Assembly: GCA_963734095.1 (NCBI GenBank)
Contig: CAVTGK010000019.1
Span: forward strand, 11,213-75,212
DNA from: an uncultured Acidobacteriota bacterium
GTDB taxonomy: Bacteria > Acidobacteriota > Vicinamibacteria > Vicinamibacterales > UBA2999
Direction of reading: 5' to 3'
DNA length: 64,000 nucleotides
The notes beneath the pieces are model-generated. The model ran no database searches. It was not told the origin of the DNA and saw nothing but the letters and a program-made list of their open reading frames with translations. Made by a program: the position numbers and the translations under genes. Positions 1-64,000 of the stretch are shown in pieces; position 1 is the first letter of the stretch, and each line of letters opens with the position of its first letter.

Positions 1-352
1 GATCCGCCGCCGTCCATCGGTAGGTTTGGTCGTCGAGACGCGTCACTGTGCCGTCGTCGATTACTTTGCCCTCTTCGTCGCACCACGGCGTGTAGTAGAC
101 CTGGCCAACCGCCATCTTCTTCGGATCGCGCGTGATCACGCGATCCACCAGCCTGGTAGCGTCACGACCGGACAGGCGGTACTTGAAGAGCGGCGAGACA
201 TCGATCACCGCGCAGGCATTCCGGATGGCGTTGTATTCGTGCTCGTGGTGTGTTTCGTAGGCGCTGACCGCGTAGTAGCCAGCCCAATCTCGATAGTTGA
301 GGCTCTCGCACAGCTCGTGCGTGCGGGTGTGAAATGCTGATGGAACCGGCAC
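1..352 (-). CDS. aminomethyltransferase family protein (GcvT-like), 5' part only; 3' end lies beyond the window start
   Basis: Not in the ORF track because it runs off the edge. The minus frame from GTG (350-352) reads VPVPSAFHTRTHELCESLNYRDWAGYYAVSAYETHHEHEYNAIRNACAVIDVSPLFKYRLSGRDATRLVDRVITRDPKKMAVGQVYYTPWCDEEGKVIDDGTVTRL. This is typical of the N-terminal region of glycine-cleavage T / aminomethyltransferase proteins. Confidence 0.6.
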   Translation of the reverse strand, partial: MPVPSAFHTRTHELCESLNYRDWAGYYAVSAYETHHEHEYNAIRNACAVIDVSPLFKYRLSGRDATRLVDRVITRDPKKMAVGQVYYTPWCDEEGKVIDDGTVTRLDDQTYRWTAAD

Positions 353-443
353 GTGGAAATCTTACTTCTGGACTCACTTGACCGAGACAAATTCAACACG
401 AGGCTTCGCTTCCTGACCTCAACTGAATCGCCGTCTAACCGCA

Positions 444-2045
444 ATGCGATCACATACAATTTCCCCCGTGCACTACGACGCAATCGTCATCGGTGGCGGG
501 CACAACGGGCTCACGTGCGCGGCGTATCTTGCGCGGGCGGGCCGCAAAGTCGTCGTGCTCGAGAAGCGCCACGTGCTCGGCGGCGCGGCCGTCACCGAGG
601 AAGTGTTTCCGGGTTTCAAGTTCTCGGTCTGCTCGTACGTCGTCTCGCTGCTGCGACCCGAGATCATTCGGGAACTCGACTTACCGAGCCACGGCATGGA
701 GCTGCTGCCGCTCGACGGCACGTTCACGCCGATGCCGAGCGGCGACTATCTGTGGCGCGTCAACGATCACTACAAGACCCGGCGTGAAATCGCACGACAC
801 TCCAGGCTCGACGCCGAGGCGTATGAAGAGTACGGCAAGGCGATGATCGAGATGGGTCGCTTCGCCAAGCCGATTCTCGGCCTGACACCTCCCGATCCGA
901 CGTCGCTGGAGCCGCGAGGTCTGCTCGAGCTGCTGGCCATCGGCAAACGCTTTCGCGCCATGCGTCACCACGATCGCGTCAACCAGATTCAGTTGTTGAC
1001 GATGAGTGCCGTCGACTTCCTCGATCAATGGTTCGAGACCGACGTGTTGAAGGCCACGATGTCGGCGTCCGGCATTATCGGGACGTTCCTGGGCGTCCGC
1101 TCGCCGGGCACGGCGTATGTGCTGCTCCATCACTACATGGGCGAGATCGACGGCTCATTTCGCTCGTGGGGACTCTCGCGTGGGGGCACCGGCACAGTCT
1201 CGAACGCGATTGCATCCGCGGCGCGCGGCTTCGGGGCAGAGATTCGAACGCAGGCACCGGTCGCCCACCTGCTCGTGAAACGCGGGCGAGCGACCGGCGT
1301 CGCGCTCGCGAGCGGCGACGAGTTGACGGCCGACGTCGTGATCTCGAGCGTGGATCCCAACCTGACGTTTCTGAAGCTGATGGATCCACGTGTGCTGCCG
1401 CCGGACTTCGTCGAGAGCGTCCGCCGCTACAAGTTTCGCGGCTCATCGGGCAAAGTCAATCTCGCACTCGACGCGCTGCCAGAGTTCACGTGTTTGCGTG
1501 GTGAAGGTCCACATCTGCGCGGAGCGATTTCGATTTCGCCGTCAATCGACTACATGGAACAGGCGTACGATGATGCGAAGTACGGACGATTCTCGCGACG
1601 GCCGTACATCGACATCGTCATTCCGTCTCTGACCGATCCCAGCGTCGCGCCGCCCGGCAAGCACGTCATGTCGTGCTTCGTCCAGTACGCGCCCTATCAC
1701 CTGAAGGAGGGCACCTGGGACCAGCAGCGCGAGGCGTTTGGCGACGCTGTGATTGACGCCATCGCAGAATTCGCACCAAACATCAGGAACATCATCCGGC
1801 ATCGTCAGGTGCTGACGCCGCTCGACGTCGAGCGCGAGTTTGGACTCACCGAAGGCAACATCTTCCAGGGCGAACTGACGCTCGAGCAGTTGTTTTTCTT
1901 GAGGCCCGTGCCGGGCTGGGCGCAGTACGCCACGCCGGTGAACCGGCTGTATCTGTGCGGTTCGGCCACGCATCCGGGCGGAGGCATCATGGGCGCGCCT
2001 GGCCGCAATGCGGCCTTGAAAGTGCTCAAGGAGATTGCTGCGTGA
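444..2045 (+). CDS. NAD(P)/FAD-dependent oxidoreductase, phytoene desaturase (CrtI)-like family
   Basis: Intact 533-aa ORF. Has the N-terminal dinucleotide fold DAIVIGGGHNGLTCAAYLARAGRKVVVLEKRHVLGG and the C-terminal LCGSATHPGGGIMGAPG. Confidence 0.85.
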   Translation: MRSHTISPVHYDAIVIGGGHNGLTCAAYLARAGRKVVVLEKRHVLGGAAVTEEVFPGFKFSVCSYVVSLLRPEIIRELDLPSHGMELLPLDGTFTPMPSGDYLWRVNDHYKTRREIARHSRLDAEAYEEYGKAMIEMGRFAKPILGLTPPDPTSLEPRGLLELLAIGKRFRAMRHHDRVNQIQLLTMSAVDFLDQWFETDVLKATMSASGIIGTFLGVRSPGTAYVLLHHYMGEIDGSFRSWGLSRGGTGTVSNAIASAARGFGAEIRTQAPVAHLLVKRGRATGVALASGDELTADVVISSVDPNLTFLKLMDPRVLPPDFVESVRRYKFRGSSGKVNLALDALPEFTCLRGEGPHLRGAISISPSIDYMEQAYDDAKYGRFSRRPYIDIVIPSLTDPSVAPPGKHVMSCFVQYAPYHLKEGTWDQQREAFGDAVIDAIAEFAPNIRNIIRHRQVLTPLDVEREFGLTEGNIFQGELTLEQLFFLRPVPGWAQYATPVNRLYLCGSATHPGGGIMGAPGRNAALKVLKEIAA

Positions 2046-3616
2046 GCAGCCATCCCGTCGTGATCATCGGCGGTGGCATCAACGGGCTGACGTGCGCCGC
2101 CTTTCTTGCCAAAGCCGGCGTCGCACCCATCGTCCTCGAGCGGCTCGATGCGGTCGGGGGCGGTGCGCGGACCGCCGAGATCGCACCCGGGTTTCGTGGC
2201 CCCATCCTGTCCCACAGCGCGGGGCCGTTTCGTGGCGACATCATCGACGAGCTGCATCTGGCGAGCCACGGTCTGGAGTTCGTGCGTTCGGAGGTGAGCG
2301 TCGCGGCGCTCGGCGCGGACAAGCAGGTCCTGACGCTTTACGAAGACCCGAAGAAGACGGCGAAGGCACTTCGCGCGTGGTCGCCGAACGACGCGGAGGC
2401 ATGGCCCGCGGTTTGTTTCGTCCGTTGCGTCACTTGGTCGCGTCATCAGCACGTTGTATGCCGCCACGCCGCGCGCCGGTCGACGAACCCGCAGGGCGAG
2501 ACTTGTGGGCGCTGCTCCGGACGCTGCGAGCGTTCCGCGCCCTCGACAAACCTGACGCGTATCGCCTGTTGCGTTGGGGACCAATGGCGGTCGCCAATCT
2601 CGTCGGCGAATGCTTCGAGCACGAGCGCGTGCGCGCGGCCGTCGCGGCTGATGGCATCTTTGGGACGCGCCTCGGTCCGTGGTCGGCCGGGAGCGGCCTC
2701 GTCCTGCTGTTGCGCGCCGCCAACGAGGCCCTCGGACCGGCACGTGCATGGTTTGCGCGAGGAGGACCGGGAGCGATTGCCACCGCGCTCGAGCGCGTGG
2801 TCCAAGGGAGCGGCGGCTCGATTCGGACCAGAGCGTCGGTGCGTCAGATCATCGTGAAGGACGATCGCGCACGAGGCGTGGTGTTGATGGACGGTACCGA
2901 GATCGCGGCTCGCGCTGTCATTTCGGCAGTCGATCCGAAGCAGACCTTCCTCGGGTTGTGCGATCCGACCGATCTTGCGCCCGAGTTCCTGTGGCGGATG
3001 CGCAACTATCGCGCGCACGGAACCGTCGCGAAGTTGAACCTTGCATTGTCGGCGTTGCCCACCTTCACCGGGGTCGATCGCGAGTCGTTGACGGCGCGTG
3101 TCCGGATTGCTCCCGAGATCGACTACCTCGAGCGCGCATTCGATCACTCGAAGTACGGGCGGTTCTCACCGGAACCGTACGTCGAGCTCACCATACCGTC
3201 GGTCCTCGACCCGTCGTTGACGACGCAACGGAGGGCATGTGCTCTCCGCCTACGTGCAGTTTGCTCCCTACGTGCTGCGCGAGGGTTCGTGGGACGAGCA
3301 GCGCGAGCACCTTGCTCGGACAGCGATTGACACGATGGAGCGTCATGCCCCAGGCTTGCGTTCACTCATCGTTGCGCAGCAGGTGATCACGCCGCTGGAT
3401 CTCGAACGTGACTATGGGCTGACCGGCGGGCACATTTTCCATGGCGAGCTGGCGCTCGACCAGATGCTCACGATGCGGCCACTGCTGGGCTGGGGGCAGT
3501 ATCGGACGCCGATTCGCGACCTGTATTTGTGCGGGTCGGGCACCCATCCCGGGACTGGCCTCACCGGCGGATCGGGCGCCAACGCCGCGCGCGAGATTTT
3601 GCGCTCGATTCGCTAG
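2042..3616 (+). CDS. second CrtI-like NAD(P)/FAD-dependent oxidoreductase (paralog of the upstream gene), frameshifted in this sequence
   Basis: GTG at 2042 overlaps the upstream stop (GTGA). VSSHPVVIIGGGINGLTCAAFLAKAGV... continues through pieces of ORFs 1955..2857, 2035..3330 and 3239..3616. Frame changes are needed near 2405, 2470 and 3230. The C-terminal LYLCGSGTHPGTGLTGGSG is conserved. Confidence 0.75.
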
Positions 3617-3703
3617 AACGTTCCACGGCCTCACGGCCGCGCGGCCGGATGGCCAAGAATAGTGACTGGCGTCTAAACCGTCAACAACCCGAGAATCACT
3701 TTT

Positions 3704-3785
3704 GAACTGACAACTGAGAACTGAAAACTGCCGGCGACTGGCAACGGCAACGGTGTAGACCGTGGACCGTGGACCGTGGATCGTG
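3704..3785. repeat. composite intergenic simple repeats: (NAACTGA)x4, GGCAACGG-type, then (GACCGTG)x3+GATCGTG
   Basis: gaactga caactga gaactga aaactg (3704-3730); ccggcgactggcaacggcaacgg (3731-3753); gaccgtg x3 plus gatcgtg (3758-3785). Confidence 0.9.
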
Positions 3786-3795
3786 AGAGGCGACC

Positions 3796-5558
3796 ATGAA
3801 ACTCCCTCAATTCGTAGTGATGGTGGCGATCGTCCTTGCAAGCTCGAACGGCGCGATTGCCCAACAGCCCACACCTCCAGGCGCAATCGTTCCCGCCAGC
3901 CGCAGAGGCCGCAGCGCACACCACCTCGCGCGGTGCGCCCTGGCGAGGATCCGCAAAAGGGCACATCGATCGTGCGCGGACACGTTCTTGCGGCAGAGAC
4001 CGGAACTCCTCTGCGACGAGCCCTGGTCAATGTTCGGTCGGCTGACGGCCGCAGCGGAGGGGTGGCGACAACCGATGCGCAGGGCCGATTCGAGATCAAA
4101 GAGCTTCTCGGGGGCCGCTACACGATCACGGCGCAGAAAGCGGGATACGTCACAACGAGCTACGGACAGCGGCGAGCTGAACAACCTGGCACGCCGCTGG
4201 AGTTACTGGAAGGTCAGATCGCCGACAAAGTCACGTTGTCTTTACCGCGCGGCGGTGTCATCACCGGAAGGGTTGTCGACGAATTCGGCGATCCCATTGC
4301 CGGCGCCCAGGTCAACGCCCTGCGATTCCGGTTCGTGAATAATGGCCGCCGACTGATGCCGAGCGGCAATGGACAGAGCGATGACCTTGGCAACTTTCGG
4401 ATCTTCGGACTTGCGCCAGGCGATTACTACGTCTCCGCGGGCCTGCGATCGCAGAACATGATGGGCATGAACATGTCTGGCGGCAGCATGTCCAGCAATG
4501 TCGAGGGATACGCTCCGACCTATTTCCCAGGCACGCCAAATGCCGCCGAGGCGCAACGGATCGTCGTCCGCGTGGGGCGCGACACCACCGACATCTCGTT
4601 CGCGTTGACCCCGACCCGTCTGGTGACGGTTTCTGGTCGCGCCGTGTCGTCCAGTGGGGAACCCTACGTGCAGGCGTTCATCAGCGCCATGCCTGCCGAG
4701 CGCTATGGCGCCATGACGATGGGCCTGGGCATGAATAACGCCATGACCAGGCCCGATGGCACGTTTCAATTGTCGGGAGTGGCCCCGGGCACTTACAACC
4801 TCTCGCTGCGTCCGAACATGGGCGGCGGCAGGTTCGACGAGAATGCCGAGTTCGCAAACCTCAGGATCGCTGTCGGTCAGGATGACCTGATCAACGTGTT
4901 GCTCGTGTCATCGCGCGGGGCGGTCGCGCGTGGTGTCGTCGTGAGTGACGATGGGTCCGCGCTGCCTGTCAGGCCACCACAGGTATCGATCTTCGCTCAG
5001 CCAATCGATCCCGACACCATGAGCATGGGCATGGGACCCAACCAGCCCAAAGTGAACGACGACCTCACGTTCGAGATTCCAGGGCTGTCCGAGTCGCGTC
5101 TGATCAGGGCCAATCTCGGCGGCACGATGGATTGGACGTTGAAGGCGGTGTATCACCGCGGCCAGGACGTTACCGATACACCGATTGACTTCGTCCCCGG
5201 GCGGGACGTCGAAGGGATTGAGATCGTCTTCACCCGGAAACGAACCGAGCTTTCCGGTACGGTCACCAACGATCGCGGTGAGGTCGACACCGACGCGACG
5301 GTCCTCATTTTTTCGTCCGACCGGGAACGCTGGACGGCAATGACTCGTTTCGTGCGGACCGCCAGACCGGCACAGGATGGCCGCTACAATCTGCGCGGGA
5401 TGCCGCCGCATGACTATCTGGTGGTGGCGGTCCGAAACGTCGAGATGGGTCAGTGGCAAGACCCGGATTTCCTCGAAAGCGTGCGGGATCAGGCCGTCCG
5501 GGTGTCGCTCGGCGAAGGGGAAACCAAAGTGCAGGACCTCAAGGTGGCGAAACAGTGA
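3796..5558 (+). CDS. secreted carboxypeptidase-regulatory-like (CarboxypepD_reg) domain protein, one frameshift
   Basis: GAGAGG precedes the ATG at 3796. Signal peptide MKLPQFVVMVAIVLASSNGAIAQQ (ORF 3796..4338), then a frame change near 3900 into ORF 3762..5558. Repeated beta-sandwich motifs are present, e.g. VRGHVLAAETGTPLRRALVNV and ITGRVVDEFGDPIAGAQVNAL. Confidence 0.75.
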
Positions 5559-5580
5559 AACAGGTGCCTGCGGTGCCGAA

Positions 5581-5799
5581 GTGTGCCGATGGCGAGTGCG
5601 CTTCCTGATTGCTCGGCTGGCGCCTGTCACAGCGGCGGCGCAGATGACGTTTCGGTTGCGCGGCACGGTCCACGACAACGACGGCAAGCCCGTCGCCGGT
5701 TTGACGGTCCGCGCCGAAGCGCTCCAGGGCTTTCGTGGCGAGCAGTTTGTCGGTCAAGAAGGAATTCGAGGTTTGAGCAGGTGGCGGGATTCTAAATGA
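5581..5799 (+). pseudogene. short fragment resembling the start of a CarboxypepD_reg-domain protein
   Basis: Tail of ORF 5377..5799 after the upstream stop: VCRWRVRFLIARLAPVTAAAQMTFRLRGTVHDNDGKPVAGLTVRAEAL... then a stop after about 70 codons. There is no continuation in any frame. Confidence 0.25.
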
Positions 5800-5830
5800 T
5801 GGTGCCTGAGGCTTGTTAGGGTGTCTGGTT

Positions 5831-5850
5831 GCCTTCGTGCCTTCGTGGCT
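5831..5850. repeat. CTTCGTG-family repeat (GCCTTCGTGCCTTCGTGGCT)
   Basis: Direct reading. It is the same word as in the palindromic elements at 12.6, 37.9 and 39.4 kb. Confidence 0.8.
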
Positions 5851-5860
5851 TGATCGATCC

Positions 5861-6830
5861 TCAGAAATAATCACTCCGCCAATACACCACCTGCGATGCC
5901 TCCAGCGGAGGCAGCGGCAACGCGCGATCTTTGAGCGGGCGGATCATCAGCACTTCTGTCGTCCGCTGTCTGTCGGTGCGCGTGATCTGCGGAGGCGCAA
6001 ATCCGTGCGGGAACCAGGCGTCAATCTCGGGTACTGGCTGGTGCGGCGTTCGAGCGAGCATGAGTTGCAGCATGGCACCAACGCGGGCGCCCGTCGGATC
6101 GCGATCGCCCGCATCTTCGATGAACCACCGGCCCTGATGAATCGTGGAGATCACGTAGGCGACCGCCTGAAGCCCCTCTTCGGTCACGAGAAACTCGGTC
6201 TCGCGCAACCCGGCAGGACCGAGGCCCGCCAGCAGGCGACGCTTCGTCACGCCGAACTTGATCAGGTCCTCTGTGCGGTCGAGGGCCAACCGCGCGCCGC
6301 GTGACCGCGCGGCCGCCATCTCGACGATCGACGGCAGATCGCGGTCGTCACCGGCGCGCACCAGGACCGCGGGCGTCCCACGGCCGCGTGTCACCTCGAG
6401 CCGCGACTCGAGCAGCGGCACCGGCACAAAATCAATGGCTTCGTAGAACGCCGGCGCGATCTCCGAGAACAACATCGCGTATTCGTAGCCCTCTGCTTCC
6501 GCCGCATCGAGCATCATCGCCATCAGGCGGCGGGCGCCGCCACGGCCCGCGGCGGCCCGGTGACGTGAACACGGCGCCGATGCCCAGGACACGGCGGATT
6601 CGGCCATCGATTCGGGCGCTCAGGTCATACCGCTTGGCACTGGAGGTGACCGTTCCCTGCTCGACGAGCGCCACGCGGTCGAGATGCGAAGCGCCCCATG
6701 CCGTGCGCCGTTGCGCTTCCCAGAACCGCACATACGCGTCAAAGGTCAATCCATCGCCCCATAATGGGAAGGATTCTCGTTGGATTTGCTCGAGATGTGG
6801 GCCGGTGGCCGGAACAAGCTGATCGGTCAC
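5861..6830 (-). CDS. GNAT family N-acetyltransferase with C-terminal Eis/SCP2-like extension, one frameshift
   Basis: GTG at 6830 gives VTDQLVPATGPHLEQIQRESFPLWGDGLTFDAYVRFWEAQRR...GIGAVFTSPGRRG (tail of ORF 6432..7784). A frame change near 6545 leads into ORF 5861..6607 (RGGARRLMAMMLDAAEAEGYEYAMLFSEI...), which carries the GNAT R-x-x-G-x-G/A motif. Confidence 0.7.
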
Positions 6831-6890
6831 GAGCTGGTTAAACCCCGGGGCGACTGGAAGTGTCCAACAAGGCAGGTGAGAGGGTATCGC

Positions 6891-8660
6891 ATGAGCGCTT
6901 TCTCCGTAACCGCGGCACGTTGCCTCCTCGTCGGACTGCTTGGCCTGGTCGTGTCGCAAAGGCCGACCGCGGTAACCGCCGCCGGCAACATTCCCAACGA
7001 CGAACGAGCGGTCGTTCACGCCCTCAATCGCCTGGCATTTGGCCCGCGGCCTGGCGACGTCGATCGCGTGCGGAAGTTGGGGCTCGCCACGTGGATCGAT
7101 CAGCAGCTTCGACCGGACCGGATCAACGACACGGCCATGGACTCGCGCCTTGCAGGTCTGACGACGTTGTCGCGAGAGTCTGAGGAGCTGGCCCAGGACT
7201 TTGTCGCGGCCCGACAGGAGCGGCGACAGCGCCAGCTTGCAACCGGACGCGAGGGCGCCGCTGAGGGCACGACCACTCCCGGCCAGGCGACTCAACGCCC
7301 CGGTGACGCTATGGAGCCAAAGGGGGAGCCAACGGGGGAGCCAAAGCGGGAGCCCCTGGGGGAGCCCATGGGCACCAGCGGCCAGCGCCCTGCGCTCATG
7401 AGCGAGGCGGCCCAGCGCGAGCGCCGCGCGTTTGCCGAGATGGCCGAGGCCAAGATTCTCCGCGCGGTCTACAGCGACCGTCAACTCGAGGAGGTGCTGG
7501 TCGATTTCTGGTTCAACCATTTCAACGTCTTCGCACGGAAGGGTCAGACGGAGATCTACGTCGGCGAGTACGAGCGCGAGGCCATTCGTCCCCACGTTCT
7601 TGGTAGCTTTCGCGAACTGCTTGGAGCAACGGCGAAGAGTCCCGCGATGCTGGTGTATCTCGACAACTGGATGAGCGCCGATCCGAACGCCGCGTCTCGC
7701 CTCGCGAATCCCCGACGACCGAACGCCGGTGCCAATCGGCGCGGGCAAGCGCGTCTCGGAGGACAGCGACCTGGCGCGCAGCAATCACCGAATCCCAACG
7801 CCACCAACCGGATGCCGCGCGGCCTCAACGAAAACTACGCGCGAGAGCTGCTCGAGCTGCACACGCTCGGTGTGGATGGCGGCTACACCCAGCAGGATGT
7901 CGTCGAGGTCGCCCGAGCGTTCACGGGCTGGACGATCGGCCGTCCCGCCGATCCCGGGTTCCGCTTTGTCGCGGCCATGCACGATCGCGGCGCGAAGAAA
8001 GTGCTCGGGCACAATCTTGCGGCCGGCAGTGGCATTGAAGACGGCGAAAAAGTCCTGGACATCATCGCGTCTCACCCGGCGACCGCTCGCCACATCGCGT
8101 TCAAGCTCGCCCAACGCTTCGTGAGCGATGCCCCGCCGGATGACGCTCGTCGATCGCGCGGCGGAGACGTTTCACCAGGACCAAGGGCAATCTGCGCGAG
8201 GTCGTGCGAACCATCGTCACGTCGCCCGAGTTCTTTGCACCGGCGGCGTATCGCGCGAAGGTGAAGACACCGTTCGAGTTCGTGGTGAGCGCGCTTCGCG
8301 CAACCGCCGCGGATGTGCGGCAGGCGACCGCCACCGTGCGCGCGCTCGCGGGCCTGGGCATGCCGCTCTATCTCTGCCAGCCGCCGACCGGCTACGACGA
8401 GACGGCCGACACGCTGGGTCTCGTCCGGTGCGCTCGTCAATCGGATGAATTTCGCGCTCGCAATCGCCGGCGGACAGATGCGCGGCGTGCGCGTCAGCGA
8501 TCTGTCGACGACGCCGTCGACGGCGCCGCGAGCGCATCGTCCGCGACGCGCTCGCCGGCGACGTGTCAACGACCACGCTCGAGACGATTGCGAAAGCGAC
8601 AACCGTCGAACAGGCGATCGCGCTTGTCATCGGCTCGCCCGAGTTCCAACGACGCAGTAG
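6891..8660 (+). CDS. DUF1800 domain-containing protein, several frameshifts near the 3' end
   Basis: ATG at 6891 preceded by GGTGAGAGG. Signal MSAFSVTAARCLLVGLLGLVVS. Family blocks seen: LNRLAFGPRPGD, LVDFWFNHFNVF, NENYARELLELHTLGVDGGYTQQDV. The C-terminal part is split over ORFs 6780..8264, 8204..8689 and 8313..8660 and ends ...LVIGSPEFQRR. Confidence 0.8.
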
Positions 8661-8677
8661 TGCAGATCGTTGGACGT

Positions 8678-8739
8678 CTTGCTTCGTGACTTCGGCCCTT
8701 CGTGGCACGTGACTCCGTGGTTCCGTTGTTCCGTGTTGG
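8678..8739. repeat. CTTCGTG/TTCCGTG-family repeat cluster
   Basis: cttgcttcgtgacttcggcccttcgtggcacgtgactccgtggttccgttgttccgtgttgg, located between the DUF1800 and DUF1501 genes. Confidence 0.8.
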
Positions 8740-8754
8740 CTCTAGGGGTCGACC

Positions 8755-10074
8755 ATGGTAACGAGACGAATCTTCCTGAAGTCGAGCGGCTTGGCGATGG
8801 TGACGCTCGGGTTCGCGCCGTCGTTTCTGGCGCGGACCGCCGAAGCGGCCGACGCTCGCGAGCGCAAGCTTCTCATCGCCGATCTTTCAACGCGGCGCAG
8901 TCGACGGGCTCAACATGATCGTGCCGTTCGGCGAGGGCGACTACTACCGCGTCCGGCCGTCGATCGCGATCCCACGGCCGGGCACGGGCGACGGCGCGGC
9001 CGTCGATCTCAACGGGTTCTTCGGGCTGCATCCGCGGATGGCGCCGCTCAAGCCGTTCTGGGACAACGCAGTCGCTGGCGATCGTGCACGCCTGCGGATC
9101 GCCGGACAGCACGCGCTCGCACTTCGACGCGCAGGACTACATGGAGTCGGCCACGCCGGGCGTCAAGAGCACGAAGGACGGCTGGCTGAACCGCTATCTG
9201 CAGGTGGCGCACGAAGGCGAGACGCCGCTGACCGCCGTCGCGATGACGCGCCAGATGCCGCGCTCGCTGCAGGGCACGCGCCGGCGCTTGCGATGGGCAG
9301 CGTCGGCGAGTTCGGCGTGCGCGGCGGCATGGCGGCACGCGACTCGTTCGAAGCGGCCTACGCGTCGGCCGCCGATCAAGTGCTCAAGGGAACGGCGAGA
9401 TGATGCGTTCGACGCGATGCGGACACTGTCGGCGCAACCGGGCAACGGCCGTATCGGCCGGCCAACGGCGCCGACTATCCGCGCTCGCCGTTCGGCCAGT
9501 CGCTGCAGGAGATCGCGCGGCTCGCCAAGGCGGACGTCGGCCTGGAGATCGCGTTCGCCGAGAGCGGTCAGTGGGACCATCACATCAACGAAGGCGGCGC
9601 GACCGGACAGATCGCCAATCGCCTCGACGATTTCGCCGCGGCATCGCCGCGCTCGCGCAGGACCTCGGCGATCGGATGGCCGACACGATCATCCTGACGA
9701 TGTCGGAGTTCGGTCGCGCGGTCGCGGAGAACGGCAACCGCGGCACCGACCATGGGCACGGCAACGCGATGATGCTGATCGGCGGCGAACGTCAAGGGCG
9801 GCGAGGTCTACGGCCATTGGCCGGGGCTGAAAGCCGAGCAACGCTTACGAAGGCCGCGACCTCGAAGGTGACGACCGACTTCCGCGATGTCTTTGGCGAG
9901 GTCGTCGATGCGTCACCTCGGCGCCGAGCGAACAGACCGCCGCGCGCAGTGTTCCCGGGATATGGCGTCAAGCCGGCAGCGTTCCGGAACGTCATGTCGG
10001 ACGGGACAGGTACAGATCACGCGAAGACACGAACTGATGATGCTCGAGCCACGGGCTCATCGATGATCTCGTGA
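8755..10074 (+). CDS. DUF1501 domain-containing protein (Tat signal), multiple frameshifts; 3' end uncertain (about 10000-10074)
   Basis: Twin-arginine leader MVTRRIFLKSSGLAMVTLGFAPSFLARTAEA. Pieces lie in ORFs 8755..9189, 8915..9403, 9084..9830 and 9400..10074, with sulfatase-like blocks HACGSPDSTRSHFDAQDYMES and GRAVAENGNRGTDHGHGNAMMLIGG. The DUF1800/DUF1501 pairing is a common arrangement. Confidence 0.75.
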
Positions 10075-10109
10075 TCTTCGTGCGCTTCGTGGCCGTGTCT
10101 CGTGATCGG
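10018..10109. repeat. inverted CACGAAG / CTTCGTG repeat pair
   Basis: Left arm cacgcgaagacacgaac (10018-10034). Right arm ctcgtgatcttcgtgcgcttcgtggccgtgtctcgtgatcgg (10068-10109). Confidence 0.7.
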
Positions 10110-10136
10110 CTGTCTGCCACGTGACATGATGATCGC

Positions 10137-11283
10137 GTGACCCTGAACGATCTGCCGACGCCGGCCGTGCTCATCGATCGCGCGCGCGCCCTTGCCAACA
10201 TCGATCGCATGCAGGACGCCGCCAACGCGCGCGGCATCCGCGATGCGGCCGCACGCCAAGACCCACAAGAGCCCGCTGGTCGCGCGGTGGCAGATCGATC
10301 GCGGCGCCATTGGCATCTGCTGCGCCAAGCTGGGCGAAGCCGAGGTGTTCGCCGACGCGGGCTTCACCGACATCCGGCTGCCCTATCCGATCAATCCCGA
10401 TCAACGCCCCGCGCGTCCTCGCGCTGCTCGACCGCACCGACGCTCTCGTTCATCGTCGATCACCTCGACGGTCGCGCGCGGCGTGGTCGGACGCGATGAC
10501 CGCCGCCGGGCGCACGCGTGGACGTGCTGGTCAAGGTGGATGTCGGCTTCCACCGCTGCGGCATCGATCCCGATCCGCGACGGCGCGTTCCGTTCATCAC
10601 AGGCCGTCGCCTCGCTGCCCGGGCTGCGCTTGCGCGGGCTGCTGTCGCACGCCGGCCACGCGTATCACGCCGCGTCGGAGGACGAGCTGCGAGCGATCGC
10701 CGAAGACGAAGCGCGGACGCTGCGGACGCTTGGCCGAGGCGCGCGCGCAGGCCGGCGTCGGCATCGACGGAGCTGAGCGCCGGCGCGACGCCGACCGCGC
10801 GCTTCTCGCTCGAGCAGGACGGCCTCACCGAGTACCGCGCCGGCAATTACGTCTACTTCGATCGCACGCAGGTCGGCCTGGGCGCGGCGACGATGGACGA
10901 CTGCGCGCTGACGGTGCTGGCCACGGTCGTGTCGCAAGCCCGCGGCCGACCGCATCATCCTCGACTGCGGCAGCAAGACGCTGACCTCCGACGGCGCGCG
11001 CGGCTTCATCGCCGCTCGCCGGGCCACGGCGCGGTCTTTCGCGAGTTGCGATGCCGCCCGGGCCAGGCCCGACGATGACTTGATCGTCGAGCGGCTCTCG
11101 GAGGAACATGCGACGGTCCGTGTCGCGTCGGGCCACACGCGCGCTCGAGCCCGGCGATCGCGTGCGGCTCGATCCCCAATCACTCGTGCGTGGTGTCGAA
11201 TCTGGTCGATCAGGCGTGGCGTGGATGGACGACGGGATCGTCACGGCCACTGCCGATCGCCGCTGCGCGGGCGGATCACGTGA
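10137..11283 (+). CDS. D-TA family PLP-dependent enzyme (D-threonine aldolase / D-serine deaminase-like, alanine racemase N-terminal fold), many frameshifts
   Basis: GTG at 10137: MTLNDLPTPAVLIDRARALANIDRMQ... Blocks RPHAKTHKSPLVARWQIDRGAIGICCAKLGEAEVFADAGFTDIRLPYPINP, DVLVKVDVGFHRCGIDP, LRGLLSHAGHAY and TEYRAGNYVYFDRTQV are spread over at least 5 frame pieces. The last frame ends at TGA 11281-11283. Confidence 0.7.
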
Positions 11284-11288
11284 GTGAC

Positions 11289-11383
11289 GGTTCAGGGTTC
11301 CATGGTCAACGTTCCATGGTTCAATGGCGTAGTCACGCGGAGCGGATCAAGAACTTGGACCTGGAACTTCGAACCTGGAACAC
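11289..11383. repeat. inverted GGTTCCAKGG / CCTGGAAC repeat pair upstream of the BMC-H gene
   Basis: Left arm ggttcagggttccatggtcaacgttccatggttcaatgg (11289-11326). Right arm caagaacttggacctggaacttcgaacctggaacac (11348-11383). The element ends 3 nt before ATG 11387. Confidence 0.8.
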
Positions 11384-11386
11384 TAG

Positions 11387-11707
11387 ATGGCCAAGACCCC
11401 GCCGGACACAGCCCAGAAGTCGGCGAAGCCGCTCGGCATGGTCGAGACGCGCGGCCTGGTCGGCATGATCGAAGCGGCCGACGCGATGGTCAAGACCGCC
11501 AACGTCGTCTTCGTCGGGTGGCAGAAGGTCGATGCCGGCCTGGTGACGGCGATTGTCCGCGGCGACGTGGGCTCGGTGAAGGCGGCGACCGATGCCGGCG
11601 CGGCGGCCGCACGACGCGTCGGGGAGCTGGTCGGGGTCCACGTCATCCCGCGACCGGACGACGACCTCGATAAGGTCTTTCCGATTACGGCCGAAGAAGT
11701 GCTCTGA
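11387..11707 (+). CDS. bacterial microcompartment shell protein, BMC-H (PduA/EutM/CcmK type)
   Basis: Intact 106-aa ORF: ...[75 protein letters not shown]. It is near-collinear with canonical BMC-H (Pfam BMC) proteins. Confidence 0.9.
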
Positions 11708-12212
11708 CCGCTGCGGTTCTGGCGCCTCGTCCGCGCCTTGCGGCTGCGTCGCTTCGGAACTTCCGTCCGCTGCTCTTTCGCGGGCCACGAGCTGCCGCAG
11801 CTTCAGGTCCTGTCCGACCATCAACAGCGGTTGCGTCGGGTTCTCGAGCACGTTGTAGATCTCGCCGGCCAGAGTGCGGGCAAAGATCTGATGGCCGTCG
11901 ATGAAGAGGGTCAGCGGCCCTCCGCCCTCGATGGCTTCGAACAGCCTGACCTTGAATCGCGAACGCAACACGTCGAGCAGTCGGCGAATCTCCGGCGATT
12001 GAAAACCCGCGGCGTCGCAGGTCGGCCAGCACCATGAGTTCGAGGAGCTCGACCGGCGTGTAGCGACGTTCGGTGAAGCCGCCAGATTCTGTCTTGTGAG
12101 GGGCCACCGAGGGAACGAACAGTCGGCGCGTATGCCACCATTGCAGCTGGCGAGCGCTCAGTCCGGTCAGGGCTGCTACCTCGCGAGATGTGTAGAGTTT
12201 CTTGAGTCGCAA
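11685..12212 (-). CDS. MerR-type HTH transcriptional regulator, one frameshift; 3' end uncertain
   Basis: N-terminus [36 protein letters not shown]...[24 protein letters not shown] (ORF 11685..12212). It continues after a frame change near 11990 in ORF 11333..11971 ([29 protein letters not shown]...). The tail would overlap the convergent BMC-H gene. Confidence 0.5.
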
Positions 12213-12249
12213 CTCGTGTCCTGGCCCGCTCGGACGATTCTAGTGTCCA

Positions 12250-12537
12250 CTAGGAGCGATTGAACACGCGCTCGGCCATCGCGGCTCCCGCAAAGTCCTT
12301 CTCGGTCAACCCGCCTTCGGAGTGCGTCGTGTAGGTGAGCGTCACCTTGCGGTAATTGATCAAGATGTCCGGATGATGGTCCGCGGCTTCGGCGCCCGGC
12401 ACCAGCCGCGACACGAAGTCCACCGCGCTCGGAAAATCCTTGAAGACAAACTGCTTGCGAATCGCGTTGCCGTCGATCGCCCACCCTGATAGCTCGCGAA
12501 GTCGGGCCTCTGCGTCGGCTTTACTGAGTGTCGCCAT
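12250..12537 (-). CDS. phhB: 4a-hydroxytetrahydrobiopterin dehydratase (pterin-4-alpha-carbinolamine dehydratase)
   Basis: Intact 95-aa ORF. The pattern LSGWAIDGNAIRKQFVFKDFPSAVDFVSRLVPGAEAADHHPDILINYRKVTLTYTTH is the classic PCD signature (HHPD...Y..V). Confidence 0.85.
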   Translation of the reverse strand: MATLSKADAEARLRELSGWAIDGNAIRKQFVFKDFPSAVDFVSRLVPGAEAADHHPDILINYRKVTLTYTTHSEGGLTEKDFAGAAMAERVFNRS

Positions 12538-12577
12538 GGCTCACCGTCTTCGAGCGCTCGCCGTCAGGAGCTTAAAC

Positions 12578-12749
12578 ACTGAGACACGGAAGCCGGAGAG
12601 CAAGACGGCAGCCACGAAGGGCACGATAGTGGCCCGAAGAACCACGACTGTCTTCTGTGCTTCGTGCTTTCGTGGCTATCGCTGTTCTTCCGTGGTTCCG
12701 TGTTTCCGTGCTTCCGTGTTCGTTCGTCTGTGCCTCTGAGTCTCTGAGG
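12578..12749. repeat. large palindromic CACGAAG/CTTCGTG-family element (about 170 bp)
   Basis: ...gccacgaagggcacgatagtggcccgaagaaccacgac / tgtcttctgtgcttcgtgctttcgtggctatcgctgttcttccgtggttccgtgtttccgtgcttccgtg..., located between phhB and thiO. Confidence 0.85.
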
Positions 12750-12783
12750 CCTGTCCGTAACCCTTCCTCTATCCCCGCGCTCG

Positions 12784-13899
12784 TCAGATCCGCCCGAGAC
12801 GCGATGGCGCCACTGCCGCCGGCGGCTCGCTCGACGCGTTCTGAACGATATCCCTCACGACTGCCGCGGTCAGCGGCGCGAGCAGCACGCCGTTACGGTA
12901 ATGGCCGGTCGCGTAGATCAGCCCAGGAACGGCCGTCGACCGGCCGATGATGGGCAGCCCGTCGCGGGTGGCGGGCCTCAAGCCCACGCGCACTTCCGCA
13001 AACGAAGCTTGCCACAAATGCGGCACCAGGGAGCAACCGGCTTCGAGGAGATCCCGGACACCGGCAGCCGTCGCGCGCTCGTCGAAACCGGCGTCTTCGA
13101 CCGTCGCCCCGACGAGCACGCGTCCGTTCAGCCACGGGACAATGTAGCAGTCGGAACCCCAGATCACGTGACGCAACGGTTGCGAGGTTGGCCATGCCAA
13201 GTGAAGCAACTGACCGCGCACGGGCTTGACGTCGACTCCCGGGAGGCCGTTGATAGTGACCTGCCCCGCCCAACTGCCAGCCGCCAGCACCACGTGATCG
13301 AAACGCGACGGCCCGCTCGGCGTTTCGACCAGAACGCGGTTGTTGGGGGCGGAAGCAATCGACAGGACGCGTGTCTCGAGTGCGAAGGTCGCACCGCCGC
13401 GCATCGCGGCTCCTGCGAGAGCTTCTGTAAGTTCGGGAACGCCGACGAAGCCGTGTCGCGCCATCAGCAGGCCGCCGGCGGCGCCCGTCGCCGCGAGCGG
13501 CTCCAACGACCGCAGATCATCGGGCTCGACCCAGCGGGCGTCAATGCCCGCGCCTTCGAATGCCGCGGCCGCGCCGCGCAGCCGATCGGCATGCTCGGTG
13601 TCGAGCGCGACTTCGAGTGTTCCGTTGCGCGTGTATTGAATCGGCAGGCCGCTCGCCTTCATCACCCGGCGAACGAAGTCGTCATAGAGATCAAGGCTGC
13701 GCCGCCCAAGCTCGCGGAGTGGGCTCGAATCGTGGCCCTCGATATAGGGAGCAAGCACGCCGGCCGATGCCTGCGAAGCGCCGCCGCCGACGCGGCGAAG
13801 GTCGAAGACGCTGACTCGGGCGCCGGCCGCCACCAGTTCGTAAGCGCAGGCGCACCCAATGACACCGGCACCAACGATTGCGACCTCGGGGGAAGACAC
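12784..13899 (-). CDS. thiO: FAD-dependent glycine oxidase (ThiO-like)
   Basis: Intact 371-aa ORF. Has VAIVGAGVIGCACAYELVAAGARVSVFD, VRGQLLHL and GLIYATGHYRNGVLLAPLTA, typical of ThiO/DAO-family oxidases. Confidence 0.75.
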   Translation of the reverse strand: MSSPEVAIVGAGVIGCACAYELVAAGARVSVFDLRRVGGGASQASAGVLAPYIEGHDSSPLRELGRRSLDLYDDFVRRVMKASGLPIQYTRNGTLEVALDTEHADRLRGAAAAFEGAGIDARWVEPDDLRSLEPLAATGAAGGLLMARHGFVGVPELTEALAGAAMRGGATFALETRVLSIASAPNNRVLVETPSGPSRFDHVVLAAGSWAGQVTINGLPGVDVKPVRGQLLHLAWPTSQPLRHVIWGSDCYIVPWLNGRVLVGATVEDAGFDERATAAGVRDLLEAGCSLVPHLWQASFAEVRVGLRPATRDGLPIIGRSTAVPGLIYATGHYRNGVLLAPLTAAVVRDIVQNASSEPPAAVAPSRLGRI

Positions 13900-13925
13900 A
13901 GACTACAGGATATCGTAGGAACGCA

Positions 13926-13967
13926 GGGTTCCAGGGTCAGTCCACGGTCAGCTCAGAGCTGCAGAGC
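13926..13967. repeat. GGTTCCAGGG-type short repeat
   Basis: gggttccagggtcagtccacggtcagctcagagctgcagagc, located between the thiO start and the TBDR-like stop. Confidence 0.5.
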
Positions 13968-14013
13968 GCACGGAACGGCCTCGCGCACCTTGCGACAGGT
14001 TGGCAACTCTCAG

Positions 14014-16644
14014 CTAGAAGCTCAGCGACGCGCCCAGCTCGATGCGTCGAGCAGCGGCCGCCGACGTGGCGGTGCCGAAGTAAGGCGAGAGCTGATTGCC
14101 CACGAACGAGTTCAGATTGACGGTGTTGAACAGGTTGAACACCTGAACATAGAGATCGAGCCGGTACCGGCTGGCCGATCCATCCATCATGACCATCTGG
14201 ACTGGACTGCCGCCATCACCGGCTCCGCCCATGGGCCCGCGCTGCGCATTGGCTGAGGGCGGTGGCGGCGGAGCGCCAATCATCACGGGCCCGTCACCGA
14301 GCAGGCCACCCAGATTGAAGGAGCGGTTCATTCGAAAGTTGACGTTCCACTGCGACGCGCCGCGGGCGCTGTTGCGGCCGACACCATCGGGTCAATCGTT
14401 GAACACCGTGTCGCCGTTGTCGTCGATGCCGGTGGTAATCGTGTAGGGCGGCGCCGACGAATACTGCGCCTGCAAGCTGGCGCGAACTCCGTAGCCAAGC
14501 GGCGTGTTGGCCATGAAGAACACGCGGTGGCGAATGTCCATGGACGAGGGACCCCAATCGGCATCGGGATTGGTGCTATCCGATGGGCAGCGCCAGCAGG
14601 CGAGTCCGCGTGGTTACGGGCGTTCGCATACTGGTACATCACGTTGCCCATGATCCGGCGATTGGGCACGCGAAGCATCATCGCGACCGTGATGCGGTCC
14701 GCGGCACGCTCGCCGGTCGACCCGATCTCGGTGATGTTGCCGGCCGTCGAGTCGGGTCGGACGCCGTCAATGGGCGCGTTGACGTTGATCGAGCGCAACA
14801 CGTCGGTGGCGCGCGTGAACATGTAGTCGGTGCGGAAGTTGCCCCATTCGCCGAAGGCTCGGTCGTACCCGATCGAGGCCTGGTGAATCGTCGGCTGGGT
14901 CAGCTGCGGACCAAGTTGAATGCGGCTGGCCGCGAGCGACGTGCCAGCGCCAGAGTCGACGTCCGGGTATGAAGGATTGAGGATGATCTCGTCGATCTGA
15001 TGGGTCCCATCGACGCGAACGGTCTGCTCATACACGTTCGAATCGAGCCAGTCGTAGAAAATGCCATAGCCCCCGCGAACGTTGGCCTTGCCCATCGACC
15101 AGGTGAACGCAACGCGCGGCGCCAGGTTCCACTTGTCGTCGATATTGGTCTGCACTTCCTGACGGAGACCCAGACTCAGGTTGACGTTCTTGCTCACGCG
15201 GAAATCGTCCTGCAGATACCATCCGGCCTCGAATTGTGAGTAGCTGACGTTCGGGTCGCCGACTCGGCGCTGATAGGTCTGCGGCCGTGACGCGAGATGG
15301 TCGTCGAGGCTCGAGAACGTGAACGTCCCGTTGGCGTTTGTCTGCGTCGTGCTGTCCCACCAGCCGCCATCCACCTCCAAACCCGCCCGCAGCGCGTGCT
15401 TGGCGACAGTAAAGTCGAAGTTCTGAGCCAGAGTGAATTGCCGTCCTTCCCGGACGCCCGATTGACCGGCGCCACCTGACGTAAAGGCGTCGAGCACGCG
15501 AACCGTGGGCGCCGTCGAACCAGAGAAGTACGAGCGTCTGCGATTGTGTGACTTCAAACCGCAGCTCGCTGAACACTTTCCTGCCGATCGTGCGGGTATT
15601 GCGCACTCGCAGCATGTCGTTGATGGCCTCGGTCTCGTAGGCCCGCTCGGCGAGGTCGAAATCGCCGACGCCGAGGTTTTGGCGCTTGTCGCTCCGGCGT
15701 GAGTACTCTGCCCGAATGCTGCTGGTCGGGCTCAGCGCGTGCTCGAGCCGCACGTTGGCATTGACACTATCCACCGGACGCCGGACTTGATCGTTGATCG
15801 GCCCCGTCGGCGTGGTGGCCACGATGGTGCGGGCGTCGTAGGACATGTTGCCGTCCGCAGCAATCGACAGGCTGGTCTTGCCCTTCGCGATTGGGCCCTG
15901 GGACGTGAACATGAAGCGCTTGTGCTGTTCGGGCGCGACCTCGGTGGCAAACGCGTTGCGGGCGTTCAGCGATTCGTCACGAAACCCGAAATTGAAGTTA
16001 CCGCGCCAGCCCCCCATGCCCGGTCGGGTGATGACCTCGACGCGCACCATGCCGGCCTCGTGGTACTCGGCGGCATACGAATTGGAGTGGAACCGAATGG
16101 ACTGGATTTGATCCTTGGGTGGCAGACGACCACCACGGAACCCGTCGATGAAGATCTGCGCGCCAGGCCCTGCCATCTGGCGCAGTTGCTCGGCCATCTC
16201 GTCGGGGTCGTCGGAGAGGCCGTCGATGTCGTCCTTGCTCAACGTCTGCGTGAAGCCATTGTCACGCCGCGCCGCCGCATCTCGTTCTTGAACGAAGACC
16301 TCTTCGCGGATGGCAACCGTCATCGTCGCCATCGCGGTGTTGATGCCGCGCTTCACTGCGAACGGCACGGTGAACCCCTGAAACCCCTCCGCTTCGACCT
16401 TGATCTGATGAGCGCCGGGCATGAGGCCAGTGAAAGCCGCGACGCCGCTCTGATCGACGACGGTCTGCTTCTCGATGCCCGATGGGTCGATGAGCGTCAC
16501 GATGGCGTGAATGAGCACGGCCTCGGTCTCGTCGCGCACGGTCACGCGGAGGGCCGACTGATTCTGCGCTGCTGCCGCCACCGGCAGCAGTGCGGACCAC
16601 GCAAACACCGTGACACACACCAGACGCAGCATCGCAGTCTTCAT
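14014..16644 (-). CDS. TonB-dependent-receptor-like outer-membrane protein with N-terminal CarboxypepD_reg domain, frameshifted
   Basis: Signal MKTAMLRLVCVTVFAWSALLPVAAAAQ followed by LRVTVRDETEAVLIHAIVTLID (ORF 15028..16644). Barrel pieces lie in ORFs 14328..15557 and 14014..14331. The C-terminus ...RIELGASLSF ends in a terminal aromatic residue. Confidence 0.75.
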
Positions 16645-16647
16645 GAC

Positions 16648-17620
16648 CTACTTCTTCTCGAAGAGTTCGGCCTTTACGGACGGGTTGACCTTGACTTTCT
16701 CGAGCGTCCATTCCTCGACCGGCTTGCCTTCTACGGCCTGAGTGAGGCGGTGAGGCAGCATGATGCCATCGACCTTCTTGAAGTCTGCCAGGTAGAGCGT
16801 CACCTGGCTGGGCGCAGGCGGCGGCATCGACTCGATGCGCCGTCGCATCTCCTCGGGGCTTGGACGCTGACCATCCGCGGGCGCACCTGCAGTCGGCGCA
16901 CCACCACCGGGGGGCGGTGGCGGCGGAGCGTCGGGCCCGCCGGGGCCTCTGCGTCCGCCGCCTGGTCCCCCCGGACCCGCCGATCATGTTGAATCGCGGG
17001 CGGACTTCCATGTACTGCAGCATCAACGGCAAATGCGTCTGCTGATCAACGAATAGCCGGACGGCCTGACCCGCTTCGTTCTTGATCTCGAGCACGTCGG
17101 CTTTACCTTCGGGCGCTTCGGCAACGGCGACGTACGCCGGCTGCAGGTTGGCGCCGCCAGTGAACGCGAGCAGATAGCGATTGAACTCGTTGCGGAACCG
17201 TCGCAGCCGCGCCTCTTCGATCTGCTCGGCATTGAGCTCCTGCCCCGGCGGTCCCTGGCGCATCACGATCTGCATGCCAGGGCCCATGCCGCCGCGGTTT
17301 TGTATGTCTTCCCACGACGCGTTGCCGGCCAGCACGGACGTCCGCTCGATCGAGACCCCACCCATCATCTCGGTGTCCTCGCTGCGATGCATGTGATCCG
17401 GCAACTGCATCGTCAACACCAAGGTGCCCTTGACCTGCCGCTGCCCCATCTCACGCGCGAACGGACCTTCGAGGCTGAGTGTCTTGAGCTGCGCGAGCTT
17501 GTCGCCCCCGAGTGCCTGTCTGACCTGCGCCATGACCTCGGCGCCTTTTTGTGTCGTGTCCTGTGCCGTGGTTGCCGTCGAACTCGCAGCGACGATGGCC
17601 GCGAAGACCAAGCGTTTCAT
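16648..17620 (-). CDS. hypothetical secreted protein, frameshifted within a G/P-rich low-complexity stretch
   Basis: Signal MKRLVFAAIVAASSTATTAQ (within ORF 16262..17656). The C-terminal piece is ORF 16648..16848 (...VTLYLADFKKVDGIMLPHRLTQAVEGKPVEEWTLEKVKV). Its stop lies 3 nt upstream of the TBDR-like start. Confidence 0.5.
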
Positions 17621-17755
17621 TTGTTTTCCTACCTGACCTAACAATACGCGGCCCACGACCGTTCAGACGTTAAGCCTCGGCAAAGAGGTTGTTAAGAATG
17701 TAAAAAGCGCTTTCCGGGCGGTTTTCGGCCATTTTTCGCATGCTAGACTGCCTGA

Positions 17756-19845
17756 GTGATCAAGCGTCTGACACGCGTGTCGGGCGTCACGGCCCTTGCC
17801 GCCGCGGTGCTGGTCCTGCTGCCGGCGCTCGCGTGGCTGCAGGTACTCGTGGCTCGAACAGATTGCCGAAGCAGATCGGGATCGCAGGAGCCGTACGCTT
17901 CAAACAGCAGCGTCGCAGTTTGCGCAGGACCTCGACCGAGAAGTCGGCCGGGCCGTCATCGAACTGCAGCTCGAGTCGAGCACTGTCGAGCAAGGGACGT
18001 GGTCGGATTACGCCATCGCGCTATCAACTGTGGGCGGACAGTGCGGTGGCGCCCGAGATCATCAAGGCGATCTACTTCATCGAAACTCCCGAAGAACGTC
18101 CGGCAGATGAAGCGCCGCTGCGAGTCTGGAATCGCGAGACGCGGGTGTTCGAACCCACGCCGTGGCCGGCCGAACTCGCACCGCTGAGGGCGCGATTCAC
18201 TCAGGAATCCAGAGCGATCTTCAGCTTCCAATTCCCCTCGCCCAAAAGGGAGGATCGCGTGGATCGCGGACGCGGCGCCCAACGACTGGTGTTGCCACCG
18301 ACACCCGGCGGCGACGAGCAGTCGATCGTTGTCCCGGTCATGCGGGTGACGGCATCGCCTGGCGAAGGCATTCCTCCCCCACCGCCGGTCGTCAAGCTTC
18401 TCGGCTTCACGATCATCCGGCTCGACATCGAGGCGATGGGTCGAGGACTTATTCCGTCTCTGGTCCGCCGCCACCTCTTCGAGCCGAACGGCCACAGCGA
18501 CTTCCTGGTCGCGGTCGTTGCGCGTGACGATGCATCGCGTGTGCTCTATGAGTCCGAACCCGGTGCGGCCCGAACAGCGGATTCCGCGCCGGACGTTGGT
18601 ATCGCGCTGCTCGGGCCACGACTCGGACCCCTGTGGTTTGCAACTCGGGATGGCAAGCGGACAACGGGGTTCGACTTGCATCGTGATTTGGAACGGATTC
18701 CACCTCCGCCCCCGCCGCCACCAGGGCCAGCAGAAGAGAAACGCGTCGTGCTCGAGCGGCGGACGATCGCGTCGGCTGGCGAAGGTCATTGGCGGTTGAT
18801 CGCCAAACATCGCTCCGGCTCGCTCGAGGCGGCAGTGGCCAAGGCTCGAACGCGCAACTTTCTCCTCAGCTCCGGCATTCTGTTATTGCTGACCACGGCA
18901 ATCGGGTTGATCGTCGTGTCAGCGCGACGCGCCGATCGGTTGGCCCGACAGCAATTGGAGTTCGTCGCCGCGGTTTCACACGAACTGCGCACACCGGTCT
19001 CGGTGATCGGCACGGCCGCTGGCAATCTCGCGGACGGAGTCGTGGAAGAACCGGGACGCGTGAAAAAGTACGGCGCCACGATTCAGGCAGAAGCCAGACG
19101 GCTGGGCGAAACGGTGGAGCGGGTGCTGCAACTCGCCGGCATTGCCGCCGGGCGCGCGTCCGCCGCTCGTACGACGGTTCCGGTTGCAGACCTGGTTCGA
19201 GATGCCGTCGCCGCAAGTCGCCACGAAATCGACCTGGCCGGCGCCACCGTCGAAGTCGAGGTCGCGGCGGAGCTCATGCGCCTGCCAACCGATCCGTCGG
19301 GCGTGCAGCGTGTTGTCGGCGATGCAACGGCACTTCGGTCAGCGCTTCAGAATCTGATCAGCAACGCTATCAAGTACGGCGGGCCGACGCCATGGGTGCG
19401 AGTGAGTGCCAAGTCGATGTCGCACAAGGCGATGCGAATCACGGTTGAAGATCACGGCCTCGGCATCGCTGCCGACGATCGGAAGCACATCTTCGAGCCG
19501 TTCTATCGCGGCCGCGAAGCGGTATCGCGGCAGATTCAGGGAAGCGGCCTCGGCCTCCACCTCGTGCGCCGCATCGTCGAGGCGCACGGTGGCAGCGTGT
19601 CGGTCCAGAGCGAACTCGGACAGGGCAGCACCTTCACGATTGATTTGCCGGCCGTCCACAACATCGCTCGTGCGACGTGCGTCCGCCGAGGAGCCGATCG
19701 TCGGGCGCCTTTGACGGCCTCGCGAAGCCTGACCCACCACATTGGCAGCCGCCCGCCTGCTGTTAGTCGAAGACGAGCCCGGCCTGCAACTCGCCATCAG
19801 CGATCGGCTGATTGCGGAGGGCTATCGGGTCGAGACGGCCGGTGA
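17756..19845 (+). CDS. sensor histidine kinase (HisKA + HATPase_c), frameshifted near the 5' end; true 3' end probably about 19700-19740
   Basis: GTG at 17756 gives MIKRLTRVSGVTALAAAVLVLLPALAWLQ. Frame changes are needed near 17845 and 18010 to enter ORF 17740..19845. H-box FVAAVSHELRTPVS, N-box LISNAIKYG, G-boxes EDHGLGI and GSGLGLHLV. Confidence 0.8.
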
Positions 19846-20431
19846 CGGCGAGTCGGCGATTCGACGCGCGACTGGCGAGCCGTTCGACCTCGTCATCCTC
19901 GACGTGATGCTGCCCAAGCGTGACGGCTTCGACGTGGCACGCACGGTCAGAGGACAGGGCGTGCAAACGCCAATCTTGATGCTGACGGCGCGGGGACAAG
20001 TGGTCGATCGAGTCGTCGGCCTCAAGCTGGGCGCCGACGACTACCTGACCAAACCCTTCGAGATGATCGAGTTGCTGGCCCGCATCGAGGCGTTGCTGCG
20101 TCGCGCGCCCACGATGTCGGGGGTGTCCATCGAGCGCTATCAGTTCGGCGACGTCTTCGTTGATGTTCGCAAGGCGGAAGTCACACGCGAGGGTGCACCC
20201 GTCGACTTGTCGGCCAAGGAGTTTCACCTGCTGTGCTACTTCCTCGAGCATCGCGGCGCCACAATCTCGCGCGAGGAGCTGTTGCAGCAGGTGTGGGGCT
20301 ATCAATCGACGCCGTCAACCCGAACGGTCGACGTTCACGTCGCCTGGCTGCGTCAGAAACTCGAACCGAACCCGCGCCTACCCCAGTACATCCTGACGGT
20401 CCACGGGCTCGGCTATAAGTTCGTGGGCTGA
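19742..20431 (+). CDS. OmpR/PhoB-family response regulator
   Basis: Intact 229-aa ORF with a TTG start. Receiver domain LLLVEDEPGL...DLVILDVMLPKRDG...LTARG...GADDYLTKPF. Winged-helix end TVHGLGYKFV. Confidence 0.9.
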   Translation: MAAARLLLVEDEPGLQLAISDRLIAEGYRVETAGDGESAIRRATGEPFDLVILDVMLPKRDGFDVARTVRGQGVQTPILMLTARGQVVDRVVGLKLGADDYLTKPFEMIELLARIEALLRRAPTMSGVSIERYQFGDVFVDVRKAEVTREGAPVDLSAKEFHLLCYFLEHRGATISREELLQQVWGYQSTPSTRTVDVHVAWLRQKLEPNPRLPQYILTVHGLGYKFVG

Positions 20432-20442
20432 TTTCTCGATCG

Positions 20443-20487
20443 CCAGTTGCCGGTTGCCGTTGCCAGTGGCCGGTGGCCGGTGGCCGT
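20443..20487. repeat. GCCRGTKGCC simple repeat
   Basis: ccagttgccggttgccgttgccagtggccggtggccggtggccgtg, directly after the response-regulator stop. Confidence 0.85.
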
Positions 20488-20493
20488 GACTCA

Positions 20494-21085
20494 TCACGAC
20501 TCAGTCTTTCTCGAAGATACCATTCTGACTGCGGCGGCTCCCAACCGACGATCCGATCGATCAGGGTGACCGGATTCGAGTCGGCGACAACGATGTGCCG
20601 GTGTGGCGGCACGAGAAACTGCTCGCCGAGCGCGTGCTCGAAGAATCTGCAACAGGCCCGCCGTCGAAGCCATCGACGTTGGCGTCCGGCCGCACAGGTC
20701 TGGCGCGTGCCGCCCGAGCGGCGTCAGCGTGACCGCTTCGCAGAACTCTTCGGCGTTCCAAAAGCGCCCGGGAGGCCGATGAATCCATCCGTCAGGATCC
20801 GCCCGTCGAGCGCTTGCGTTCGTGCGTCGAATCGGACGACTCGAGAGGCTTGTGAGGCCCTGATGGGCGTCCTCGCGGGCGACCGGCGCATGCTGCACGG
20901 CGACTCCCGTCGCGCTGCCGCCCGCCGCCGGGAACCGCTTCGGCCGGCGCGGCCGTCGAGCCCGGCCTTGCCGCCTCCGTCACACGCGGTCGATCTTCAG
21001 CCGCACCATCTCGGCCGCGGGCGGGCGCGCAGCGGCGGAAGCGCCGACCAGGTCCTGATCTCGGGCCGCAGAACACGCAGAGACG
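20494..21085 (-). pseudogene. LOG family (TIGR00730, cytokinin riboside 5'-monophosphate phosphoribohydrolase-like) gene; body heavily frameshifted, first 13 codons displaced to 22103-22140 by the IS insertion
   Basis: Minus-strand pieces: LCVFCGPRSG, GGGKAGL, VVxSxHERKRAL (read as DSTHERKR), DGFIGLPGAFGTPEEFCEAVTLTPLG, NVDGFDGG, EHALGEQFLVPPHRHIVVADSNPVTLIDRIVGWEPP. They follow the LOG order (VFCGS...GGG.GLMG...MHERK...PGGxGTxEE) but need at least 5 frame changes. Confidence 0.6.
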
Positions 21086-22102
21086 CGCTGGCGAACTGTA
21101 CGGCTAGGCCGTGTGGAGCCGCAACGAGAGGCGACAATAAGGATCACTGCTGAGATCGCGCCGCACGGTTCGCCGAGGCACACGCGCGGTGATGGGCCGA
21201 CGTTTCGAGCAATTGAACGTGCGGCACGACAATCGGGATCACCTTGAGGACGTCGAAGAAGTTCGCACTTCAGGTGCTCTGACGTCTCCCCCCAGCGCGA
21301 GAAGGTCTTTGGCACGTCGGTGTGCGCTACCAAGCCGGCGATCCCGAGGCGCTTCGCCAAACGGCAGCGGCCGCATCACTCGCCGACCCGCACGAGCCCA
21401 GCGGTCGCGCGCCGGATTCTCCGGCTCCGGACACGGCGTCTGAGTGCCGTGCGCATGCCGACGCGCTGGGCATCGGCCACAGCACGGTCCAGCGCGTCCT
21501 GGAACCTGGGGTGCCAGTCAATTGCCTCGGCCCCCGCGTCCACAGCCGCGGCGTTATGAGAAGCAGCGGCCGGGCGAGCTGCTCCATCTCGTCCTCAAAT
21601 CATCTGCCGGCGCTCCGAATCGCCCGGCATAACTTTGAATTCGCGGCCGTCGACGACTTCAGCCGGGAAGCCGTGGTCCCATTCAAACCGATCAAAGCAG
21701 CGCGGTGGCCGCCGCGTTACACGAGCAGGTCGCGCCACCTTGTCGTATCGCATCGAGGCCGTCCTCACCGTAAACGCGTGTGCCTTCACGATCCGGCATC
21801 CCCTTCATGCGGACCGGCTGACTCGGCTTCAGCAGGTGTGTGCCACGCTTGGGATTCGCCACTCTCTTGCGACCGTACGCACCGCAATCGAATGGCAAAG
21901 TCGAGCGCTTCTTTCGCACCGTGAAAGCCGAATGCCTCCATGTCCGCCCGCTCTTCACGTTCAAAGCCGCAGCCGTGAGGTTGAGGAATTCGTCTGGTAT
22001 TACACCCATGAGCCGACCGCATCTCCGTCAGGCCGGTATGACGCCGATCTCCGGCGTCAGCTCAATTTCCGCCACGCCGAGTCGAGACCTGTGCTCGAAC
22101 CA
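21086..22102 (+). mobile_element. IS481-family insertion sequence remnant with a degenerate transposase
   Basis: Plus-strand pieces: RQRPHHSPTRTSPAVARRILRLRTRR, YEKQRPGELLHL, FEFAAVDDFSREAVV, RPYAPQSNGKVERFFRTVKAEC and VWYYTHE.. (rve/DDE core). They are broken by several frameshifts and deletions. A 17-bp direct repeat CAGAACACGCAGAGACG (21069-21085 and 22103-22119) brackets the 1017-bp element. Confidence 0.65.
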
Positions 22103-22120
22103 CAGAACACGCAGAGACGT

Positions 22121-22237
22121 AGGCTTAGGGCGTAGGGCATAGGGCATAGGGCAGGGGCAGGGCAGAGGGCAGGGCACCGCCGGGCCGAGGCCCTATGCCC
22201 TCCCCTGCGCCCTATGCCCTATGCACTATGGGCTATG
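22121..22237. repeat. inverted (AGGGCAK)n / (MTGCCCT)n arrays; hairpin- and G-quadruplex-capable
   Basis: Left arm aggcttagggcgtagggcatagggcatagggcaggggcagggcagagggcagggcac (22121-22177). Right arm gccctatgccctcccctgcgccctatgccctatgcactatgggctatg (22190-22237). Confidence 0.9.
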
Positions 22238-22248
22238 AAAACTGACGT

Positions 22249-22590
22249 CTACGCGACGTTGCCGCGATTCGCTCGCGCGATCGCGTCCACAACGACCCAC
22301 TCCTTCGGTCGCGGCATCGCCATCGCGGCCGCGAATGGCGGGCCGCTCCATCCCCCGGCCTGATAATGCTCGGCGGCCAGTCGTGCCAGCCGCCGTGCCT
22401 TCGCATGACGACCACGCAGGCGATGGATCCGGGCCAGCCGCTCGTAGCGAGTCGCGAGGTAGAGGTGAGTGTCCGGAGTGAGCTCAGCGTCCCGGCCTAC
22501 GCGGGCCGCCCAAATCAGGACCTTCGCGCTCGCTAGATCAACCCGCAGCCTCCACGCCGAGTCGGTCGCTGGAGTCTTGCCCATCACCAC
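22249..22590 (-). CDS. hypothetical protein
   Basis: 113-aa ORF in an otherwise empty gap. The sequence is helical and R/A-rich with no motif I recognise. Support is only ORF length and position. Confidence 0.3.
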   Translation of the reverse strand: MVMGKTPATDSAWRLRVDLASAKVLIWAARVGRDAELTPDTHLYLATRYERLARIHRLRGRHAKARRLARLAAEHYQAGGWSGPPFAAAMAMPRPKEWVVVDAIARANRGNVA

Positions 22591-22664
22591 GATTCTACGC
22601 CGTGGCCGCGATTTCCTCGCGGCTCGGACACGTGGCGTTCGCCTTCAGGTGGAAGAGCGATGAC

Positions 22665-23033
22665 CTACAGAGTGGCCGCCACGGCGTGGCGCGGCTCGTA
22701 CAGCAGAACGGTGACGCCGCCGGGCAGATTCATCTCAATCGAGATGCCCCACCCTTCGTCTTCGGGCTCACCCTTGAAGGTTATGCCCTTGGCCTTCAGC
22801 TCGCGCACCGTCCGATTGACGTCGTCACACATGAACGAGACCTGGTGCCGGACGCCTGACTCGTAGGTGGGACCCTCGGCTGGATGCACGCCCAGTTCTG
22901 CCGGCGGGAGCTTGAAGATCAGCCATCCTTCTCCGGCATCGACGTGCTTGAACCCGAGCACGTCACGGAGAACCGCGCGGAGCGCCTCCGGCTCCGAGGT
23001 ATAGAACAGCATGTGAGCGCCAGTAATCGCCAT
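22665..23033 (-). CDS. VOC (glyoxalase/bleomycin-resistance/dioxygenase) family protein
   Basis: Intact 122-aa ORF: AHMLFYTSEPEALRAVLRDVLGFKHVDAGEGWLIFKLPPAELGVHP...VSFMCDDVNRTVRELKAKGITF.GEPEDEGWGI. Confidence 0.8.
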   Translation of the reverse strand: MAITGAHMLFYTSEPEALRAVLRDVLGFKHVDAGEGWLIFKLPPAELGVHPAEGPTYESGVRHQVSFMCDDVNRTVRELKAKGITFKGEPEDEGWGISIEMNLPGGVTVLLYEPRHAVAATL

Positions 23034-23073
23034 CGGTCACCTCTCCCTGTTGGGTCGTCCCGCTATTTCCCAA

Positions 23074-24435
23074 TCAACCACTCCGTCGAGCCTCGAGGAT
23101 CTTGATGAATGAGCGTGCCAGCAGTTCATCGTGTGTCAGTCCAGTCTCGCGCGCTTCCTCGATGGTGAGCGCACCAGAGCTCAAACCTCGAACGAAGAAG
23201 TTCAGCAACCCTTGCCCGGTCGCGGCATCGTCAAAGATATCGCCGACCAGCGTTGCCTGAGCCGCCTTGTCGATAAACGACCGCAGGCGCAGCGTGGCGG
23301 CCGGTCGAGCCGAGAGGAAGAATGTGTAGACGGCCGCATAGCGCGTGGGCAACTGGGCGGGATGGAGATCCCACCCCTGGTAATAGCCATTGACGAGCGA
23401 ATGCGATACGTCATCGAAGTGAGTCTTCCACGCCCGGTGGACGGCCTCGTGATTCTCGCGTTGTTGATTCGCCGAAAGAGGAACGCTGTCCGTCGCCCTG
23501 TGAACTGGTACCGGCATGACATTGGTGCCACCGTCCGACAGGCAGACACCCGTCTGCGCGAGGGCCACTTGCATGAGATGCCTGGCAAAGTCGCAGGCCG
23601 CGTGCCGCATGTGCTGCCACGCGGCCGTGATTCCGCACAACGCCGTGTAGTCGTAGGTGCCGAAGTGCGCGCCGACAACGCGGCCATCCCCCGCGGCGAC
23701 GAGCGAGCGCAGCGCCGACGTGCCGTCGATGGCGAGAATCGATTGCGGCGTTTCGATCATGATCTCGAGCCGAATGGACCGCGCTGGCAATCCGAGGCGA
23801 CGTTCGAGCAGCGCGCAGGCTCGCGCGACCGCTGACACATGCTCCGGCGCCATCACCTTGGGAATCGTCACGGCGAAGTTCGGCGGCAGCCGTTTGCCGG
23901 CGGACCGCGCGAGCGTGCCGACGAACCGATCGAGTGTTCGAAGGCTTCGAGCGTGCAGCTCTCCGGACATCGGCTTGATGCGAATGCCAATGTAGGGTGG
24001 GAGCGTCCCGCCCTTCAGTCCTCGGCTGACCTCTACCGCGACGCTTTCGGCGTGACCGTCCTCCTCTTGATTACTCCGGTTGCCGTAGCCATCTTCGAAG
24101 TCGATGCGATAGTCCTCAATGGGCTCTCGTCGCAGTTTCTCGACGATGCGCGAGCGAATGGTATCGGCGAGGGAGACGTCGGCCAGACCGATCGCGTGCG
24201 CAAGCGACGCGCCATCGGGGGCGTACTCGTCCAACGCCGCAATCGCCATCGCGCCCAGGCGCGGCGCGGTATCAGCCTTGAACAAATGCGCCCCGCCGTA
24301 AAAAGTGTGAACCGGTTGGCGATCGCCGCTGTCGCCCGGACATGCGCCCGCCACGCGGCGATTGGCACGCTGCAACGTCCTCAGGATCGGCTGGAGGTCA
24401 CGAGGGCTCAGCGTCGCTGATGTGTCACGAGCCAC
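23074..24435 (-). CDS. uncharacterised HpcH/HpaI-aldolase / citrate-lyase-beta (CitE)-like TIM-barrel protein
   Basis: Lower part of ORF 23074..24762. The GTG at 24435 overlaps the HIU hydrolase stop (GTGGCTCGTGA). Motifs [11 protein letters not shown] (acidic metal site), IGIRIKP and [11 protein letters not shown], arranged as in the CitE/malyl-CoA-lyase/HpcH fold. The family assignment is an inference from motifs only. Confidence 0.6.
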
Positions 24436-24762
24436 GGTAAGTCGTGTACCCAAACGGGCTGAGCAGGAGCGGCACATGATAGTGCGCTTCACCCGGCAGC
24501 GTTTCGAAAACGATCGCGATGTGCGGATAGAACGTCGTGAGGCGCGCTCGATCGGAGACCGACGCGTATCGAACGTCAATCGATAGATTCCCGGAATGAT
24601 TGCGGCGCCAGTCGGCACCAAGGTGCGCAGGCGCCCGTCGCCGTCCGTCTCACCGCGACCGACGACCTCCCAGGTGGCATGTCCGCGGTCCCGTTCGAGC
24701 ACGACTGCGATCTGTGCGGCTGGTCGGCCTGTCGATGTGTCCAGCACGTGTGTGGTGATCAT
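24425..24762 (-). CDS. uraH: hydroxyisourate hydrolase (transthyretin-like), one frameshift
   Basis: [24 protein letters not shown]...GIYRLTFDT (top of ORF 23074..24762). A frame change near 24560 then gives ...[35 protein letters not shown] stop, the diagnostic HIUase C-terminus. Confidence 0.85.
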
Positions 24763-26134
24763 GGCCTGCTCGAACGCCGCTCAGTCAACAGACGGCCTCG
24801 CGGTTTTCCACGACTCTCTCCGTCGTGATACACGACTTCGCCACCCAGTAGCGTCGTCATCACTCGCCCCTGCAGTCGCCTGCCCGAGTACGGCGTGACG
24901 GGATGACGATGATACAGCGAGGCACCATCGACGATGGTACTCGAGGGCGGGATCCCAAATGACCAAATCCGCATCGCTACCGGCTGCTATCGCACCTTTG
25001 CAGGCGTCGAGTCCAGCAAGACGTGCCGGTTCCTTGGCGAGCCATCGGGCTGTTCGTTCGAGAGGCACGCCCCGTTCGAGCATGCCTGTCCATACGGCGG
25101 CAAGACCCAACTGAAGCGACGAAATGCCACCCCACGCGTCGAGGAAATTTCCCGTGTCGAGCGCCTTGAGGACGGGCGGCGCCGGAGAGTGATCGGTGGC
25201 AATCAGGTCGATGTCGCTCGTCACGAGTCCTTTCCACAAGCCTTCGCGGCACACGCTCCCACGAATTGGCGGAGCGCACTTGAGTGAAGTGTCGCCATCC
25301 CTGATCTCTTCCGCGGCAAACGTCAGGTAATGCGGACAGGTTTCCACGGTGACGCGCACGCCGTCGCGCCGGGCGTGCGCGAGATCGGGCAGGGCATCTG
25401 GCGTCGCGAGGTGCACGATATGCAACCTGACCTGATATTCCTTCGCGAGCCGTAGCAATAGATCGATCGCAGCGCGTTCGCTCTCGGGCGGCCGGCTCCT
25501 CAACCATGTCGAGTAGCGTCTGGGATCGGCACTCACCGCGCCGAGGGAATCACGAGGGTCCTTGAGCAGTGCCGGAAGCTCCGCGTGGACGAGCAGAGGC
25601 AGGTTGAGCGCGCGCTAACTCGGGCAGGGCGTCGCGAAGGTCCTGCTCGTTGACGTGTTCGAACTCCGCGACACCGGAGGGACTGAGAAAGCACTTGAAC
25701 CCGAGGACGCCCGCTGCGGCCAGCGGCGCCAACTGCCATCGATTGCCGGGGACCAACCCACCCCAGAACCCGACATCCACATGGCATTGGCCGGTTGCCG
25801 CGGCTCGCTTGGCCTCGAAGCCCGTCGTCGAGGTCGTGGCGGGAATGCTGTTGAGGGGCATGTCGACGAGTGTGGTGACCCCGCCCGCAGCGGCAGCCTT
25901 CGTCGCGTGTTCGAAACCCTCCCACTCGGCTCGCCCGGGGTCGTTGATGTGGACATGGGTGTCGACGAGGCCGGGAAGAACGACCAGTGAACCGACGTCC
26001 ATTTCGGGGATGCCGACTGCGGTATCGCTGTGCGACCCGATGCCAGCGATGAGTCCGTTCGCGATACGGATCGTTGCGGGCCGCATCCCGTCAGGCAGGA
26101 CGACGCGTTCGCTACGGACTAAGAGCTGCGACAT
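24759..26134 (-). CDS. allB: allantoinase (cyclic amidohydrolase), frameshifted
   Basis: Pieces in ORFs 25550..26134 (LPGLVDTHVHINDPGRAEWEGF..TKAAAAGGVTTLVDMPLNS), 24781..25536 (VRLHIVHLATPDAL..TVETCPHYLTF..KCAPPIR..IDLIATDHSPAP) and 24759..24974. The stop overlaps the uraH start (ATGA). Confidence 0.85.
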
Positions 26135-26156
26135 GAAGCAATGAACCTTAACCGTA

Positions 26157-26184
26157 GACCGTGGACCGTGGACCGTGGACCGAG
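26157..26184. repeat. (GACCGTG)x3+GACCGAG heptamer array
   Basis: gtagaccgtggaccgtggaccgtgga is identical over 26 nt to 3755-3780. It lies between the uricase stop and the allantoinase start. Confidence 0.9.
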
Positions 26185-26196
26185 GCCTGGTGCCGA

Positions 26197-27031
26197 TCAG
26201 CGCGTCAGCGTGGCTTCGATCAGCCCGTAAGGTTCTTCGGTCGCGACGAAAATCTCGTTGCGATTTTCCTTGCCGAATCGAGTCAAATCAATCGGCAGAT
26301 GATGCTTGTTCGGCATCACCAGTCGAATCGCCCTGACATCGTCTGACAGCTCCAATACCGACTGGCCCATGGCATACAACGTGTGTTGGACCGATTGACT
26401 GTCGTGCTCCGCAAAGGCTTCGAGCAGAGCCTGCCGAACGGCGTGCCAGCGTGGACCGAAGTCCGTGCCGACCCCAGCGTACTGCCAGGTTGCCGTGAGG
26501 GACGTCGCGAGCAGTCGATCGTGGGTCTCCGGCAGCGTGGTGTATTCGTCGCGCGGAAAGCCGGCAAACGCCGAGCCCGATGACTTCAGAATCGTGAGTT
26601 CGCTCACGCCGGCACCGACCGTGATTCGATCGCGGCCGGCTTGCACAGTCGCCAAGCGGGCCTCCTGGCCGCTCCGGATGAACGACTGTCCATGATTGCG
26701 GCCGCCGATGGCGATCGGCTGCCACGGATGCTCGGTAACATCGATGCGCACCTGGTCCAACTTGGGATTTCGCTCCAGGAAATGGTCGGCCAGCCGGAGG
26801 CCGAATGGCTCGGGATCGCCGAGCGGCAGATCGGCTGCCAATGCGTAGACCGTGTTCTTCATCGTGTCGGTCGGCAGAACGTCGCTATTGTCACCGTCGG
26901 TGAACGAAACACCGTAGTCGCCTTCAAATCGAATGGCGATGGTGAGATCCCGCAGGCTATGCTGGGTGGCGCGGCGGGTGACTTGGACAAGCCTGATACT
27001 GCGATTTGCCGTAGGCCGATTCAGCTAGCAT
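26197..27031 (-). CDS. uox: factor-independent urate oxidase (uricase), one frameshift near the 5' end
   Basis: ORF 26197..26862 (TDTMKNTVYALA..., FAGFPRDEYTTLPETHDRLLAT, LVMPNKHHLPIDL, EPYGLIEATLTR) extends upstream as IRLVQVTRRATQHSLRDLTIAIRFEGDY. With a frame change near 26995 it reaches MLAESAYGKSQ (ATG at 27031). It is collinear with bacterial uricases. Confidence 0.85.
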
Positions 27032-28083
27032 GACGAACTCCGAAGAAGGGACCGACGAACGAGTGGGCGCCGATCATAGCACCGCATCCTTCACGGCCCT
27101 CGCGGACCTGGCCTCGGCGCGTCTGGGCGGACGGGCGCTCGAAGCCTCGGACGAGTTTTTTGCATCGAAGTCGAATCTGCTCAAGCCGACGCAGGCGACC
27201 TTCATCCCAGACAAGTTCACATCGCGTGGCAAGTGGATGGACGGGTGGGAATCGCGACGCCGGCGTTCGCCGGGCCACGACTGGTGCATCATCCGGCTGG
27301 GCATACGGGGGGTGGTGCACGGGGTGAACGTCGACACTCGCTTTTTCACAGGGAACTACCCGTCGCACTGCTCGATTGATGCGATGGATGCGGAGAGGAG
27401 TGCGAAGCAGGGCAAGGGTTCGCAGGGATCCCGTGCTCAGTGGACCACGCTCCTCGACCGCACGGAGCTGCGCGGTGATTCGGACAATCTCTTCGCCCTC
27501 GCCGATCGGCGGCCGTGGACGCACCTCCGGCTCAACATCTTCCCGGACGGTGGCGTCGCCCGATTTCGCGCCTACGGCGAGGCCGCCATCGACTGGGCTC
27601 GCGTCGCCCGGTCCCGACGAGCGGTCGACCTCGCTTCGATCCTGAACGGTGGACTGGTCGTCGACGCAAGCGACATGCACTTCGGCGCGCGCGATAACAT
27701 CATCATGCCAGGACGAGCCAAGAACATGGGCGATGGCTGGGAGACGCGGCGTCGCCGAGGACCCGGGTTCGACTGGCTGGTGGTGCGACTCGGCACAACC
27801 GGGCTGGTCACGCGTGTCGAGATCGACACCAATCACTACAAGGGCAACTTTCCCGAGAGCGCGTCAATCGAGGGCGTGGTTTGCACCAGGGGCTCCTGCG
27901 GACGCCCTCGCCCAGGCGCGCTGGCACGAGATCCTGCCGCGTACGACGCTGCAGCCCAATCACCGGCACTACTTTTCGAAGAACCTCCAACAACGAGGAC
28001 CGGTCTCTCATGTCCGGCTCAACATCTTTCCCGACGGCGGCATCAGTCGGCTCCGCGTTTATGGAACCGTGGCAGCGTCTTGA
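27030..28083 (+). CDS. alc: allantoicase, one frameshift
   Basis: ORF 27030..28196 carries two allantoicase repeats (GKWMDGWESRRRR..GHDWCIIRLG; MGDGWETRRRRGPGFDWLVVRLG; NIFPDGGVARFRAYG). A frame change near 27890 leads into ORF 27649..28083 (RLNIFPDGGISRLRVYG). Confidence 0.85.
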
Positions 28084-28564
28084 TCTGGCAAGCGATGACG
28101 AGGCGCGCGCGTTGCTCACTTCCTGCTGCGCCTCAACGCGTTGGGCAGACCGCATGGTCGCCCGACGACCGTTCGGCAGCCGCACCTCACTCCTGACCGC
28201 GGCCACCGAAGAATGGAACACGCTCGGTCCGTCTGACTGGCACGAAGCGTTCAGCCAGCACCCGAAGATCGGAGACCGCCAGTCGCTGCGGGAGCGCTTT
28301 CCAACCACGCACCAGCTCTCGGAACGGGAGCAAGCTGGGTTAAGGGGGGCTTCGGAGCCAATGCTCGACGCACTCGCAGAGGCCAATCGCCGCTATGAAA
28401 AACGGTTTGGCTACATCTTCATCGTGTGTGCAACCGGCAAAAGTGCCGAGGAGATGCTGACACTGCTGGATCAGCGCCTGCCAAACGACGAGACCACCGA
28501 GCTTCGAGTCGCAGCCATGGAGCAGGAGAAGATAACGGCGATCAGGTTGGATGGGTTGCGCTAG
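28061..28564 (+). CDS. uraD: 2-oxo-4-hydroxy-4-carboxy-5-ureidoimidazoline (OHCU) decarboxylase
   Basis: ATG at 28061 within ORF 27881..28564. Motifs: CCASTRWADRMVARRPF, AFSQHPKIG, YEKRFGYIFIVCATGKSAEEML. Confidence 0.85.
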   Translation: MEPWQRLDLASDDEARALLTSCCASTRWADRMVARRPFGSRTSLLTAATEEWNTLGPSDWHEAFSQHPKIGDRQSLRERFPTTHQLSEREQAGLRGASEPMLDALAEANRRYEKRFGYIFIVCATGKSAEEMLTLLDQRLPNDETTELRVAAMEQEKITAIRLDGLR

Positions 28565-28595
28565 GCGCGCTCACACGCCAATCCGTGATCGGTTC

Positions 28596-29031
28596 TTAGC
28601 GGCGCTTCAGCCTCTCCCTCATGCCCATCAACCGATAGCTCTCACGTATCCATGCCTGCACTTCTGCATCGAGCTCGGCCGGGCGCGCAATGCGAAGCTG
28701 GTGCATCCACCAACCCGGCACAATCTCCTCGACCTTGCTGAATCGTCTGGAACGAACAGGCTTGGGCAACGCAAAGTTGCAAACCATCTCCGATTCGTTG
28801 AGTCGCGTAATCCCGGCAAATCGGACATGACCGAGAAAGGCGATTCGGGTCTTCGCCGGCGCGATGTGATACTCACCGCACGCGCCGATCATCTCCTCAA
28901 ACCGGTCGTACATCGCCCGCGCGTTAGGACCCATTCGTGCCTTCCAGTCGTCCAGCGTCGCAAGGCCGCACGAGTGCCGAGAGGTTCCGTGTCACGAACT
29001 TCGCGCCGCACTTCGGGCACGTCCACAGCGG
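28596..29031 (-). CDS. DUF5655 domain-containing protein with N-terminal zinc-ribbon, one frameshift; start unresolved
   Basis: ORF 28596..28934 (YDRFEEMIGACGEYHIAPAKTRIAFLGHVRFAG...WWMHQLRIARPAELDAEVQAWIRESY). The upstream minus frame reads WTCPKCGAKFVTRNLS.HSCGLATLDDWKAR and joins after removal of one base near 28975. Confidence 0.6.
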
Positions 29032-29056
29032 TGATGTTGATCCAGGTGATGATGAT

Positions 29057-29860
29057 CTAGGCGCCGGCATTGAGCGTCAGGGCCCGCAGCCCCGCCTCGA
29101 TGTATTCCGGTCGGTGGTGCTCGACACCAAACGACACGTCGAGCACGCCGCGGCACGCTGCCATGAAGCGCGCCCGCTGATGCACGCCAACGTCGATCGG
29201 ACCGTGATAGGCATCCAGAACGGCCGCCATCAGACGTTCGCCGCCCCAGTGAGAGATGCCTGCGAAATCGGTCGCTCGATCGCCGATTGCAACGTCGCTC
29301 CAATCGATCACGCCGGTGACACGCTGCGTCGCTGGCTCGATCAGTACGTGCTCGGCAGCAAAATCGTTGTGCAGCAGAACCATCGGGAGGTCCTGACCAT
29401 CGTCGGCGAGATCTGCCATTTCAATCCACGAGCGCCAGCGCTCGAGAGGCGCATCCGGCGACGTGATGGCAACCTTCGGAAACTCCACGAGCGCCTCCTG
29501 CCGCCGTGCATCGAGAAACGTTTCCATATCTTGCGCTTCTACGACGGCTGGCGCAATCGCCTGCAATGGCATCGCGTGAAGCCAGCTCAAAAAGCGGCCC
29601 ACCACAGGTGCGATGCGGAGCACCTCCGTATCGGATAGCGCACTCCGAATGGCCGGAATACCCGGAATTTTCGAATAGCCGGCGAATTGAAATGGAAACG
29701 CGGTGGTCGGACGACCATGAAAGCGAATCATCGGAATCGCCACCGGCGGGCCTGCCGAGGCGAGCGCCTCCAGAACTGCGCGCTCGGTCGCCATCTGCGC
29801 TTCGACATCGGCCCGCTTGGGGAATCGGAAGACAAGGCGCTCGTCGACCTCGAACGCCAC
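29057..29860 (-). CDS. aminoglycoside/choline-kinase-type phosphotransferase (APH family); N-terminus probably extends to about 29990
   Basis: 267-aa ORF with LLHNDFAAEHVLI (catalytic loop) and GVIDWSDVAIGD (metal-binding loop). The same frame stays open upstream (EAREVDAALAQRLVREQFPAIGAVTVNYLNEGCDS), but there is no ATG/GTG/TTG start there. Confidence 0.7.
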   Translation of the reverse strand: MAFEVDERLVFRFPKRADVEAQMATERAVLEALASAGPPVAIPMIRFHGRPTTAFPFQFAGYSKIPGIPAIRSALSDTEVLRIAPVVGRFLSWLHAMPLQAIAPAVVEAQDMETFLDARRQEALVEFPKVAITSPDAPLERWRSWIEMADLADDGQDLPMVLLHNDFAAEHVLIEPATQRVTGVIDWSDVAIGDRATDFAGISHWGGERLMAAVLDAYHGPIDVGVHQRARFMAACRGVLDVSFGVEHHRPEYIEAGLRALTLNAGA

Positions 29861-30001
29861 GCTATCGCACCCCTCGTTGAGATAGTTGACCGTGACCGCG
29901 CCGATCGCCGGGAACTGCTCCCGGACCAGGCGTTGAGCCAGAGCCGCGTCGACTTCGCGAGCCTCAAGTGATGAGCCCTCGGCGAATCGGAAATTCAGCG
30001 G

Positions 30002-30526
30002 TCAGGAGCGGTTCTGGCGCGTTCGGTTCTGAATGAGCCGAAGCAGCGCTTCATACCCGGAATCGGGTTGGGCACGATGCACCGCGTCGGCCTCTATCAG
30101 TTGCTCGGCAATCCGGTTCATGCCTTCGACCAAGGTCGGGCCGAACCCTCGTTGCACCTGGGCAACGTAGGCTTCCGCGTTCTCGCCGGACAATCGAATG
30201 CGCTGCGTCATGCGCGTTCCTTGGTCGGCCAGTGGGTCGAAGTGCCATTCGAACGACAGCAACGCCCCCTCGAGCAGGACCTCGACGACGAACGACCTGC
30301 CGGGCACGACGAGACCAATGACCCAGCGCAACGGATCCTGGCCGGGAATGAGGGTCGTGCCTCGCGCGCCCTCTACAAATGGTCCCTCGATCGAGAATCG
30401 CGCCGGCGGATCGTTCCAAGTCGATACGTCGGTGCGAATCTCCCAGGCGAAGTCTGGAGTCACTGCCACGTCAACCGAGTGCTCGAGCACGAGGCCGTCG
30501 CTACGCATGGGTTCGCGCCTCAACAA
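30002..30526 (-). CDS. SRPBCC (START/polyketide-cyclase-like) family protein
   Basis: Intact 174-aa ORF: LEHSVDVAVTPDFAWEIRTDVSTWNDPPA...SFEWHFDPLADQGTRMTQRIRLSGENA. The assignment is based on general family resemblance. Confidence 0.55.
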   Translation of the reverse strand: MLRREPMRSDGLVLEHSVDVAVTPDFAWEIRTDVSTWNDPPARFSIEGPFVEGARGTTLIPGQDPLRWVIGLVVPGRSFVVEVLLEGALLSFEWHFDPLADQGTRMTQRIRLSGENAEAYVAQVQRGFGPTLVEGMNRIAEQLIEADAVHRAQPDSGYEALLRLIQNRTRQNRS

Positions 30527-31946
30527 GCGGTTTCGCGGCTTTCATCAGCACTGTGTAAAGGCCGAAGCTCAGGCTGAAGGTCACGAACCAGGCGTAGGTG
30601 TAAAGCGAGTCGAGCATCGTTGGATTGGCGACCTGTCCACCAGGAGTGGTCGCGGCCCGAAGGAAGCCGGGTACTACTGGCAGGATAGCAAGGCCCAGCG
30701 CGATCATTGCACGCGAGTTGACGCCGTTCGTATAGCGATACGCGCCGTCGAGAGAAAAGAGGTCGGACACCGAGAGCACACGATGTCGCAGCAGCCAGTA
30801 GTCGGCAATCAAAATCCCGCCGATCGCGCCCATCAAGCTCGAATAACCGATGAGCCACGTAAAGATGTACGCCGCCGCATCGGCGTAGAGCTTCCACGGC
30901 ATCATCGCGATGCCGATCACGGCCGTAATGAGGCCACCGGTCACGTAACTGATGCGTTTCGGCGCCAGACTCGAAAAATCGTTCGCCGGCGAGACGACGT
31001 TGGCCGCCATGTTGGTCGTCAGCTGCGCTGCGAGCACGATCAGCGCTCCCAGAATGATCACGCCGGGTGAACCGATTCGCGCGATCAACGTGATCGGGTC
31101 CCAGATCGCTTCGCCGAACACCACAACGGTCGCGCTGGTGACGGCAACGCCGATGAACGCGAAGGCGGTCATGGTCGTCGGCAAGCCCAACGCCTGCCCG
31201 AGCGCTTGCGATCGCTGGCTTTGGGCATAGCGCGTGAAATCGGGGATGTTCAGGCTCAGCGTGGCCCAGTAGCCAACATTGGCGGTGAGCGCGGCAGGAA
31301 ACAACGTCCAGAACGGCGTGCGAGCTTGCTGGAGGCGTTGCGATTCGTCGAGGATGCGCCCGAGTCCTCCGCCAGCCTCAACCGCCCACCACAAGAGCGC
31401 GACTCCGCCGGCAAGAAGCAGCGGAGCCGACCAGCTCTCGAGAATCTTGATGCCCTCCAGCCCGCGGAGGATGATCGCGACCTGCACCAGCCAGAACGCG
31501 AGAAACGAGATCCACAGGGCGCCCGGCACGTTGGCCCACGCCGGCCAGGCGGCGGCCAGCAGCTCGTGGAGCGCGAGCCCACCAATCCAGGTCTGAATTC
31601 CAAACCAACCGCACGCGACGATCGCCCGGAGGATCGCCGGGACGTTCGCACCGCGCACGCCAAACGCGGCGCGGCACAACACCGGGAACGACACCCCATA
31701 CTTGGTGCCCGCGTGTGCGTTCAGAATCATGGGCACGAGAACGATCGTGTTGCCGAGCAGAATCGTCAACATCGCCTGCCACCAGTTCATGCCCTGCTGC
31801 ATGATGCCGGAGGCCAGGGTGTAGGTCGTGATCACCACGCTCATGCCAATCCAGAGCGCAGCAATGTTGTAAGTGGTCCACGTGCGTTGTGCCGGTGTCG
31901 TCGGCGCCAGGTCCGCGTTCCAGAGCGGGCTCTCGGGGAATTGCAA
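30501..31946 (-). CDS. NCS1 family nucleobase:cation symporter (allantoin/hydantoin/uracil-type permease)
   Basis: Intact 481-aa polytopic ORF: NADLAPT..QRTWTTYNIAALWIGMSVVITTY, NAHAGTKYGVSFPVLCRAAFG, GWFGIQTWIGG, NIPDFTRY. Confidence 0.85.
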   Translation of the reverse strand: MQFPESPLWNADLAPTTPAQRTWTTYNIAALWIGMSVVITTYTLASGIMQQGMNWWQAMLTILLGNTIVLVPMILNAHAGTKYGVSFPVLCRAAFGVRGANVPAILRAIVACGWFGIQTWIGGLALHELLAAAWPAWANVPGALWISFLAFWLVQVAIILRGLEGIKILESWSAPLLLAGGVALLWWAVEAGGGLGRILDESQRLQQARTPFWTLFPAALTANVGYWATLSLNIPDFTRYAQSQRSQALGQALGLPTTMTAFAFIGVAVTSATVVVFGEAIWDPITLIARIGSPGVIILGALIVLAAQLTTNMAANVVSPANDFSSLAPKRISYVTGGLITAVIGIAMMPWKLYADAAAYIFTWLIGYSSLMGAIGGILIADYWLLRHRVLSVSDLFSLDGAYRYTNGVNSRAMIALGLAILPVVPGFLRAATTPGGQVANPTMLDSLYTYAWFVTFSLSFGLYTVLMKAAKPLVEARTHA

Positions 31947-31948
31947 AA

Positions 31949-33067
31949 TTAGACCCGACCCCGGGCCGCGTAGCCTTCGGCCTCATGACCGCCGTGATAC
32001 TCCTTCGACTCGGGTCGGCGGATCTGCGAGTGGGACACCACCCGATCTCGGCGGAGTCCGCGGAAGTCCTCGAGCGTGTGCCACCCCCGGTCGGCATGTC
32101 GATCGAAAAACGCCTCCATCCCGCTCGTGAGCGCCTTGATGATGTTCGGTCCAATCGCGTGATCGAGCATCGCTGCGGTGCACACCTGCACGGTGCCGCA
32201 GCCAAGCAGGAAGTAGTTGAGGGCATGAGCGAACGTCGCGATGCCGCCGATCCCGGAGAACGCGCGATCGGGAAACGCCTGGGTCATCTGCGCCATCTTG
32301 GCCAGCGACTGCGGCAGAATGGCCGGCCCGCCCAAGCCGCCGCTCGACACCAAGCCGTCTACGTTCATCTCGAATTCGAGCGAATCCTCATCGATCAGCG
32401 GGATCGACGGGAACGTGTTCGACGAGACAATCGCATCAGCGCCGCCGAGAAACGCGCCCTTGGCTTCGATCACGATCTCGGTCGTCGACGGCGTGAGCTT
32501 CGCCCAGACGGGAACGCGCGCGACTTCCTTCACGACCTCCGTCACGATCGAGATCTGCTCCTGGTCTTTCCCGATGTTCGACCCCATGTCCTTGCGATCC
32601 ATGTGGGGGCACGACAGATTGAGCTCGAACGCGTCGGCGCCCTCGTCCTGACAGGCCTTGGCGAGCGTCTGCCAGTGTTCCAACTCGCGGTCGCTGCCCG
32701 AACCCGCCATGATCGAGGCGACCAGAATGCGATCGGGGTGGGCTTTCTTGATCCTCGAGATCCGCGGAATCCACCAGTCGAGCGGCTTGTCGGAGATGAG
32801 CTCCCAATTCCACGACGAGTGCAGCGCCGTGCCCGGCCGCTTCTGCATCGACAGCTGGCCCTCGGGCGAGGCGCGCAGAAACTTCGTCTTGGGCCCGTCC
32901 ACGTTGACGACGGGATGGAGTCCAATCGTCTTGGTCACGACACCACCCCAACCGACATCGAAGGCGCGCATGATGTTGGCGTCGGACTCGGTCGGCGGCG
33001 CCGACGACAGCAAGAACGGATTGGGGAAGCGAAGCCCCGTGAATGTGACCGCGAGCTTGTCTGCCAT
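31949..33067 (-). CDS. preA: dihydropyrimidine dehydrogenase PreA-like catalytic (FMN, DHOD-fold) subunit; no ferredoxin-type Cys motifs
   Basis: ATG at 33067 (MADKLAVTFTGLRFPNPFLLSSAPP). GADAFELNLSCPH and SGIGGI are collinear with DPD domain IV. The ORF ends without any CxxCxxCxxxC motif. Confidence 0.8.
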   Translation of the reverse strand: MADKLAVTFTGLRFPNPFLLSSAPPTESDANIMRAFDVGWGGVVTKTIGLHPVVNVDGPKTKFLRASPEGQLSMQKRPGTALHSSWNWELISDKPLDWWIPRISRIKKAHPDRILVASIMAGSGSDRELEHWQTLAKACQDEGADAFELNLSCPHMDRKDMGSNIGKDQEQISIVTEVVKEVARVPVWAKLTPSTTEIVIEAKGAFLGGADAIVSSNTFPSIPLIDEDSLEFEMNVDGLVSSGGLGGPAILPQSLAKMAQMTQAFPDRAFSGIGGIATFAHALNYFLLGCGTVQVCTAAMLDHAIGPNIIKALTSGMEAFFDRHADRGWHTLEDFRGLRRDRVVSHSQIRRPESKEYHGGHEAEGYAARGRV

Positions 33068-33145
33068 GCCCACTCCTCTCAGCCGTCCCACTATAAGAGC
33101 ATTCCGGGGATTCGGATGGTAGGTTCGCGAGTGCGCGAAATTTCG

Positions 33146-33475
33146 TTACTGCGTACGGCCGCTTGGCTCCCGCTCGTACCAGTCGGCATGCCGCGACCAG
33201 CCATGGCAGCGGTGGCAGGACGTCCACTGCCACTGGTGAGAGCATCCAGGACACACGCCTTGGGTCTCGAAGGTGTTCCAGATGGTCTCGCATCCGCCGA
33301 AGAAGGGCTCGGGCGTGCCGAAACTCTGGCAGGCCCAGACGCTGGATGACGTCGGTTGCCAGCCGCACAACGGGCAGCGAATGCGGCCAAACACGAGATC
33401 TTCCAGCAGACGCTTCACCTCATCGATGAAGACGGGGGTCTGGGGCGGGGCTTGCTTGAAGAGAAGAAGCGACAT
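33146..33475 (-). CDS. small Cys-rich hypothetical protein (8 Cys; CPLCGW / CPGC / CHRC knuckles)
   Basis: ATG at 33475 within ORF 33146..33544: MSLLLFKQAPPQTPVFIDEVKRLLEDLVFGRIRCPLCGWQPTSSSVWACQSFGTPEPFFGGCETIWNTFETQGVCPGCSHQWQWTSCHRCHGW... It lies 78 nt upstream of preA on the same strand. Confidence 0.5.
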   Translation of the reverse strand: MSLLLFKQAPPQTPVFIDEVKRLLEDLVFGRIRCPLCGWQPTSSSVWACQSFGTPEPFFGGCETIWNTFETQGVCPGCSHQWQWTSCHRCHGWSRHADWYEREPSGRTQ

Positions 33476-33608
33476 CGAGTGATCCTGAACGCGGATGCGG
33501 TTTTGACTCCTGGATCGAGGGTCGCATGATTTGCCCTGGCACACAACACCTCTGGTGCGCGCAAAAGCGGAAGGGCGTCAAAGTTATCCCCGGCAACAAG
33601 GAACCCGC

Positions 33609-33712
33609 GCCCTGTGCCCTGCGCCCTGCGCCCTGTGCCCTGCGCCCTGCGCCCTGCGCCCTGTGCCCTGTGCCCTGTGCCCTATGCCCTATGCCCTTGC
33701 CCTGTGCCCTGT
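33609..33712. repeat. 15-unit heptamer array (GCCCTGY/GCCCTAT)
   Basis: Units counted directly from 33609 to 33712. The array abuts the TAA stop (33715-33717) of the beta-propeller gene. The minus strand reads (RCAGGGC)n. Confidence 0.95.
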
Positions 33713-33714
33713 GC

Positions 33715-35446
33715 TTAAGGCTTCCTGCCGATCGCAAACAAATGCTTCGCGGACCGCACGTACATCACACCCTCGGACAACGCCGGCGTCGCCATCACCG
33801 GCTCACCCATCGAGTTGGTCGCGATGTGTTTGAAAGTCGAGCCGGCCGCGATCACCAGGACGTCGCCATCTTCGCTCGACAGGTAGATCTTGTCATCCGC
33901 GGCGACAGGCGAGGCGCTAAAGCCATTGCCCACTTGCGGAAGCCGATGCCGATACACCTCCTCGCCCGTCCGCAGGTTGTAGGCGTCGAACACCCCGTTG
34001 TTGGCGAGAACGTAGAGCAGGCCCTTGTAGATGAGGGGCGTTGGCATGTACGAGCCGCGGCCAGTGCGGCTCCACACGATCGACGTGCTGCTCGTCGCCC
34101 CATCTGGCAGGGTGAGATCGCCACGCGCATCAGGCTTGACCACGAAGATCGGACGCTCCGGCGCGCGCCCGCTGGCCACCACAAAGAGCCCCTCGTCGAA
34201 CACCGGCGTAGGCGCCGTGATTTTCGAGCTTCGGCCGATCCGCCACAACTCTTTTCCGGTCGTCGGATCGTATGCGCGAACGAAATTGGCGGCGTTCGTC
34301 ACCAGCACGGGACCGCCAGACGTCGATGCGACGGTGGGCGTGCCCCACGACGGCAACTCATCGCGATCGGTCTTCCATCGTGTTTCACCGGTGGTCGCGT
34401 CGAGAGCCAACAGAAACGAGTCGGCCTGGGTGTCGCACTGGATGATGACAAGGCCATTCCAGATGATTGGCGAGCTTGCGGGACCCCACTCAAAGGTTGG
34501 AATGTCTGTACGCACCGAGATCCGCCCGCCCGAGATCGACTTTCCACAAGAACATTCCGTTCACGTCATAGGCGTGAACACCGTGCGATCCAAACCAGGC
34601 AACGACGATGCGTCCGTCGGTGGCGGGTGAGGCGCTGGCGTAGGTCGATTTGATGTGACGTTTGTCGATCGGCGCCCCTTCGTGAGCCACGCGCTCCCAC
34701 AGCGTTTTGCCGCTGCGCTTGTCAATCGCGTAGATCATCCAGCGCTGTCGCGACCGATCGGCGGAGGCATCGCCGTCGCCGTACAGCCCCGGACGGAACG
34801 ATGCGGTCGCATCGCTGCTGACGGCACTCGTCACGAAGATGCGATCCCCCCAGACAATCGGGCTCGAGTGCGCGAGGCCTGGAATCGGGGTGCGCCACAG
34901 GACGTTGGCGCCGCTCTTGGGATCCCACTGATCCGGCAGATGCTGCCCTTCCGCAATCCCTGAGGCGCCGGGTCCTCGAAACGACGGCCAACTGCCGGTT
35001 GCGGCCGCGGCGGCCGGCAACGAGGCCCGGGAAGCCTCACCTGTGCGCACAATCTTTCGAGGCGCGATTGCTTCGGGCTCGGTCGCCGGACGCCACTCGC
35101 TCTTGTCGAGAATCATGGTCCGTGGCCGGCAACCGTCGTTGAGGAGCTCGAAGCTCACGTGCTGATTCGCCGCTCGCATCCGATAGATGCCGGGGCCATC
35201 GCATCCGCCAGGCCCACCGGGCGACATGAGCTCGATTCGATCGCCATCGATCTTCCAGGAGCCCTTGAACGTTGGCCATCCCTCGCCCTCGATTGCGAAT
35301 GAACCATCGGCACCGAAGCGCGCAGAGAAGACACCAAAGACCAGTGGGGTCGAGGGAAGCGCGGTTTGCTCGCGGACGCCAGCCACCATCATCGCAGGGC
35401 GACTGATCAGCAACATCACGACGAGCAAGAGGCGGAGCGTAGGCAT
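33715..35446 (-). CDS. secreted PQQ-like/BamB-like beta-propeller repeat protein, one frameshift
   Basis: Signal [23 protein letters not shown] (ORF 34490..35476). Propeller repeats include [36 protein letters not shown], and in ORF 33715..34515 [44 protein letters not shown]. The frame change is near 34500. Confidence 0.75.
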
Positions 35447-35454
35447 CGAGTCCT

Positions 35455-36264
35455 TCAGTCGGGCCGACGTCCCCACGATTGCACGATTCGCGGAGTGCCC
35501 GCCAGCGTGGTCGGGTTGGCAGCGAACTCGTAGAGCTCACGAACGATGCGATCGATTTCCTCGCGCGTCGCGAGGCCGTCGTCGAGCACGGTGTCGGCAA
35601 TGTTCTCCATCGTGAGCGGGGTGGCCAGCTTGGCGTCGCCTTTCAAGGCCACGGGTTGAACGATATGAACTCCGACATCAGTCAAGCCGGCGTTCTGCAA
35701 GAGGCTGGGCAGTCGCGGCCCGATATTCGGATCGCCACCGCGGCGGATGACAGTGGCGCAATACAGCTCGCGATAGCGTTGGAACGCGGGGCTGTCGGGA
35801 TACGTGAAGTAGCCGCTGAAGTCGACGTCTTCCACCGCCATCCGTCCCCCGGGGCGCAGGTGGTCGAAGAACATTCTTACGAGGGTCCCCGGATCCTTCA
35901 GGTGCGTCAGCAGAAACCTCGTGTAGACGACGTCGAAGCTGTGCGTGAACGACGAGTGCCGAAGGTCAGACGCGTGGAACTCGACGTTCGATACCCCGAG
36001 TCGCTCGGCCTCTGCGCGCGCGATGTCGAGCTTCGTTTGATCGATGTCGAAGCCGAAGGCTTTGCCAGTCGGACCAACACGGCGCGCGAGCTCGACCGTG
36101 AGGTCACCACCACCGCAGCCGAAATCCGCGCAGACGAGGCCCTCATGAAGCTCGAGACGATCCAGGAGCGACGAAGAAGTCGGATGCATGATGCGCGAGA
36201 TGACTCTGAGCCGCTCGCGGCCGTGGATTCCCCCGCGGATGACATAGTGGGTGGCATGGGACAT
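35455..36264 (-). CDS. class I SAM-dependent methyltransferase
   Basis: ATG at 36264 ([12 protein letters not shown]). Motif I is [21 protein letters not shown]. Also [12 protein letters not shown] and [12 protein letters not shown]. Confidence 0.8.
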
Positions 36265-36327
36265 CAAGCGCCTCCCGTCGGCCGGTGACTGCTGCGTCAC
36301 TCTCGCAAACTCTGCCACATTCCCGTT

Positions 36328-36398
36328 ACAGGGCCTGTCCCCCGTGACAGGGCCTGTCCCGATGACAGGGCCTGTCCCCCGATGACGGCCGTCCCGTG
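36328..36398. repeat. tandem about-19-nt repeat ACAGGGCCTGTCCCCCGATG x3 (+ degenerate 4th)
   Basis: Copies at 36328-36346, 36347-36364, 36365-36384 and a degenerate copy at 36385-36398, in the divergent region between the methyltransferase and mmsA. Confidence 0.9.
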
Positions 36399-36440
36399 GT
36401 CATGGCTGGCCCGAGGGCAACGCTATATAGTGAGCCCATC

Positions 36441-37902
<1,462 letters not shown>

Positions 37903-38009
37903 GACAGACCAAGACACGGTAGCCACGAAGGCACGAAGACTGACTCGGGTTTTCGTGCACGTTTGTCTTTGCTACCTGTCTTCGTGACTTCGTGCCCTTC
38001 GTGGCTACG
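37903..38009. repeat. palindromic GCCACGAAGGCACGAAG ... CTTCGTGCCCTTCGTGGC element
   Basis: It fills the whole mmsA-to-dihydropyrimidinase gap: ...ggtagccacgaaggcacgaagactgactcgggttttcgtgcacg...cttcgtgacttcgtgcccttcgtggctacg. Confidence 0.9.
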
Positions 38010-38016
38010 TTTCAAT

Positions 38017-39393
38017 ATGAGTCTGCTGATAAAGAACGGCACCATCGTCAACGCCAGTGACATCTATCGCGGGGACGTGTTCGTCGAGAACGAGACGGTC
38101 ACGACGATCGGCACGAACTTATCGATGCCCGCCGACCAGACCCTCGACGCCACCGGACGCTATGTGATTCCCGGCGGCATCGACTGCCACACGCATCTCG
38201 ACATGCCGTTTGGTGGCAGCACCTCGGCGGACGATTTCGAATCGGGAACCATCGCCGCCGCCTTTGGCGGAACGACGTCGATCATCGACTTCGCAATCCA
38301 GTACCGCGGTCAGACGCTTCATCACGCCTGGGAAACGTGGATGAAGAAGGCCCAAGGCAAAGCCGCCATCGACTACGGCTTCCACATGATCATCACTGAG
38401 CTGACCGATCAGGTGGAGGACGAGATGGACGCACTCGTGCATCAGGGCGTCACCTCGTTCAAGCTGTTCATGGCGTACCCGGGCGTCTTCATGCTGGACG
38501 ACGCCTCGATATTTCGGGCGATGCTGCGGACCGGCAAGAACGGCGGAACGATCTGTATGCACGCCGAAAACGGGGGCGTGATCGACGTGCTGGTCCGAAA
38601 AGCGTTGGCCGAGGGCAAGACGGCGCCGAAGTATCACGCGCTCACGCGTCCGGCCCGCGCCGAGGGCGAAGCCACCCATCGAGCGATCGCGCTTGCCGAG
38701 ATCGCCGAGGTTCCGGTCTACATCGTCCACCTGTCAGCGGCCGAAGCGTTGGAGATGGTGACCGAGGCACGCGATCGCGGGCTGCCCGCCTACGCTGAGA
38801 CCTGCCCCCAATATTTGTTTCTGTCGTACGACAACTATGAGGAGCCTGGATTCGAAGGCGCCAAGTACGTCATGAGCCCGCCGCTGCGAGCGAAGGAGAC
38901 GCAAGACCGGTTGTGGCGAGGCCTGGCCTTCAACGACCTTCAAGCCGTCTCGACGGACCATTGTCCTTTCTGTATGAAAGAACAGAAAGAGTTGGGCAGG
39001 GACGACTTCTCGAAGATCCCAAACGGCGCGCCCGGCATCGAAACCCGCATGAGCCTCGTGTTCGACGGTGGTGTGCGGCAGGGTCGCATTTCGCTCAATC
39101 GATGGGTAGAGTTGACGTCAGCTTCGCCGGCCAAGATCTTCGGGCTGTTCCCCCGAAAAGGGACGATCGCTCCCGGCTCCGACGCCGACATCGTGATCTT
39201 CAATCCTGAGAAGAGCACGAAGCTGTCGGCCAAGACGCTCCACATGAAGGTGGACTACAACCCGTACGAGGGGCGCGAAGTGACCGGAGTCAGCGAAACA
39301 GTCATCTCGCGTGGGAAGGTCATCGTCGAGAATGGTCGGTTCGTCGGGCGCGCAGGGTCGGGAGTGTTCCTGAAGCGGAACCCGCGAAGCTAA
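38017..39393 (+). CDS. dihydropyrimidinase / D-hydantoinase
   Basis: ATG at 38017. Intact: IPGGIDCHTHLDMPFGG, TSFKLFMAY, GGTICMHAENG, VYIVHLS, AVSTDHCPF, GSDADIVIF. Confidence 0.9.
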   Translation: MSLLIKNGTIVNASDIYRGDVFVENETVTTIGTNLSMPADQTLDATGRYVIPGGIDCHTHLDMPFGGSTSADDFESGTIAAAFGGTTSIIDFAIQYRGQTLHHAWETWMKKAQGKAAIDYGFHMIITELTDQVEDEMDALVHQGVTSFKLFMAYPGVFMLDDASIFRAMLRTGKNGGTICMHAENGGVIDVLVRKALAEGKTAPKYHALTRPARAEGEATHRAIALAEIAEVPVYIVHLSAAEALEMVTEARDRGLPAYAETCPQYLFLSYDNYEEPGFEGAKYVMSPPLRAKETQDRLWRGLAFNDLQAVSTDHCPFCMKEQKELGRDDFSKIPNGAPGIETRMSLVFDGGVRQGRISLNRWVELTSASPAKIFGLFPRKGTIAPGSDADIVIFNPEKSTKLSAKTLHMKVDYNPYEGREVTGVSETVISRGKVIVENGRFVGRAGSGVFLKRNPRS

Positions 39394-39420
39394 AACTCGA
39401 AACGCAGTATGTAAACGTAC

Positions 39421-39509
39421 GCCACGAAGGGCACGAAGACACGAAGCAGAAAAAGCACGAACGAGCCAGCGCTTCCTCAACGAGCTTCGTGACTTGGTGC
39501 CTTCGTGGC
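39421..39509. repeat. palindromic GCCACGAAGGGCACGAAG ... CTTCGTGACTTGGTGCCTTCGTGGC element
   Basis: Left arm 39421-39447, right arm 39484-39509, located between the dihydropyrimidinase and aminotransferase genes. Confidence 0.9.
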
Positions 39510-39537
39510 GTCGTCCTACGATCTATGGAAGATTGCT

Positions 39538-40872
39538 ATGACAGCTACAGAGACAAACACAACGATGTCGGGCGAGCAGATGGTGGCGCTGTCGCGACAG
39601 CACACGATCTTTGAGTGGTCGGCACAATCGAAGGTCGATCCCATTCCAGTCGCACGGGCCAAAGGGATCTATTTCTGGACGCCCGAGGGCAAGCGCTACA
39701 TCGACTTCAACAGCCAGTTGATGTGCGTCAACATCGGACATGGCGACGAGCGAGTCATTCGCGCCATTCAGGAACAGGCCGCGGTGCTCGCCTACGCCAA
39801 TCCCTTCATGGCCACCGAGCCCCGCGCTCGGCTCGGCGCCAGGCTCGCCGAGATCTGCCCCGGCGACATCGACGCATTCTTCTTCACCAACGGCGGCGCC
39901 GAAGCCAATGAGAACGCCATCAAGATCGCGCGTTGGTATACCGGCCGCCACAAGATTCTTGCGTTCTATCGCTCGTACCACGGCGGTACGGCAGGGTCGA
40001 TCAGCTTGACCGGCGACCCACGCCGGTGGGCCGCGGAGCCCGGCCTGCCTGGTATCGTTCACGTGCTCAACCCGTACCATGGGATTCAGCGCGGGTGGGA
40101 CGACGCATCCACGGCGCTTGCCTACCTCGAGGAAATGATCCAGCTCGAAGGTCCGAACACCATTGCCGGTTTCATCCTCGAGCCGGTGGTCGGCACCAAC
40201 GGCATCCTAGTACCACCCGATGGATACCTTCAAGGTGTGCGCGCACTTTGTGACAAGTACGGAATCGTGATGATCGCGGACGAGGTGATGGCCGGTTTCG
40301 GCCGGACTGGCAAGTGGTTCTCGGTCGATCACTGGAACGTCGTGCCGGACGTCATGACGATGGCGAAGGGCCTCACGAGCGCGTACGTGCAACTGGGGGC
40401 GGTGGGGATGCGGCGAAAGATCGCCGACCACTTTCGCGACAACGTCTTCTACGGCGGCCTCACCTACAACAGCCACACGTTGGCATGCGCGGCTGCGCTC
40501 GCGACGCTGGCGGTGTACGACGAGGACAAGCTGATCGAGCGCGCACATGAGACTGGGATCGTGATGAAGAGCTTGCTCACCGACCTGGCCGCACGACATC
40601 CGTCGGTTGGGGCCGTTCGGTCGATCGGGTTGTTTGGCGTCGTCGAGCTCGTGCGAAACCGCAAGACGCTCGAGCCGATCGCGCCGTTCAACGGAACGTC
40701 GCCGGAAATGCAGGCGCTGGGAAAGTTCTTCCGGAACGAGGGCTTGTATACCTTTGTCCGGTGGAACACATTCTTCACAAATCCGCCACTCTGTATCACC
40801 GAAGCCGAGCTGCGCGAGGGTTTCGGGATCATCGATCGCGGGCTTTACGAGGTCGATCGTGCCGTTGAGTAG
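39538..40872 (+). CDS. class III (omega) aminotransferase, beta-alanine/taurine--pyruvate type
   Basis: ATG at 39538. Intact: FTNGGAEANENAIKIAR, IMIADEVMAGFGRTGKWF, DVMTMAKGLTSAY (PLP lysine), YNSH. Confidence 0.85.
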   Translation: MTATETNTTMSGEQMVALSRQHTIFEWSAQSKVDPIPVARAKGIYFWTPEGKRYIDFNSQLMCVNIGHGDERVIRAIQEQAAVLAYANPFMATEPRARLGARLAEICPGDIDAFFFTNGGAEANENAIKIARWYTGRHKILAFYRSYHGGTAGSISLTGDPRRWAAEPGLPGIVHVLNPYHGIQRGWDDASTALAYLEEMIQLEGPNTIAGFILEPVVGTNGILVPPDGYLQGVRALCDKYGIVMIADEVMAGFGRTGKWFSVDHWNVVPDVMTMAKGLTSAYVQLGAVGMRRKIADHFRDNVFYGGLTYNSHTLACAAALATLAVYDEDKLIERAHETGIVMKSLLTDLAARHPSVGAVRSIGLFGVVELVRNRKTLEPIAPFNGTSPEMQALGKFFRNEGLYTFVRWNTFFTNPPLCITEAELREGFGIIDRGLYEVDRAVE

Positions 40873-41013
40873 CATCCTCGCGCCAGCGACACGTGCCTGA
40901 CGGCGTGACATTCAACGTGATCGAAGTAATTCGATGGCGTGAAGAACATGGGGACAGCTGCCGCTGTGCGGCATCGTGATCGAACTCAGCCCGAGCGGCG
41001 ATGAGCCGGAAAT

Positions 41014-41073
41014 GGGCCTGTCCCCTTTATGCAGCTGACAATTCTCGTCAATGAATAAAAGGGGACAGGCCCC
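41014..41073. repeat. 17/18-nt inverted repeat GGGCCTGTCCCCTTTAT ... ATAAAAGGGGACAGGCCC with 24-nt AT-rich loop, upstream of dps
   Basis: Arms at 41014-41030 and 41055-41072, differing by one extra A. They share the GGGCCTGTCCCC core with the 36.3-kb and 55.8-kb repeats. Confidence 0.85.
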
Positions 41074-41127
41074 GTTCGTCGCAGTTTCTGCAAACTCAGC
41101 GGCAGGACTGCCACTTATCATCGTTTC

Positions 41128-41649
41128 ATGGCAACTCTTAAGCACCGCTCCGCTTTGCACGTTGTTCCTCACACCGCGCCACGAATCGACATCGGTATTT
41201 CAGAACCGAATCGCCGCAAAATCGCGACCGGCCTCGGCCGGCTTCTTGCCGACACGTACACCCTCTATCTCAAGACCCACAACTTTCACTGGAACGTCAC
41301 CGGGCCGATGTTCCAAACGCTGCACGTGATGTTCGAGGAGCAGTACACCGAGCAGTGGCAGGCGGCCGATCTGATCGCCGAGCGAATTCGCGCGCTCGGC
41401 TTCCCTGCCCCAGGGACGTTCAAGGAGTTTCTGGCGACGACCTCGATCAAAGAGCCGGAAGGCACACCCAGCGCCGAAGAGATGATTCGCGAGCTGGTCG
41501 ACGGGCAGGAGGCGGTGGTCCGGACCGCGCGATCGATTCTGCCGGCCGCGGAGAAGGTCGATGATCAGCCTACGGTCGACCTCGTGACCCAGCGTCTGCA
41601 GACGCACGAGAAGGCAGCGTGGATGCTACGCAGTCTGTTGCAGACGTAG
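41128..41649 (+). CDS. dps: Dps family DNA-protection/ferroxidase protein
   Basis: Intact 173-aa ORF: [37 protein letters not shown]....[11 protein letters not shown] (ferroxidase H..H..D..E pattern). Confidence 0.9.
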
Positions 41650-41653
41650 CTCA

Positions 41654-41691
41654 CCAGTGACCGGTGGCCAGCGGCCGGTGGCGCTGGCCGG
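41654..41691. repeat. GGCCGGTGGC simple repeat after the dps stop
   Basis: ccagtgaccggtggccagcggccggtggcgctggccgg, the same word family as 20443-20487. Confidence 0.8.
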
Positions 41692-41704
41692 TTTCGTCGA
41701 AAGG

Positions 41705-42646
41705 CTATCGAGCGAGCTTGAGAATCACGCTTCGATCAGCGTCGGTGACGATTCGGGCGGTACTGAAAGGTCCACCGCACTGGCCGACAGGACGTAGGTG
41801 ACATTCGGAAACAGTTGAAGGGCAAAGCGACCTGCATCATCGGTCCATCGGGCATCAACACTTGCCCGGCAACTCGTATAGTCGCCGTGAGTCGCCTCAC
41901 CTGGATAGTTGGGAGTTGCCGTTGCTCTCCCGCAGTGAGGACGATGGGGACTGGCTTCCCGTCACTATCGACCTCGCTAACCGTATAGATTCGAATCTGA
42001 AAACACCATCCGCGTCCGTCGTGATGGGTAGGACCCTATGGCGACCTCAACCGACACGAAACGCAGCTTCACCCCCGTCCAGCACCAGCCCCTGAATCAC
42101 GCCGTCATATTCAAGTTTGGGAATGGCCGTCGCACACGAATGGCCATTCAGCAGCGTCACCTTGTCAGGTCGCATCTCAACGCCAGTGAAATTGGGGCCA
42201 CGCGGCTCGCTTATACCTCGACGCAAAGTGCGCCTGGATCTGCACATGCCCGCGAGATGTAGCCCCCGGGACCGGCCTGCGAGTAGTTCTCGAGGTATGC
42301 CAAGAACGGTTATGGCTTCTTCAATTGCCTGGTCCATCCGCACGAGGCTACGAACGAGCCGTCGCCGGACCCAAGCCTCGTCGACCTCGATGCCCTGACC
42401 GTTCACGCCAACCTCAATCTCTTTGCGCTGGATTTCGATCGATTCCACGGTCCCTTCGAACACAGCATCCGCCCTCGGGATGATCCAACAAACAGGTAAC
42501 TGGAAACACGAGGCGCTCGCCTGATGCGCGTGCAACAGGCTCATGCAGACACCAGCAACTACGAACGGACGGGTCAACAGTGTGCGAGCCTCGGGAACGC
42601 TCCAACACCTTGATGAACTCTGCACCAGGGCCGCCTCATTACCCAT
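41705..42646 (-). CDS. hypothetical secreted protein in a lower-GC stretch, frameshifted
   Basis: ORF 42047..42745 contains a signal-like segment (TLLTRPFVVAGVCMSLLHAHQASA) followed by SCFQLPVCWIIPRADAVFEGTVESIE. Two further minus-frame pieces (..WCFQIRIYTVSEVDSDGKPVPIVLTAGEQRQLPTIQVRRLTATIRVAGQVLMPDG..; ..GGPFSTARIVTDADRSVILKLAR stop at 41705) continue it. I cannot assign a family. Confidence 0.35.
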
Positions 42647-42754
42647 TCTCCACCTCATCGGCTCCAGCGGTTGAAATATCGCCTCGGGTGGTCGAAATGG
42701 GGAGAACTCGCAGCGGCGCTCCTCCGTCTGTAACTTTGAGACCAAGACTCTTAA

Positions 42755-42783
42755 TTGACAAGTATCTTAATGATAGAGATAAT
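42755..42783 (+). promoter_or_regulatory. candidate sigma70-type promoter (TTGACA-17 nt-GATAAT) for marR
   Basis: TTGACA at 42755-42760, a 17-nt spacer, GATAAT at 42778-42783, located 14 nt upstream of ATG 42798. This is the most AT-rich stretch I saw in the window. It is sequence similarity only, and promoter consensus in this lineage is unverified. Confidence 0.35.
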
Positions 42784-42797
42784 TTCGATCGACCCTA

Positions 42798-43313
42798 ATG
42801 GACGGCAAGATCGCCACGCGATCGGCGCTCCGGCAAGCAGTAGACGACGCCTCCCGGAAGGCTGGCGCGCAGTCCGTGATCCTCAGCGAGACCGTCGCCC
42901 GGCTGGCGGGGTTGAATCCAACCGATCTCGAGTGTCTCGATCTGCTGAACCTGGCGGGACCGCAGACAGCCGGCCAGCTGGCCGCGCAAACCGGTCTGAC
43001 GACGGGCGCCATGACAGCCGTGATCGATCGCCTGGAGCAGTCCGGATTCGTGAGGCGTCGTGACGATCCCAGGGATCGCCGGCGAGTCCTGGTCGAGTTG
43101 CTGCCTGCTGGTCCCGTGCAGCTCGCGCCGCTCTATGAACCGCTGGCCATGAGAATGGGACGAGTGCTCGACGATTTTACGGACCGCGAGCTGCGCATCG
43201 TTCTGAAGTTCCTCCGAAACGCCACAGAGGCGACCACGGAGCACGTGCAGTGGTTGCAGGAACAACCGGCGGTCCGGTCGCAGCGCTCATCACGACGGCG
43301 GTCTCGGGGTTGA
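42798..43313 (+). CDS. MarR family transcriptional regulator
   Basis: Intact 171-aa ORF with the winged-HTH block LNPTDLECLDLLNLAGPQTAGQLAAQTGLTTGAMTAVIDRLEQSGFVRRRDDPRDRRRVLVEL. Confidence 0.85.
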   Translation: MDGKIATRSALRQAVDDASRKAGAQSVILSETVARLAGLNPTDLECLDLLNLAGPQTAGQLAAQTGLTTGAMTAVIDRLEQSGFVRRRDDPRDRRRVLVELLPAGPVQLAPLYEPLAMRMGRVLDDFTDRELRIVLKFLRNATEATTEHVQWLQEQPAVRSQRSSRRRSRG

Positions 43314-43446
43314 TGGTATTTGCACGGTATAATTTGACTTTCGTCTTTTATTCGTATAACCGTCGGTCGCCCTCACCCGATTCGGCCGCCGCTATTTATG
43401 ACAGCGGTTGTCATTGTTGACCTCGGAGAATTGAGGACAGATCACC

Positions 43447-44674
43447 GTGGGTAACCCAACAGACGAGCTTGCCGCTCTACGCATCGAGCGCGCCCCCACG
43501 CGAGTCGAGAATCGTCGATGGGTGCGGTGGGCTGTGCTCGTCGTGGTTCTGGCGGCCGTGGGCACCGGCGTCGGTCTCTGGGCCACCCGCGAGCGTCCGG
43601 TCGCGGTCGAGGCCGCGCCGGTCACGCAGCGCGCTGCCGGAATGCAGGCTTCGGTCCTCAATGCATCGGGCTACGTGACGGCTCGCAGGCGCGCGACAGT
43701 CTCTTCCAAGATCACCGGCAAGGTCGTCGAGGTGAACGTCGAAGAGGGCATGGCCGTCCGACAGGGGCAGATTCTCGCGCGCCTTGACGACTCCACGTAC
43801 CGTGCGACGCTTGCGCTCTCGCAAGCACAGGTCGGGGCGGCCCAAAGCGAGCTGCGCGAGAGCTCCGTTCGCCTGGCAGAGGCGAAGCGCACACTCGATC
43901 GGCGCACACAACTGTTGAAGGATGGCCTGATTCCGCAGGCCGACTTCGATCAATCGCAGGCGGAGGTACGACTCCATCGAGGCGCGGATCGCGGCCTCTC
44001 GTGAGCAGGTGAAGGTCGCTGAGACACAGGTCAGCGTGCAGCAGACCGACCTCGACAACACGATCATTCGCGCGCCGTTCAGCGGCGTTGCCATCTCGAA
44101 GGACGCGCAGCCGGGCGAGATGGTGTCGCCGGTGTCAGCGGGCGGCGGATTCACCCGCACCGGCATCTGCACGATCGTGGACATGCGATCGCTCGAAATC
44201 GAAGTGGACGTCAACGAGAGTTACATCAATCGCGTCAAGCCAAAGCAAGGCGTGACGGCCGTGCTCGACGCTTATCCAGAGTGGCAGATTCCGGCTCGCG
44301 TCATCACCATGGTGCCGACGGCGGATCGCCAGAAAGCGACCGTGCTCGTGCGCATCGGATTCGTCGAGCTCGGCGATCCGCGCATCCTCCCCGACATGGG
44401 CGTCAAAGTGACGTTCCTGCGCGAGGCCGATGACAACGCGACGCCGGTGGCGCAGGCCGTGACGCTCATTCCAAAAAGCGCCGTCCGCAGCGAGGGCGAT
44501 CGGAACTACGTCTTCGTCATACGTCAGGACGCCGTGGAACGTCGTGCCGTCCAAACCGGTGGTTCGGACGGCGATCGGTTGGAGGTCGTGGCTGGCTTGT
44601 CGACATCCGATCGGGTCGTCGTGTCACCACCCCCGGAGCTCGCCAATGGGATTCGCGTCGTCGTCAAGCAGTAG
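43447..44674 (+). CDS. efflux periplasmic adaptor (HlyD/MacA-type membrane fusion protein), one frameshift
   Basis: GTG at 43447 with a membrane anchor WAVLVVVLAAVGTGVGLW. Has GYVTARRRATVSSKITGKVVEVNVEEG and a coiled-coil region. A frame change near 43970 leads into ORF 44009..44674 (IIRAPFSGVAISKDAQPGEMV). Confidence 0.8.
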
Positions 44675-44713
44675 CGCGCGGCATTGTGCGGTTGAGAACC
44701 AGGAGCACTGTTC

Positions 44714-45397
44714 ATGAGCGCATTGGTCAGAGTCCAGAACGTTCACAAGTACTACACGCGCGGGAGCGAACGCATCGACGTGTTGCAGGGCGTGAACCTC
44801 GAGATCCCGGCGGGCGATTTTCTTGCGCTCATGGGACCGTCAGGCTCGGGCAAAACAACTTTGCTGAACCTGATCGGAGGGTTGGACTCACCCTCGTCTG
44901 GCTCGGTGAATGTCGGTGGTGTCAACATTACGGGGCTCTCCGGTGGACAGTTGTCTCGGTGGCGCGCCGAGAACATCGGCTTCGTCTTTCAGCTCTACAA
45001 CCTGTTACCGGTGCTGACCGCCGAGCGAAACGTCGACTTGCCGCTCCTGTTGACGAAGCTGTCGCGGGCCGAGCGCAAAAAGCGCGTGGGCATTGCGCTC
45101 AAGGTTGTCGGTCTGGCCGACCGCGCGAAGCACTACCCAAAGCAGTTGTCAGGCGGGCAGGAGCAGCGTGTCGGCATCGCTCGCGCCATCGTGACCGATC
45201 CCACTCTGCTGCTGTGCGATGAGCCCACCGGCGACCTCGACCGCAAGTCGGGAGACGAGATTCTCGATCTGCTTCAGACCCTCAATCGGGATCATGGCAA
45301 GACCATCGTGATGGTCACGCACGATCCGCACGCGGCGGAACGGGCCCGGCGAACGCTTCATCTCGACAAGGGGCTGTTGATGGGAGCCGCGGCATGA
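44714..45397 (+). CDS. ABC transporter ATP-binding protein (MacB/LolD-type)
   Basis: Intact: GPSGSGKTTLLN (Walker A), LSGGQEQRVGIARA (signature), LLLCDEPTGDLD (Walker B). Confidence 0.9.
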   Translation: MSALVRVQNVHKYYTRGSERIDVLQGVNLEIPAGDFLALMGPSGSGKTTLLNLIGGLDSPSSGSVNVGGVNITGLSGGQLSRWRAENIGFVFQLYNLLPVLTAERNVDLPLLLTKLSRAERKKRVGIALKVVGLADRAKHYPKQLSGGQEQRVGIARAIVTDPTLLLCDEPTGDLDRKSGDEILDLLQTLNRDHGKTIVMVTHDPHAAERARRTLHLDKGLLMGAAA

Positions 45398-46542
45398 AGT
45401 TCCTCCCATTGTTGTGGAGCAATCTCTGGCGGAAGAAGACGCGGACGATCTTCACGTTGCTGTCCGTCTTCGTCGCATTCCTGCTCTTCGGATTGCTGAT
45501 GGCCATCCGGACGGCGTTCACGTTCGGCGTCGACATCGCCGGCCTCGACCGCCTCGTGCTGATTCACAAAGTGAGCCTGATCATGCCGCTGCCCGTTTCG
45601 TACCAGGGCCGGCTGCAAGCGACGCCAGGGGTGGAGCTGGCGACACACAACACGTGGTTTGGTGGGATCTATCAGGATCCGTCGAACTTTTTCGCGCAGA
45701 TTGCCGTGGATCCCGAGCCGTTCATGAAGCTCTACCCGGAGTACAGGCTGCCTCCGGAGCAGATGAAGGCCTGGCTCGGCGATCGTCAAGGTGTGGTGGT
45801 CGGTGTCGACCTTGCCGAACGGTTCGATTGGAAGGTGGGCGATCGCGTCCCGATTCAGGGCACCATCTGGCAGCCCAAGCAAGGCCAGGTCTGGGAGTTC
45901 AACATCGTCGGGATGTACGACGCCGAGCCCGGCGTCGACAAGACCCAGTTTTTCTTCCGCTACGACTACCTGGACGAAAACCGCGCCGTGGGCGCGGGAC
46001 AGGTCGGGTGGTACATCGTGAAGATCGCAGACGGGTCGCGAGCACAGCAGATGGGCGCGACGTTCGACTCGATGTTCGCGAACTCCGCAGCTGAGACCAA
46101 GACCACGACCGAAAAGGGGTTCGTGGAGGGCTTTGCCAAGCAGGTGGGGGACATCGGCGCAATCATGATCGCCATCCTCATCGCCGTGCTGTTCACGATG
46201 CTGCTGGTCGCCGCCAACACGATGGCGCAGGCAGTGCGCGAGCGAACCAGCGAAGTTGGCGTGCTGAAGACGTTGGGATTTTCCAACGGCGCGATTCTGG
46301 TCCTCGTTCTGGCTGAGGCCGTCGTGATCTCCGTCATTGGCGGCGGTCTCGGCCTCCTGCTGGCGTGGCTGTTCGTGCAGCAGGGGGATCCAACCAACGG
46401 GATGCTGCCCATCTTTGCGCTACCGGCTCGGGATGTCGCGATCGGCGCGAGTTTGATTGTGCTTCTCGGCCTCGTTGCGGGGCTGCTGCCGGCGCTCAAT
46501 GCGATGCAGCTGAAGATCACCGACGCGCTGAGGACGAACTAG
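45394..46542 (+). CDS. ABC transporter permease (FtsX/MacB-type)
   Basis: Intact 382-aa ORF whose start overlaps the ATPase stop (ATGA). It has an N-terminal TM, a large periplasmic domain, and a C-terminal FtsX block (RTSEVGVLKTLGFSNGAILVLVLAEA). Confidence 0.85.
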   Translation: MKFLPLLWSNLWRKKTRTIFTLLSVFVAFLLFGLLMAIRTAFTFGVDIAGLDRLVLIHKVSLIMPLPVSYQGRLQATPGVELATHNTWFGGIYQDPSNFFAQIAVDPEPFMKLYPEYRLPPEQMKAWLGDRQGVVVGVDLAERFDWKVGDRVPIQGTIWQPKQGQVWEFNIVGMYDAEPGVDKTQFFFRYDYLDENRAVGAGQVGWYIVKIADGSRAQQMGATFDSMFANSAAETKTTTEKGFVEGFAKQVGDIGAIMIAILIAVLFTMLLVAANTMAQAVRERTSEVGVLKTLGFSNGAILVLVLAEAVVISVIGGGLGLLLAWLFVQQGDPTNGMLPIFALPARDVAIGASLIVLLGLVAGLLPALNAMQLKITDALRTN

Positions 46543-46581
46543 TGGCTTGTAACAGCTGAATGACGCCCAGCCCGCTTCGGA

Positions 46582-46671
46582 CTTCCGCCTGAAGGCGGAA
46601 GCCACGCGATAGCTTCGGTTATGTGGACTCGATGTTGTTTGTGACTCGTGGCTTCCGGCTTTAGCCGGAAG
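46582..46671. repeat. two similar GC hairpins with tetraloops (CTTCCGCC-tgaa-GGCGGAAG; CTTCCGGC-ttta-GCCGGAAG)
   Basis: Located at 46582-46601 and 46652-46671, in the gap between the two FtsX permease genes. No U-tract follows either hairpin. Confidence 0.8.
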
Positions 46672-46754
46672 ATCGAAGGGGCGATAGCGAATCAACTGAT
46701 ACACGCCACTGGCTATTTTGCTCGGCGCGCCCGGCGCGCCAGGAGAGAAAGACC

Positions 46755-47945
46755 GTGTTCAACTGGATCGCGCAAACCATCGCCGTCACCGCACTCAATC
46801 TCCGCACGATTCCACGACGGCTGGGCTCGACGGGCGTCGCCATCGTCGGCATTGCCGGTGTCGTGGTGGTCTTCGTGTCGGTGCTGTCGATCGCTGCCGG
46901 CTTCAGAGCCGCTATGCAGGGATCGGGGTCGCCGTCCCGCGCCCTCGTGATGCGAAGCGGCGCTGACAGCGAAATGACGAGCGGGCTCGGCCGGTCCGAA
47001 GTCGACGTCATCAAGCAGGCGCCCGGACTTCGCCGCGACGGGCAAACCGTCGTGGCGTCAGCCGAGCTGTACGTGATCATCGACCTGCCGAAGAAATCGA
47101 CCGAACACGGCAGCGAACGTTCCCATGCGCGGCGTCGAGCCGACCGCATTGCCCGTGCGTGACGAGGTGTCGATTGTCGAGGGCGGATGTTCGAGTTCGG
47201 CACGAACGAGGTCGTGGTGGGGCGAGGGGCCAGCGGTCAGTTCGAGGGGCTCACCGTCGGAAACGAGCTCCGATCGGGGCAGAACACATGGCGCGTCGTC
47301 GGCGTGTTCGAATCCGACGGAGGCGTCGCCGAAACCGAAATCTGGTGTGATGCCCGTGTGCTCCAGGGGGCGTACCGTCGCGGTAATACCTTCCAGACGG
47401 TGTTGGCACGACTCGACAGCAGCGACAGCTTCGACTCCTTTCGCGACTGGCTGACGTCCAACCCGCAAGTCAACGTGCAGGTGCGTCGCGAAACCGAGTA
47501 TTACGCTCAACAGTCTCAGGCGCTCACCAACTTGATTCAGACGGTCGGCTTCGGCATCGCCGCGCTGATGGGCATCGGCGCCGTGTTCGGCGCCATCCTG
47601 ACCATGTACACGGCCGTGTCCACGAGATCGCGCGAGATTGCGACGCTGCGCGCGCTGGGATTCAACTCGACGTCCGTCGTCATCTCGGTGATCGCCGAGG
47701 CGTTAGCTCTCGGGGCGATTGGCGGCATCATCGGTGGTGCCGCGGCCTACCTCGCATTCAACGGCTACGAGACATCGACCATGAACTTTCAGACGTTCAG
47801 TCAGGTCGCGTTTGCGTTTCGCGTCACGCCGCAGCTGCTCACGATGGGCCTGGTGTATTCGCTGTTGATGGGACTCGTGGGAGGCTTGTTCCCGGCGATT
47901 CGTGCAGCACGGCTGCCAATCCCTTCGGCTCTCCGCGAGATGTAA
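46755..47945 (+). CDS. second FtsX/MacB-type ABC permease, frameshifted
   Basis: AGGAGAG precedes the GTG at 46755 (MFNWIAQTIAVTALNLRTIPRRLGSTGVAIVGIAGVV). Frame changes at about 47110-47190 lead into ORF 47187..47945 (REIATLRALGFNSTSVVISVIAEA). Confidence 0.8.
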
Positions 47946-47989
47946 GGTTCCAGGGTTCCAAGGTTCGAAGGGTCAAAGTTCCAGGGTTC
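47946..47989. repeat. octamer array (GGTTCCAR)n
   Basis: ggttccag ggttccaa ggttcgaa gggtcaaa gttccagg gttc. It starts right after the permease stop (47943-47945) and is in inverted orientation relative to 48578-48630. Confidence 0.9.
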
Positions 47990-48001
47990 TGCAAAACGGC
48001 G

Positions 48002-48544
48002 TCAGGCATCACCGCCGAGTACTCTGCCCTCCCCCGCGCGCTTGGTCCACTGCCAAAGCCCCGCGGAAATGTCGTCCGGCAGCCGATGACCGAGTTGTCG
48101 TGCCAGCATCACGATTTGGCCTCGGTGGTGGCCCTCATGCGCGACGAAGTATGTCAGCACATGGGGGACGTCCAGAGGCAGGTTGCGCCAGACGTAGGCC
48201 TTCGTCGGGGGCACGTGGCCTCCCGCCGCCATGCCGAGTGCGAGGAGCGCTTCGATCCCCTTGCTGCTCCGCTTAAGGGCGGACAGCAATTCGTGTCGCG
48301 CGACGTTGCGGCGATCGACAGAGGCGGGGATGGCGATCCCGTGTTCCTGGCCGAGCGTCTTGATCCACATGCACCGGGCGTTGTGCAGATGCCCCGCGAT
48401 CATGCGGACCGTACGCCGCGGTGCCCCTGGAACGGAGGCATCCAAGAGTGCGGCGGGCAGATGCTCTACAAGGTACGCGGTGATCCGACTGTTGGTCCGC
48501 CAGGAGGCCAGCAGGGTCGCGCCTAGATCAGCTTGTGGGATCAT
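48002..48544 (-). CDS. DinB family protein
   Basis: ATG at 48544 (MIPQADLGATLLASWRTNSRITAYLVEHL). Has IAGHLHNAR and HEGHHRGQIVMLAR, the DinB His-triad pattern. Confidence 0.8.
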   Translation of the reverse strand: MIPQADLGATLLASWRTNSRITAYLVEHLPAALLDASVPGAPRRTVRMIAGHLHNARCMWIKTLGQEHGIAIPASVDRRNVARHELLSALKRSSKGIEALLALGMAAGGHVPPTKAYVWRNLPLDVPHVLTYFVAHEGHHRGQIVMLARQLGHRLPDDISAGLWQWTKRAGEGRVLGGDA

Positions 48545-48577
48545 CGCTGTGCTTGCGGCGGATTCTATAAGAAGTGA

Positions 48578-48630
48578 AACCTTGGAACTTTGGAACCTTG
48601 GAACCTTGGAACCTTGGAACCTTGGAACCC
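48578..48630. repeat. octamer array (AACCTTGG)x6
   Basis: aaccttgg aactttgg aaccttgg x4 then aaccc. It occupies most of the divergent gap between the DinB start (48544) and the GNAT start (48635). Confidence 0.95.
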
Positions 48631-48634
48631 TAAG

Positions 48635-49159
48635 GTGAGGATTCGGAAAGCAGAACTCGCGGATGCCGCGGCGGTCGCGGCGTTGGCCGAGCGAACGTTC
48701 CGCAACACCTTCGAGGCGGATAACACGCCCGAGGACATGGCCGAGCACTGCCGGAAGTCATACTCCGCCGAGATTCAGGCCGCGGAGTTGTCGAACCCCG
48801 ACATCGAGACACTCGTTTACGAAGCGCACGACGGCTCGTTCATCGCCTACGCACAGTTGCGAGCGGGGGCGCCTCCAGAGGTCACCGGGCCATCTCCCAT
48901 TGAGCTCTGGCGCTTTTATGTCGACCGTGCACATCATGGCCGTGGCGTGGCACAAGCCTTGATGGCTTCAGTGATCGACATTGCCGAAAACAAGGGCGCC
49001 CAAACACTGTGGCTTGGCGTTTGGGAACGCAATCCCAAAGCACGGGCGTTCTATCGCAAGGCTGGCTTCGTCGACGTTGGCGCTCACGAGTTCGTTGTCG
49101 GGCAGGACCTACAGACCGATCGTTTGATGGCGCGCCCGGTGCGACGTGAGGTCTGGTAG
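48635..49159 (+). CDS. GNAT family N-acetyltransferase
   Basis: GTG at 48635 (VRIRKAELADAAAVAALAERTF). LWRFYVDRAHHGRGVAQALM carries the Q/R-x-x-G-x-G/A motif. Also NPKARAFYRKAGF. Confidence 0.85.
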   Translation: MRIRKAELADAAAVAALAERTFRNTFEADNTPEDMAEHCRKSYSAEIQAAELSNPDIETLVYEAHDGSFIAYAQLRAGAPPEVTGPSPIELWRFYVDRAHHGRGVAQALMASVIDIAENKGAQTLWLGVWERNPKARAFYRKAGFVDVGAHEFVVGQDLQTDRLMARPVRREVW

Positions 49160-49176
49160 GGCTGGTCCCACCGACT

Positions 49177-50706
49177 TCACCAAAGGAACCGTCTCCCCGC
49201 GGCCTCGTGCGCAAGCTGAAGGTGCAGCCCGAGACCCACGTCCTTTGGCAGGTATGGAATGTCGATGCGCGTGGCGTCAGATGCGCCTGCCGTATCCACA
49301 CGAACACGAGCCATCGCGGCTCGTCGATCGAATGGGCTGGCAGCAAGCGTGACGGTTTGAATCTTCGCAAGCCGCACGATACTGACACGCCGCCATAACC
49401 AGCCCGCACGAAAGAACACCGCATCCTCCGTCACAGCCCATCCGAGATGGGCGATCGTTCTGCGCGCACCGATGATGGCCCACGCCAGGAGCGCTGGCGC
49501 AAGCACCAGAGACCACATACCCATCAACGCGAAGAGACCGCTCTGCGCCAAGAGTGCGAGCACGATCCACCCTTTGACCTCTCGGCGGAAGGCACGGGGC
49601 GACACCGGCTGCCAAGCGACGGTGTCGAAGCCAGAGACGTCTGGGAGAGCCTGATGAATGAAGGCGGGAAGCGCCTCGCGACGAAGAATCGGGGCCAACG
49701 ATTCGCGCTCCCTTCCCCCACTACCCTCTTTGGGTTGGCCGCCTGCGGTGTCGGCCCTCACAGCCACGCGGCTGAACCATCGGTGCAGCGGACCTTCTCG
49801 GATGGTGAGCGTTTGAATACGACGCAACGGGATCGTCGCGGCCACGCGCGTCGTAAGACCGTACTCGCTGCGGAGGTCTCCCGCCGACAGCGAAAGGCGA
49901 AACCCATAGAGCCGCACGAGCGCCCAGATCATCGATAGGAACCGGACAAACAGCAGCAGACCAATGAACGCGAGCACCGAGATCGCGATGCGCTCGAACG
50001 CAATCTCGACATTGCTGAAAATGCCCCGGGCAAGATCGCGCACTATTCGACGACCCGACAATTCGCTCCCGAATCTCGACATGAGGCGATCGAACAGACC
50101 AAGCTCCCACACCAGACCAAATCCCGCGGCGATCAACACGCCGCCGCGGTTCTCGAGGAAGCCGCACAGTAGCAGCTCCTTGGGAGAAAGTTCGAGCAGC
50201 AACGCAGCGGGTGGCGCATCGACGACGACCGCCGTCGATTCCGCCGACTGCTCAGTCGCGAGTGCCTGGCGTTCGGCAAAGACGCGCGCGCGCATTTCCT
50301 GGAACGCACCGACCGGCAGCACGCTCATCGTGGCTTCAGGGGCTTGGCCACTGCCAGTTTCGACTCGCACCTCGACGACCTTGAGCAGACGATGGAGCAC
50401 GTTCTGAACCGCATCGACATTTTGGATGCGACCGTAGGGGATATGGCGCTCGCGACGGAAGACCAGGCCACTTCGAATCACCATCTCGTTGGCGTCGTAG
50501 CGATATCGGTACCAGACGTACCGAATCACCGCAACGGCGGCGTTCGGTATGACCAGCGCCATCATCCAAGGCTGCCACCAGTCGTTGCCGCCTCGCGAGC
50601 TGGCGCCAATCATCACCAAGAGGCCGGGCAGGATGAACGTTCGAATCTGGGCCAGGAACGCAAACAGCACGGACACGGGATGGAGGCGATGCTCAGACGG
50701 CATCAC
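49177..50706 (-). CDS. membrane protein with three bacterial PH (bPH_2/YdbT-like) domains
   Basis: Intact 509-aa ORF with repeated units of TM hairpins plus the pattern R..IPY.RIQ (RHIPYGRIQNVD, TIPLRRIQTLTI, VSIVRLAKIQTVTL). Confidence 0.7.
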   Translation of the reverse strand: MMPSEHRLHPVSVLFAFLAQIRTFILPGLLVMIGASSRGGNDWWQPWMMALVIPNAAVAVIRYVWYRYRYDANEMVIRSGLVFRRERHIPYGRIQNVDAVQNVLHRLLKVVEVRVETGSGQAPEATMSVLPVGAFQEMRARVFAERQALATEQSAESTAVVVDAPPAALLLELSPKELLLCGFLENRGGVLIAAGFGLVWELGLFDRLMSRFGSELSGRRIVRDLARGIFSNVEIAFERIAISVLAFIGLLLFVRFLSMIWALVRLYGFRLSLSAGDLRSEYGLTTRVAATIPLRRIQTLTIREGPLHRWFSRVAVRADTAGGQPKEGSGGRERESLAPILRREALPAFIHQALPDVSGFDTVAWQPVSPRAFRREVKGWIVLALLAQSGLFALMGMWSLVLAPALLAWAIIGARRTIAHLGWAVTEDAVFFRAGWLWRRVSIVRLAKIQTVTLAASPFDRRAAMARVRVDTAGASDATRIDIPYLPKDVGLGLHLQLAHEAAGRRFLW

Positions 50707-51184
50707 TGCTCTCCCGCGGCAGGAGCTGATCGCGGATCTCCAAGGCCACCTGGTGCTCGAGGCCGGGCAGCTCGACCCTCGAGTGCTCGGTACCAGCCGT
50801 GTGGATCAGCAGCCGACCGAGCCCATGTCTTCGCTCGAGCGGGCCCTGAATGACATCGGTGTGCTGCACCCTCGACCTTGGTACGTTGATCACACTTCGC
50901 CAGTACACGCCTCGGCGAATCTGAATGCCTTCCTCGTCGAGGCGGTACGACCAATGGCGGTACTCGATGGCGGGCCAGCGATGAAACAGCCTCGCCAACA
51001 CCGAGGTCCCGATGACCCAGAGAACCACACACCAGATCCACCGCCGCGGCGTCAGAAGCACGACGAGACCGACAGCCAGGCCCAACGACATTGCCGCCGT
51101 CATGATGTACCCCACATCACGCTGCAGCGTGATGTAGCGTGGATCGAGGGACAGCTCGACGTCGGCGCTGGCGGGTGTTGTCAC
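50693..51184 (-). CDS. bacterial PH domain membrane protein (YdbS-like)
   Basis: Intact 163-aa ORF that overlaps the downstream YdbT-like gene by 14 nt: WSYRLDEEGIQIRRGVYWRSVINVPRSRVQHTDVIQGPLERRHGLGRLLIHTAG. Confidence 0.7.
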   Translation of the reverse strand: MTTPASADVELSLDPRYITLQRDVGYIMTAAMSLGLAVGLVVLLTPRRWIWCVVLWVIGTSVLARLFHRWPAIEYRHWSYRLDEEGIQIRRGVYWRSVINVPRSRVQHTDVIQGPLERRHGLGRLLIHTAGTEHSRVELPGLEHQVALEIRDQLLPRESSDAV

Positions 51185-51211
51185 GGTGCTGCGCTCTCTA
51201 CGCTTCCGCGA

Positions 51212-51728
51212 TTACGTCGGCCATTCAGCGTCGGGTTTGCCGAACCATGCCCAGGCGATGTAGTCCACGAGTGGTGGCTCGGCGCCGAGTTTCCCTCAAT
51301 CGAGTGTTGACTTGCCCTCGGTGATAGGTGGTGTGGCTCGTGACCTGAAAGCAGGTATCCGCCAGCGTCGTCGCATGTGGAGTCGTCCCCAGACGGTCGG
51401 CGATCATCTGCGCCCACGGCAGATTCATCGGCGCCGTAAGGCTCTCGTCAGTAAGACCTTGAACAAAAGTCGCCATCTCTTCGTACAGGGGCTGCGCCCA
51501 GGATCGAACGGCGCCCAGCGTCTCGAATTCCTCCGCTCGTTTGAACGCGTCGGTCACGGGACGGCTGGTCCACGCCGAGAAGAAGGCACGCTGAACCACG
51601 TGAATGTGGACCAGCAACTCTCGAAGCCGCGTGTCGGGTTGTCCGCTGAGGGGAGTGGCCTTCCAGACCGTGGCATCCGCCCACTCCATGTGACGGTACA
51701 ACTCCATCAACGCCGGTTGAGACCACAT
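51212..51728 (-). CDS. DinB family (damage-inducible) protein, one frameshift near the 3' end
   Basis: ORF 51225..51728 (LYRHMEWADATVW...LVHIHVVQRAFF...SHTTYHRGQVNTRLRE). Removing one base from the TTT run at about 51290 gives LGAEPPLVDYIAWAWFGKPDAEWPT with a stop at 51212. Confidence 0.75.
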
Positions 51729-51764
51729 CGCTGAAGCATACCAAGGCAGCTATCATCGGGCAGC

Positions 51765-53465
51765 ATGCTCGATACACTGCGCCAACTCCGGGCGGTGCTC
51801 ACGGTCGACGAGCGGCGCCAATGGCTAGGCCTGTTGCCCCTTGCCGCGTTGGCCGTCCTACTCGAAGCCGCGGGCGCCGCAGCGCTCGTCACCTCCATCG
51901 GCCGAGCGCTCGGGACACCAGGAACCGCAGGTCAGGCGGCCTTTCTGGCCGTCTTGCTGACCGCGGTCTTCGTGTTGCGGGGCGCCGTGATGGCCGCCGT
52001 CGTGAAACGACGGGAGCGAGCCGTTGCCGAAACCATCAGCCGCTTGACCGCGCGGATGCTCGACGGCTACCTCCGCGCGCCGTACCAGACCATGATCGAC
52101 CGCCACTCGTCGCTGACGGCGCAGCGTGTGACCCAGACCGTCGAGCAGGTCGTCACGCTCAGCCTGGTCGGAAGTTTTACCGTTGCGATTGAGCTCTTCG
52201 TCGCGGTTGCGGTCGTGATCGTGCTGCTGATTGCGACGCCGCTGGCCGCCCTGTCGGCCGTCGCCGCGACGACGGCTCTCGTGGCGGGGGGACTGATGCT
52301 GGTCAGGCCGCGGTTTGCGACCTGGAGCACACAACAGCTCAACCTGCACCAGCAATCGATGAAGGAATTGCAAGAGGGGTTTGGCGCCCTCGCCGAGCTC
52401 AAGGTTCTGGGGACCGAGCCGTTCTTTCATCAACGGATTTCCAACGACCGCCGTAGCCTGGCGATGCTCCAGGCCCGTCGTCGAACGCTCGCCGAGCGGC
52501 TTCGGATCGCAATCGAAACGACCGTGCTCGCAGCAATGCTGCTGTCGGTGGTCGTCGTCGTGCTCGATGGCATGTCCGCCGCCACTGCGGTTTCGGTCCT
52601 CGGGCTGTACACGTACGCCGGACTGCGCCTCGTGCCCTCGGCCAACCGCATCGTCGCCAATATCGGGTTGGTGCGCTCGGGTCGGGCCTACCTGTCGGAT
52701 CTGCATGATGAATGGCAATGGCTGTCGCTGCTGCCGCCCGCATCCGCTGAGGCGCCATTCCCACTCCGACTCGACTCGACGATTCGTCTCGAGAATGTTG
52801 GCTTCGACTATCCAGAAGCAGAGCGGGTGGCAGTCCGCGACCTCGAGATCACGATTCGCCGCGGTGAGGCTATCGGCTTGGTTGGGCCGATCGGTGCGGG
52901 CAAGAGCACCGTGATGAAGCTTCTACTCGGATTGCTGCGACCGACCCACGGTCGAATCCTGGTCGATGGGATCGACCTTCAAACGCGTCTGGCCTCCTGG
53001 CAGCGTGCGCTAGGTTATGTGGCCCAGAAACCGTATCTCATCGCTGACACCATCCGTCGAAACATTGCTTTTGGTCAGCCAGAAGTCACGATCGACGAAG
53101 GCGCCGTCCGCTGGGCAATACACACCGCCGGACTTGATCCCGTGGTGGATCGCCTCCGCGATGGCATCGACACCGTGCTGAGCGAGGGTGGCGGCGGCCT
53201 CTCTGGCGGCGAGCAGCAGCTGCTCGCGATCGCCCGCGCGCTCTATCGTCGGCCGGCGATCCTGCTGCTCGACGAACCCGCCGCGTCGCTCGATCCCGTC
53301 TCACGATCCACGATCGACAGCGTCCTCGCGGCGTTGAAGGGTAACGTGACCATCGTAGCGGTCAGCCATCGTCCCGATGATCTGCCGTGGTGCGACCGAA
53401 TCCTCGAGATGCAGAGTGGACAGCTGGTTGGCTCCGATTACCGGCCCTCGCAATTCCAGAGATGA
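51765..53465 (+). CDS. ABC exporter, fused TMD-NBD half transporter (MsbA/type-I exporter-like)
   Basis: Intact 566-aa ORF with six predicted TM segments, then GPIGAGKSTVMKLL (Walker A), LSGGEQQLLAIARAL (signature) and ILLLDEPAASLD (Walker B). Confidence 0.85.
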   Translation: MLDTLRQLRAVLTVDERRQWLGLLPLAALAVLLEAAGAAALVTSIGRALGTPGTAGQAAFLAVLLTAVFVLRGAVMAAVVKRRERAVAETISRLTARMLDGYLRAPYQTMIDRHSSLTAQRVTQTVEQVVTLSLVGSFTVAIELFVAVAVVIVLLIATPLAALSAVAATTALVAGGLMLVRPRFATWSTQQLNLHQQSMKELQEGFGALAELKVLGTEPFFHQRISNDRRSLAMLQARRRTLAERLRIAIETTVLAAMLLSVVVVVLDGMSAATAVSVLGLYTYAGLRLVPSANRIVANIGLVRSGRAYLSDLHDEWQWLSLLPPASAEAPFPLRLDSTIRLENVGFDYPEAERVAVRDLEITIRRGEAIGLVGPIGAGKSTVMKLLLGLLRPTHGRILVDGIDLQTRLASWQRALGYVAQKPYLIADTIRRNIAFGQPEVTIDEGAVRWAIHTAGLDPVVDRLRDGIDTVLSEGGGGLSGGEQQLLAIARALYRRPAILLLDEPAASLDPVSRSTIDSVLAALKGNVTIVAVSHRPDDLPWCDRILEMQSGQLVGSDYRPSQFQR

Positions 53466-54647
53466 TGTCGCGACCAAGGGCGCCGAAACCGAACGCTGCG
53501 CTGCAAATTGTTCAGCTCAATCTGGCGTACGACAGTTCGCTGGCCAGTCCGGAAACGCTTCTCGAGACTTACCACACGCTGACCGGATGGAGTCGCGCCG
53601 TCGGCCGCGCAGGGGCCACGGTGCACGTCGTTCAACGCTACTCGCGCAACGCTCGACTGGATGAGGGCACGGTCGCGTATGAATTCGTCGGTGAGGGCGC
53701 AGATGGCACCCCCGCGCCCTGGACTTGCTTTGATCGTGTGCTGGGGGCTGTCGAAGACGCTCGGCCAGATGTCGTTCACGTCAATGGCTTGATGTTTCCA
53801 GGGATGGTAGCCGCGCTTCGAAAGAGGCTCGGGCAAGGTGTCGCGATCGTCCTACAGGACCACTCGGGTCACGTGCCGCGCGTACTGGCGCCCTTACGCG
53901 TGTGGACGACCAGCCGATGGGGGCGGGCTTTCGGCGCGGCGGATGCAGTGACGTTCACTGCCCGCGAACTGGCAGACCGGTGGCATCGCGTGGGGCTTCC
54001 TCGTGACATCACCGTCCTTGAAATTCCGGAAGCCAGTACGGAACTGGAGCCCGCACCCGGAGCGGCTCGCACCGGCGCCGACCCTTCCCTATCGATCCTG
54101 TGGGTCGCCCGCCTCACTGCAGAACAAAGATCCGATGACCGCATTGGCGGCATTGGAGTTGGCGTTGCCCGCCCTCCCACACGCACGCTGCGCGATGGTG
54201 TTCCAGGGCGGTGAACTGGAGACCGTTGTCACCGAACGAATTCGGGCGACGCCCATGCTGGCCGGCCGTGTCATCCCCATTGGCAGAGTGCCCCACAACG
54301 CGCTACCTTCCTACTACGGCGCGGCGGACGTTTTCCTGAGCGCGAGCCATCACGAGGGAAGCGGATACGCCCTGATCGAATCCATGGCTTGTGGCGTGAC
54401 CCCCTGCGTCACCGACATCCCGGCCTTTCGAGCGCTGGCCGGAGAGTGCGGACGCCGTTGGCGTGTTGGCGATGCGCATGCCGCGGCGGCGGCACTGATC
54501 GATCTTGCCGCTGGCAATCAACAACACGCACGCTTGATGGTTCGCGCACGCTTCGAACGCGCGTTGAGCTGGGACGTCATCGGCAGGCAGACCGTGAGCG
54601 CGTATCGAGCTCTGTCAGAACAACGACGGGAGGGGACATCGCGATGA
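53462..54647 (+). CDS. GT4-family glycosyltransferase, one frameshift
   Basis: ATG at 53462 overlaps the exporter stop. ORF 53387..54214 (IVQLNLAYD...VVHVNGLMF) joins ORF 54003..54647 near 54100 (YYGAADVFLSASHHEGSGYALIESMACGVTP, the E-x7-E type motif). Confidence 0.75.
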
Positions 54648-55762
54648 AGATCGCCATAGTCGTTACCGGTGGCCTGCATCCCAGCGGATCGGAACAGGTT
54701 GTGCCGGCCTGGCTGTGGCTGATTCAACGATTGTCAGCTGCCAACGAAGTGCACGCGTTTGCGTTGCGCCACCTGCCCGAACCGGCGCAATACCAGCTCG
54801 CCGGCGCCACCATTCACGACCTGGGCCGACCCGAGGGGCGATGGGCACAGTGGAAGGCGCTTCATCGCGCGTTGATCACAGCGGGGCCATTCGATGTCAT
54901 TCACGGGTTCTGGGCCGATCCGGCTGGCACGCTCGCGGCGGTCGCAGGCCGCCGTCTCGGTATCCCGAGCGTCGTGACGTGCGACAGCGGCGAATTCAGC
55001 TCGATACCCGCAGTCGGTTACGGCTCCCAGCAGTCGGCGCCCGGCCGCGCAGCCGTGGCGCTAGCTTGTCGTCTTGCAACCCGTGTGCATGTTACGACCC
55101 GGTTCATGGAGACGCGGGCAGCTCCGTACGCCGCACACGTCGCGCGGATCCCAATCGGTGTTGACCTCGAGTCCATCTCAGCCCCCGCCAGCCGTTCCGA
55201 TGGGCCACCCTGGCGTCTCCTCCAAGTGGCGAGCCTCAATCGTGTGAAGGATCAATCGACATTGCTCGAGGCGGTTGCGATTGCTCGGCGCAGTATCAGT
55301 ATCAAGCTCGACCTGGTCGGCGAAGACACGCTTGGCGGAAAGCTGCAACGCGAGGCAACGTCCAACGGACTCTCTGGAAGCGTCACCTTCCATGGTTTTC
55401 AGCCGCATGATGCGGTCATGCGCTTCTACCGATCGGCCCACCTGTATGTCCAGTCGTCACGTCATGAAGGTGGCGGCATCTCGGTACTCGAGGCGGCGGC
55501 CGCGCGCCTTCCGATCGTGGGGACACGCGTGGGGCATGTGAGCGATTTCGAGCCGCACGCCGCCGTCGCCGTGCCGCCCGGCGACGCCCACGCGCTTGCT
55601 GACGCCATCGTCCGAACACTTCGCGATTCCCTTGGGCGCCGGACGATTTCCGCACGTGCGAGGCAGTTTGCGGAATCCCATGACGCCAACTGGACGGCGC
55701 AGCAATTGCTCGCGCTGTACAGAATCGCTCAAACAGCCACAATCGGCTTAACAAACCCTTAA
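54644..55762 (+). CDS. GT4-family glycosyltransferase
   Basis: ATG at 54644 overlaps the upstream stop (ATGA). MKIAIVVTGGLHPSGSEQVV...LYVQSSRHEGGGISVLEAAAARLPIVGTRVG. Confidence 0.8.
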   Translation: MKIAIVVTGGLHPSGSEQVVPAWLWLIQRLSAANEVHAFALRHLPEPAQYQLAGATIHDLGRPEGRWAQWKALHRALITAGPFDVIHGFWADPAGTLAAVAGRRLGIPSVVTCDSGEFSSIPAVGYGSQQSAPGRAAVALACRLATRVHVTTRFMETRAAPYAAHVARIPIGVDLESISAPASRSDGPPWRLLQVASLNRVKDQSTLLEAVAIARRSISIKLDLVGEDTLGGKLQREATSNGLSGSVTFHGFQPHDAVMRFYRSAHLYVQSSRHEGGGISVLEAAAARLPIVGTRVGHVSDFEPHAAVAVPPGDAHALADAIVRTLRDSLGRRTISARARQFAESHDANWTAQQLLALYRIAQTATIGLTNP

Positions 55763-55799
55763 CAGGGCCTGTCCCCCGATGACAGGGACTGTCCCCCGG
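55762..55799. repeat. ACAGGGCCTGTCCCCCGATG + ACAGGGACTGTCCCCCGG (2 copies)
   Basis: The first copy is identical over 20 nt to 36365-36384. It fills the convergent gap between the GT4 stop (55760-55762) and the radical SAM stop (55804). Confidence 0.9.
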
Positions 55800-55803
55800 A
55801 CCT

Positions 55804-56937
55804 TCACACGCTTGCCCACACCGGCAATGACAGCGAGCAGACGCAGCGCTGGCACGTGGCATTCGTCCGAACGTCCAGCGTCCGGCGAAAGGCGATCGCC
55901 TCGGTCGAGTTCAAGACAACGTCGAGGGATGAGTTGGCGCTGGATGGATAGAACGGATGAAAGAAGCAGGGCCTCACGCGATTGTCGGGCTCGAGCACAG
56001 CCGACGTCCAGGGGGCATTGCAACGCACGTCCGGAAACGCGCCATGTCCCAACAAGGCGCGAAAGTACTCGAGGATGCGCCAAAGAGAGGGCATCCCACC
56101 GGCAATGAAGCCGCTGGCTACCAAATCCCGACAGCTCGCCTCGACCGCGCGAATCGATCGTTCGAGCGCCAGCAGCTCATCGTCGGACAGCGCCACCTCA
56201 CTCCGCCGTGCAGTGTCCCACGGCTCGGGACGATTGAACGCCATCGAGCTGACGTCGGCCGCAAGAAATGACAGACGATCGACGCCGAGCCCGTGAACGG
56301 CTCGCGTGGTTTCGCTAAGACACGCGTGGTTCAATCGCTGAACAACGCTGCGGACGATGATCCTCGGGCGCGCTGGTGCAGCCGCCAATACTTTGCGCAG
56401 GCCCTTTTCGATGCGATCGAATGCGTGCGGCACGCGCCGGATCTCGTCGTGCACGTCCGGCGGTCCGTCGATCGACACCACGAGATCATCGATCGCTCGC
56501 GCGATGGAGTCGGCATGAGGTTCGACGAGTAGTCCGGTCGTCACCAGCGTGACGCGGATGCCTTCGCGGCGCAGCCGGTCGCACAGGACCCAGAGATTGC
56601 GATGGAGGAGCGGCTCGCCGCCGGTCAGCATCACGCGCTGCACGTGCAGCCGACGGATCGCGTCGATATGGCGTTCGAGCTCGTCGAGGCCAATCTCGCG
56701 CTTGTCGGCGTTGGCCTTCCAGATGTCGCACATCACGCAGCGGCAGTTGCAGGCGCTGTGGACCGACAGCGCGAGGATCGGCAGCGACCGCAGCTGACCG
56801 CTCCATCCTCCGACACTACGTCTGACGATCTCGGTGACTGGAACCATAGCGTCAACTAAAGCCAAGGTGCCGGAGCAAGCGTCTGGAAGCGCCAACCTCG
56901 AGGCAACTATCCGAGGCAGCCCACGAGGCACACGCAC
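55804..56937 (-). CDS. radical SAM protein with C-terminal SPASM/twitch-like Cys-rich domain (alternative start ATG 56847)
   Basis: SVHSACNCRCVMCD (Cx3Cx2C), VMLTGGEPLL, and C-terminal CNAPWTSAVLEPDNRVRPCFFH...ATCQRCVCS. Confidence 0.8.
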   Translation of the reverse strand: MRVPRGLPRIVASRLALPDACSGTLALVDAMVPVTEIVRRSVGGWSGQLRSLPILALSVHSACNCRCVMCDIWKANADKREIGLDELERHIDAIRRLHVQRVMLTGGEPLLHRNLWVLCDRLRREGIRVTLVTTGLLVEPHADSIARAIDDLVVSIDGPPDVHDEIRRVPHAFDRIEKGLRKVLAAAPARPRIIVRSVVQRLNHACLSETTRAVHGLGVDRLSFLAADVSSMAFNRPEPWDTARRSEVALSDDELLALERSIRAVEASCRDLVASGFIAGGMPSLWRILEYFRALLGHGAFPDVRCNAPWTSAVLEPDNRVRPCFFHPFYPSSANSSLDVVLNSTEAIAFRRTLDVRTNATCQRCVCSLSLPVWASV

Positions 56938-57038
56938 AGCATCTCGCCAGAGGCCTGGTCGTCCCGCGCGAAGCTGTGACGGGGGCGCTTCGTGGCGGCC
57001 GTTGACCTTGTTCCATCCTCAAGGAGCCTGGAGCTTCG

Positions 57039-58556
57039 CTAGAAGCCACTGGTCTCGGGCCGCTGGTATGGAAGCAGACGCTGCAGAAGCCGCAGCTCGA
57101 GCGGGTAGCGATACCATCGCAGGCGGTAGCGCCAGGCGCTGGCGGCGTGCAACACGAGACGGGCCGCGCGAGTGAGCCCACGGTCCGTCACCGTTGGATA
57201 GTAGGCATTGAGCACGCGCTCGAAATCGTGAAGTTCGCGCCGCAGCGGCTCCTCAATCCAAGGAAGGGTCCCGCTTCGGCGCTGAGAAAACTCGCGCCAT
57301 GACGAGCTGGTCCACTCCTCGAGCGTGTTCGGAAAGCGGAACCCGGCTGCGGTGGCCTGCTCGTACAGGTTGCCCTGCAGCGGCACCGGCGTATAGAGGT
57401 ACATCACGATCTCCGACGCAGGGTTGATGCGTTTCAGTTTCCTGATAAACGCCAGCGTCTGGCGTGCATCATCCTCCGGATCCGGAGGATTGCCGACCAC
57501 GAACGAGAACTCGGGCACAATCCCGTGTGATTTCATCAGCGCCGCGATCTCGAGCGTCTTGTCCGCTGATGCCGTGCCCCCTTTGCGCATGCGCTGCAGC
57601 GTGGCATCAGACCCTGACTCGGCTCCCAGATACACCATCCGCAGCCCGCTGGCAGTCAACAGCCGCCAGGTGCGTTCGGACGACTTGAGGAGGGTGTCCA
57701 CCCGCGCTTCGCCCCACCACCCGATTCCCAGCGGACGGATTCGTTCGGCAAACTCCACAGTACGATCTTCATGAACAAAGAAGTTGTTGTCGTAGAACTC
57801 GACAGCGTTGACACCAAAGCGATCGACCAGCTCACGGACTGTTCCAGCCGTTCGCTCAGCGGACTGAGGGAGCCAGGCGCCGTTCACCATGTTGACCACT
57901 GCACAGAAATTGCAGAAGAACGGGCAGCCGTAGCTGGAATGGTGTGGAATCGTCCGATCGCCCATGAAGGTGCGGCGGATGTAACGCGACATGTCCACGC
58001 GGTGATAGGGAAAGGAAGGCAGCCGTTCGGGGTGTGGAATGCGGGAAAGACCCGAGTCCACAACGTGGTCCGTCTGCCGGTCGCGATAGGCAACGCCAAT
58101 CCGATCAGTCGGCTCCGCGCCACGCGTCAGTTCGCCGACAAGATCGCGAAAGACCAACTCCCCGTGGCCGCGCACCACGAAATCGACGAAGGGCGCCTGC
58201 AGGCACGTGGCGACGTGTTGCGTCGGGAAATACCCGCCCCAGACGATTTGCAGCGTCGGATGCCGCGTCTTGAGTTCCCGACAGAGCGGAACGGCGTCAT
58301 CGAGCTGCGGGCCGGGCATCACCGTGACACCGAGGACTGCTGCGCCGGTTTCGCGAATCTGGCGGTCCAGTTGCTGGAGCGGACGTGGCTCGATGTTCCC
58401 ATCGACGATCAGATAGTCCTCGTGCCCCTCAAGGACAGCGCCAAGCGCCAGCAGAGACATCGGCAGGATCGGCTTCCGGGTCGCCGAGCTGCGCGGATTG
58501 TAGAGGATGATCATCCGCGCACTTTCGCGAAGCTCCGCCTCAAGCCGTCGGAACAC
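57039..58556 (-). CDS. B12-binding-domain radical SAM protein (class B), paralog type 2 (D)
   Basis: Intact ORF. N-terminus MIILYNPRSSATRKPILPMSLLALGAVLEGHEDYLIVDG with the rSAM cluster SSYGCPFFCNFC and YLGAESGSDATL. Closest in-window relative is 60725..62143. Confidence 0.8.
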   Translation of the reverse strand: MFRRLEAELRESARMIILYNPRSSATRKPILPMSLLALGAVLEGHEDYLIVDGNIEPRPLQQLDRQIRETGAAVLGVTVMPGPQLDDAVPLCRELKTRHPTLQIVWGGYFPTQHVATCLQAPFVDFVVRGHGELVFRDLVGELTRGAEPTDRIGVAYRDRQTDHVVDSGLSRIPHPERLPSFPYHRVDMSRYIRRTFMGDRTIPHHSSYGCPFFCNFCAVVNMVNGAWLPQSAERTAGTVRELVDRFGVNAVEFYDNNFFVHEDRTVEFAERIRPLGIGWWGEARVDTLLKSSERTWRLLTASGLRMVYLGAESGSDATLQRMRKGGTASADKTLEIAALMKSHGIVPEFSFVVGNPPDPEDDARQTLAFIRKLKRINPASEIVMYLYTPVPLQGNLYEQATAAGFRFPNTLEEWTSSSWREFSQRRSGTLPWIEEPLRRELHDFERVLNAYYPTVTDRGLTRAARLVLHAASAWRYRLRWYRYPLELRLLQRLLPYQRPETSGF

Positions 58557-58584
58557 AGGGCCCTCCGAAGGCTGGCTTCATGTG

Positions 58585-59322
58585 TCATCGCTCGGGCCTT
58601 TGAAGATGTCCGCGTGCAGCCGGCGCGTCTGGGCCGATCTGATACACGGTCAGCACTTCGCTCTTCAAGTCACGTGTGCACACAGCCGCGACGCTCAACC
58701 CGCTGGAGCGAAACGCGTCGAGGGCACTACTTGTATTGGCCTCCGTTGACAACACGACGAGCGCTGCGCCCTCGGGAGTGAGGTGGTCAGCGAGACCGCG
58801 GGCGAACCGCTCGATGACGTCTCCCCCTCGGAACGCCCGATCGAGCAGGCCGCGCGGCGTACCTGCGAGGTACGGCGGATTGAACAGGACGAGGTCGAAC
58901 CGCTCGCCGCGAACCGGCTCGAAGAGATCGCCTTCGCGGATGTCCACCCGCGCCTCGACGCCGTTGAGCAGGACATTGATGCGAGCGCAGCGGACAGCCA
59001 CGGGGTTGATATCGACCGCCACGACCCGCGCGGCCTCACGGGCGGCGACCACCGCACTGAGTCCGGCCCCCGTTCCCATGTCGAGCACCGCCGATCCGTT
59101 CGCCAGTCGCCCCTCCAGCGACTCGGCGAGGAACTCTCCGGCTCCGAACAGCTTGGGATTGATGACTTGAGGCAGGACGACAATCGGACGTCCAGCCACC
59201 TCCTCCAGCACGAGGCGATCGTGGCGGTGACGGTGGAACAACTGAAAGCGCCACCACAGCATGCGGCTCCAGGCGGCGCGCGACAACCGCTCGGCCATCG
59301 GCGCGTAATTGACCGTCATCAT
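58585..59322 (-). CDS. SAM-dependent methyltransferase, HemK/MTS-like with NPPY motif
   Basis: ATG at 59322 overlaps the upstream stop (ATGA). Motif I is VLDMGTGAGLSAVVAA. Also VAVDINPVAV and LVLFNPPYL, the NPPY amino-methyltransferase motif. Confidence 0.8.
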   Translation of the reverse strand: MMTVNYAPMAERLSRAAWSRMLWWRFQLFHRHRHDRLVLEEVAGRPIVVLPQVINPKLFGAGEFLAESLEGRLANGSAVLDMGTGAGLSAVVAAREAARVVAVDINPVAVRCARINVLLNGVEARVDIREGDLFEPVRGERFDLVLFNPPYLAGTPRGLLDRAFRGGDVIERFARGLADHLTPEGAALVVLSTEANTSSALDAFRSSGLSVAAVCTRDLKSEVLTVYQIGPDAPAARGHLQRPER

Positions 59323-60725
59323 GGGTAACCCGCTCCGCGACCCTCGGAAAGCGTCATCCCGATCCGACCCACGACCGCCGAGGTCGCCGCGCGTGCCGCG
59401 CGTGCGTAAGCTCCCCGTTGCCAATACTGATGCCGCGCCACCTCACCACTGATCCACCGACGGGCGAAGTCGTAGTACCGCCGCGACGGACGATTGGCGA
59501 TGTTCAGATCTCGGTCGGTGGTCTCCGCCCAGGATCGGGGCGCCGCCAGGTGGGACGACACCTGGTCGTAGTACGGCGTCCCCTTGATGGGATACGACAC
59601 GGTCGTCAGAAAGATGTCAGGGGCCGTACGCTTCAGGTGCTCGACCGTCGCGCGCAGGTCGTCCGTGCGCTCGCCGTCGTAGCCCAGCATGATGAACATG
59701 CCAACCTCAATGCCACGCCGTCGCAGGCGCGCGGTCGTGTCGACGACTCGCTCGATGTCCACCCGACGCTGCATCGCGTCAAGGATTCGCTGCGATCCGC
59801 TTTCCGCGCCGATCCACACTCGCCAGCAGCCGAGATCGCGAAAGGCGTCGGCCACTTCGTCGTCGATGCGCTCGGCGCGTGAAATGCACTCGAATGGCAG
59901 GTGCAGCCCGCGCCGCTGCAGCTCCGCAGCGTAGGCGAGCGTCCATCCGCGATGAATGCCGAACACGTCGTCCGCATACCAAAGCCGATCGGGCCGGTAC
60001 CGTGTCCAGATCTCTTCAACTTCGTCCGCCACGTTGGCGGGCGACCGTCGCCGATGGGTCGTGCCGAAGACCGATCGACTGCACCACGTGCAGGTATAGG
60101 GGCAACCGCGCGCCGTGATCAACGACACCGGCCCGAAGCCGTGATGCTCCCGCCATACGGCCAGGTAGCGCGTGAGATCGACGGCGGCACGATCGGGAAA
60201 GGGTTGGCGGTCGAGATCAGGAATGAGTACACGGGGAGGGGTCCGGATCACTGCAGACCCGCTGGCCAGCCCCAGATCTCTCGAAACAATGCCGGGAACA
60301 GTCGCCAGCGCCGCGGTGTCGCCGGAGAGAAGATGCGGCAATAGCTCTTCGAGCGTTTGCTCCCCTTCACCGATGACCACGACGTCGGCGCCGGCATCGA
60401 GATACTCGGCCGCGTAGTGCGGCGGATCCGGGCCGCCAACGACGACACGTGCGCCCGCGGCCCGTGCGATCGCGATCATCCGCAGGGCGTGACGCTTGGT
60501 CATCAAGTTGACGGCGATCCCCACAACCGGTGGACGCTCCCGGTCGAGAGTGCGCCGAAAGTCGTCGACCGTCTGGAAGGTGCTATCGAAGACGCCAACG
60601 TTCACGCCGCGCGCCTTGAGATATGACGACAGGTACAGGAGCCCAAGCGGCGGATGCGGCCGCATGATGCTTTGCTCGTCGGCGTCTTCCGACAGAAAAA
60701 ACCCGTGTGCCAGCAACAAGTCCAT
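59319..60725 (-). CDS. B12-binding-domain radical SAM protein (class B), paralog type 1 (C)
   Basis: ATG at 60725 (MDLLLAHGFFLSEDADEQSIMRPHPPLGLLYLSSYLKARGVNVGVFD). TARGCPYTCTWC and WIGAESGSQRILD. The longer ORF start at 60896 would overlap the upstream gene. Confidence 0.8.
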   Translation of the reverse strand: MDLLLAHGFFLSEDADEQSIMRPHPPLGLLYLSSYLKARGVNVGVFDSTFQTVDDFRRTLDRERPPVVGIAVNLMTKRHALRMIAIARAAGARVVVGGPDPPHYAAEYLDAGADVVVIGEGEQTLEELLPHLLSGDTAALATVPGIVSRDLGLASGSAVIRTPPRVLIPDLDRQPFPDRAAVDLTRYLAVWREHHGFGPVSLITARGCPYTCTWCSRSVFGTTHRRRSPANVADEVEEIWTRYRPDRLWYADDVFGIHRGWTLAYAAELQRRGLHLPFECISRAERIDDEVADAFRDLGCWRVWIGAESGSQRILDAMQRRVDIERVVDTTARLRRRGIEVGMFIMLGYDGERTDDLRATVEHLKRTAPDIFLTTVSYPIKGTPYYDQVSSHLAAPRSWAETTDRDLNIANRPSRRYYDFARRWISGEVARHQYWQRGAYARAARAATSAVVGRIGMTLSEGRGAGYP

Positions 60726-62143
60726 CACGACACCTGCTGCGGCGGGCGCATCAGCTCCACCAGGGCCTTCTCGATCGGGAAGGCGTACCAATCGCGATCG
60801 CACCGCCAGCGCGATGCCGCCCGCAGCGGCCAGCGCCACACACCCGGCTGCCAGACATGTCGCGCGTAGAACTTGAACCGCTCGACGTTGCGCCATCGCT
60901 CAGCGGAGATCCACGGACCACGGCCCGCGACATAGTCGAAGTTCGCCCACGCTTCCAAACCACGCGGGAACTCGTAACCAGATGCACGCGCTGCGTCGGC
61001 AATCGGGTTGCCGGGATAGGGACGGTAGTAGAAGATGGGGGTTTCGAAGCGCGGGTGCATCCGCCGCAGTCGTTTCGCGAGCGCCAGGGTCTGATCCACG
61101 CTCTCTTCCGGCTCCCCGGGGAATCCAACGATGAAGTTGAAGATGGCGCTGACGTCGTGATCCGCACACATCTGAGCGGCGATCATGACCTGATCGAGCT
61201 GCAGGTCCTTCTTCAGTCGATCGAGCGTCGCCTGCGAGCCGGACTCGACGCCGACCATCACCCGTGTCAACCCCGCTCTCACACACTTCTGGAACAGCGG
61301 CGCTCCCATCCGACAGGCCTGGTCGGCCCTGAGCGTGGCTGTCCACGCAATCCCCAGGCTTCGACGTAAGAACTCGTCGGCCAGACGGTCGATTCGGGCC
61401 GCGTGCGTAAAGAAGGTCTCGTCCTGAAACGCGATCTCCTGAACGTTGTACTGACGATCGAGCGAAGCCACTTCGTCGGCGATGCGTTCGGGAAAGAGTC
61501 CCGTCCACCCGCGCGCGTACACCGCAGGGTCGGCGCAGAACGCACAACGAAAACGGCACCCTTGGGACGAAATGTAATCGACCTGGCGCTTGCCCTTGAG
61601 CGCGAAATACCGTTCGACCTCGATGAGTGAGTAATCGTGGGAGGGGAGGTCGTTGAGGTCACGCAGTGTGCGGGGTGGACCGCTGATGATCTCGCGACCA
61701 GCGCGCACGAGGGTACCCGGGCACCCCGCGACCGACTCGTTTCTCAACCGCCGCTCGACGAGCTCGCGCAGTGTTTCCTCGCCCTGGCCCAGCACCGCCA
61801 CGTCAATCGCTTCGTCCTCCAGGCATTCGCCGGCAAACAGCGACGGATGCCAACCGCCCCACACCACCGGACAGTCCGGGTGGGTCGCTTTGACCGCGCG
61901 AGAGACGGCCAGGGCATCTCGAATCGGTGCGCCGGTCAGAACACTGACGCCGACCAGCAACGCGCCCTCGCTCGCCTCGACCACTCTCTTGATGGGATCG
62001 GATTCGAGCCGACCATCGATGATCACCACGTCGACATCCGTCCGACGCAGCGCCGACGCGAGCGCAACGAGCGCGAGCGGCATCGTGTAGAACACCGCTC
62101 GTGGGTTGTACAGCACGACTCGCCGGCGACCGTCGGCTCTCAT
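60725..62143 (-). CDS. B12-binding-domain radical SAM protein (class B), paralog type 2 (B)
   Basis: ATG at 62143 (MRADGRRRVVLYNPRAVFYTMPLALVALASALRRTDVDVVIIDG). SSQGCRFRCAFC and MVGVESGSQATLD. The rest of ORF 60725..62728 upstream of this ATG is R/A-rich and overlaps the preceding gene. Confidence 0.8.
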   Translation of the reverse strand: MRADGRRRVVLYNPRAVFYTMPLALVALASALRRTDVDVVIIDGRLESDPIKRVVEASEGALLVGVSVLTGAPIRDALAVSRAVKATHPDCPVVWGGWHPSLFAGECLEDEAIDVAVLGQGEETLRELVERRLRNESVAGCPGTLVRAGREIISGPPRTLRDLNDLPSHDYSLIEVERYFALKGKRQVDYISSQGCRFRCAFCADPAVYARGWTGLFPERIADEVASLDRQYNVQEIAFQDETFFTHAARIDRLADEFLRRSLGIAWTATLRADQACRMGAPLFQKCVRAGLTRVMVGVESGSQATLDRLKKDLQLDQVMIAAQMCADHDVSAIFNFIVGFPGEPEESVDQTLALAKRLRRMHPRFETPIFYYRPYPGNPIADAARASGYEFPRGLEAWANFDYVAGRGPWISAERWRNVERFKFYARHVWQPGVWRWPLRAASRWRCDRDWYAFPIEKALVELMRPPQQVS

Positions 62144-63643
62144 GAGACGCTGCGTCCGTTGGACATCGGGGTCAGTTGCGGCGTGCTGACGCGCGCCAGT
62201 CGCTGCAGCCGTCGGCGAGCGAACGGCAACGCCGCGCGGTTGTAGGCCCAGGAGGCGACCTGACGCAGGTCGGACGCGCGGGCGATCGACGGCCGGGCGG
62301 CGAGCGACCGCAGGCGGCGTGCAACGTGTCTCGCGCGAAACTCGTAGTGCACCACGTGGTGCAGCGCGCGATAGAACGGTGGTGCGTAGGTCGCCCGATA
62401 CATCATGGCGAGATCGTCGGAGTCGAACCAGTTCTGTTTCTCGCCGAGATCGGCCCGGACTCGCTCGTAGAACTTGGTGCCGGGCAGCGGATAGGACACC
62501 GAAACACCGATGTCTTGTGGCCCGATCTCTCGCACGAGACGAAGCGTGGCCTCGACGTCCTCCCACTGCTCGCCGGGGTAACCAAACTGCAAAAAGAGTC
62601 CGACGTCGATGCCACGCTGCTGGAGCGCGGTGGCCGCTTCGCGAATCTGCTCGACCCGGACACCTTTCTCCATCGCATCGAGCACACGCTGCGAGCCCGA
62701 CTCGGCGCCCATCCACACCATGCGGCACCCCCCGGCGACGAGTGCGCGCGCGACATCATGGGTGACCTGGTCCGCTCGCATCAAGCATCGAAACGGCACC
62801 TTGAGGCCGCGTTGCTGCATCAGGTCGGCGAAGCGCTCGACCCAACCGGGCTGCAGCCCGAACACGTCGTCGACCACCGTCAGTTGGTCGGGCGCATAGC
62901 GCTGTTTGAGCCACGCGATCTCGTCCACGACATTGGCGGGGCTGCGCACCGCATAGCGCTGCCCGTAGATCGGCTTTGCGCACCAGTTGCAATGAAACGG
63001 GCAACCACGCGTCGTGGCGAGATTCATGGCGTGATACCCGTGCCGTCGCCGCCACAGCGAGCGGTAGCGCTCGACGTCTATCAGATCCCACGCCGGGATC
63101 GGGAGCTCATCGAGCGCGCGGACGAACGGGCGCGTCGGCGACCGCCGAACCGATGCGTCCTCGTCAAGGAACGCCACACCCGCGACGTCCCCTGGCAATC
63201 CGCCCCGCAAGAGCGTGGCGATCAGCTCAGAGAGCGTGATCTCGCCTTCTCCCAGGACGACCGCAGACGCGCCAGCGCGCAGGTACAACTCGGGTCGATC
63301 GGTCGCATCGGACCCTGACACGATGACCCGGCAGCCTCTCGACAACGCCAGCTCGATCATGCGGAGGGCCGCCTGCCGCATCCGCAGGAGGCACATTTTC
63401 GTCAGGTAGTTGAAGCTGTCCTCGTAGATGACGGCAAATCGCGGGTTGAGCGCGGTCGAGTGCCGCGGCCCACTCCGATTCGTCAGTGGCCAACATCGCA
63501 TCGAAGAAGGCGACCGAGTGTCCGGTCGAGCGAAGACACGATGCGGCGTAGAGCGTGCCAAGCGGCGCGTACGGCTGTTGCGCTTGCCACAGCTTGGCGT
63601 CGAACCGCAGGTAGTACGCTTGCCCGAGAAGAACGTCATGCAT
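62140..63643 (-). CDS. B12-binding-domain radical SAM protein (class B), paralog type 1 (A), one frameshift
   Basis: ATG at 63643 (MHDVLLGQAYYLRFDAKLWQAQQPYAPLGTLYAASCLRSTGHSVAFFD, ORF 63227..63715). A frame change near 63440 leads into ORF 62140..63708 (TTRGCPFHCNWC, WMGAESGSQRVLD). Confidence 0.8.
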
Positions 63644-64000
63644 GAGCCGCGCTCTGTTTCTCGAAATGGAGCAGGACGTGGTCGCCAACGCGATTGAACG
63701 GCGGCCACGGAGCAATCCAGGTATCGAGGCGCGTCACCACACCTCGGACAGACTTGGGCAGCGAGCGCCAGCGCGGCTCCAGGTACGGTGGCGGAACCGC
63801 GACGCCGATGCCTTCGACGGCGGCGAGCGACAAATCAGGGCCCAAGGCGGAGCGCACGTCCGCAATCCGGTGATAGAACGTCGGAACCTCGACACCGGCC
63901 ACCGAAACCGACACGGGACCCTCCACGCGTCGCCGACTGGCCATGTCGGGTCGACGAGTCGCCAGGAAGTAGAGCACTTCGAGCGCGCACGTGCGGGCCA
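63636..64000 (-). CDS. class I SAM-dependent methyltransferase, C-terminal part only (5' end beyond the window)
   Basis: The frame is open to the window edge: ...ARTCALEVLYFLATRRPDMASRRRVEGPVSVSVAGVEVPTFYHRIADVRSAL...GIGVAVPPPYLEP...GDHVLLHFEK. This resembles the tail of a methyltransferase family. Its stop overlaps the next gene's start by 8 nt. Confidence 0.5.
   Translation of the reverse strand, partial: ARTCALEVLYFLATRRPDMASRRRVEGPVSVSVAGVEVPTFYHRIADVRSALGPDLSLAAVEGIGVAVPPPYLEPRWRSLPKSVRGVVTRLDTWIAPWPPFNRVGDHVLLHFEKQSAAHA

Follow-up and report, generated by a model that had tools for sequence, protein, structure and literature searches.

The gene described here, a 106-codon open reading frame in a 64-kb stretch of acidobacterial DNA (hereafter the window, meaning the whole stretch that was analyzed), probably codes for a hexameric shell protein that serves as an accessory (satellite) component of the Acidobacteria-specific ACI microcompartment. 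Judging from its relatives, the ACI main locus is expected elsewhere in the window's own genome. Soil Acidobacteria widely possess the ACI microcompartment, which is accompanied by a distinct and strongly conserved shell paralogue in both subdivisions that carry it. The gene belongs to this paralogue. Published knowledge largely explains it, and satellite shell genes are normal for ACI. Four traits appear to be undescribed, namely an invariant pore-loop aspartate, the missing histidine of the PRPH edge motif, the presence of the paralogue in both ACI-bearing subdivisions and the operon that it usually forms with a D-amino-acid dehydratase-like gene in Vicinamibacterales. These findings are modestly interesting for research on BMC shells and do not constitute a new kind of system. 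The invariant pore-loop aspartate provides a concrete handle for shell-permeability experiments, and the paralogue offers a clue to the conditions in which the ACI organelle is remodelled.

The BMC-H gene, its neighbours and its reading frame

The features of the gene and of the other window genes discussed in the text are as follows.

10137..11283, plus strand: PLP enzyme gene of the D-TA/D-serine-dehydratase family, frameshifted (tblastn 10137-11264; PF01168 and PF14031 on orthologues)
11387..11707, plus strand: BMC-H shell protein gene, satellite 'Asp-pore' paralogue, ACI-type (106 aa; PF00936)
11387..11431, plus strand: N-terminal extension of 15 codons (DNA alignment with L003, L001 and L005)
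11432..11686, plus strand: BMC domain core, residues 16-100, free of indels (PF00936; comparison with L003)
11522..11539, plus strand: pore loop Q46-K-V-D49-A-G51 (alignment to PduA and clade alignment)
11648..11659, plus strand: edge motif P88-R-P-D91, or PRPD (clade alignment)
11735..12212, minus strand: convergent MerR-family regulator gene with one frameshift near 12000 (Pfam MerR_1; tblastn segments 12212-11997 and 12007-11735)
12250..12537, minus strand: 4a-hydroxytetrahydrobiopterin (pterin-4a-carbinolamine) dehydratase gene, PCD (NF002017, 100.9 bits, cut-off 80)
12784..13899, minus strand: glycine oxidase gene, ThiO (TIGR02352, 306 bits, cut-off 250.8)
36396..37902, plus strand: CoA-acylating methylmalonate-semialdehyde dehydrogenase gene, split by a frameshift (TIGR01722, PF00171)

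The 106-aa product matches PF00936 with 95.8 bits (E = 1.5e-27; gathering cut-off 24.5 bits) over residues 16-90, corresponding to profile positions 2-75 of 75, and consists of a single, non-permuted domain. It aligns colinearly with PduA (3ngk; residues 14-99), EutM (residues 15-101) and a BMC-H protein of Haliangium ochraceum. Together, the profile match and the colinear alignments bear out the assignment to BMC-H that had been made from the letters of the window. When solved structures are ranked, an engineered BMC-H tandem fusion (6ner) comes first, with PduA (3ngk; E = 9.5e-35) and EutM (3mpw; E = 4e-33) also in the list; the top NCBIfam model is EutM (128.4 bits), below its cut-off of 133. 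An exact-protein lookup found no identical copy of the protein. A consensus promoter/terminator scan around the gene returned one antisense promoter-like match and nothing usable. A GC3-based gene finder favoured an antisense ORF (11333..11971) over the BMC-H gene and was set aside for this locus.

The neighbours named by the sequence-only reading, i.e., an upstream D-TA/D-serine-deaminase-like enzyme, a convergent MerR regulator, a pterin dehydratase and a glycine oxidase, are all recovered by tblastn, Pfam, NF002017 and TIGR02352. Due to the frameshift near 12000 in the MerR gene, the listed end of its ORF at 11685 and its apparent overlap of 23 nt with the BMC-H gene are artefacts. The best genome match is locus L003 (MAG MFD04850.bin.1.250), which is 90% identical at the protein level. 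At the DNA level, identity between the window and L003 amounts to 97.7% for ThiO and 98.9% for PCD, and to 96-99% in parts of the region.

The BMC-H gene had been singled out as one of the few in its surroundings that is not frameshifted. Its ORF is indeed open, but only by virtue of two compensating indels: compared with three relatives, the N-terminal extension has lost one nucleotide and gained another about 20 nt away, such that residues 9-15 (11411-11431) are out of frame and read 'AQKSAKP' versus 'SPE[IV]GEA' in relatives. The extensions of relatives count 9-23 aa, are rich in K, E, D, T and P, and end in G[ED]ALG. At the other end of the protein, the C-terminal reading 'ITAEE' is common to L001 and may be real.

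Indels are abundant nearby. The window D-TA gene differs from L003 and L001 by about 29 indel events in 1.15 kb, mostly single-base insertions that fall outside homopolymers, and stretches rich in indels extend over 6.8-11.4 kb and 14-17 kb of the window. The 500-nt bins 6000-6500, 7500-8000, 12000-12500 and 13000-13500 contain 0 indels and 1-3% mismatches, with many indels in other bins. Such surroundings, and the two compensating indels inside the BMC-H ORF itself, would suit a decaying remnant or an assembly artefact, i.e., a non-functional ORF in a frameshift-rich region. This explanation is hardly probable at all and is largely refuted. In the core of the BMC-H gene, the substitutions relative to L003 are distributed 3/1/17 over codon positions 1/2/3, which points to purifying selection. 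A similar pattern of purifying selection (26/15/82) underlies the indels of the D-TA gene, and insertion-biased single-base indels are typical of consensus errors. Based on these substitutions at third positions and on the bias of the indels, a real D-TA pseudogene, which would have spoken against any functional link, was rejected; the D-TA indels look like assembly (consensus) errors laid over a coding sequence under selection. Moreover, the cores of 44 unique satellite sequences are on average 91% identical to one another with invariant diagnostic residues, and the same gene order recurs across more than 100 independent assemblies.

ACI loci in relatives and the Asp-pore clade

The loci closest to the window BMC-H gene reside in Acidobacteriota MAGs, many of which are labelled Vicinamibacterales. 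We take the Vicinamibacteria to be subdivision 6 of the Acidobacteria, and the window falls within the host range of ACI, an acidobacterium of subdivision 4 or 6. The 80 genome loci matched by the window protein are of two cleanly separated kinds. In more than 40 Vicinamibacterales-type genomes, BMC-H orthologues with 77-96% identity stand in the order [GNAT - DUF1800 - DUF1501 - D-TA] - BMC-H - MerR - PCD - (small ORF) - ThiO. The loci with 60-78% identity are mostly ACI main loci with the order aldolase - BMC-H - three BMC-P - small Cys-rich EP protein - 2-hydroxyacid dehydrogenase, the dehydrogenase belonging to PF00389/PF02826; the others are Asp-pore satellites of subdivision 4 (L042-L047, L063) and a few unrelated BMC loci (e.g., L049, L054, L062). 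A scan with an aldolase alignment added at least 80 more ACI main loci, and the ACI aldolase extends about 100-120 aa beyond its domain.

These arrangements agree with the published shell catalogue, the only work that a search for follow-up literature on ACI turned up (PMC8217296). It describes 125 loci of the ACI type, exclusively in Acidobacteria and mainly in subdivisions 4 and 6. The main locus has one or more BMC-H genes and a BMC-P triplet, along with genes for a 2-hydroxyacid dehydrogenase and for an aldolase of family PF00596 that bears an encapsulation peptide at its C-terminus; the aldehyde dehydrogenase is encoded on a satellite locus. Extra ACI BMC-H genes occur 'by itself' or alongside this aldehyde dehydrogenase; the catalogue assigns the solitary ones to the HMM class H_marine (PMC8217296).

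The window itself carries neither a BMC-P gene nor the signature aldolase within its 64 kb, and no self-contained metabolosome locus. A tblastn search of the 64 kb with ACI parts, namely the class II aldolase, BMC-H, BMC-P paralogues, small EP protein and 2-hydroxyacid dehydrogenase of L057 and the acylating aldehyde dehydrogenase and fourth BMC-P of L047, detected nothing besides the BMC-H gene. Similarly, a Pfam survey of 50 window ORFs turned up PF00936 just once and neither EutN/CcmL (PF03319) nor PduL (PF06130) nor class II aldolase (PF00596). The claim that the window contains no other BMC component thus holds for these families, but it had extended to aldehyde dehydrogenases, and one is encoded at 36396..37902, about 25 kb from the shell gene. 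This sole PF00171 gene of the survey was considered as a BMC core enzyme and rejected. It is of the methylmalonate-semialdehyde dehydrogenase type and lies in a pyrimidine/beta-alanine catabolic cluster with a nucleobase permease, a dihydroorotate-dehydrogenase-like protein, an amidohydrolase and a class III aminotransferase, which together mark it as an ordinary catabolic enzyme. The ACI aldehyde dehydrogenase query shows no similarity to the window at E <= 1e-3, this gene included.

The scans for BMC-H, aldolase, pore motif and D-TA were compared by assembly accession. At least 15 genomes combine a satellite-type gene with an ACI main locus (complete or contig-truncated) on another contig or at another position. 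They comprise SMAG_U3631, SMAG_U9522, MFD02360.bin.2.183, SRP150892_co2_2, MFD05567.bin.2.77, SMAG_U11218 and MFD04212.bin.1.138, and the assemblies with the prefixes DATLXN, JACCSI, MELE, JAYQOO, CAVSWN, DASSOM, DASXGC and JACDBQ. The genome with satellite locus L008 contains L101, a main locus by Pfam. Evidence from relatives supports the first of the two options offered by the sequence-only reading, that of a satellite shell gene belonging to a distant locus, and the catalogue records solitary satellite BMC-H genes for ACI (PMC8217296).

The satellite gene is a paralogue in its own right. When 44 satellite sequences were aligned with 93 unique main-locus BMC-H sequences, the satellite clade departed from the latter at about ten near-invariant positions. 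In the window protein these are R22(K), G26(A), N39(K), Q46(E), V48(I), D49(G), S63(A), G83(S) and F98(L), with the main-type residue in brackets, and position 91, where the histidine of PRPH is replaced by D in the window and by A, D, G, S or V across the satellite clade. The pore loop reads invariantly QKVDAG in the satellite clade and EKIGAG in the main-locus proteins. By alignment, Asp49 corresponds to Gly39 and Ala50 to Ser40 of PduA, a region that we take to be the pore-lining loop; with Asp49 in this position, a hexamer would carry six carboxylates at its pore. On the other hand, K36, N39 and R89 are kept in 100%, 100% and 98% of the satellite clade. They are equivalent to K26 (the antiparallel lysine), N29 and R79 of PduA, which, together with PRPH, are presumably the edge (tiling) residues.

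The aspartate is also found beyond the Vicinamibacterales. A DNA pattern for [QE]K[VI]DAG[LM]VTA hits at least 120 loci, and nearly all among the matches listed carry Acidobacteriota-type labels: Vicinamibacterales, or Pyrinomonadaceae, Blastocatellia and Chloracidobacterium. In subdivision-4 genomes, the Asp-pore BMC-H gene is part of the ACI aldehyde-dehydrogenase satellite locus, exemplified by the order BMC-H - 591-aa aldehyde dehydrogenase - fourth BMC-P - DUF711 - Asp-pore BMC-H in L047 and found in about 40 further loci. In a neighbour-joining tree of 158 unique cores, 98% of bootstraps recovered the subdivision-6 satellite as a clade that was exact or nearly so (best-bipartition Jaccard >= 0.95), and it never grouped with main-type BMC-H. 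The Asp-pore groups of subdivisions 4 and 6 were united exactly in 52% of bootstraps. The tree gives moderate support to the view that both represent one old ACI accessory paralogue.

The distribution of the paralogue also bears on the possibility of a true orphan, in which the BMC-H protein would have a role outside microcompartments in a BMC-less genome, either as a self-assembling sheet, tube or scaffold or by moonlighting in D-amino-acid or glycine metabolism. The solitary position in 64 kb without another shell or BMC core gene and the lost histidine of the edge motif would fit such a role. Nonetheless, we consider it very improbable, given that an ACI main locus, complete or contig-truncated, is present in all of the at least 15 genomes open to a same-genome check and that the paralogue family is confined, among the matches listed, to the two ACI-bearing subdivisions. 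Furthermore, the subdivision-4 paralogue is physically linked to an aldehyde dehydrogenase and a BMC-P gene, and the key tiling residues are conserved.

As an accessory ACI shell protein, the Asp-pore protein would most likely take its place in ACI shells as a minor tile. The retained equivalents of K26, N29 and R79 would supply the edge residues needed for tiling with other hexamers, and a ring of six aspartates may alter the charge and permeability of the pore. The satellite tile could be under its own regulation, in line with proposals for other satellite shell genes such as CcmK3/K4. The main locus expected elsewhere in the genome would provide the class II aldolase with its C-terminal encapsulation peptide, the major BMC-H, three BMC-P and the 2-hydroxyacid dehydrogenase, with the acylating aldehyde dehydrogenase presumably encoded on a further satellite.

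The adjoining PLP enzyme

The second option raised by the sequence-only reading was an association with the adjacent enzyme. Counted from the BMC-H side, the D-TA-like gene lies directly upstream in 26 of 43 orthologous loci, and five further Vicinamibacterales loci from the motif scan are without it. Counted from the enzyme side, a BMC-H gene follows within 1.2 kb in 60 of 75 orthologues, and in 11 of the 75 no BMC-H gene occurs within 4 kb. This is the best-conserved adjacency of the syntenic block (DUF1501 is found upstream of D-TA in about 44%), and the pair persists where the flanking genes differ. Between the D-TA stop and the first in-frame ATG of BMC-H lie 19 nt as a median, and in 28 of 44 adjacent same-strand loci the gap does not exceed 50 nt, a spacing that makes a two-gene operon the commonest arrangement.

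The pairing is not universal. About 40-45% of the satellite BMC-H genes have no adjoining D-TA-like gene, and the upstream gene is then variable and unrelated: a DinB-family gene, an aldehyde dehydrogenase fragment, hisA/hisF, PadR with a permease, DUF1501 or a large beta-sandwich protein. In one genome (L306/L275), the two genes are 13 kb apart. The subdivision-4 Asp-pore BMC-H gene never adjoins a D-TA-like enzyme. In addition, all cases of adjacency belong to one inherited syntenic block and are hence not independent events.

The chemistry of the enzyme differs from what had been supposed. An aldolase releasing acetaldehyde was envisaged, but a D-threonine aldolase would carry the metal-binding motif H-x-D (H-v-D in 4v15), which is absent, and this identity is not supported. 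Instead, 16 D-TA-like orthologues share an invariant N-H-x-C motif, whose counterpart in 3wqc and in chicken D-serine dehydratase (3anu) is H-x-C. The best solved relative is D-threo-3-hydroxyaspartate dehydratase (3wqc; E = 6.6e-49). Relative to 3wqc, the mutant entries 3wqg and 4pb3 are changed precisely at the motif cysteine and histidine, which marks both as studied catalytic or metal-binding residues. With this dehydratase motif, the predicted products are a 2-oxo acid and ammonia rather than acetaldehyde. The suggestion to look for an encapsulation-peptide-like helix on the enzyme led to a negative outcome as well: neither the span of its Pfam domains (residues 14-358 of 377) nor the structure alignments (residues 6-374 with the 379-aa 4v15) disclose a terminal extension, and the end-to-end alignment with solved enzymes leaves no room for such a peptide. 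Judged by motif and domain span, the enzyme resembles neither cargo nor a source of aldehyde.

The association thus survives as conserved adjacency with operon-like spacing, without the proposed chemistry and cargo signal. Both a canonical ACI locus elsewhere in the genome and a lack of conservation of the D-TA/BMC-H adjacency had been named as jointly speaking against the earlier proposal; orthologue-bearing relatives do have the former, but the adjacency is conserved. One explanation is an enzyme-plus-shell satellite module, in which the D-TA-family enzyme and the Asp-pore BMC-H protein extend the ACI organelle to a D-hydroxy-amino-acid substrate, with the enzyme recruited to the shell (e.g., via the N-terminal extension) or its product fed through the specialized pore. 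The exceptional conservation and tight spacing of the pair, its persistence amid changing flanks and the acceptance of enzyme-plus-shell satellites by the catalogue (PMC8217296) are in its favour, as is the EutE-like ACI aldehyde dehydrogenase of L047, which resembles an acetylating acetaldehyde dehydrogenase (TIGR02518, 583 bits, cut-off 620). We regard this module as unlikely all the same: a dehydratase would yield no aldehyde, the enzyme offers neither terminus for an encapsulation peptide, and the pairing is missing in part of the satellites, in subdivision 4 and in the genome with the 13-kb separation, its occurrences being of common descent.

A related reading keeps the PLP enzyme, as a D-serine/D-threo-3-hydroxyaspartate-dehydratase-like protein, in the cytosol and joins it to the Asp-pore BMC-H protein as a dedicated tile in a two-gene functional ACI satellite module. 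The enzyme would be docked on the N-terminal extension of the tile or served by the negatively charged pore. This reading is quite unlikely; if true, it would link D-amino-acid catabolism to the ACI microcompartment. Against the favoured accessory shell protein, the tight and conserved D-TA/BMC-H operon argues for some tie to the enzyme for which a pure 'permeability tuner' does not account. The BMC-H and D-TA-like genes are presumably co-transcribed in most Vicinamibacterales, and BMC-H expression would then probably be tied to D-amino-acid catabolism without the enzyme being cargo.

Comparison with known systems

The closest known counterparts are the ACI satellite BMC-H genes of Sutter et al. 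(PMC8217296). Like these, the gene occurs in subdivisions 4 and 6 and encodes a single-domain BMC-H protein at a site apart from the main locus, the canonical ACI main locus is present in relatives, and the interface residues are mostly standard. The catalogue text makes no mention of the pore-loop aspartate, of PRP[ADGSV] or of an operon with a PF01168/PF14031 enzyme, and both Pfam families have zero occurrences in its supplements (PMC8217296). The pairing of a shell gene with an enzyme gene recalls the 'EUT module' (EutABC with EutL), found as a satellite of HO and SPU BMCs and suggested to extend the function of the main organelle (PMC8217296). Unlike in that module, the D-TA-like enzyme has no predicted aldehyde-forming chemistry or encapsulation signal, and the pairing is absent in about 40% of genomes.

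Compared with PduA and EutM, the window protein is colinear and keeps the equivalents of K26, N29 and R79, but it reads KVDAG instead of KIGSG or QIGGG and PRPD instead of PRPH, has a 15-aa N-terminal extension and is encoded outside pdu and eut operons. A further parallel is provided by CcmK3 and CcmK4 of the beta-carboxysome. These are likewise BMC-H paralogues that are distal from the main operon and have altered pore residues, and a separately regulated role in tuning the permeability of the shell has been proposed for them. The two systems differ in that the carboxysome is anabolic and the ACI metabolosome catabolic, and in that CcmK3 and CcmK4 are a pair forming heterohexamers, whereas the ACI satellite is a single gene.

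Indels and mosaic divergence around the shell gene

Single-base indels are dense at 6780-11300 and 14000-16650 of the window, where they affect the DUF1800, DUF1501 and TonB-like outer-membrane protein genes as well as the gene of the D-TA/D-serine-dehydratase-family PLP enzyme (D-TA), which carries about 29 of them in 1.15 kb. The adjoining stretches 12000-12500 and 13000-13500 contain none. Compared with L003, the locus of a close relative, divergence in 500-nt bins is mosaic, amounting to 1-4% in some bins and around 10% in others. This pattern looks like the result of uneven consensus polishing, possibly at places of strain difference.

Other gene clusters in the window

A purine/ureide degradation cluster occupies 23074-28196 and comprises:

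within 23074-28196, fusion of a HIUase/transthyretin domain with DUF6986 (562 aa)
24781-26134, amidohydrolase, in two pieces
26197-26862, uricase
27030-28196, allantoicase

Further downstream, a frameshift near 37300 divides the gene for a CoA-acylating methylmalonate-semialdehyde dehydrogenase (36396-37902, + strand) into a pair of ORFs. This gene is apparently part of a reductive pyrimidine/beta-alanine catabolic cluster, together with:

30501-31946, permease
31949-33091, DHO_dh-like protein
37963-39393, amidohydrolase
39505-40872, class III aminotransferase

At 42798-47945, a MarR regulator gene is followed by genes for an HlyD-like membrane-fusion protein (its coding sequence split over two ORFs), an ABC ATPase and a pair of FtsX/MacB-type permeases, which constitute a MacB-like export system. 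Finally, a run of radical SAM genes lies on the minus strand at 55804-63708:

55804-56937 (-), plain radical SAM gene
57039-58556 (-), radical SAM gene with B12-binding domain
58585-59424 (-), methyltransferase
59319-60896 (-), radical SAM gene with B12-binding domain
62140-63708 (-), further radical SAM gene

Neighbourhood of the satellite BMC-H in related genomes

Where a MerR gene was found at orthologous loci, it lies on the strand opposite to BMC-H, except in a Vicinamibacterales MAG (L002, 10405-10902), in which the MerR gene alone is inverted and thus shares its strand. Two genomes without an adjacent D-TA gene carry a pyrroline-5-carboxylate dehydrogenase-like gene upstream of the satellite BMC-H, a likeness judged by sequence motifs; a PF00171 domain is confirmed by Pfam for the L016 fragment only:

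L016 9116-9802, fragmentary, directly adjoining BMC-H
L033 6445-8019, 2 kb from BMC-H

Their proximity to BMC-H may be a coincidence.

In many Pyrinomonadaceae/Blastocatellia (subdivision-4) loci, a DUF711 (PF05167) gene is located directly upstream of the BMC-H with an Asp in its pore loop. This arrangement occurs in L047 (8519-9880) and approximately 30 other subdivision-4 loci (e.g., L042, L044, L166, L201, L242), often with the acylating aldehyde dehydrogenase of the Acidobacteria-specific microcompartment type (ACI) and a fourth BMC-P upstream of DUF711, and often with a low-affinity iron permease gene next in the locus. DUF711 may represent a so far unrecognised ACI-associated gene.

Follow-up and report, generated by a model that had tools for sequence, protein, structure and literature searches.

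The class B radical SAM (rSAM) C-methyltransferases GenK, GenD1, Fom3, TokK and CysS, whose substrates are sugars and small molecules, have a B12-binding Rossmann domain at the N-terminus and, after it, a CxxxCxxC radical SAM barrel; they are encoded in antibiotic gene clusters. A lipid-attached sugar is remodelled by an rSAM in the hopanoid head-group pathway HpnI-HpnK-HpnJ (a glycosyltransferase, a deacetylase and a B12-domain rSAM performing a ring contraction) and by archaeal calditol synthase, and the polytheonamide (proteusin) cluster PoyA-I combines several B12-rSAM C-methylases with another rSAM and an amide N-methyltransferase. In the archaeal gms-grs-gmm cluster, which modifies GDGTs, a SPASM/twitch rSAM is found together with B12-rSAMs (PMC11214058). 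Wzx/Wzy O-antigen, EPS and protein O-glycosylation loci, as well as PIM/LM-type GT4 plus GT-C pathways, have a MOP-family flippase, a Wzy_C protein, several GT4s and accessory transferases that vary, and their modules are swapped among close relatives. The locus described here resembles each of these systems in part, and joins sugar-assembly and export genes with four vitamin-B12-type rSAM genes in one cassette. In the literature searched, no Wzx/Wzy- or PIM/LM-type locus with four cobalamin-type rSAMs is described, and we found neither a paper on the cassette nor a characterised pathway with the same synteny.

The locus occupies positions 51765-64000 of the window, a 64,000-nucleotide stretch of DNA from an uncultured Acidobacteriota bacterium, and with moderate confidence we read it as the right-hand (distal) two thirds of a conserved cassette that makes a glycoconjugate. 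The product is probably an extensively modified sugar or glycolipid of the cell surface; we infer both it and the individual reactions from gene content. The ten genes of the original prediction are all present on the expected strands with essentially unchanged coordinates, and Pfam agrees with the domains it had assigned to the ABC exporter, the GT4s, the SPASM rSAM, the B12-rSAMs A-D and the NPPY methyltransferase:

51765..53465, plus strand: half-size ABC exporter (transmembrane domain and ATPase, 566 aa; Pfam ABC_tran 105 bits, and ABC_membrane)
53462..54647, plus strand: GT4 glycosyltransferase GT4a, with a one-base insertion at 54120 (Glyco_transf_4, N-terminal, and Glycos_transf_1, C-terminal, in different frames)
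54644..55762, plus strand: GT4 glycosyltransferase GT4b (Pfam Glycos_transf_1 98.8 bits, and Glyco_transf_4)
55804..56937, minus strand: rSAM with a C-terminal Cys-rich (SPASM/twitch-like) domain (Radical_SAM 74.5 bits; SPASM 23.7 bits, cut-off 21.5)
57039..58556, minus strand: class B rSAM D, paralogue of B (Pfam B12-binding 53.6 bits, Radical_SAM 49.2 bits)
58585..59322, minus strand: NPPY-motif methyltransferase, HemK2/MTQ2 family (Pfam MTS, MTS/PrmA-type, 66 bits; TIGR00537 99.6 bits, cut-off 87)
59319..60725, minus strand: class B rSAM C, paralogue of A (Pfam Radical_SAM 75.9 bits, B12-binding 68.1 bits)
60725..62143, minus strand: class B rSAM B (Pfam B12-binding 64.6 bits, Radical_SAM 61.7 bits)
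62140..63643, minus strand: class B rSAM A, with a one-base insertion at ~63442-63445 (Pfam B12-binding and Radical_SAM)
63636..64000, minus strand: class I SAM methyltransferase MT1, C-terminal 120 residues, cut at the window edge (from translation)

Near relatives that are 97-98% identical reveal the gene order past base 64000, as the original prediction had proposed to establish. In these relatives the first genes of the minus-strand operon encode Wzy_C, a membrane protein resembling O-antigen ligases, and a third GT4 (GT4u), and a Wzx flippase and the nucleotidyltransferase-fold protein hyp358 lie divergent from it. The convergent arrangement first described is therefore only part of the locus, since it leaves out Wzy_C, GT4, Wzx and hyp358, which lie upstream beyond the window. 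Similarly, the class I methyltransferase is where it was predicted, with only its last 120 residues inside the window. Pfam gives no match to this fragment alone, and the SAM-binding part is visible only in relatives: the full-length orthologue in locus L006 (7664-8509) matches Methyltransf_12, _23, _25 and _11, and begins with a GTG that overlaps the stop codon of the GT4 before it. Together with the Wzy_C and GT4 genes, the rSAM and methyltransferase genes make up one compact operon in which consecutive stop and start codons overlap, those from MT1 through the NPPY gene overlapping or abutting, and the SPASM-type rSAM is its final gene.

The genes are strongly co-conserved. A core of hyp358, rSAMs A-D, MT1 and the SPASM-type rSAM recurs in Acidobacteriota, Chloroflexota, Gemmatimonadota, Rhodothermales, Cytophagia, KSB1, Latescibacterota and Armatimonadota, so that loci span at least eight phyla of soil and sludge bacteria, all carriers found so far being uncultured. 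Among 40 full-length loci, each of at least 20 kb, A occurs in 34, C, MT1 and D in 33 each, hyp358 in 32 and the SPASM enzyme in 30. Together, the abutting or overlapping start and stop codons, the conservation across phyla and the invariant cluster cysteines indicate a grouping that exceeds chance. Orthologues of GT4b occur in 25/40 full-length loci. The ABC exporter, the first gene of the plus-strand unit, whose stop overlaps the GT4a start, is found in 3/40 (the window lineage and L007 only) and is a lineage-specific addition to the cassette; in NCBIfam it has full-length yet sub-threshold matches to CydD, HepA, PglK and MsbA. The NPPY methyltransferase and D-type rSAM travel together as a module, and L007, the closest relative outside the window lineage, has a different module in their place; the NPPY enzyme is replaced there and in most Vicinamibacterales. 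Surface-glycan loci typically show swapping of this kind.

The four class B enzymes are two paralogue pairs, A/C (40% identity) and B/D (31% identity). Each has the B12-type and radical SAM domains that had been predicted, and the quoted cluster motifs CPFHCNWC, CRFRCAFC, CPYTCTWC and CPFFCNFC are all there as written. The loss of cluster residues that could have undermined the prediction is not seen on alignment, the Fe-S ligand cysteines being invariant across 45-76 orthologues per rSAM (CPYTCTWC of C in 46 sequences, CPFFCNFC of D in 45). B is the most conserved cassette gene, with more than 3000 homologues, many at 70-87% identity, and B-type homologues in 389 GTDB species. Along its whole length, its AlphaFold model matches TsrM, OxsB, MgmA, TokK and AprD4 (TM ~0.6-0.65); the model also superposes on CysS, and B is thus predicted to have the class B fold. 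The intact L006 orthologue of A scores 36.5 bits for B12-binding and 70.3 bits for Radical_SAM; the solved structures nearest to A are MgmA (4e-20) and AprD4 (5e-15), and the nearest to D is AprD4 (1.4e-13). MgmA is a protein glutamine C-methylase and the family of the NPPY enzyme, which carries the predicted FNPPY motif, consists of protein glutamine methyltransferases, both of which weigh against a glycan reading to the extent of leaving room for a peptide or protein substrate. The SPASM-type enzyme has BlsE, a cytosylglucuronate decarboxylase, as its closest solved relative (E 1.8e-15), an rSAM that acts on a sugar acid; however, the match is confined to the radical SAM core (residues 44-239), and the C-terminal cysteine pattern is particular to the cassette enzyme. 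Invariant in 28 sequences are C51, C53, C55, C58, C107, C294, C312, C350, C353 and C355 (L006 numbering), and its score against TIGR04466 is 64 bits (cut-off 400). The AprD4 and BlsE matches are remote and solved class B structures are few, so these comparisons discriminate poorly.

Profile searches of each protein returned the expected Pfam domains, and none of the rSAMs reaches an NCBIfam equivalog cut-off, in keeping with the predicted uncharacterised, multi-step radical tailoring system. Whereas GenK, GenD1, Fom3, TokK and CysS belong to antibiotic gene clusters, the cassette rSAMs are remote from them (PDB E-values 1e-6 to 1e-20) and sit in a Wzx/Wzy_C/GT4 locus; moreover, cassette proteins keep 50-60% identity from one phylum to another, a degree of conservation not usual in secondary metabolism. 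The several class B paralogues per locus suggest successive methylations.

Of the substrates originally put forward, a C-methylated glycan or glycolipid is clearly favoured, and we consider it somewhat more probable than not that a lipid-linked glycan or a glycolipid undergoes radical tailoring and is then exported. The operon opens with Wzy_C and GT4 genes, which are joined to the methyltransferase and rSAM genes by overlapping stop and start codons, and glyco-genes stand beside the core across phyla: GT4 genes in 34/40 full-length loci, and GT4, Wzx or Wzy_C in 37/40. Distant loci additionally carry Wzy_C, Polysacc_synt_3, GT2, GT87, PMT_2, PIG-L deacetylase and double-GNAT genes. Sugar-modifying rSAMs are also among the closest solved relatives: BlsE in the case of the SPASM enzyme, and AprD4 in that of A and D. 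On the cytoplasmic face, GT4u, GT4a and GT4b would assemble a short chain of sugars on a lipid, either a membrane carrier or an acceptor, with hyp358 as a possible partner of GT4u; the two are fused in three loci (L041, L043 and L061), and hyp358 has an invariant G-S...D-x-D motif. The four cobalamin-type rSAMs would then modify at least one sugar residue at unactivated carbons, most likely by C-methylation, with HpnJ-like ring contraction or AprD4-like dehydration as alternatives. The BlsE-like SPASM enzyme could add a further radical step on the sugar (for instance a decarboxylation, an oxidation or an epimerisation), the class I methyltransferase an O- or N-methyl group, and the HemK2-type enzyme would probably methylate an amide or amino nitrogen. 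The finished unit would be carried across the membrane by the Wzx flippase, and perhaps by the PglK/MsbA-like ABC exporter in the window lineage, and the Wzy_C protein may polymerise it or ligate it to its final acceptor. Unlike in Wzx/Wzy-type loci, no Wzz, Wza or Wzc genes were found in cassette loci, and the 21 kb examined at each locus showed no priming phosphoglycosyltransferase, no chain-length regulator and no gene for outer-membrane export. As a classical Wzx/Wzy polysaccharide pathway the set is thus incomplete, and it may agree better with a glycolipid or lipoglycan as product.

An unlikely alternative is that the radical enzymes act on the alkyl chains of a membrane lipid. The class B rSAMs would, with the SPASM enzyme, methylate, cyclise or cross-link these chains, installing for example the methyl groups found mid-chain in branched tetraether or iso-diabolic-acid lipids, and the GT4s would add a glycosyl head group. 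The sole parallel for lipid-chain methylation is the archaeal GDGT-modifying set, compared here by its description, in which a SPASM/twitch rSAM (Gms) clusters with several B12-binding rSAMs (Grs, Gmm) and the target is likewise a membrane component (PMC11214058). However, the archaeal enzymes act on isoprenoid chains in clusters without glycosyltransferases or flippases, and bacterial gms homologues are reported beside tes or mss (PMC11214058), which have no counterpart in the cassette loci: in 84 loci, where Pfam annotates most of the gene families that recur in at least five and leaves a single small one (145-169 aa, in five loci) without a match, there are no fatty-acid, ether-lipid or polyprenyl genes, nor further recurrent rSAM genes that might be tes or mss. 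GT4 with GT87 or PMT_2, and no priming phosphoglycosyltransferase, resembles PIM-type glycolipid assembly, and a type III PKS adjoins the cassette in four Cytophagia-type loci. The rSAMs match HpnR and TIGR04072, a model for lipid-biosynthesis B12 rSAMs, below threshold, but all lipid-family NCBIfam scores lie three- to six-fold under their cut-offs, and sugar chemistry is suggested by the hyp358-glycosyltransferase fusion as well as by the PIG-L and GNAT genes. The hopanoid pathway follows the logic of the glycolipid reading; some cassette loci have glycosyltransferase plus PIG-L deacetylase modules, and HpnJ is the best NCBIfam match of A. Nevertheless, that score is 126 bits where the cut-off is 577.6, the cassette has neither a squalene-hopene cyclase nor any other hpn gene nearby, and the hopanoid pathway uses one rSAM where the cassette has four of class B and the SPASM enzyme.

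Slightly less likely again is a proteusin-like or protein-maturation system, in which the rSAMs would C-methylate side chains and the NPPY enzyme N-methylate Asn/Gln amides, with glycosylation and export to follow. It would accommodate MgmA, which methylates a glutamine of MCR, as the best solved relative of A, the NPPY enzyme scoring above the HemK2/MTQ2 protein-glutamine methyltransferase cut-off, sub-threshold matches to the RiPP families ApyD and TIGR03975, and the exporter in the window; Wzy_C proteins, too, include protein O-oligosaccharyltransferases (PglL family). Yet the ribosomal peptide originally proposed finds no positive support, as no conserved small ORF that could encode a precursor was found in 84 loci. 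Recurrent small ORFs were antisense artefacts with one exception, a clade-specific cupredoxin-like protein (~120-136 aa, signal-peptide-like N-terminus) in four Cytophagia-type loci. The exporter, besides its rarity, lacks a C39 peptidase domain in Pfam and NCBIfam searches, and the loci yielded no leader-binding (RRE), protease, LanM or YcaO genes; a precursor or protein substrate may be encoded elsewhere. Compared with PoyA-I, then, the cassette has no precursor gene, LanM-type dehydratase, protease or peptidase-ABC transporter, and it sits among glycan genes.

A soluble small molecule (a thiol, pseudo-oligosaccharide or cofactor) made by the GT4/deacetylase/acyltransferase logic of mycothiol, bacillithiol or aminoglycosides, radical-tailored and exported by the membrane proteins, is improbable: GT4, PIG-L and double-GNAT modules do recur in several loci, GT4u best matches the MSMEG_0565, MshA and BshA families (all sub-threshold), BtrN-, GenK- and AprD4-type rSAMs function in aminoglycoside pathways and the hyp358 model resembles MNT/AadA (aminoglycoside) nucleotidyltransferases, but this last match is weak (E 0.012), the window lineage lacks PIG-L and GNAT genes, the search turned up no gene for a cyclitol synthase, an aminotransferase or a ligase, and Wzx and Wzy_C act on lipid-linked rather than soluble substrates.

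Two genes of the window depart from the original prediction. B12-rSAM A, given as one gene, is not one open frame, its N-terminus (ATG at 63643) and body (stop at 62140) being put in different frames by one extra base relative to L005 and L006, and GT4a, given as uninterrupted, is likewise split in two by its extra base relative to L006. Because both are intact in L006 (419 aa for GT4a), which has 98% DNA identity to the window, and because an aldehyde dehydrogenase and a PQQ_2 propeller elsewhere in the window are also frameshift-split, assembly indels are more likely than pseudogenes.

The cassette at 51765-64000 is real and non-trivial, and we suggest, with slightly more confidence than doubt, that it encodes a pathway to a lipid-linked glycan or glycolipid tailored by radical chemistry. 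All genes named in the original prediction were recovered on their given strands in our ORF list and translations, and the CxxxCxxC motifs of the four B12-type radical SAM enzymes (rSAMs A to D) as well as the FNPPY motif of one methyltransferase occur exactly as it had quoted them. The genes, with their Pfam matches, are:

51765-53465, ABC exporter (ABC_tran and ABC_membrane)
53462-54647, glycosyltransferase GT4a (GT4/GT1)
54644-55762, glycosyltransferase GT4b (GT4/GT1)
55804-56937, minus strand, SPASM enzyme (Radical_SAM and SPASM)
58585-59322, minus strand, NPPY methyltransferase, NPPY-MT (small-domain methyltransferase)
minus strand, rSAMs D, C, B and A (each B12-binding and Radical_SAM)
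63636-64000, minus strand, class I methyltransferase MT1, cut by the window edge (last 120 residues only; the fragment alone has no Pfam match)

Two of these genes are present as predicted but not in one open frame, rSAM A carrying one extra base at ~63442-63445 and GT4a another at 54120. Since the Acidobacteriota MAG contig L006, with 98% DNA identity to the window, has both genes unbroken, and since other genes of the window are split as well (at least four frameshifted genes in the 64 kb, namely an aldehyde dehydrogenase, a PQQ_2 propeller, rSAM A and GT4a), the breaks are probably assembly indels and not decay. The aldehyde dehydrogenase lies in two overlapping out-of-frame ORFs at 36396-37337 and 37279-37902 (Pfam profile positions 1-273, then 282-460), and the PQQ_2 beta-propeller gene likewise in two overlapping ORFs of different frames (33715-34515 and 34490-35476).

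Gene content past base 64000 was deduced from the relatives L005 and L006 (97-98% DNA identity) and from many more distant loci. In L006 the operon begins with a 591-aa Wzy_C (O-antigen-ligase-like) membrane protein (4687-6462; 37.6 bits against a cut-off of 31.7, and 60.5 bits in L042), followed by a third GT4 whose TGA stop and the GTG start of MT1 overlap, and continues in the order A-B-C-NPPY-D-SPASM. Divergent from the operon are a Wzx-type flippase of the MOP family (Polysacc_synt, 69.4 bits, 3202-4536), found also in L001, L002, L041 and L042, and hyp358, a protein of 317-358 aa without a Pfam match. The full cassette is therefore hyp358 and Wzx / Wzy_C, GT4, MT, A, B, C, NPPY-MT, D and SPASM / GT4b, GT4a and ABC, of which the window holds roughly the distal two thirds. 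Between the transmembrane blocks of the L006 Wzy_C protein lies a large loop (residues 328-405) that weakly matches an Ig-like domain (N_BRCA1_IG, 25.6 bits, under the cut-off of 28), and the homologue of this protein in L079 reaches 1004 aa.

When each GTDB species was scanned through one genome, relatives of B were found in 389 species, and the best 80 loci of these were retained. Carriers in the Acidobacteriota are mostly Vicinamibacterales and those in the Chloroflexota include Anaerolineae, Ardenticatenales, Herpetosiphonaceae, Thermomicrobiaceae and Ca. Amarolinea, with further carriers in Gemmatimonadota, Rhodothermales, Cytophagia, KSB1, Latescibacterota, Calditrichaceae and Chthonomonadaceae; across phyla the rSAMs retain 50-60% identity.

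Cassette genes detected by tblastn with the cassette proteins in 40 loci of at least 20 kb
A, 34/40
C, 33/40
MT1, 33/40
D, 33/40
hyp358, 32/40
SPASM enzyme, 30/40
upstream GT4, 26/40
GT4b, 25/40
GT4a, 21/40
Wzy_C, 20/40
Wzx, 17/40 (22/40 full-length loci by local HMM)
NPPY-MT, 10/40
ABC exporter, 3/40

B alone has more than 3000 close homologues in metagenomes, and a profile search with Chloroflexota-type and other distant B homologues returned, among its best 120 matches, MAG and metagenome proteins only and no cultured carrier. The cassette is widespread, conserved and chemically promising, and known solely from uncultured organisms. Its motifs are kept, its genes are co-conserved and no characterised pathway in the literature searched claims the locus; none of the rSAM, GT, hyp358, Wzx and Wzy_C proteins attains the cut-off of a curated NCBIfam model. 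The description 'unassigned radical tailoring system' in the original prediction holds.

In each of A to D the three Cys of the CxxxCxxC motif ([4Fe-4S] cluster) are 100% conserved in alignments of 57 (A), 76 (B), 46 (C) and 45 (D) sequences. The B12-binding domain (PF02310, cut-off 32.1) scores 64.6 bits in B, 68.1 in C and 53.6 in D, and in A it scores 36.5 bits in the intact L006 copy and 23.5 in the frameshifted window copy. The four form two paralogous pairs, A/C at 40% and B/D at 31% identity. An AlphaFold model of B (pLDDT 76) matches TsrM (E 1e-18), OxsB, MgmA, TokK, AprD4 and CysS, and its match to the solved cobalamin-dependent rSAMs is full-length, with a TM of about 0.6-0.65 over roughly 400-465 columns. 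AprD4 has the B12-binding domain and uses no cobalamin, so that the fold alone is no proof of cobalamin use in A to D, for which C-methylation is the presumed reaction. An Rfam scan of the window and five related loci (L006, L002, L035, L042 and L048) found no cobalamin riboswitch, despite the four B12-domain enzymes that the cassette encodes, and no other family. Public labels of B homologues read 'anaerobic Mg-protoporphyrin IX monomethyl ester cyclase', 'YgiQ' or 'B12-binding radical SAM protein', and the first two are almost certainly wrong for the cassette enzymes.

The SPASM enzyme matches Radical_SAM at 74.5 bits and SPASM PF13186 marginally (23.7 bits, cut-off 21.5). Besides the radical-SAM cluster Cys it has six invariant Cys, C107 and the C-terminal C294, C312, C350, C353 and C355 (C-x17-C ... 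C-x2-C-x-C), whose spacing differs from the canonical seven-Cys motif (CX9-15GX4C ... CX2CX5CX3C ... C); judged from these residues they would suffice for at least one auxiliary cluster. Its nearest solved relative is BlsE, a sugar-acid decarboxylase, and a BlsE-like step may be its role. The two methyltransferases would add N- or O-methyl groups. NPPY-MT, with its FNPPY motif, scores 99.6 bits against TIGR00537 (HemK2/MTQ2 N5-glutamine methyltransferases, cut-off 87), and the operon context argues against a release factor as its substrate.

Parts of the cassette are exchangeable. In the window's lineage the module between C and the SPASM enzyme consists of NPPY-MT and D, with nearest homologues in Chloroflexota (D 63-69% identity), while L007, the closest relative outside this lineage, and most Vicinamibacterales have in its place a 217-aa methyltransferase, an amidohydrolase resembling deaminases, and another D paralogue (about 47-51% identical). 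The amidohydrolase might be a scaffold enzyme, although the families it matches best, each below threshold, are deaminases of nucleobases, 5'-deoxyadenosine and SAH, which makes the removal of rSAM by-products the more economical role and presumably the actual one. Surface-glycan loci typically exchange modules within an otherwise syntenic locus. The 566-aa ABC exporter, limited to the window's lineage and L007, consists of transmembrane and ATPase domains alone and resembles CydD, HepA, PglK and MsbA types at sub-threshold scores. In a Cytophagia-type subgroup (L041, L061, L062, L065 and in part L060) the rSAM set is reduced to copies of B and D, and the cassette is adjoined by a type III polyketide synthase, a DUF5777 beta-barrel, a c-type cytochrome, and cupredoxin-like, EEP-family and GT87 proteins; this subgroup could represent a separate variant linked to phenolic lipids.

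A glycan or glycolipid is indicated by three kinds of evidence, and among the options of the original prediction (a ribosomal peptide, lipid chains, or a glycan or glycolipid) it is the best supported. First, the rSAM, Wzy_C and GT4 genes are packed tightly into a single operon in which stop codons overlap start codons. Second, glyco-genes accompany the core far beyond Acidobacteriota: with iterated local HMMs, 34 of the 40 full-length loci have a GT4 and 37 of 40 a GT4, Wzx or Wzy_C, and among non-homologous neighbours in distant loci Pfam identifies Wzy_C, Polysacc_synt_3, GT2, GT87, PMT_2 (GT-C), PIG-L deacetylase and a double-GNAT acyltransferase. Third, hyp358 is fused to the upstream GT4 as a single polypeptide in L041 (2419-5154, Cytophagia), L043 (6406-8529, Gemmatimonadota) and L061 (3685-5985), which ties the two activities together, and directly adjoins it in several other loci. 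Hyp358 carries an invariant G-S...D-x-D signature, and the structures that its model (pLDDT 84) matches best, though weakly (E 0.012), are nucleotidyltransferases of the minimal and AadA types; by sequence, it matches nothing in the PDB. The nearest solved relatives lend weaker support: for the SPASM enzyme this is BlsE, and among the best for A and D is AprD4, an aminoglycoside diol dehydratase.

Chemistry on lipid chains is an unlikely alternative. It has a real precedent in the archaeal gms-grs-gmm cluster, where a SPASM rSAM is grouped with B12-rSAMs (PMC11214058), and the combination of GT4 and GT-C enzymes with no priming phosphoglycosyltransferase would suit a glycolipid. However, the 84 loci contain no recurrent lipid-synthesis gene and no recurrent rSAM family besides A to D and the SPASM enzyme, which by neighbourhood also sets the cassette apart from the tetraether clusters (gms/grs/gmm with tes or mss), and the lipid-family scores are all far under their cut-offs: the cassette rSAMs reach at most 126 bits against 577.6 for HpnJ and 102 against 650 for HpnR, and their loci have no cyclase or hpn genes. 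It is a long shot that these enzymes supply the methylation or cyclisation steps still missing for branched membrane-spanning lipids in bacteria; if so, the cassette would bear on which organisms produce and methylate branched tetraether lipids, a question of long standing.

We consider it distinctly improbable that the substrate is a peptide or protein, as in a RiPP-like pathway, even though the best solved relative of A is MgmA, a protein glutamine C-methylase, and NPPY-MT passes a protein-methyltransferase cut-off. The NHLP/Nif11 precursor envisaged in the original prediction did not emerge when 2381 small ORFs of 84 loci were compared all against all, no family being shared across the cassette; the exceptions were antisense artefacts and one clade-specific cupredoxin-like protein; nor are any of the small ORFs called in L001, L002 and L004 conserved or a RiPP precursor. 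Unlike a proteusin/polytheonamide cluster, moreover, the cassette has no leader-recognition, dehydratase or dedicated protease gene, and its exporter lacks a peptidase domain, scoring 180 bits against NHLM ABC models with cut-offs of 709-853. A substrate encoded elsewhere is possible. A soluble, mycothiol- or aminoglycoside-like metabolite would account for the GT4, PIG-L and GNAT modules but fits poorly with Wzx and Wzy_C, and is very unlikely. Anti-phage defence was rejected, the PADLOC matches being at superfamily level only (ABC ATPase, viperin rSAM core and methyltransferase core).

Returning to the glycan or glycolipid, the cassette shares Wzx and Wzy_C with Wzx/Wzy loci but differs in that an initiating phosphoglycosyltransferase (WbaP/WecA type) and chain-length or export proteins are missing among the annotated genes of L001, L002, L006, L035, L042, L048 and others; these could be encoded elsewhere in the genome. 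A literature search including two 2026 reviews of B12-dependent and lipid-modifying rSAMs returned no account of this cassette and no glycan locus with four class B rSAMs. The nearest working analogies are C-methylation of the GenK/GenD1/Fom3 type, HpnI-HpnK-HpnJ remodelling of the hopanoid head group and the archaeal tetraether-modification cluster; membership in each of these groups fails on score or neighbourhood. Tentatively, this would be the first pathway in which several cobalamin-dependent rSAMs act successively on a lipid-linked sugar, giving a multiply C-methylated or carbocyclic product, and we are equally guarded in proposing that this product is an undescribed sugar or glycolipid head group, a common envelope component of uncultured bacteria that abound in soil, sediment and activated sludge, across at least 8 phyla. 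If a glycan is indeed the substrate, cobalamin-dependent radical C-C bond formation or rearrangement on sugars would be new chemistry for bacterial surface glycans, and several abundant unannotated B12-rSAM families would gain a role. Carriers such as Vicinamibacterales, Anaerolineae, Ca. Amarolinea and Gemmatimonadota are dominant in soils and wastewater sludge, and a shared cobalamin-demanding envelope structure would bear on B12 ecology, on the properties of flocs and biofilms, on phage receptors and possibly on biomarkers.

Promoter and terminator scans gave sites no more numerous than in shuffled sequence, and a tRNA search found none. Elsewhere in the window, the region at ~23000-41000 is a purine/pyrimidine catabolism neighbourhood, which includes a DHO_dh-like protein and:

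23074-24762, transthyretin/HIUase-DUF6986 fusion
27030-28196, allantoicase
30501-31946, cytosine/purine/allantoin permease
37963-39393, amidohydrolase
39505-40872, class III aminotransferase

The genes left of 51765 are unrelated to the cassette (DinB, bPH_2 and MacB-type ABC). Immediately beside it lie the genes of two adjoining proteins with a bPH_2 (bacterial PH) domain, 509 and 163 aa long (49177-51184), flanked on both sides by DinB-family genes (48002-48748 and 51225-51728), and a DinB gene stands at the same cassette border in L001. The MacB-type system at 44714-47945 comprises an ATPase, a full FtsX/MacB_PCD permease and a second permease ORF that matches just the C-terminal MacB_PCD and may be another frameshifted gene.
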